Source: Guillardia theta CCMP2712
Lineage: Eukaryota; Protista; Cryptophyta
Direction: 5' to 3'
NCBI RefSeq assembly: GCF_000315625.1
Contig: NW_005434520.1
Location: 21,250-57,384 of the forward strand
Length of the DNA: 36,135 nucleotides
Positions within the stretch are counted from its first letter, which is position 1, and each line of letters begins with the position of its first letter. The notes beneath the pieces are model-generated. The model saw only the letters and a program-made list of their open reading frames with translations. It did no database searches and was not told where the DNA came from. The position numbers were made by a program, and so were the translations under genes. Shown here in pieces: positions 1-36,135 of this stretch.

Positions 1-12
1 AGTTGTGCTCAC

Positions 13-87
13 TTCAAGATGGTCTCGTCCTCTTTCCACTTCTCCATAGCTGTTTGCATGTCCGATGGATCAAGCTGAAACCAGTCA
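13..87 (-). CDS. Possible internal exon of a gene running off the window (DWFQLDPSDMQTAMEKWKEDETIL)
   Basis: Minus strand: TAG acceptor at 90-88 after a CT-microsatellite tract, GTGAG donor at 12-8, open frame between them. Confidence 0.3.
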
Positions 88-113
88 CTATGATGCCAAG
101 AGATGGGGTTAAC

Positions 114-198
114 GAGAGGAGAGGAGAGGAGAGGAGAGGAGAGGAGAGGGAGGGAGGGAGGGAGGGAGGGAGGGAGGGAGGGAGGGAGGAGAGAGAGA
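114..198. repeat. (GAGAG)n/(GAGG)n microsatellite
   Basis: Seen directly. Confidence 0.95.
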
Positions 199-331
199 TG
201 TAGGAGAAGATCGAATGCTTCAAGTATCTTGTTGATAATAGTTTACATCCTTCGCCTCCTCTCCCTCCTACTCTACAAGCCTGACGCACTGCGCTAAATT
301 AAAGGCGAAGCCCCCGCCCCCTTCCCCCCTC

Positions 332-559
332 TCACAGCTCCTGCTCGTCCCCGCACGCCCCCGTGATCCTCCTGTGCTCCTTGATCATGGCGATGCATGC
401 ACGGAGGGCAGCGAGCTGCTTGGCGGGAGAGGGGGGAGGAGGAGGAGCTAGGCAAGAGGAGGAGCTCGGGAAGGAAGAGGACGAGGGCAGAGGAGGGGAG
501 GGGAGGGAGGCCAGAGGAGGAGGAAGGGAATGATGCGAGGAGGGATCAAGAGGAGACAT
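332..559 (-). CDS. Small Pro/Ser-rich protein family, copy 1 (MSPLDP...AKQLAALRACIAMIKEHRRITGACGDEQEL*)
   Basis: ATG at 559, C-terminal motif shared with 7 other loci, TATATAAA on the coding strand at ~741-748. Confidence 0.7.
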   Translation of the reverse strand: MSPLDPSSHHSLPPPLASLPSPPLPSSSSFPSSSSCLAPPPPPSPAKQLAALRACIAMIKEHRRITGACGDEQEL

Positions 560-2156
560 TTGGAGGAGGAGCGTGAGAGAGGGGGAGAGAGGAGAGGGAA
601 GGGAGCGCAAGGGCGGGGCGAGAGAGGGGGAGAAGGAATGCCGAGGGGTTTCACCGGTCACGAGGAATCTTTGTGCAAGGAGTCGGATTTCACAGAGTCA
701 AAGGGAAGAAGAAACTTGTTAGGACAGCGATATGTTGCCTTTATATAGCAGGCTGCTGTCTTTCTGCCTTGGTAAGAAGCCCTCTGAGGCGAAGAGGCTT
801 TTATACTCTGGAAAAGATTTTTTTGGAAAACGTATCAGCGCTGCTGACACACCTTTAGTCAGCACTCCAGCGAAGAGGTGCGATTTGGCGACAAGGGGCC
901 GCTATGAAAAGGATTTAACTCGGGAGGCGGCCGCCCTCATTGTTCCCAGACGAGAACCGGGGCTCTCCGAGTAAAACAAGTCACGGTCCGGTCAAGATAC
1001 CACGGCAGTGCAGCCTGATTGATACTTGACTCGTACGCCAGAATCTTTGCGAGATGACTCAGTGAGCCAAAACTAGCATGATATGATCTTGAAAATGAGT
1101 ATAAAAGAATCTTTCAAGCGAGTCCGATCACCTCTGATCAGGCCCGTGTTTGTTTCCGAACGGTTCGTTTGATGCAAGAATCAACAACTCGGACAGCCTG
1201 GTGACTTGGAGCGGCCGCAGCACACAGTGACCCAAGGCAGTGACAGCAGGCTCCATGCAACTGCCCGTTGAACTGACAGACTCGCGGGCGGGCCTGGCTG
1301 CCGCGGGCGAAGTTTAGCGGGCCAACCCCTCCCTTCCACACAATAACGGAACACTAGTCACTGTCGGCGGTGGCAGATCTTGGTAGCGCATTTTCAGTTG
1401 GTTTACCCCTTCCTGGCTTCGTTTGTGACATCAGACAGAGAGAGAGAGAGAGAGCAACAGAGCAATCACTGCTGCGTTAACTTGACTAGAACACAACGAG
1501 CACGACTGGCTACCTGTCAGAGCTCATCATGATGAACCGAGCCCGAGTCAGACACATTGAAAGCCTCCGTTTACTGGAAAGAAGGACAGTGGGCTGTCTC
1601 GTACTCGTGTTTGAAACTGACTTCTCCAGGATATCCCAGGAAACTCTACCCCAGCTGTCGGCTAGGGAATAAACCTTTAGTTTTGGTACGGTGTACCACA
1701 AGGTGACCAGGTACAATGTTCTACCCACACTCCTATCTCAAGCTCTCAGGAGACTTGCCTGCAGTGTTGGCGTTTGCAAGAATGTGAGCTCTTTTTGAAG
1801 CCTTCCATCGACCAAGAGAGCGTCCGATCTTTCTTTTCGTCTTCTCTCGATTCCTCTGGTAAGCTGCCATCTCAGACCGCAGCCCCCCCCCCCCTAAACA
1901 AGCTCTTTGGAACCTTTGCTTCCACCTAGATACCATCCGCTGGTCTCGAGCATCGCGGAATGCTTCTCAAGCTACAAGTATGATGATGGTCGCTACCGAC
2001 ATGTGAGCAAGGAGGAGGGATGGCTGCTAGATGGTTTCCGAGTGTGACGTGAAGGATCTGCTAGCGCTAGCTGTATCATGCGTGCAAGGAAACACAAACT
2101 TAGTAGGGTGTCATGCCCCAATGGACTAGAGCGAGCAACTGTCAAGTATTGTTTGG

Positions 2157-2680
2157 GTATCTTGTTGATAATAGTTTACATCCTTCGCCTCCTCTCCCTC
2201 CTACTCTACAAGCCTGACGCACTGCGCTAAATTAAAGGCGAAGTGCACGAAGCCCCCGCCCCCTTTCCCCCTCTCACAGCTCCTGCTCGTCCCCGCACGC
2301 CCCCGTGATCCTCCTGTGCTCCTTGATCATGGCGATGCTTGCGCGGAGGGCAGCGAGCTGCTTGGCGGGAGAGGGGGGAGGAGGAGGAGCTAGGCAAGAG
2401 GAGGAGAAAGCTGGAGTAGGCGAGCGGAGGGAGGAGAAGGGGAGGGGAGGATGAATGTCGAGAGGAGGGAGGCATGAGGGGGGGGGAGTGGGAGGGATCG
2501 ACAGGAGGCATTGGGAGTGTGTGCGTGAGCGTCTGAGAATGGGACGAAGAGAGGAGAGGCGGGGGGGGGGGGGGGGATCGGAGGCAAGTGAAGAGAAGAG
2601 GAGGATGAGGGAAGGGGGCGGTGGCGAGGGCATGCCTACGAGGGCAGATGCCAAGGGAGGGGGTTTCACCGGTCACGAGG
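2157..2680. repeat. Direct duplication of 226-665 (copy 1/copy 2 unit including 3' flank)
   Basis: Near-identical from GTATCTTGTTGATAATAG through the C-terminal motif; both units end at TTCACCGGTCACGAGG. Confidence 0.9.
2274..2511 (-). CDS. Small protein family, copy 2 (AKQLAALRASIAMIKEHRRITGACGDEQEL*); the ATG homologous to copy 1 is out of frame
   Basis: MPPVDPS start at 2511 lies 238 nt from the stop (3n+1). A G homopolymer at ~2478-2486 could be a real frameshift or an assembly error. Confidence 0.55.
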
Positions 2681-3458
2681 GTTCCGCTCAACTCGCTCCA
2701 AGAAGTCAAAACCTGCTATACTTGACTCAGCCGAGCTGCTGCCCCACCGACTCATCAGGCTGATCCTAATGAGCAGAGTAGAGGTGGAGTGCTGCCCCAG
2801 TTTTGACCTCCGCATCTCTATTATTCTTGGGAACAATAACTTGGCAACAAGGGCGGCGGGCCGTGATTCTGACTAAGTCACGGCACCCAGCACGTTACCC
2901 GTGAGGCTAGAGCAGAGAAGATCTCAGATGGGGCGATCTCGGAGAGCAACAGCCTCCGACTCCCGTAAACACTCTTGAAGAGAAAATCTAGAACCGTCGC
3001 AACTGCCTTATTGCTCAGCCGCTGTCAGATGCCCAACCTTGCAGCACCACCGGGCCAGGCGGGTTAGTTGGTTGTTCTTTCACTTAAATTACCAGCCGCG
3101 GGTGATGATCAAATGACCTGCTGCCAGCAAAACAAATGAAGAAATCAGAAGTCACCATGGCCACCAACAGATGCATGTATGAGGCAAGAGTAAAACCTTC
3201 TGTTTCCAGGCAACAGACTCTTCTTGCAGAATAGAATGAGCGTCCTCTCAGAGAAGAGATTCAAAGAGACTCTTGTCGAAAGAAACCCATAGGACTTCAC
3301 AAGGTGATATGAAGCTTCTTCGTGGTTAAAAGCTCCTGCTCTTCATCCTACCAAGAACGACGATACACGACGTGGGAGGAATAGATTGGGTATTTTGTTG
3401 TTTATTAATACACTCGCACCGTACAAACGTGATTCTTCTTCCCTCAAGCAGACCCTCC

Positions 3459-3632
3459 TCACAGCTTCTGCCCGCGTCCGCACGCCCCGAGTGAGGAGAG
3501 GGAGTTGGGCATGGGGAGGAGCTCAAGAAGGAAGAGGAGGAGGCTGGAGGACGGGAAGTGAGGGGAGGGAAAGAGGGACGTGAAGAGGAGGCTCTCGCTA
3601 CCGCGCCACCTGCACGCTCATCGGTCACAAGG
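3459..3632 (-). pseudogene. Relic copy 8 of the small protein family (ends GACGRGQKL*, helix deleted)
   Basis: GGG GCG TGC GGA CGC GGG CAG AAG CTG TGA matches the copy 1 tail. SSSSFLSSSPC lies upstream in another frame. AATAAA is ~50 nt downstream. Confidence 0.6.
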
Positions 3633-3739
3633 CGTTTATTGTATCATCATAGCTCCTACACATGTACACTCCTGTCTCAGCCTATCCTACTCCCTGCAGT
3701 CTCATCTGCAGCTTCCCTCCTGCCTCCCTTGCTTGCCCT

Positions 3740-4048
3740 TCACAGCGTCTGCTCTCTCCCCATGGCGTCTTTGATCCTCCTGTGCTGCTGGATCATGGCG
3801 ATGCTTGCCCGCAGAGCGGCGAGCTGCTTGGCGCGCGTCAGGCCCAGAGGTGACGCCGCAGTAGGTCGAGGAGGGTAGGGGCCGGAGAGCAGGGCGGGGA
3901 GGCTGAGGTCGGGAGTAGGAGGAGGCAGGGGCGGCAGGGAGCATGAGTGAGAAGCAGAGCAGCAGCTGGACCGAGAGGGGAGAGGAGCTCGCAGAAAGAC
4001 GTGAGGCCTCAGGGCGTCGGCATCAGGGGCGAGAGGAGCTGGAGACAT
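3740..4048 (-). CDS. Small protein family, copy 3 (MSPAP...FLRAP...AKQLAALRASIAMIQQHRRIKDAMGREQTL*)
   Basis: Intact 102-aa ATG ORF with the conserved motif; AATAAA on the coding strand at ~3634-3639. Confidence 0.75.
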   Translation of the reverse strand: MSPAPLAPDADALRPHVFLRAPLPSRSSCCSASHSCSLPPLPPPTPDLSLPALLSGPYPPRPTAASPLGLTRAKQLAALRASIAMIQQHRRIKDAMGREQTL

Positions 4049-5587
4049 GACGAGGGCAGGTGTTGTCGTAGGAGGAGGTGAAGGAGGGGATCAGAGAGGA
4101 TCTGGAGGGTCAGGCGAGCGATCTGGGAGCGTGGCAGGGGCGAGGAGGAGGCGGGAGGGCGACGGGAGGCAAGAAGGCAGGGCGTCTACATGGGCACAGG
4201 TCGGGGCATGGAGTCCTCGTGATCGGGGAATCCTGGTGTATCCATAAGGAGTCATAGAAGGGGGCGAAGGAGTCAGAGAGGTTTGGGGATGTGAGGGTGC
4301 GGGAGCTAGGAGAGCATCGCTGTCCTGCCTGGACAGTAGGAGGAAGCTCTGAGGGTAGCCCGATACCATCGGCCGCCAAGAGATCGGAAAATCTGAAAAT
4401 GCAACGCTTTGGAGACAAAAAGGATATAAAAACGGCCTCGGACTCTCATTGTTCCCGACCTTCCAACAGTAACTCAGCTCGGTCCTTGATCAGCGACTGC
4501 CGGTCACGAGACTCATTCAATGAGCGCCGCCGCCGGGCCGTCGGATTGTTCCGAGAGTTGGCCGCGAGTCCGATCAGCACCGGCCGCCGCGGGCGCCCGT
4601 CCGACGCGGCCTATGTAAGAACTCGGATAAGTTCTTGGAGACGGCGAGAAGTTCAGGGTATTGCGTCTCATTGGTGGACGAAGCTCAGCGAGATGAGATG
4701 GAAGTGGATTTTGACATAGGTCTGGAATTAGGGAATCGATCGGACGAGCCTGAGGGTCAGGCATGAAGAGGGGATTAGTTAGGTGGACACGTGTCCTAGC
4801 GCGCAATTCTGCATTGAGGTGGAGAGCAAGGGGTGAAGGGAAGGTGTTTGGTGTGAATAAAGGAGGTTTGGTGGAGTTGAGTGTTTGATCAGAGAGATCT
4901 TCTGGTCACCGTAAGTTGTGTTGGAAGGTTGTACAGCTGCACGGCCGCGCCGCAGTTAGGCTGAGAGCCCCGGCGGACGGTCCGTGGCAATTGAAGCCTC
5001 ACTGCGGCCAAAAGCTCTCGCCCCGTTGAGGGCCCACCGTCGGGTCGTGATCCTTGGTAGCGCCTGACGGTAGCCTCCGCTCTCAGCAGCGACTGGCAAG
5101 CCGCACTGACTCAGCTAAGTCACTCAGCAAGTTGGCCCGGACAGCCCTCAGTAAGATTGCAATGTGACTCATATAAATGCCGCACTGAGTCACTGGCACA
5201 CTTGCCGAGTGCTCTTCCGCATCTTAAAGGCCGCTAATCCCGAGTCCAGGCGGCTCAGTACACTTGCCACCAGCCTGTCCACCCGTGGGGGCCGTGACTC
5301 AGTGACCGTACGGTACCGTACTACGGTACTACCGGTACTATACGTGGTAGTACCGGGTCCGACCGTCGGTCTGTCAGTTTGATGACCGTACTGTGATGGT
5401 TACTCTCTGTAACCGCCCGGGCATTTGAAGGGGCAAGTCAAAAGTTTCGAGTACTCACTGATCACACTGCAGTGATCCGACGGACATTACTACTGGCAGC
5501 TCATTTACTACAGGAGGAATACTCCGAAGGGTCGCAGTTAAGTCAGCTTGACTGGCTCCCGCGTGACGGGAGCCAGTCAACTCCCTC

Positions 5588-5794
5588 ATGGCATCTCGGA
5601 CTCCCAGCTCTCCTCCCTCCATGCCCCCTCCCCTCCCCTCCCCGCTTCCTCCAGCCCCTCTCACTGCCGTCTGCCAGCACAGCGTCCCTTCCCTCAGCAG
5701 CGCTCGCAAGCGTTCAGCCTTGCAGGCGAGCATCGCGATGGTGCAGGAGCACCGGAGCATCACCACCGCTTTGGGTCAAGGACAAGCGCTGTGA
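5588..5794 (+). CDS. Small protein family, copy 4 (RKRSALQASIAMVQEHRSITTALGQGQAL*)
   Basis: Intact 68-aa ATG ORF with the conserved motif. Confidence 0.7.
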   Translation: MASRTPSSPPSMPPPLPSPLPPAPLTAVCQHSVPSLSSARKRSALQASIAMVQEHRSITTALGQGQAL

Positions 5795-6526
5795 CAAGAG
5801 CCCCCGACCGACGGTGTGAGCAAGAGAGGGAGAGGCGCGGGCGGGGAGCTTGTCTAGTGAGTAGGGCGTTTGTTTTCATTTCATTGGTAAGTGGATGAGA
5901 AGCAGCATATCGCTCAACATGTCACGATAAGAGATCGTTTACCTCCATTATCCTCACATCTGTTAACATCAAGACGTTCGTTAGAGGGTCTTGCTGCCTC
6001 CATGACTGATAGCCAGGTGAGAGCGATGTCTCGGCGATCTCTGCGGGTAGAGATCGAGCTAGACACGTCATGGCACATCCTAGAGAGTCCGATCACTCGA
6101 CACAACTGCACACACAAGGTTGATTGAGAGTGATCGAGTAGCTAGCTCTGCTTGTGATCTTCTCACAGCCACGTATCACACACACCTCGAAGCTTTGCGG
6201 GTTTCAGACGTCTAGAGCCAATGCTCAAGGCACCTCCGCTGGATCAGATGAAGGTGAAGTTGTGATGTCGAGTTTACTAGCGATGCTAGATCAGCGTGAC
6301 ATACAACATGAAGAGAGAACAGACCCTTCTAGCTGATATTACATAGCTGGTGTTGGCGAGAGGCCGAATAGCATACAAATGAATACTCATCACAATATCA
6401 AAATCATTACAGTATTTCTCCGTATCTCCCTGCTCCTGATAGACCGAGTTCTGTGTCAACATCGTAACAGGCAACTGGGCATGGCAGGGCGTCGAGACGT
6501 GTTGAGGCCTTGTAAAGCTCAACTCG

Positions 6527-6790
6527 TCACAGGGCCTGTGCTTGTCCCAAGGCATTCATAATCACCCTATGCTCTCTGATCATGGCGATGCTGGCGTGTA
6601 AGGCAGCCACCTGCTTGTCGGAGCTGAGAGGGCAGTATGCGCTTGCACCGACTTGTGGGCGAGCGGGAGAGGGACGATGGACGAGGAAGGAAGGGAGGAG
6701 GGGAGGAGCAGGAGCAGAGCATGGAGAGGGAGGGAGGGGGCGAGGAGCTCGTAGGAATGTGGGAGCAGCGGGCATGGCGACCGTCTCCAT
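6527..6790 (-). CDS. Small protein family, copy 5 (FLRAP...DKQVAALHASIAMIREHRVIMNALGQAQAL*)
   Basis: Intact 87-aa ATG ORF with the conserved motif. Confidence 0.72.
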   Translation of the reverse strand: METVAMPAAPTFLRAPRPLPPSPCSAPAPPLLPSFLVHRPSPARPQVGASAYCPLSSDKQVAALHASIAMIREHRVIMNALGQAQAL

Positions 6791-6925
6791 CCCTGATCTT
6801 GCAACGTTTCGAATCGGTCACTTTACGGTAGCCATGCAAGTAAGGTACCAGTCTCCGTACGCTTTTGGGCACAGCCGTTGAAGAATCACGTGCAGCAAAC
6901 TGAGAGTAGTAACAATCGTGATACC

Positions 6926-7150
6926 ATGTGCGGCCAGACCCCCGCGGCATCTCGGACTCCCAGCTCTCCTCCCTCCATGCCCCCTCCCCTCCCCTCCCCG
7001 CTTCCTCCAGCCCCTCTCACTGCCGTCTGCCAGCACAGCGTCCCTTCCCTCAGCAGCGCTCGCAAGCGTTCAGCCTTGCAGGCGAGCATCACGATGGTGC
7101 AGGAGCACCGGAGCATCACCACCGCTTTGGGTCGAGCACAAGCGCTGTGA
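6926..7150 (+). CDS. Small protein family, copy 6, a near-identical duplicate of copy 4
   Basis: 6947-7208 is nearly identical to 5590-5852; in-frame ATGs at 6926 and 6977. Confidence 0.65.
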   Translation: MCGQTPAASRTPSSPPSMPPPLPSPLPPAPLTAVCQHSVPSLSSARKRSALQASITMVQEHRSITTALGRAQAL

Positions 7151-7652
7151 CAAGAGCCCCCGACCGACGGTGTGAGCAAGAGAGGGAGAGGCGCGGGCGG
7201 GGAGCTTGTGGAGGCCACCAAGTTTGGGTGAGTGATGAGTAGTCTTGTGATGAGTAAACTAGTGAGTAGGGCGTTTGTTTTCATTTCATTAGTCAGTGAC
7301 ATCCTCAAATCTCCATCCCTATAAGTTTGAGTCAAAGATCCACTGGTCTGACTCGGAGAAAGCTGCTGCTGCTGCTGCTGCAGCTGCTCGCTCCATTCGA
7401 CTTCTTCCTCAGAACTCTCTTCAGCAATTTCTGTTTGAAATGCTCCTGATTGCTTAGATCGAGGTTGAGGGCTCCTTTCCGGCTGAGGTTTCTTTCCTCC
7501 TCGTCCTTGTTTCGAGGTCATGAATCAACCACTTCGCTTCCAGAATGTTGTATACACAACACAGAGATTGTCAACGACACGAGTAAAGTAAGGATGAAGA
7601 AGATAGAGATGCAGAAGATAGAAGTCTCTAAGTTTACTGGGAGGTAAACTAC

Positions 7653-7867
7653 TGTTAGGATATGCTCCTAAACTGTGATTCAAATAACAGTGCGAGTGAT
7701 GCGCAGCAGTTCCTTCAAGAAACAAACAGTATCTACGATCCGTAAACCATGCACGTGAAGTTTATTCTTTCTCAATTTTCCTTAAATATAGAGGATTAGC
7801 TAAACTAGGAATCTGCCTCAGATACCTCAAAATAAAGTAAGTAAAGTTAGCACAATAAATCCTATCA
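7653..7867 (-). repeat. 3' LTR (215 bp), termini TGATAGGAT...ATCCTAACA
   Basis: TG..CA ends with an 8/9 inverted match; preceded by the PPT-like TAGTGGGAGCGAA. Confidence 0.88.
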
Positions 7868-7983
7868 TTCGCTCCCACTAGCACAACAATTGAGAATCTT
7901 CTTCACATTGTCTTCGCTGCAAATATCAACGAATCAACAAATTAAAATCCCGAATCATCATCTTCAATGTATCCGTGGTAAAT

Positions 7984-9055
7984 TCACGAGAATGCAACCA
8001 AGAATTGTCTGAAGACTTGATCGTACCCTTTCCATTTGACCAAATATTGCACTCGATTACCTTTTCCACGACGTGCTAAAATTCGTTCAACTTCGTAAAA
8101 ATCTCCGTCTTGTTGAATCAATGGCAATGGAGGTGCCACTGAATTTTCCAAATCAACGTCACGAACGTAATACGGTCTGAGCTTCGACACATTGAAAACC
8201 GTTTTCTTCAAATGCTGAAACCTTGCTGTGAATTCCAATCGAACTGAACTATCCGAAACTTTCTCCTGTATCTTGAAAGGACCAATGAAACGCAACTTCA
8301 TCTTTGCCACTGTTTCTGGTAATTTCAGATCCCGCGTTGAGAGCATCACCATTTCATCGACCTTGTAATCTCGCAGTTTGCGATGTTGCTTCATAAATTT
8401 TTCTGTTTGAATTGCTGACAACGTCAATGCATCTCTTGCGATGTCGATTGCAGCCAAAATTTCATTTCTTACCTCTTCGACGTCCTCTTCTTGACCGTCT
8501 GGTGACAAATCGACTACAGTTCGAATATCACGACCATAAATAATCTGAAATGGAGTGAGATTTGTAGAATTCCTGACTGTCGAGTTCCAAATTGTCTCCA
8601 AATGAATCAAATAATTGTCCCATAATTTTGCATCGTGCTTCAAACAAAAGATACGCAACGCTTCAACAATCACACTGTTGAACTTCTCCACTCTGCCTTG
8701 TGCCTGAGGGTGATAAACGCTGCTGTGTCTTACATCCACACTCATGAGTCGAAACAACTCTTCCCAAAACTTGAGCTCGGTAAACAGTTTCAAAATAAGC
8801 CTTAGCCGCTTGCTTTGAATTGATTGATTTCTTACAAGGATACAGAAATACTCTGTTCGAAAATTGATCAAGAAACACAAGCACGCTATCATTTCCTCTT
8901 TTCGACACTGGTAACGCTGAAAGCAGATCCACAGTAATCTTTTCAAACCTTTCCTGAGTAACCCAATGACTATGTGGAACTCCTGCTGACCTTTGCTTGT
9001 AAGACTGTGCCTGTGAACACTCGGAACATGAGTTGACGTAGTTTGTCACATCTCT
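7984..9055 (-). pseudogene. Integrase-chromodomain remnant, frameshifted
   Basis: CSEC zinc half, DLLSALP..VFLDQFS, YHPQAQGRVEKFN, FIGPFKI and YEVERIL..QYLVKWKGY. A deletion/frameshift at ~8770 removes the usual IVSDRD segment. Confidence 0.92.
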
Positions 9056-9332
9056 TGCCGGATCAACACCCTCTACAACTGACGGTTGAAGATGTCACCT
9101 TAATCGGTGCCCACTGCGATGCCTGGATCACCTTCAATCTGGCTCGATCCATACCACAATCGCCCTTCTCCAAAACTACAGTCCCGGCATACATGTACGA
9201 TGGATACTTTCCTATGTGATCCATCGAACAGTAGTCCTCTTCTGCCATACCATCAGCTTCCACAGCCGCCTTCACTTTACCCATCAAATGCATCTTAATA
9301 AATTGACTGTAAAGTCCAGAAACGAAATTTCT

Positions 9333-10172
9333 TTAATATGCTGTTGCCATCAAATATTTCCGTCGAAACTTGTAACATGCAATGATGTGATTGGCACCCT
9401 GTCCAATCTGGCGAACATTTTTCTTTTCAAGTTTGATGCTCAACCAGTTTCGCAACATCCAAATCCCCATTACCATTACCCGGTAAGGACATGGCCTGCT
9501 CCTCGTACGGTCAGTCCGTGGAACCATCCAACTGATCCTCTTGTCCCCAAAAAGCGACGCTGCCATTGCATTCCGATTTTTCTGATGCTTGCATTGCACC
9601 TCTACATCTCGCAACCAAGTCACAAGTGACTTATCAACATCGACAATCCCATCGAATAGCGACACATACTTCATACCAATATTGCAGGTACAACCCGATG
9701 CATCCTGTTCATATGTGGACCCGTTATCCAGAGCACTCTTTTCCTCAAAATGCTCTATACTTTTGACTGAATGTGCCAAACAAGCTTGAGTCCCCGACGG
9801 CATTTGCTCTGGAAGTACTTCATGGGTTCGCTTAACTTGCTCCATTTCCATACGCATAGCATCTACTAGTCGACTCAATGTTTGACAATTCGCACGCAAT
9901 TCATCGTTCTCCTCTTGGAGATCCCGATAAGTCACCAAGTTGCCCTTCCTCAGTAAGAACGGTTTTTGTTGTACATCATCCATTCCCAATGTTTTCGGCG
10001 CAATGTCCACGCCACGTCCATCCATGGACTCTGGCACAAGAGAACCTGTCTGCCCCGATCCTGGCACACAAGATTGTACCTCACAGATCTCAGACTTCTC
10101 CCGTTCACAAGTATTGATTCTTTCTGGAGAACCCCTCATGGTATCTCTCATGAAAGTACCAAACTTTGACAT
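9333..10172 (-). CDS. LTR element ORF1 in the gag position, with a coiled-coil-like segment; unrecognised
   Basis: 279-aa ORF just downstream of the PBS; the frame stays open up to ~10247 (YVCEQCSSW). Confidence 0.5.
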   Translation of the reverse strand: MSKFGTFMRDTMRGSPERINTCEREKSEICEVQSCVPGSGQTGSLVPESMDGRGVDIAPKTLGMDDVQQKPFLLRKGNLVTYRDLQEENDELRANCQTLSRLVDAMRMEMEQVKRTHEVLPEQMPSGTQACLAHSVKSIEHFEEKSALDNGSTYEQDASGCTCNIGMKYVSLFDGIVDVDKSLVTWLRDVEVQCKHQKNRNAMAASLFGDKRISWMVPRTDRTRSRPCPYRVMVMGIWMLRNWLSIKLEKKNVRQIGQGANHIIACYKFRRKYLMATAY

Positions 10173-10324
10173 TCCGGGCCAGATTTCACCATACCAGAAA
10201 TCCCAGAATTGCCAGGACGAACATTGTTCGCAGACATAGATCCACTGTTAACCATGTTTTCTTGATTACTTCGCTACAAGCCGCTGAAATTTCACGAAGT
10301 GAAAACCAACCTTCGCTACCAAAA

Positions 10325-10453
10325 TGTTAGGATATGCTCCTAAACTGTGATTCAAATAAGAGTGCGAGTGATGCGCAGCAGTTCCTTCAAGAAACAAACA
10401 GTATCTACGATCCGTAAACCATGCACGTGAAGTTTATTCTTTCTCAATTTTCC
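10325..10453 (-). repeat. 5' LTR, truncated (outer 86 bp missing)
   Basis: Matches 7653-7781 with one mismatch, then diverges abruptly. Confidence 0.9.
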
Positions 10454-10643
10454 CGTTTGTCAGTTGCCGGGCGTCAAGGTGTTGAAAGGCAAGCGTTGAA
10501 GGGCTCCGAGTAGCCCTCAGGCTCAGGCATCCTCACTTTCGATGCGAAGCTAGACGTTTCCGGCCTCTTGTCTCCATCGCTCCCGAGGCTTCACCCTTGC
10601 CAACATGTGCGGTCGTGTTGAGGTTCTTCCTATCCCCATCTCG

Positions 10644-10920
10644 TCACAGGACCTGTGCTTGTCCCAAGGCGTTCATGATCACCCTATGCTCTCTGATCAT
10701 GGCGATGCTGGCGTGTAAGGCAGCCACCTGCTTGTCGGAGCTGAGAGGGCAGTATGCGCTTGCCCCGACTTGTGGGCGAGCGGGAGAGGGACCGTCGATG
10801 GACGAGGAAGGAAGGGAGGAGGGGAGGAGCAGGAACGGAGCATGGAGAGGGAGGGGGGGGGCGAGGAGCTCGTAGGAATGTGGGAGAGGAGGCGGCAGCG
10901 GCAGGCGGCGTCACCATCAT
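10644..10920 (-). pseudogene. Small protein family, copy 7: paralog of copy 5 with a 4-bp frameshift (tail ...HRVIMNALGQAQVL*)
   Basis: Aligns to 6527-6760; extra CGTC at ~10793-10796 relative to copy 5. Confidence 0.7.
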
Positions 10921-11169
10921 GGCCGCTCCAGAGGAGCAAGATACACTAGCAGCGGCTACCTCGCAACCTTTCGTGCAGTGCTGGGCCCCTGGCAGGACCC
11001 CCTCCATCATCATCTAAAACCGAGGGGTACTGGTACACTTTGAGAAACCGTGACCGGCGCGGAGCCCGTCACTGGCCGCCGGCCCAGCTCGGGCCGGACG
11101 CCGGCCGGGCCGGACAACGCCGACTCGCCAGGCCTGCCAGGGCGGGCCTGCTCACCGGGTCACTGAGGG

Positions 11170-13127
11170 CCATTCTGTAGGATTTTGGGCAGGTAGGCAT
11201 ATACGGTATCTTGTAGGGTAGTCCCTGGGAATCGAGGGGTGGTTTAGGGATTTCAGTTATTTGTACCAGGTAATTTGAGACCTTACGAAATTGATTTCAA
11301 ATGTTCACTAGAATAATTTTTATATGTCAATAACAGTACAAAATGAAAAATATTTTATTTTGCTGCCTCCTTGTCCTTCACTCACCGGCATAGATGCAAA
11401 CCATCTGATCCATTGGATGAGAAGCAGTTGAGAGAGACAATGACACAGGTGAATCAGAAGCCCAACATGCATGTGTGCTGGAAGGCTTGCGACGGATGTG
11501 TGATTCGGAAGCTTACACATGTGCTTTGAGTTTTTCAATGAGAGTTTTCCTCTGAAATATTTTATTTTGCTGCCTCCTTGTCCTTTGCTGATGTGGACCA
11601 TTTGATGAGAAGCAGTTGAGAGAGACAATGACACAGAAGGTATCGCAGATATCTGGAAGCCATGCAGCCCAATGATCGTTGTGAGAGCATTCAAACGGAT
11701 AATCTCCGTGTTTCACTTCCCTTGTTACAACACTGCGCGCTGGAGAGTTCACAGATACTCTGCAGAGATGATTAGCTTCTCAAGAGACTTTCAGATAGAA
11801 TTCCAGCAAGAAAAGCATGCAGGCTTGATTTTGACATATATATTCCTGGATTCAAATGAATACTTGCTGTGTCGCAGAAAATTATTGTTGATGCAAAGCT
11901 TGACATCTGACTTGCAGCGAAAAGCAGCACACTTGCTGCTCAGATGCAGAGATGTTAAACCAAGCTTTATTTGAGAGGACCCTCAACTTTGGTTTAGTAA
12001 ACTATCATTAAGCTCAAATTCAATCTACCATATTGAGTGGAGGAGGTTATCTAACATATGGAAACACACTCTGACAATCTGATTATTACGATCAGAAAAT
12101 CAGAAGTGTTGCATGAATCAGTATCGTAGACCATAAATTTTATAGGAGAACATCCGCTTCGCACCTGCCTAGAACATTTAAAATGAGGCTACCTACATCT
12201 GATTGATGGTACAATATGCAGCTATGAGGAAAGCTTAACGCATTTGGGAAATTTCCTCAAATTTTTCCTGGCCCAAACTCTCTTCATTGTCACGAGTCTT
12301 TCCATACCATCTTCGAAGAAGCAACATTCTCTTCATACATTTACATGTGTCCATGCTTCTTCATACGTTTGCATGTGTCCATGTTAACTGTTGCAGGTTC
12401 TGACAGAAATCCTGTATAAACCTCAGAATGTGCTTCATAGGGGTTAAGAAGGTAAATATGACTGGGCGGCTCATCTGCAGGAAAATCTTCAAGGCTATTC
12501 AAAACTTTCCAAACATGAGGAGGATACGATTTATCCTAGACAAACACATGACGACAACGCCTTGTGTTGTGTTGCTCCCGGCATGTAACATGCCAAAGCC
12601 CCATTGACGGTGAAATTCGCATCCTTGCTTGCCATGCAGTGTTGCTTGTAGAAAGAGAATGCTTGGGATCTCGAGAGACTCTGCTCAATCATCACAATCT
12701 CATGCTCTGTTGTAGAATGATGCCATTCCAAACATGAATCTTCTTTGGCTGCGGTGGGACGATTTCCACCCACCCCACATAGATTTTGGGCTAAGCAGCA
12801 CCGGTATGTTGTGACATTCTGTACGGGATTGGAAGTTCCTGGTAACAATATGTAAACATCATGTATGTGTTTATATATATAAAAATTAATAAAACGAAAA
12901 TAATACAAATGTCTAACTGACTCATACAAAAATAGCTATCAGATATTTGAACAAAAACACGCTGTATTAAAACTAATTCAACGACCCCTCTCAAACAATC
13001 CAGGTACCACCACCCCCTTATTCAGGGGAAACCACCGGGTCATTAGTCATAACCGGTACTGGGAGATCGAGAACTGACAAAAAGCCACTTTTCCTTGGTT
13101 TTTCCTGGGCGAAATCCTACAGAATGG
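11170..13127. mobile_element. Putative non-autonomous TIR DNA transposon, ~1.96 kb, AT-rich
   Basis: Perfect 16-bp inverted ends CCATTCTGTAGGATTT (11170-11185 and 13112-13127), extending imperfectly to CAGG. G-rich left and C-rich right subtermini. No clear TSD or transposase. Confidence 0.7.
11348..11637. repeat. Internal imperfect direct repeat (11348-11448 vs ~11556-11637)
   Basis: AATATTTTATTTTGCTGCCTCCTTGTCCTT and GATGAGAAGCAGTTGAGAGAGACAATGACACAG each occur twice. Confidence 0.85.
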
Positions 13128-13136
13128 GCGTCTCTC

Positions 13137-13300
13137 CTGATTGTCCTCGTACTGATTTTTAACTTAACTTTGAGTAAAGCAGCGAGGATTTTATTTAAAG
13201 TGCCTTTTACTCAAACTTAAGTTAAATGAATACAAAAACCAGTACGAGGAGAATCAGTTTTACTCAAAGTTAAGTTAAAAATCATTACGAGGACAATCAG
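13137..13300. repeat. Palindromic element: 42-bp inverted arms plus a third degenerate copy
   Basis: 13137-13178 matches the reverse complement of 13259-13300 at 41/42; degenerate copy at ~13206-13257. Confidence 0.9.
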
Positions 13301-13363
13301 TTATAAAAGCACTTGCATTTTGGCTTGGCAGACCCAGTGGCAGACCCCCGACTGGCTTCCGGC

Positions 13364-16947
<3,584 letters not shown>

Positions 16948-17009
16948 TCTGCATGCTAGAAAGTTGCTAATCCCCTCGAGGAGGAGATTCGTGGTTGACT
17001 TGCGGTTGT

Positions 17010-17844
17010 CTATCTTCGAGATGGCTGGTTCCCTCCCTCCTATCGATGACGAGCAAGTAGGTATGAGCGAAAGGAATCAGAAGGAAAGGAGGAGAGACGA
17101 GGTTGAGATGGCTCGGGAAAAGAAGAGGAGGGAAGAGAAGAGGAAGAGAAGAAGAAGGGAGGAGAAGACAGGAGAGGGGAGAGGAAATGAAGAGAAGATA
17201 GATATGATGGGGATGGGAGGAGGGGAGAAGAGAAGAGGGGAGGGAAAGAGAGGACGGAACGTGGCGGGAAGGGAACGGAAGGGGGAGGGGGGGCGGGACG
17301 GGAGGGACCTTGTCAAGCTCGTCTTGCTGCTTCATCATTGACTCCAACATCCTGCAACCAGCGCGTCTCTCACTGTCCAGCCTCTCCCTCCCTCCCTTAC
17401 AAAAAGTCCTCTTCTCTGAGCATGTCCATCGCGCCCTCCTCGTCCAGTCCTTCCAACCTGACGGCCAACGTCAGCTCATGTCGCAGCAGGACGTGACTAC
17501 TGTTCTTGAAGCTTCTCCGCCTGATCGCTCCGCCTGCCATCGCCGTCATGGTGAGGAGGAGCAAGCATGACGACACACCTGCTGCGAAGCGCCTCCTCAA
17601 TCGCCCTCCTCCTCTCATACCCTTGCACGAACTTCGCAGCTTGTTCCTCACTGTGGTGAGAAGCTGTCAGAAAAGATCCTCCTGCTCCTCCTCCTCCTCC
17701 TCTTGCTCACGCGTTCTTCTTGGGGGGACAAGGAGCAAACGGAGAAGTCGGAGAGATGGCAATAGAATCGCATGATGACACGTTGAAAACTTCCTCCAGC
17801 CTGATCGTTTCCGAACATGCTCTTCCTCTTCGTCCTCCAAGTCT

Positions 17845-17896
<52 letters not shown>

Positions 17897-18136
17897 CCTT
17901 CTCCTCCTCCTCCTCCTCCTCCTCTTTCCACAACTCCAGCTCCTCCTTCCGCCACCCTCGCGCTCGCTCCTCCTACTGTCTGCTGTGACTGTCCCGTGTC
18001 GGCCTCATCGTGCTCCAGCCCCAGCACAGCTGGGATGGGAGGTCGTCGGATTATCATCCTGTATCCGAACCTCTTCTGTCGTAGCAGCATATCCTCCCTC
18101 CTCCTCGCTGTCTTCTCCACCACTTGAACTCTTGTG

Positions 18137-18186
<50 letters not shown>

Positions 18187-21107
18187 ATACAGATGAAGTT
18201 GCTGGTTCCAATCCAATTCCTCATAATCTTCGAAATCTTTCACATCATGCTCGTCTCCATAGTTTGCCAGTCGCTCCAGTTCCTCCAAATTGTGCTGCTG
18301 CTGCTGCTGCCATCTCGAATCCTCCTCCTCCTCCTCCTCCTCCTCCTCCTCCTCTTCCTCTTTCAGTTCCTCTAGCTCCTCTAGTTCATCTACGAGCTGC
18401 CGCCGCTGCTCAGCATGTCCAATTTCTCCCCTCAAACTCTCATCAGTTGCAATCTTGTCCAGGCGGCATGGCGTGGTTTGCCACTCACTGTCCTCATACG
18501 ACATCTCCTGCTCCTGCTCCTGCTGCTCCTTCCCCCCTCCCCCTACCGACCTCCTCTCCTGCTGCTCATCTTCCTTGGACAAGCTTCGCCAGGGAGCGAC
18601 AACCAGCTTCCTCAAACTGACCAGCAGGACACGCTGAATCGCTCCTCCTCCCCGCTCGCTCTCTTCGAACTGCCAGTAGCATTCGGAAGGAGCGACACTG
18701 CTGTAGAGGAGCTGGTCGAAGAGGACTTTCCCGCTGACCTCCAGTCTCATCCTCCTCACCGTCACGTTCAGCTTCACGTCCTCCCTCCTCACGTCCTCCT
18801 CCACCGGCCACAGCGCGTTAATCCGCTTCCGTCCATCCTTGAACTCGACACCGTCATCCCCTTCCCCCTCCTCCTCTCGCCCGACGTTGCCATGGTCTGA
18901 AGTCGCCGCCGCCTCCTCCTTCTCCTCCTCCTTCTCCTCCTCCTTCTCCTCCCCCGAGCCGAACTTCAGCCTGATCTCCTGGGCCGCCCTTGTGCCGTTG
19001 GTAGCAAGTAAGTTGGTGCTGCGAAAGAAAGCGAAGCTAGCATCCTCCCCGCACGCTAACTGGTAGCACAGCAGCTTCACCGAGCTCTGAAGCGTCAGGG
19101 GGCGAGGAACGAGCACGTCGCTGCTATGAGCACCTAGCAAGAGCTGCCCCTTGTCGTTCCTCCCGAAGCACAGCAAGCTCCCGTCCTCCGCAAGGGCCAC
19201 CGTGTGCATACTGCCGCATGCAACCTGCAAGAACCTCATGCTCCTTGCGCAGACAACCCGGGCAGGAGCCAACCGCCTCCTCCTGTCGCCCATGCCCAGC
19301 TGGCCGTGGCTGTTGCTGCCCCACGTTAGGAGGCTTCCGCCTGCAGTGATCGCTGCCGCATGTCGCCAGCCACATGCCACATCAGCAACTCTGTGCGCTA
19401 GGGGGATGAGGGTGGGCACTGTGACGGTCCTGCCTATCCTCCGAGGGTCGGAAGTATCAGCTGCCTCCTCCTCTCTCCCCGCATCCCTTCCTGCCTCCTC
19501 CTCCTTCCTTGCTCGAGCCGCTCCCGAGTATCCTAACCCAAGTTGCCCATCGTCATTAGAACCGCATGTGAACATGGAACCGTTTGCGAGGAGGAAGATT
19601 GTATGCTCCTTCCCGCAAGCTATCTTGAGGATGGAGGAGGAGGAGGAGGAGGAGGAGGAGGAGGAGGAGGAGGAGGAGGAGGAGGAGGAGGAGGAGGAGG
19701 AAGGTAGAATGACCCTGTGAGGAAATGCAACTTTGCTCTCGAGGCTACCAATGCCCAGCTGTCCTCTCCTGTTGTCTCCAAATGCAAAGATGTCTCCTCC
19801 TCTCGCCATCACCACAAACGTCTGAGCAGGTCCACACGCCACATCCTTCACGTCCTCGCCCTTTCCAGTAGACCATCGAGTGAAGGAACGAGCTCTCCTC
19901 CTCCTGTTCTGACCCCTCTCCTCCTCCTCCCCTCCTCCTCCTTGATCCCGAGCTGCCCGTGCGAGTTGTCCCCAAAGAGAAACAGCCCCCCTTCAGCGTC
20001 GACCATTGCGCTGTGACGTGAGCCGCATGACATGTGGGACCAAGCTCGATCCGACAAGCTCTTGATCAGCACAAGCCCTCTGCTCCTCTTCCTGATCCTG
20101 CTCAGCAATTTCGGATTGCCTACTGGTACGTCCTCGTCCTCGTCCTCGACGTCCTCGTCCTCGTCCTCGTCCTGCTCTGTACAAAGCTCCTTCTCCTCCT
20201 CCTCCGTCATCCCCAGCTGCCCACAGGTGTTGTCTCCCGCCCCGTACAGCAGTAGCTTACTGTTGGCGGCCACGAGCACGAGCGAATGTGCCGATCCGCA
20301 GCAGACCTTTCGGATTGTGCTGCGAGGAAAGTTGAGGGAATGCCTACAGGTGCAGGAGAATGTGGACGAGGGAGAGGAGGAGGGGAAGAAAGAGAGGGAG
20401 GGAGGGGAGGAGGAGAGGGGAGAAGAGGAGTTACGAGGAAGCGCGAGTTTCCCTCCCCTGTTTGATCCAGCACACAGCACTCCACTCTTCACCCCTTGCA
20501 GCACAGAATCCAGACTACCCGCTGCTCCTGCATTGCAAGCAAAGCATCTGCTCCTTGCATCCACTCCGTCGCCTTCATGTCCGTCTCCCTCACGTCCGTT
20601 CCTTCCTGCGGAGGAGGACGGTGCAAACTCCAGTTCCTGGTCCCCAACATCACAGGCAGCGGAAAGCTCGTCTGCCCCACCTCCACACACTAGATCCCCA
20701 TCAACGCTACTGCCCTCGTCCGGTATCTTCACTGCAAGGTACGTTCCATCCGCCTCCTTCTTTCCCACCTTATCTGCAGCCTGTGTCTCCGCCTTGTTGT
20801 TGGTGTACTTGGAACCCATTCTCCTCATGGCGTTTTGATACCTTGCGGTAGCTGCCCCGGCATCGTTGTCTCCCGTGAGGAGCTGCTGCATGTACAGCTC
20901 AACGTCAGAGGTTTCGAAGGATAAGGCGTTGTTGATGCTGTGGGTCGCTGGAGGAGGAGGAGCACTTCCGCCACGTAGTGTGAGAGAAGGGAGGGAAAGG
21001 AGAAGACGGCGAGTCAGCCTCCTCTCGCTTGCTCCTTGGATGTTCGGCTGGTATGTAGATACTAGTGACGCGAGAGTGACAAGAATCATCGTTATCCCTC
21101 CCTCCAT
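17010..21107 (-). CDS. RCC1-repeat beta-propeller plus CS (p23/NudC-like) domain protein with an N-terminal hydrophobic leader; frame break at ~19850
   Basis: Multiple VACG..H..GxNxxGQLG repeats and a CS-like segment (VRREDVKLNV..ECYWQFE..LVSLRK..WRSL). Short 3' exons splice in frame to TAG at 17012-17010. Confidence 0.85.
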
Positions 21108-21840
21108 GATTCAGTTCGTTGGGCGACAGCGTCGGCAGACTGCAGGCTTCAGACCGAGGAATGAAGGGAAATTTTCAGCATCAAGGAGAAACATCGACCT
21201 TGTTCAACCATCTCATCTCAATGTCCTCAATCTATCTCGATCTTCATCTTCTGCCATCATTCATCTTCACTTCCTTGCACCTGCTCACCGAGTCTGCCCG
21301 CTGTCTCCTGCCACCATATTGATACCTTCCGAACTCATTCCCTCCCTCCTGCTCTTGGACTATGTACGACCCACCCACCCCTTGCGAGACAAAATGATTG
21401 TACCCGTACTTTGATCACTAAATTAGAGTCCAACTACCCGGTACTAAGGTGTACCCACCATAAGGACCCAACTAATAATAAGTCCGTCAAGTCCAAAGAC
21501 GACCAGGGGAGGAACAGCTTTGAGAGTGAGCAGGAGAGGAAAGATGAGAAGGGAGGAGAGATGAGAGGAGGAGGAAGGGTTGAGGCGGTGGGGGGACGAG
21601 AAGGAAGGGAAGGAGGAGGAGGAAGAAGCTACTTGGCTAGAGCATGCAAGATTCCTGATTATACAGATGGACTTGAGCTTGTTCTGTTTCTAAAGTTACA
21701 TGTCAATGGAATCTAGAATCTATTTCCCATGGGACAGGCGCATGCGACCGCAACGCGCTCACTGTCTGCGTCCTTCTCCTCCTGATATCACAACCTTCCA
21801 TCATACTGGTAGCATCTGGTGCGGTCCGCGGATAAGAGCT

Positions 21841-22926
21841 TCAGTCATCGAGCCCCCCACCTGCCTCCCGTGCTGGACAGGAGCAAGCTGTTCCACACGC
21901 TGAGTGGGCCTCATGGAGCTGAGGGCAGCCAGCAGTTAGCATCGAAAGACAGCAGGGAGGATGCGAGCACCTGTGGAACAATGCGAGGAAGCAGAAGGAG
22001 GGCACAGAGAAGATGAACATGTTGCTGAAGAGGAAGATCAACCCCCGGAGAGCAGCAGCCACCCAGTCATCGTCCCCGAAGAAGGAGGAGGAGTAGGAGG
22101 CGTCGAAGGGATCGCAGTCGTCCATGTCGCGCAGGAAGTGATCCAGGGACTGGAGGATGCCGAAGATGGCGGACAAGAACATGGCGCAAGCAAGGCGGAA
22201 GAGGGAGAGCCATAGGACATTGGGACGTCTTCGTTTCCTGCCTTCGTTGTGGAGAATGAGAATCCCCAGGAACAGAACGACGGCGATGAGGAGGAAGGAG
22301 GCGAGGAACGCGAGCCATGCTGGATCTGAGGGGAAGGGGGCGGATGTCAGAGGAGCAGGTGCAGAGGAGGAGTCACCTTGGCAGGAGAAGGCGTGAGGAA
22401 ACGACCCGATACAAGAGAAGAACATGACAAGGGATATCCATCCTAGAGATACCCATAGCGGCATCTTCAACACTCTCTGCGCCTCCTGCAGCTGCGCTCC
22501 TTCCTGGCTCGGGAGCCTCAGGCGGAGGACGAGGCGGAGGAAGAAGAAAGCAACGACGACGAACGCGATGAGGAGGAGGCCCAGGCTGAGGTAGCTCATG
22601 CTGGCATCTACTCGCTGCATCCTGCATAGGAAGTCGGCTTGGCTGTCGATCGCGGTTGAGTTCTGGTTGCTACCGCACTGATCCATCCATCTTGAGCCCC
22701 GCACCATCGGCCCCTGCGCCATCCACACGACATCAAACACCACGTCGCACGTCTGCATGAGATTGATAACACAGGTCAGCACGAGAAGCTGCATGTATGC
22801 TGAGCTCCTGTCAGCCCATACTCGGTTCCGCCTTACAATGGCCTGCACAGTCTTGCACATGATCGCCAAGGACAGCAGTCCGTACAGGCATCTTAACATG
22901 TATCCGTCAGATACTGAAGCTATCAA
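21841..22926 (-). CDS. Multi-pass (~7TM) membrane protein, GPCR-like topology; extra exons likely upstream to ~23340 and downstream
   Basis: About seven hydrophobic segments; short introns at ~22330-22377 and ~21925-21971. Confidence 0.7.
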   Translation of the reverse strand: MIASVSDGYMLRCLYGLLSLAIMCKTVQAIVRRNRVWADRSSAYMQLLVLTCVINLMQTCDVVFDVVWMAQGPMVRGSRWMDQCGSNQNSTAIDSQADFLCRMQRVDASMSYLSLGLLLIAFVVVAFFFLRLVLRLRLPSQEGAQLQEAQRVLKMPLWVSLGWISLVMFFSCIGSFPHAFSCQGDSSSAPAPLTSAPFPSDPAWLAFLASFLLIAVVLFLGILILHNEGRKRRRPNVLWLSLFRLACAMFLSAIFGILQSLDHFLRDMDDCDPFDASYSSSFFGDDDWVAAALRGLIFLFSNMFIFSVPSFCFLALFHRCSHPPCCLSMLTAGCPQLHEAHSACGTACSCPAREAGGGLDD

Positions 22927-23464
22927 ATTCTCATCACCTGAAACCTATCTCGATTGCAATGAACATCTCGTACGAGTATTAGGATGAGTTCTGACCAATC
23001 CCACAAACCTAGAACAAAGTTCTTGCAGCTCCGCCGCTTCAGGGCGTGACTTGCCGTATGATCAGGACGTATCTTCCAAGCCTCTAGTAGATGCTCCGAA
23101 AGAACTTTTCGGTAAGATGTGCGACTTGAGTGGAATGTATGGTTGGCAGTAGGGTCAACCAAACGGGAGCCAGTCTTCGGTGAATGCCCTCCTTTCCTGC
23201 TTACTGTCGTGCTTGCAACTCCAGATCAGTGTACACTGATTCCATGGTCCTAGTCAGTGTCTACTTCCCGTCCCTTGATGCTGATCGCTCCTCGTTCGCC
23301 GTCTCCCCAGCGCTCGTTCCCCATTGAACATCGGCACATGGCTGAAGCCTGAGCAAGAAACAGAAATTTGAAGGCCAATACGAAACAAATTTATGTGATG
23401 GATTTGATTAGTTCAAAATTAGGAGCTATGAATCAAATCATTCTGAAGTGAGACACAGAATCCG

Positions 23465-23504
23465 TTTACTCAAAGTTAAGTTAAAATCAGTACCAGGACA
23501 ATCA
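23465..23504 (+). repeat. Solo copy of the 42-bp repeat
   Basis: TTTACTCAAAGTTAAGTTAAAATCAGTACCAGGACAATCA matches 13259-13300. Confidence 0.9.
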
Positions 23505-25138
23505 CTGGGCGGACTCAGGGCCCGCCGGGCGCGGCGGCCCGCCGCCCGGCGGCCTGCCGCGACTGAGTCGGGGCCGCGCCAGCCTGGTAGGAGGCGGACT
23601 CGAGCACCTGCCGGCCGCCGGGGGCGTGCGACTAGGCCCCGACGCCGGGACACTGACTCGATGGCTACCGTGACGGCCTCCCGGAGGCTCCCGGCGGGCC
23701 GCGGCCGGTGGCATCATCAGTGATTTTTAACTGAGTAACCGTTCACTGGCAAGTTTGACGGTGAAGAGTCTAGGCAGTACTTTGGCAAGTTGAGTAAACA
23801 AGTCTAGGCAGTCACGGGCAGGAGGCCCGGCTCTCCGAGGCTCAGTGAGGCGCCGGGCGGCCCCGGTCACCGGGCGGCACTGCACTGGGCATGACCCTGG
23901 CGGCGGTCCAACAGGCTTGGCAAGGAGAACACCGTCGTGCCAGCAAGGGAGTCGCACGGTAGTAAAGTCATTCCCCAAGGTGCAAGACGAATGCTCGAGA
24001 ACGTAAGTGACTCCTTTAACAAAAAATCTGAGTCTCGAAAAGAAGAGTTATCAAATTACAAAGGATTGGCTGTCAGCTGCAGATTCATTGTTGAAGGACT
24101 TAAAGGAGTCAGATAGACACCTGGAAAATCTTTTTTGAGGTGTGAGGTGAAGGTCTGGGATTATCTGATTGTATCAATAGGAGAACCGAGGGAGCCATGT
24201 ATCAACCAAGTCCGAACAACAAGTTGGTAACACTTCCAGATTGTCTCTAGAATTTTCGAGAAGTAACAAAAGTCTTCAAGGAGTCAAATTAGAAAACGAT
24301 TCAGATTTCTTTCCGCAAAAAGATGTCAGCATAGACCAGTCATGGGAATTAATGTCAGCAGTTTGGTCATCAGGTCACGTTGGACCTCTTCCTCCTGTAA
24401 GGCTTGTCTCGGCCAAGGCATGAAACCTTCACCCACCCCCCCTCAAACTCACTCATGCAAATCTTACCCACCCCACCAGACCCTGGGTTTCCATGCGCCT
24501 GCCGAGCTGGAACCGTGGAGGCTTTTAACCCCTGCTTGTGACTAGTAGATGGACCCTTACACAGCAGCTCCTCTTCCTGTATGGACCCCTAGTACTGCGT
24601 TCCAACCCCCCTGCGGTACCACCCCATAGATCATGTTTACATGGGGGTACTGAAAGGGTCGCCCAGGGGTAAAGACCAACCTTGCACCCCCACCCCTACA
24701 TTCCCCTTCTGTAGCCTTACAGATCCCTTGACCGGTCCAACACCCTGTAAGGCTGGTGCTGACCTTTTCCAGCTTTCTAAGATCGAAACCTTTCATTTTC
24801 GAATTTACAAAACAACTTGTAGTCAGCAACCCCTCTATAAGACCACCTCCGACTCCTCCCTCCCTGAACAATTCCCTGAATCCCCCTGCCTTCCCTTGAT
24901 TCTTGCCCTGCCTCTTACAAGTCCTGCCTACCAGCCTGTCCTCACACAATCCTCTCAACCTGCTCGTAACCCCCTGATCCTTTCATTCCTGTCCTTTTCC
25001 TTTGCTTTCTTCCCAAAAATTATCTCTGAACAAGCATTGACATCAAATCTACATTTTTTCGCCCAAATTCCTTCAATTCCGTAAAAGTTGATGGCAATCC
25101 ACGGAGTATTCCTGGGAAACATAGATATTGTTGTAGAC

Positions 25139-25630
25139 ATGGATGGCAAACACTCGCCTCCTACCCCCGCGGAAGAGGATCAGTCTTCGAAGGCCAAAGT
25201 AGCAGGGGTTCGCAAAATCCCCCATTCCGACACTCCTGGTAACTTGTACAAGATGAGAAGATGGTTGTCGTCTTCGCGGCATCCTACCAAGAGCGCATGT
25301 GAGGCATGCAGACAAGCGAAGACCAAGTGCCAAGAAACTCGCCCTTGCAAGCGATGCATGAGCAGAGGCATGGAGTGCAGAACTTTAAGTCCGATACTAC
25401 AGCCGTCCATCTTCACCAACGTCCCCCATGATCCCCTTTTCTCTCCTCTCGCTGGACCAGTCTGGCAGCCCTCGGAGCAAGCATCCAATGAACTGCATCC
25501 TTGTACTTCTCAGCCCTCCCTTCCGTTCGAGGTTGTGAATGATCGCTGCGAGTCTCCCGCAGCGCTATGGCGAGGAAACTTTGAAAGCGCTCTCATGGAC
25601 GAGGCCTTGTTGCATGTCTCCAGCCATTGA
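25139..25630 (+). CDS. Zn(II)2Cys6 (GAL4-type) zinc-cluster protein
   Basis: CEACRQAKTKCQETRPCKRCMSRGMEC fits CX2CX6CX5CX2CX6C; alternative in-frame ATG at 25091. Confidence 0.88.
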   Translation: MDGKHSPPTPAEEDQSSKAKVAGVRKIPHSDTPGNLYKMRRWLSSSRHPTKSACEACRQAKTKCQETRPCKRCMSRGMECRTLSPILQPSIFTNVPHDPLFSPLAGPVWQPSEQASNELHPCTSQPSLPFEVVNDRCESPAALWRGNFESALMDEALLHVSSH

Positions 25631-25810
25631 CCGGAGCTCGTCGCCCGATGCGCCTCTACAACTTTTCTGTAACATTAGAACACGCAAACTTCTTCCAAAC
25701 CAAAGAACCAGATATTAATAAATTATGCAGAATCTCACAGTATTTTAAAGTCTCTTCCATGCAATCCATGCACCCATCTTGGCTGATTGAGCCAGTAGAT
25801 GGTGCCAGTT

Positions 25811-28641
25811 TCAGGGTTCGAGCCGCGGGGGAGCTTGAGCCTCCTTGTCATTCCTCTTCTGGCACTGTGAGAAGCCTTTGCTCAATCGCTTCTTGGCGAT
25901 TTGGAACGATTCATCGTTTCGAAACTCCCACTCCTGCACCACGGCCGTCAGCGATGTTGCATCGGAGACGAAGCTCTTACCCGATAATAGAACATGTCGG
26001 TCTTGCCCGGATCCTTGTCCGCGGGTCCTCGCAAGCAAGGCTTCGAGCCGATCTTTCGGAAGAGCTCGTACACGCCCCAGGTAGGGTTCTTCAATGGCTG
26101 ATTGTACTTGCCGTTCGCTTTCTTCCATATCCCCCCCTTGTCCTCGTCCACCATCTTCTTGACCTTCAAGTTCAGCTCGTAAGGATCGTGAACTTCCAGC
26201 TTCGACCAGCCGAGGATACAGTTCTTTGCAGGATCTTCCGACTTGATGAAAGTTGCGATCTTTTCATGCTGCGCCTCGACCAGGAGCTCGTGGAGACAGA
26301 GGAGCCGCTTTGCCGAGTTGGGATTGATCTCTCCGATGCGAACAGCATCGTCCAACCTCGACCGCAGTTCGTCGTCCACAAAGTCACTTCCGTACACAAT
26401 GGCCCTTGATTGAGCAAAGATATGAATCAAGGAATCGTCCGATCTCACCACAGTTGGAGTATTGTAGAATTCCTTTGGCGATGGCTGCTCTTTTGGTGGC
26501 GATACTGAAACAGCGTCCAACTTAGCAGAGGTCGGTGCTGGGGCCGAAGCATTGTCAACAGTCAACGACCTTTTAGCTGGAGAGGTAGCGCCTTTTTCGG
26601 ACCTCGAGCGTTTGTTTGTTCCACGTTCCTTCTTTACAACCCCTTCTGAGGCGAGCGATAGAAGTGCTGTGCATGCTGCTTGTAGATTTGGATCATCAGA
26701 ATCCTCCGCAGAACCACCTTGAGCCTTCTTCGACAAAGATTCTTTGCTTTTACCTGCAACATACTGAGCTCGAGCAGATAAAGCTTGCTCTCCTTTGTTG
26801 GGATTTGTTAAATCACGTTTGAGTAAACTTGAAAAGGATTCCTGTCCACGTGAGATTTGCCCCAAATCTAAGCCTTTTGGGTCACTGCCCTTCAGACCAA
26901 CAAGCGAAGAAGACGCTGTAAGGATCGAAGGAGGCTGAAACGGAACATGCAACATTTTGCTTGATAGATGAGGCTGTTGCCTTTCCTCTTTGAGTGCTCC
27001 TACATTGTTGAAATTGGTTCCTGGAACTGTCCCTTTCGATGCTCCGATTGAACTCTTTGCTGCATCCATTGGACCGTTCACTGGATTTTCACTCATGATG
27101 GATACCGTGCTCAAAGTATTCGACATTTTGCCTGCACCTTCAGCACGTCCCTGATTTGCACCATGCTGGGTGATAGAAATTTGGTTATCCGATGAAACTT
27201 TGTTCATATCACGGGGGCGTCCCTTAGCAATTCCATCAACTTCCAAGCGATGTCTATTCTTCACTAGGGTATCACGGCAGAAGATGTATCGTGTGGCGTA
27301 CATGAAATCTTTTGGATCGGGATCATGCTCCTTGGGACCTCTACAATGCTTTTGTGGTCTGACGCCGATCTGTCGCAACAACTCGTAGATTACCCATGTC
27401 GGTTTTTTGAGGGATCTGGCACCACCTAAGCCATGCCACAACTTGTTCTCCTGAACCATCTTGCGGATGAACAAATTGAATTGAGGTTGTTTCACTTCGA
27501 GCTGCTGGAATCCTAGAATGCAATTGTTTCTTTGATCTGAATCTCGTTTTATATAGCTGATTCCACTCTCCTGCGAATTAATGCAGTTGTAGAGATCATA
27601 CAATCTTGACAAAGCTGTCGACTTGATTTGCACTTCGGCATACTTCTCAGCATGAACTTTGAATTCCTCCTTCTTCCGAATTTCCTCATAATCTAGTTTT
27701 CCCTGAAAACATGAGCCTCAGCTTCTGAAAACAAGTTTGACGAAGCAAATAGTGGACATCAAAGAGGATGAATATCACAACCATACCAGAAAGTCTCTGT
27801 GAAGAAGAGCACTTGCTTTAGACTGGCAAATAAGGTCAATAAAATATAAGTATGTCAATGGGAGGATAGAATCAGAACTTACGCTGAATGGGGCCGTGGG
27901 TTTCGATGCTGGATTCATACTAGGCATAGATTGTTTTGTAGGCTGTCACATGATTCTTCAAAACACATATTAACAAATTGAACCAGAAATACCGCTTCAC
28001 TAGATGTTAATGCCGATCGGTAATCAATCGTTTCCTGTGAAAAATCAAGATCCGAGAAATACTGAAGCTACGCTCAAACCTTTGCAGGGAGAAAGCAGCT
28101 TAACGCCTTCGTCTTTGCTGAATCTGACGCCTGAGATGCAGTCTGTAACGTTTCAATTCAAATTCAGCTGTCTGTCCGACTGAGTTAACAATCACACTCA
28201 CGTCGACGGGATTGCATAAGTCGCTTAGTGCTACTCTTTGCGTTGTTGCGACCTTAGCTTCGAGCTACAAAGTTTCAGCTAATTCAGCAAAAACATTATA
28301 CTAGTTACGCACGTCATTGTTATTGCCTTCCTTCGGTCCTATCGTGCTTTTCCCATCTGTCTTAATCGATTCCTGGTAAAATTTGAGATAAACAAAAACA
28401 AGAGAAGAAAATAATTTACCGCTTTTCGTTCTGAGGAATCGTCAGGAGAAGCATCTTTGGATGGATCTTTCGAAGAAGAATTTGAGGGGTCGGTGAATGT
28501 GGTCAATCTATCCAACAATGGTTCTTTGTGCTGTGCCTTGTGCACTTCTCCATTTGACATTGATTGGAATTCTCCGAGCTGATGTTTCTCGTTTGTGTCT
28601 TTCATCTCAAAACCTCCCCGTGGAAGAGTAGCTATCGGCAT
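25811..28641 (-). CDS. Multi-exon protein with two homologous ~140-aa domains (divergent HSF/winged-helix-like); putative transcription factor
   Basis: Large exon 27702-25981, 47-nt intron 25980-25934, last exon EWEFRNDESFQ..LEP*. Internal repeat NCILG..LEV..PTW.VYEL.R.IG..P..RGP...DP. 5' exons are approximate. Confidence 0.8.
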
Positions 28642-31491
28642 TTTCAATAACTTGTGTTTCGAAATTTCTTTTGTAAATATTTTGTGTTTGGGATCACTGA
28701 AATAAAATATGCAGAAAAATTATGTGCTTGAAACAAACTAACTGAAATAAAAAAACTTTGACAACAATTTATCCATTGCGATTGTGATTGTAGATGTAAT
28801 GTTCATCAGACTTTCCGGGCATCATGTCCATTGGTCACTTCCTGGTGGAATCCAAATCAGGTTGCAAACTTTGAATTCACTTAACAGTCCACTCAATCAA
28901 GCGATCATTTCGTGCCATCACATTGATCATCTTTCTGCAAACGCCTCATTCCGTGTATAAAAAATTCCGAGCCTATAAATTTGTGCCAATACAATGTGTT
29001 GCACACTGGCAGTGTGTCATAATTCTCCGCTGACATTCCAGCCTCCAAACTGATGTGGAGTCTGAATTCGAACAAGCAGCCTGTCACAGAAAAGAAATAG
29101 TGTCAAAACAAACCACCAAGAAAACAATCAAGGATCCTCAATCATGTATTGATATGTTTAAGGGACCTGGTACAAGCGCTAGCTGCAAACAAAGCACAAA
29201 CAAAGGTAACAATAACAAATTCACGCATGCAACCCCCTCAGAGGAGCAGTGGCAAGCTTGTTTGTGGGTGACTTCTTTCAAGCAAATGGTTGAAGTTCAG
29301 TTCAGATTGAATGCAGTGGATCAAATTCAAAAAATAAAAAAAATAAGAAAATGAAGAAAAGATATGTAATTACATGCTGGACAAAATCATTTTTTTCTTT
29401 GACAGCATACGAAACAAATATTCATGGCAAATTCATGGCGGAAGAGAAATGCACGACCAAGCGAGCCATATTAACAAGATAATTCACAGAGCGACATCGG
29501 GGGGATTGTATAAAAATTTATGATCTTTCTTTGATTGTGACATCATGGGAACAGTATAACACAAGGCAAAAGGCAAAAGGCAGCGTGCAGGCTGACTATT
29601 CAAGAGGCCAAGCAACGTCTTGTACAAAATGTGAGAGGGACGGGGGGCAAAAAGCCTGCATCCCGCTTCCCGCATCCTGCAGTTTTCTCAATTGTACAGA
29701 GGAAGAGAAAAGCAAAAGCGAGGAGCAAAGGCTGGGCAAAAGAAAACTGCGCGAGGGCAAGCTGTGTTTTGGCTTAGGGGAAGGGTTGCGTTCTTGGGGC
29801 TGGAGGGGGCGAGAGGGAGCGGGAAGTTGGGGTGGGAGGGATGCATTCTGAGAAGATCAGAGTAAGAGAAGGGAAGAGGGATCTGTGATATAGACCGACG
29901 CAACAAGAATATCAGCATGAGCGTCGGCGGCAAACAAGGGGAGGGGCTACCATGAAGGCCAATGATGTGTGAGAGGAGCGTCTTGAACAGAGGAGGTGGG
30001 TAGTGACCCTCACCCCCCTGATTAACACCAGATTGTATCTACAGACGTGGGTACTTCTCATACTAAAATGAAATCCACATGGCATCGTCTTCCTAGGACC
30101 ACCACCCCTACCCCCTTCATCCCACCCCCTTGAGCATCCCACAAACTCCTCTCTCCAAACAGGGGAAGGTGGTACCACCCCTCATATCTACGACCCTGTC
30201 GTAGTACCCCACCAGGTTCTCACAACCATCTGGTACCTGTATCACCCTACCCCCCTCTCCAGGAAACATATCCATCCGTGTACCCTTTCAATAGTACCCC
30301 ACCCTGGTCCCCACGACCACCTTGTGAGAATCTTTACACTTTGGGACAAGTTTGTAGAATGACCTTTTGTGGCCTTAGACCCCCACCCCCACTGTTCTAT
30401 GACCCTCTACCACCCTCTTTATATTTGATAACCCCCCACACTTGTACTGATATTCCGACCACCCTCCTGTCTTGGTGCGAGCACCCCTATTGCTCCATCC
30501 CACCAAGATTTTGGACTCTCAACCCTCCCCTGCAAGAAAACCAGAACCCCTACCCCCTGTCGAGCATTATATTTCCATCAATCAGGGCAAACATTGTGCC
30601 TTTGGCATATTTTCCTATGACGGTAATTGAAATATACTCTTGCATTACATCAACATCTCTACTCCTCGCCCCGCCCTGAGCTTTGCTGTCCCATGGACCA
30701 CCCCCTTGCCTCCCCACCCCCTCGGCGTTTCAGAGTTCTTTGCCGCCGCCGCGACCAAGTTTCCCCCAAACAACTTTGTATTCGGTAGAATGACCCACCC
30801 CACCCTCGTAAGTTGAGAGTCGTGGACTACCTACCCGTGGAATCTATTAGTTCGCAACACCTGCATCACGGGTCCCCATCCGAATGCCCCGTGATTACAC
30901 CACCCCCTCTCTACTAGAACTAGTCGAAAGTACCCTATTTACAAACTACCCGACTACCCTACCCAATCCTGTGTTTGCAGGGGTGCTCTGGCGACGAACA
31001 AGGGAGCGACAAACAAGAGGGTAGGAGTACCTTTCCACCGGTGTTATTTCCCTAGAAAAAGAGGGTTCAAATCAGGTGTAGTATCTTTTAACGGGGGGTG
31101 GTGGGGTCATTTTTAGAGGAGTTCGTGAGTGTTTTTAAAAGTGGGTTTTTTTAAAAGAAAGTGTCTTAGGGGGTGGGGTTATGCAATGAGGGGGGGGTAG
31201 TGGTCAACGGGGTTATACAAATTAGTTTGTGACTGTTTTTGGCCCATTTTTTCAAATGTGTTGGTACTGCCAACTTTAGTCATCATCGCCGAGCTGGAAC
31301 TGACCGGAGGCTCCGGGCCGCCCGGAGCCTGAGTGACGGTACCGCACTGGCACCGTCGCCGGGCTCACGGTGATCGGGCCCGTCGGATCTTGCCATGATC
31401 ACTGAGCGGTTTGGTTCTCGCTGTCTTTTCTCTTCTCAGTCTCGCCGTTTGGCCTGTGCGACAGTGTCAGGGTCAACTTTCAGCCTCCTCG

Positions 31492-31544
31492 ACTCTCCTG
31501 ATTGTACGGTCCTCGTACTGATTTTTGACTGAACTTTGAGTAAA
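31492..31544 (-). repeat. Solo, slightly diverged copy of the 42-bp repeat
   Basis: CTCTCCTGATTGT(ACGG)TCCTCGTACTGATTTTTGACTGAACTTTGAGTAAA matches 13132-13178. Confidence 0.88.
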
Positions 31545-31849
31545 GAGTCACCGATCTGTCACTCAGTGTCACTGATTGAGTCTCCGCCGGGCCCCCCCGG
31601 GCCGGGGGCCCGGCCCGAGCCGCGGAGGCTCAGTGACTCAGTGAGTCGGCGATCGGACTCGCTTGACTCAGTGAACGGTCCGTCACGGTAGTCACTAGGC
31701 TCAAGACTCCCGTCAGTTAATCAGTGTGCCAGATTGATATCCCGGCGATCAATCATTCGAATGTTCTATGTTGTTCTTCTATGTGTTATTTGCAGTTCCT
31801 CGTCACTACTTGATCTATCCCGTACATTCAAAGTCACGGTCATGCTCGT

Positions 31850-33494
31850 GCGTTTTGCTGAGGACAATTCGCTCCTTCGAATGCTCGTATACAAAAGGTA
31901 GGTTAGGATCCACTTGATGAGGCAGTTTCGTTTATGTCTGGTTGAATTTTCCCAGAAAATCCTTCTGGTTCAGATGACCGATGAAGGACCATAGCACTCA
32001 GTCAATGGTGCAGAGAGTTCGAAGCCTTCAAACGTGACAGAAAGACATGGCCTTTGACATGTATTTGGTTTTGACCGGGCTGACACTGGTCCTGTCGATG
32101 CCTTCCACAGCCAGCTGCGACCATGGTGTACATGACTCACCGGCTCTGAACCTTTCAGACCTCTTTGATCGAATGCTTTGTGAAAGCCAGACATAGTCTC
32201 TGCAATTCATGATGTCGCTTCATGCCACTCTGCCTCCAGCAGACTGATGGCCTTGTCATTGAACATCTCCAGCATGATATTCATCGACTGTGGATCAGCC
32301 GTCCCTTCGACCTCCATGTGAGTCATCAACGAAGGATTCTTCTTGGCGATATCACTGTAAACTTTATGCTGAAGTTGCCACTTCCCTGATCGAATTGAAC
32401 GCCTGACATTCTTGAACAGGTGATTGATGCACGCCGTCAAGAAAAACAACTTCTTTGAAATGGGGGAGATAACGGGATTGGATAACCATTCGTCGAGTTT
32501 AAAGCGGATCTTGTTTTCTTTCAAGTCGTTCAGTCGATGTGCTACTTGTAGCTCAATCTGCCATGGAGTGAATGATTCCTCCACCTCTTCAATTGACTGG
32601 CAATGATAGAACTTCATTGCCTTCTGCATAAATATTTGCAGTTTGCAGAACATCTCTCAAGGTCGCTCTTGGACTCTGACTTGTATCAACATCCTCATCC
32701 AACAATTTTGCATAACTGTAGAATGATCATCTGGCTACTGGCATGGAGAAAAGCAACATCTCAGGCATACTTCAACAAGTAATCGTGAATGGTGTATTGC
32801 AAAGAATTCACCTCGTCAAAGTGTGAAGTAGATCATTGTTTGATTCGGGAGAGAAGCTTTCGATTCTTCTTGTCAGTATTGTCAATGCGTGTACGAAGTC
32901 AATTCAAATGTTCATGCATGGCCGTTGTGCCTGCATGCCATTTTCCAGACGCGTATTGCTGGAAAACTTACTGAGTGTGGTGTGCAGAACACACCCAGAA
33001 AATCATTCTGATGTTCTGATGTCTGTCCATAAACATGTCCAAGGACCTCTAGTTTGTATTGCACTTCAAATAACGGCATAGCACCAAGACTCAACTGAAG
33101 ATGTTGGGTCGCTGAAGCTAGAAGATTCTCGCCTTCACACTCCATAGACAAAGTTGCATGACATTGACATTGCAATTCATGAACAGCTTGAAAATCCAGG
33201 TATCATCACTCATTTTAAGTGCAAGATCCTCTGCCAATTAGTTTTGTTCTCTTGTTGTTTGAACCTGTCACCACACGTGGTGCACTGATCGGCACATCTT
33301 GCCACTTTGGAAGGCTGCTTGTTTCTTCTTGTCGTTAACATGATTGGCATGTTTCTCTCGTCCGCTTCTGTGGCTTGCCCCTGGTATGGACGTACATAGC
33401 TTTGCCCGCTAGAACTCTGATTTGAATCTTCCTGTGATGCCCTGCCATGGCATGCAGCACCCCTCAATACCCCGCCATAGCGCCTCGGACACAA
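31850..33494 (-). pseudogene. Decayed, apparently intronless coding region of unknown family
   Basis: ORFs 32207-32653 and 31970-32194 are one frame split by a single TGA. Another protein-like frame from 33213 is peppered with TAG/TGA/TAA. Confidence 0.5.
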
Positions 33495-33505
33495 GGCATG
33501 GACGC

Positions 33506-35985
33506 ATGATGGGTGCGATCTGGGGCAGGATCGTGGGGTGCGACAGGGGGGTCAGCAGGGGGGTGCGATGGGGAGGGGGTGTGAGTGGGGAGGAGGGGCC
33601 CGTCGTGGTAGTCGTGGCAATGCTAGGTCTGCTTGGAGGCGAGGGAGGGACGAGGAGGACGTTGGAGAAGATCGGGAACGCGACTCTACAAGAGGTAAGA
33701 AAGACGCGTGCGAGGAGAGGAGGGGATGAGGAGGAGGAGGAGGAGAAGAGGGGGAAGGGGTAGGAAGGGGAGGAATGATGTCACGACAACTTTTGTATTG
33801 CAACACATCCTGGAAAAGTCAGTGGGATCGGTAACTTTCCGTTGAGTACAAAGGAGATTGTTGGTGGGAGGATAAGAAAGAGAAACTCTGGGTGTCTGGA
33901 AATAGTTAGAGGAGAAGAGAGGTCAGAACAGGAGACGCGTGTATACACGAGAATGTCGTTCAAAAAGAAGTTCACGGCAACATCTGGCAAGAAGGAAATC
34001 GCAACCACTCAGAGAAAATTGAACGAATCGAATAGAGGGATTGATGTCAAGGAATGATAAGCTAGGATTCTTGTATGGAAGAAGCCCGTAGCCGCTCAAT
34101 CGCTGTTTCAAAGCTGTTTCCTTATTCCAACTTTCCTCATTTCGCAGGATCGGAAAGCTGCGCTGGTGGAGCTGAAGGTAAGAGGAGGAGGGAAGTCGGC
34201 GTGAGTATGACCGCGTTGCTGCAGGAGAGGGCGGAGAAGGATCCCATAGGAGTTGCCTCAATGTCCATGGGCCTTCTCACTTCGCTTATCCCCAAGTGAG
34301 GAGGAAGAGGAGAGCGGCCCAAGGAGGAAGGGGAAGAGCGGGGGGGAGGGAGAGGATAGGGGAGAAATCTTTCGGGGGAGGGAAGAGAGATGGAGAGGTT
34401 GTCTTGTTGCAGCGGGGAGGTTTATGTTGATCTTGCTCACTGTCATGTGCAGGGTCCGCGATGACGTGGACGAGGTCCGAGCAATCCTGGATACCATGCT
34501 CGCATGCCTGAGCCCTGAGGCCTCGGTGCATGGGGAGGAGAAATGCAAGGAGTCGCTGAGCACCAACTCGAAGCTGTACCCTCAGGATGTGATTTCCCAG
34601 CTGCTGGAGCTGCTGGAGGAGCGAGACTGGAACGCAAGGTTCTCTATCCTTAGGATTCTCCATGTGCTGCAGGAGGTTCACCCAGCAGTGGTGCAGCAGG
34701 GCACTCTGTCGAGCCCGCAGGGACTTGCGAGGCTCATGGACGTGCTTTCCGATGAGCGCGAGATTGTCCGCAACGAAGCCCTCCTCGTACTGGTCGCGCT
34801 GACTGAGGGCAGCCAGGAGCTGACTAAGATCATGGCGTTCGAAGGAGCCTTTGACGTGCTGTTCCGGGTTGTGAAGGAGGAGGACTTCGGCTCTGTGATC
34901 GCGGCCGACAGCATCGAGATCGTCAACAACTTGCTGCATGCCAACCCCTCCAACGCCAACTTCTTCAAGGAGATGTCATGCGTTGCTGAGCACGTCGTGC
35001 CCCTGTTGAGGAAGGGGATCGAGTTTGGGAGCACAGGCAGGACAAGCAACACAAGATGCCTGTTTGATCAGATGCTCGACGTCCTGGGGAACCTCCTCAC
35101 CGCAACCTCTGACCTTCAGAGCATGCAGACGCACCTGGGCAAGAGCGGAGTCCTGGGCATCGTAGTGGAGGGTGCGCTACATCCCTCCATGGGGTACGAG
35201 AGCAGAGGCAAGGCGCTTCGTCTCACGTCCCTCCTGGTGTGGAAGCACTCCCCCAACCGGCTTCTGCTTTCCCAGCTCCTCTGCCCCGGCAAGAGCGGGA
35301 GCGTGCTCAGTGCTCTGCTCAAGCTCTGTCTTGAGCTGCACCCGGAGGAAGGCGACAAGTCTGTGCATCTGCTCAATGCGTCGGCTGTGCAGGTAAGAGA
35401 GGAGGACGAGGACGAGGAGGACGACGAGGACGACGAGGACGAGGACGAGGATGAGGAGGAGGAGAAGCAGGATGAGGGCAGAAGCATCAGGAGGAGCAGG
35501 GGGAGCAAGAGGAGCAGGAAGACTGCAGGGGAGCAGGGTGTTTGGGGAGCAGGGGGCAGAGACAGGCAGAACCGTGGAGACAAGGAGAGGAGGACTGAGT
35601 AGAGCTCCAGGTTTTCAAGTGCTACCTCAGCGGCAACGTAGACGGGCAACAGCATTTTGCTGCGTCCCTCATGCCTCAGCCTCCCATGGACGACCAGGAG
35701 CCGCAGGTAGAGGAGGAGACGTCCTTCCTGTGATCGAGTGACCCTCAACGTGGTAGGAGGAGCAGCAGCTGGGGCGGGTGGTGATGGCAGCTCTGCTCGG
35801 CTCATCTCCGGAGGGAGGAGGAGGGGGAGACGTCAGAACGACGAGGGTCTGGGGAGCAGCGCATGTGCTCATGTCAGTCCTGCTTGGAAACAGCGTCTGC
35901 CAGGAGATTGCGGCTGCTACTCCGCTGGAGCTGCCGATGAGCTCGGCTCCTCCTGACTACTTCCTGCAGTCCCTCCTTCAGGAAA
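33506..35985 (+). CDS. USO1: General vesicular transport factor p115/Uso1, N-terminal ARM head; continues beyond the window
   Basis: Spliced NATLQE|DRKAALVELK, and LMDVLSDEREIVRNEALLVLVALT..KIMAFEGAFDVLF, the typical p115 motifs. Confidence 0.92.
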
Positions 35986-36135
35986 GTTGACGTCCTAGCA
36001 TGCTCTCGTCCTTATCGCGTGCTCCTCCTCCTCCTCCTCCTCCTCCTCCTCCTCCTTCTCCTTCTCCTCTTCTTCTTCTCCGTCTCCACCTTCTCCTTCT
36101 GCTTCTCCTACTGCTCCTTCTCCTCCTCCTCCTCT

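Follow-up and report, generated by a model that had tools for sequence, protein, structure and literature searches.

The 36,135-nt stretch of Guillardia theta DNA analysed here (the window) raises the question of whether a series of short open reading frames (ORFs) with a common C-terminal sequence represents a genuine protein family, and what its members might do. The original prediction, made from the sequence alone, described at least eight paralogous microprotein genes, each ending in CTG-TGA. The family is real and new, and the window cluster is a small part of it, the full family having more than 100 members. We regard it as likely that the cluster in the window is a local one, partly decayed and quiet in transcription, and that it belongs to a family confined to Guillardia and Hanusia, whose products are candidate docking-type small proteins.

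Seven strong copies of the C-terminal module were found in the window using a six-frame regular expression and a family HMM (E 1e-17 to 1e-24), and the ORFs that end in it span positions 332-11013. Their stops are at 332, 2274, 3740, 5794, 6527, 7150 and 10644, and the CTG TGA ending is present in all seven. The shared module of these ORFs is about 33 residues long with twelve invariant alignment columns, and it satisfies the family signature K-Q-L..L.ASI..I...R.I..A.G....L, which occupies about 33-36 residues at or near the C-terminus. The remaining predicted copy, near 3459, is a relic in which the HMM match is limited to the final 9 profile positions (hmm 36-44, E 3.9 alone), although its 3493-3564 segment retains 79% DNA identity to the upstream Pro-rich part of copy 1 (436-507). 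The eight or more paralogues proposed stand as seven copies plus a relic, and the seven copies represent just four sequence types. The features are as follows.

332-661, minus strand: copy 1, type A, module in an open frame (HMM E 6.6e-22)
335-559, minus strand: coding sequence of the 75-aa product from the first ATG of copy 1, with its stop at 332-334
2274-2669, minus strand: copy 2, type A, a recent duplicate of copy 1 (HMM E 7.6e-24)
3459-3617, minus strand: type A relic; the Pro-rich part, the last ~9 residues and CTG-TGA remain, and the helix core is deleted
3740-4048, minus strand: copy 3, type B; FLRAP lies near the N-terminus of its 102-aa ATG ORF (HMM E 4e-22)
5588-5794, plus strand: copy 4, type C; 68-aa ATG ORF (HMM E 2.1e-19)
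6527-6790, minus strand: copy 5, type D; 87-aa ATG ORF that contains FLRAP (HMM E 1.6e-17)
6878-7150, plus strand: copy 6, type C', a duplicate of copy 4
7653-10453, minus strand: internally deleted Ty3/gypsy chromovirus fragment with integrase SH3 domain and chromodomain, not a family member
10644-11013, minus strand: copy 7, type D', a pseudogene with a 4-nt insertion and a module frame without ATG

The FLRAP sequence is present where it had been reported, in the copies at 3740-4048, 6527-6790 and 10644; in the last of these the inserted GACG (10793-10796) puts the FLRAP N-terminal frame and the module frame out of register. Copies 5 and 6 are arranged head-to-head with about 135 nt between their ATGs; copy 6 lacks the ATG of copy 4, and its first ATG is at 6926. 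A TGTAA signal occurs 85 nt past the stop of copy 1 and AATAAA 100 nt past that of copy 3. TGTA/AATAAA-type signals are found 70-115 nt past the stop in many copies. The window copies are without any annotation, and their sub-types differ from those of the annotated G. theta members and the Hanusia phi proteins. Copy 3 is taken as unannotated because a word-based protein search using it as query returned nothing, not even copy 3 itself; run with the family profile, this search, which filters by length, yielded five short matches. Rfam and tRNA scans of window positions 1-12000 gave nothing relevant.

The seven copies comprise three recent duplicate pairs and one singleton (3740). The copies at 332 and 2274 share 98% identity over a 159-nt core around the motif and 86% over 375 nt with gaps, those at 5794 and 7150 are 99% identical in DNA (5590-5853 versus 6946-7209), and those at 6527 and 10644 are 93% identical. 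Copies 1 and 2 differ in their N-terminal parts by indels that are not multiples of 3; for distant pairs the indel-phase comparison of the tails was uninformative, their low-complexity alignment being over-gapped. The Ty3/gypsy fragment is flanked by 129-nt direct repeats that are 99% identical, and sits between copies 6 and 7. Birth and death of copies in a TE-rich region, as had been proposed, is supported by the recent duplicates, the 4-nt frameshift, the relic and this fragment. Spread would have occurred by tandem and mirrored duplication and also through roughly ORF-sized copying events, and copies would have been lost through frameshift, deletion and TE insertion.

A six-frame profile search of the G. 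theta genome detected at least 126 family copies, compared with 50 in an earlier pass. They often lie in tandem arrays (4-9 copies) or mirrored head-to-head pairs; the profile matches seven times in the C217:45044-55294 cluster, and two paralogue types alternate in the C274 array. Paralogues share conserved ATG positions, and so do G. theta and the related ENA genome. The ATG ORFs measure 68-119 aa.

Beyond the genome, 1.84 billion proteins were searched exhaustively with the profile and no length filter, which returned only 15 clusters, all 61-178 aa and most 61-104 aa. The G. theta sources were the hypothetical proteins GUITHDRAFT_116959 (95 aa) and GUITHDRAFT_121231 (66 aa) and one MMETSP transcript ORF, and six transcriptome proteins of Hanusia phi (EukProt, 61-178 aa) were spread over five of the 15 clusters. 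The annotated G. theta members and the Hanusia phi proteins share the module at profile E 1e-16 to 1e-4. The ENA environmental contigs with members are Guillardia-like and colinear with G. theta at 83-97%, and no relatives were found in JGI metagenomes. Among the databases searched, the family appears to be restricted to Guillardia theta and to Hanusia, its sister genus. GUITHDRAFT_116959, GUITHDRAFT_121231 and the Hanusia phi proteins resemble the window copies in the module, small size and variable N-terminus, some of them carry an FLRA/YLRAP motif, and they are themselves uncharacterised; a literature search found no paper naming either G. theta protein or describing the family. G. theta is the reference cryptophyte genome, yet its annotation lacks nearly all of the more than 100 genes of this family; only two annotated members were identified. 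The family may belong to a sizeable, fast-evolving layer of small proteins in cryptophyte biology that has been overlooked.

The expectation that no known domain would be recognised was borne out. A Pfam search of ten members (E <= 1) gave none save a chance-level match to Mito_fiss_reg (E 0.3) in copy 6, a PDB sequence search (E <= 10) gave no match, and nothing usable came from an ESM Atlas search by features. Membership of the cryptophyte phycoerythrin alpha-subunit family was rejected on the lack of a Pfam match and on inspection of the N-termini, which are not hydrophobic signal peptides. The conserved positions do not fit the UIM, IQ or 1-8-14 calmodulin-binding, SAP, BH3, D-box or PP1 RVxF motifs.

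The copies could be non-functional repeats, either decaying pseudogenes or a passive ORF on a small mobile or retroposed unit, with conservation reflecting recent copying instead of selection. Consistent with this, the duplicated window DNA is about the size of the ORF plus 3'UTR (264-375 nt) with unrelated flanks, the region is TE-rich, the window copies are nearly silent, and the motifs of copies 6 and 4 differ by 3 non-synonymous and 0 synonymous changes. However, old, saturated paralogues (pS 0.4-0.77) retain a pN of 0.15-0.26, and pN/pS is 0.64 in the motif frame (median dN/dS 0.5), the off-frame controls giving 1.05 and 1.25. Codon position 3 is the most variable, and the synonymous codons listed originally (Leu CTC/CTG/TTG/TTA, Ala GCA/GCG/GCC, His CAC/CAT, Arg AGG/CGG, Gly GGG/GGT/GGA) proved exact. 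An internal stop occurs in only 1 of the 126 genome-wide copies, the other 125 being stop-free, and the module is conserved in the Hanusia phi transcriptome proteins. Members contain no Pfam TE domain, viral contigs (IMG/VR) contain no relatives, the Ty3/gypsy fragment inserted separately, and the inspected arrays contain these family genes alone. A TE or viral protein identity was rejected on these grounds, and an origin as inert repeats is improbable. Protein-level purifying selection on the module, as first suggested, is supported.

A related doubt concerns gene structure. The modules could be terminal exons of longer multi-exon genes, the Pro/Ser-rich 'N-termini' being intron polypyrimidine tracts before AG acceptors, in which case the products would not be microproteins. 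The 240 nt upstream of the module are 61-84% C+T on the coding strand and stop-poor in all three frames, with AG sites just ahead of the conserved part. RNA does not fix the structure of the window genes: in four RNA data sets depth was essentially zero over copies 2-6, and the trace on type A amounted to ~3 reads over the 3' end of copy 2. The window copies may be silent or dying. Splicing does occur in the family, since the MMETSP ORF aligns to C102 in two exons separated by a 778-nt GT..AG intron, whose acceptor precedes the module by 50 codons; yet splicing adds just 15 codons and gives a protein of only 89 aa. Some family members are thus transcribed and one is spliced, so the near-absence of transcripts holds for the window copies and not for the family, given this ORF and the Hanusia transcriptome. 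The unfiltered HMM search also argues against longer genes, its 178-aa maximum and mostly 61-104-aa members including transcript-derived Hanusia ORFs, and no longer protein or TE protein carrying the motif was found. [FY]LRAP is present in the N-terminal part of a subset of members. FLRAP is conserved in the reading frame of the module, both in divergent members and in Hanusia, and ATG starts are kept among paralogues. We consider terminal exons unlikely, if somewhat less so than inert repeats. The lengths of the window proteins are nevertheless uncertain because the DNA of their Pro/Ser-rich N-termini is rich in pyrimidines and poor in stops; the 68-102 aa originally given rest on the choice of ATG in this tract, and some of the 'disordered tail' may not be coding sequence. 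In one more reading, mirrored head-to-head pairs act mainly as RNA, through antisense 5' overlap or read-through hairpins that yield small RNAs silencing the family, with coding secondary. At C102 the first exon of each gene lies antisense within the partner's 5' region and intron, several mirrored pairs are inverted repeats 98-99% identical, and expression of the window copies is low. Such a role leaves the protein-level conservation and in-frame synonymous changes unexplained, many arrays are direct repeats rather than inverted ones, and we give it very little credence. Mirrored, interleaved and spliced, the C102 pair is an unusual gene arrangement.

In the small-protein reading that we favour, family members would be proteins of about 60-130 aa, with a variable, disordered and mostly Pro/Ser-rich N-terminus followed by the conserved C-terminal module of ~33-36 residues. 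AlphaFold2 (AF2) predicts residues 1-70 of copy 3 to be disordered, followed by a helix (72-87) and two strands (91-93 and 99-101). Two AF2 runs agree on this helix-strand-strand module, with pLDDT >90 in the full-length model and mostly 78-93 in the domain-only model, and a helix plus beta-hairpin following a disordered tail is confidently predicted. The single amphipathic helix foreseen originally is present in the model, packed against a short beta-hairpin that had not been foreseen and that also belongs to the module. Since the element has only 32 residues, structural matches were dismissed as noise: the best Z was 2.4 for the full model against 48,161 chains, the best Foldseek E was 2.9 for the domain model against the PDB, and ESM Atlas shape matches extended over mere fragments of unrelated bacterial proteins. 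In winged-helix DNA-binding domains the recognition helix is followed by a wing, a beta-hairpin with a Gly turn. The helix-hairpin with Gly turn is common to both, but the first two winged-helix helices are missing from the module, which is modelled as one helix and a hairpin; with neither a Pfam nor a PDB sequence match and these Z and E values, this identity was rejected.

The module is too small for an enzyme, and for this reason a docking or oligomerisation unit is its most likely role, a proposal that we put forward tentatively. The hydrophobic face of the helix and the free edge of the hairpin would bind a conserved cellular partner or fellow family members, and variable linear motifs or spacing would come from the fast-evolving tail. 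A homodimer prediction for copy 3 residues 62-102 scored 0.03, which makes no call either way. Family members may be adaptor- or inhibitor-type regulators whose expression is probably limited to certain conditions. Plant microproteins and short-motif cofactors, such as LITTLE ZIPPER-type microProteins and VQ-motif proteins, are likewise small and largely disordered, conserve nothing but one short interaction element, and form expanded families that act by binding larger partners. The analogy is in working principle only, with no relationship of sequence or fold, and unlike the plant microproteins the module has no parent multi-domain protein in any database searched. The mini-domain is confidently modelled yet unclassified. 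The practical value now lies in better annotation and in a defined 36-residue bait for partners.

A more speculative idea, and a long shot in our estimation, concerns the recurrent head-to-head cassettes with two paralogue types, such as D and C in the window and the alternation in C274. These may encode interacting partners in a recognition system that diversifies rapidly, such as a poison-antidote, self/non-self or antiviral pair. Pairing would then take place through the module, specificity would reside in the hypervariable tail, and antisense-overlapping 5' exons would couple the expression of both genes.

The window holds part of a real family of small proteins with an unclassified mini-domain. 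Exactly seven strong copies of the module, a conserved C-terminal element of about 33-36 residues with the pattern KxxAL-ASIAM[IV]xEHRxIxxAxGxxQxL, were recovered by a six-frame pattern search and a family profile (E 1e-17 to 1e-24), bearing out the repeated motif of the original prediction. The module forms the C-terminal end of all seven ORFs, and twelve alignment columns are invariant among them. The CTG TGA ending noted there terminates 7 of 7 copies, and the synonymous codons listed earlier for conserved residues matched exactly.

Module copies in the window (module at the C-terminus of the ORF or, in copy 7, of the frame) and their sequence types
Copy 1, 332-661, minus strand: type A
Copy 2, 2274-2669, minus strand: type A
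Copy 3, 3740-4048, minus strand: type B
Copy 4, 5588-5794, plus strand: type C
Copy 5, 6527-6790, minus strand: type D
Copy 6, 6878-7150, plus strand: type C
Copy 7, frame ending at 10644, minus strand: type D
Type A, stops 332 and 2274: DNA identity 98% over a 159-nt core, 86% over 375 nt with gaps
Type B, stop 3740: singleton
Type C, stops 5794 and 7150: DNA identity 99%
Type D, stops 6527 and 10644: DNA identity 93%

The seven copies represent only four sequence types. Their duplicated DNA units are short (264-375 nt), comprising roughly the coding region and up to about 100 nt downstream, and the flanks are unrelated. An eighth, tail-only copy had been described near 3459; it retains the last nine residues and its stop, lacks the helix core, has 79% DNA identity to the Pro-rich segment of copy 1 and, judged by its sequence, is a deletion relic. 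Copy 7 is a pseudogene, because a 4-nt insertion at 10793-10796 puts its N-terminal part, with FLRAP, and its module in different frames.

Analysis of the G. theta genome (87.1 Mb, 669 contigs, six frames; the window is C154:21250-57384) gave 50 matches with a profile built from the seven window copies, and 126 after 16 diverse members were added. Of the 126, a single one contains internal stops, and nearly all lie in open frames of 60-220 aa. The copies are strongly clustered, with direct arrays on contigs C81 (6 copies), C20 (8), C79 (4) and C70 (4), a nine-copy array on C274 in which two sub-types alternate head to head, seven copies at C217:45044-55294 matched by both the family profile and GUITHDRAFT_121231, and mirrored pairs on C80, C102, C46, C33 and C45. 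In 24 of 34 members read the module is the very C-terminus, and the remainder carry a 12-46-residue tail after it.

The dN/dS check proposed in the original prediction was made on 18 non-redundant motif sequences of 33 codons each, and its outcome favours the protein reading. Pooled pN/pS was 0.64 in the motif frame and 1.05 and 1.25 in the other two, with a motif-frame median dN/dS of 0.5. Nucleotide diversity at codon positions 1, 2 and 3 was 0.39, 0.33 and 0.47, and old pairs such as type B versus type D had a pS of 0.73 and a pN of 0.24. Many copies have TGTA-type and AATAAA-type signals 70-115 nt 3' of the stop.

The N-terminal regions could be read as purely non-coding. On the coding strand, pyrimidines make up 61-84% of the 240 nt upstream of each window motif, and stops there are few in any frame, so that an open Pro/Ser-rich frame is weak coding evidence; copies 1 and 2 are distinguished in this stretch by out-of-frame indels. 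Against this reading stand ATG positions common to paralogues and an FLRAP or YLRAP conserved in frame with the module, found in copies 3, 5 and 7, where FLRAP had been noted (in copy 7 apart from the 4-nt insertion), in members on C80 and C23, and in two Hanusia proteins.

No Pfam match was obtained for ten family members, as expected from the earlier remark that no known domain was recognised. The proposed profile search was extended exhaustively to 1.84 billion representative proteins (E <= 0.001), of which only 15 clusters matched (61-178 aa). These derive from the G. theta hypothetical proteins GUITHDRAFT_116959 and GUITHDRAFT_121231, one MMETSP transcript ORF, six Hanusia phi transcriptome-derived proteins in five clusters, and short ENA contigs of a single project (shown for four traced contigs). 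The two G. theta proteins, which are uncharacterised, and the Hanusia transcripts are the nearest known relatives. ENA contigs L058 and L059 run colinear with G. theta DNA (83-97% identity) and L060 shares its dispersed repeats, so these contigs are genomic DNA from a close relative. A 73-codon ORF in one Guillardia-like contig aligned without gaps at 94% identity, and its flanks contain many indels. Searches of IMG/VR viral contigs and JGI metagenomes turned up no relative. The module might have belonged to a longer known gene or a transposable element (TE) protein, but no longer protein bearing it was present in any database searched, which argues against both a hidden multi-domain parent and a TE protein. 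Expanded families of small proteins confined to one lineage are a known phenomenon.

To four RNA data sets mapped to window positions 2000-7500 (5501 letters; the raw-read run sampled at about 6%), copies 2-6 contributed essentially zero depth and the type A 3' end about three reads. Absence of transcripts, which the original prediction would have counted against the family, thus holds locally but not for the family as a whole. The MMETSP ORF (P0001), mapped piece by piece from database protein to genome, falls in the mirrored pair on C102, where a 778-nt intron divides it into two exons:

C102:253279-253323: exon 1, coding part, GT directly after
C102:254102-254323: exon 2, AG directly before

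The partner gene has the same two-exon structure in mirror image, and within the pair (C102:253014-254323) the first coding exon of each gene is embedded, in antisense, in its partner's 778-nt GT..AG intron or 5' region. The public model of GUITHDRAFT_116959 is unspliced (95 aa), with an N-terminus unlike that of the transcript-derived 89-aa ORF.

An AlphaFold2 model of copy 3, run with the family alignment, leaves residues 1-70 disordered and then places a helix (72-87) followed by two strands (91-93, 99-101), with pLDDT 86-94 in the module blocks; a domain-only run recovered the same elements. The disordered tail and helix proposed originally are thus modelled, but two strands forming a hairpin accompany the single helix. 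From the sequence, hydrophobic positions show an a/d pattern on the helix and an alternating one along the strands, and the Gly at the hairpin turn is the only residue invariant in all 28 aligned family members. No structural neighbour stood out (best Z 2.4, best Foldseek E 2.9); Atlas matches were dropped as fragments of unrelated proteins. Modelling as a homodimer yielded no verdict. At 33 residues the helix-hairpin is too small for catalysis. Tentatively, and at somewhat under an even chance, the module may be a docking or oligomerisation unit: the helix-hairpin would dock or oligomerise, tethering the fast-evolving disordered tail, and the whole protein would act as a small adaptor or inhibitor-type regulator.

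Between copies 6 and 7 lies an internally deleted Ty3/gypsy chromovirus fragment, bounded by 129-nt direct repeats (99% identical):

7653-10453: whole fragment
7984-8946, minus strand: integrase C-terminal SH3_Tf2-1 domain and chromodomain
9333-10172, minus strand: 279-aa coiled-coil-like ORF

An 82-nt element at 4614-4695 (plus strand) has at least 40 genome copies at 74-100% identity (most above 85%). Raw-read coverage was about 231x, with the first mate almost always on the plus strand, and RNA contig depths reached about 25,000; the reads end loosely on either side, and variants occur at 4672-4674. The element matches no Rfam family, is not a tRNA, shows ordinary fold stability (z -0.4), and is either a short RNA of high abundance or one exon of a multicopy transcript. 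A short piece between copies 4 and 5 (6248-6293), with an internal repeat of about 30 nt, is deeply covered (159-7069) in three RNA contig sets. Positions 7309-7500 form the terminal part of an RNA contig of 530-1886 nt (depth 10-211) that joins, at 7309/7311, sequence outside the stretch examined (2000-7500), likely at an exon boundary or in a TE-derived transcript. An ORF at 6886-7521 (minus strand), antisense over copy 6, adjoins this contig end.

Genes at 13500-17000 and 17707-21107 contain many homopolymer runs encoded by trinucleotide repeats (Ser, Ala, Gln, Cys, Leu, SR repeats); among them are a mitochondrial-carrier-like gene broken by a stretch of N and one for an RCC1-repeat protein (Pfam RCC1 E 1e-41). 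A dispersed repeat of about 40-140 nt, common to ENA contig L060 and window positions 31411-31545, 13132-13298 and 23461-23503, looks like a MITE-type element.
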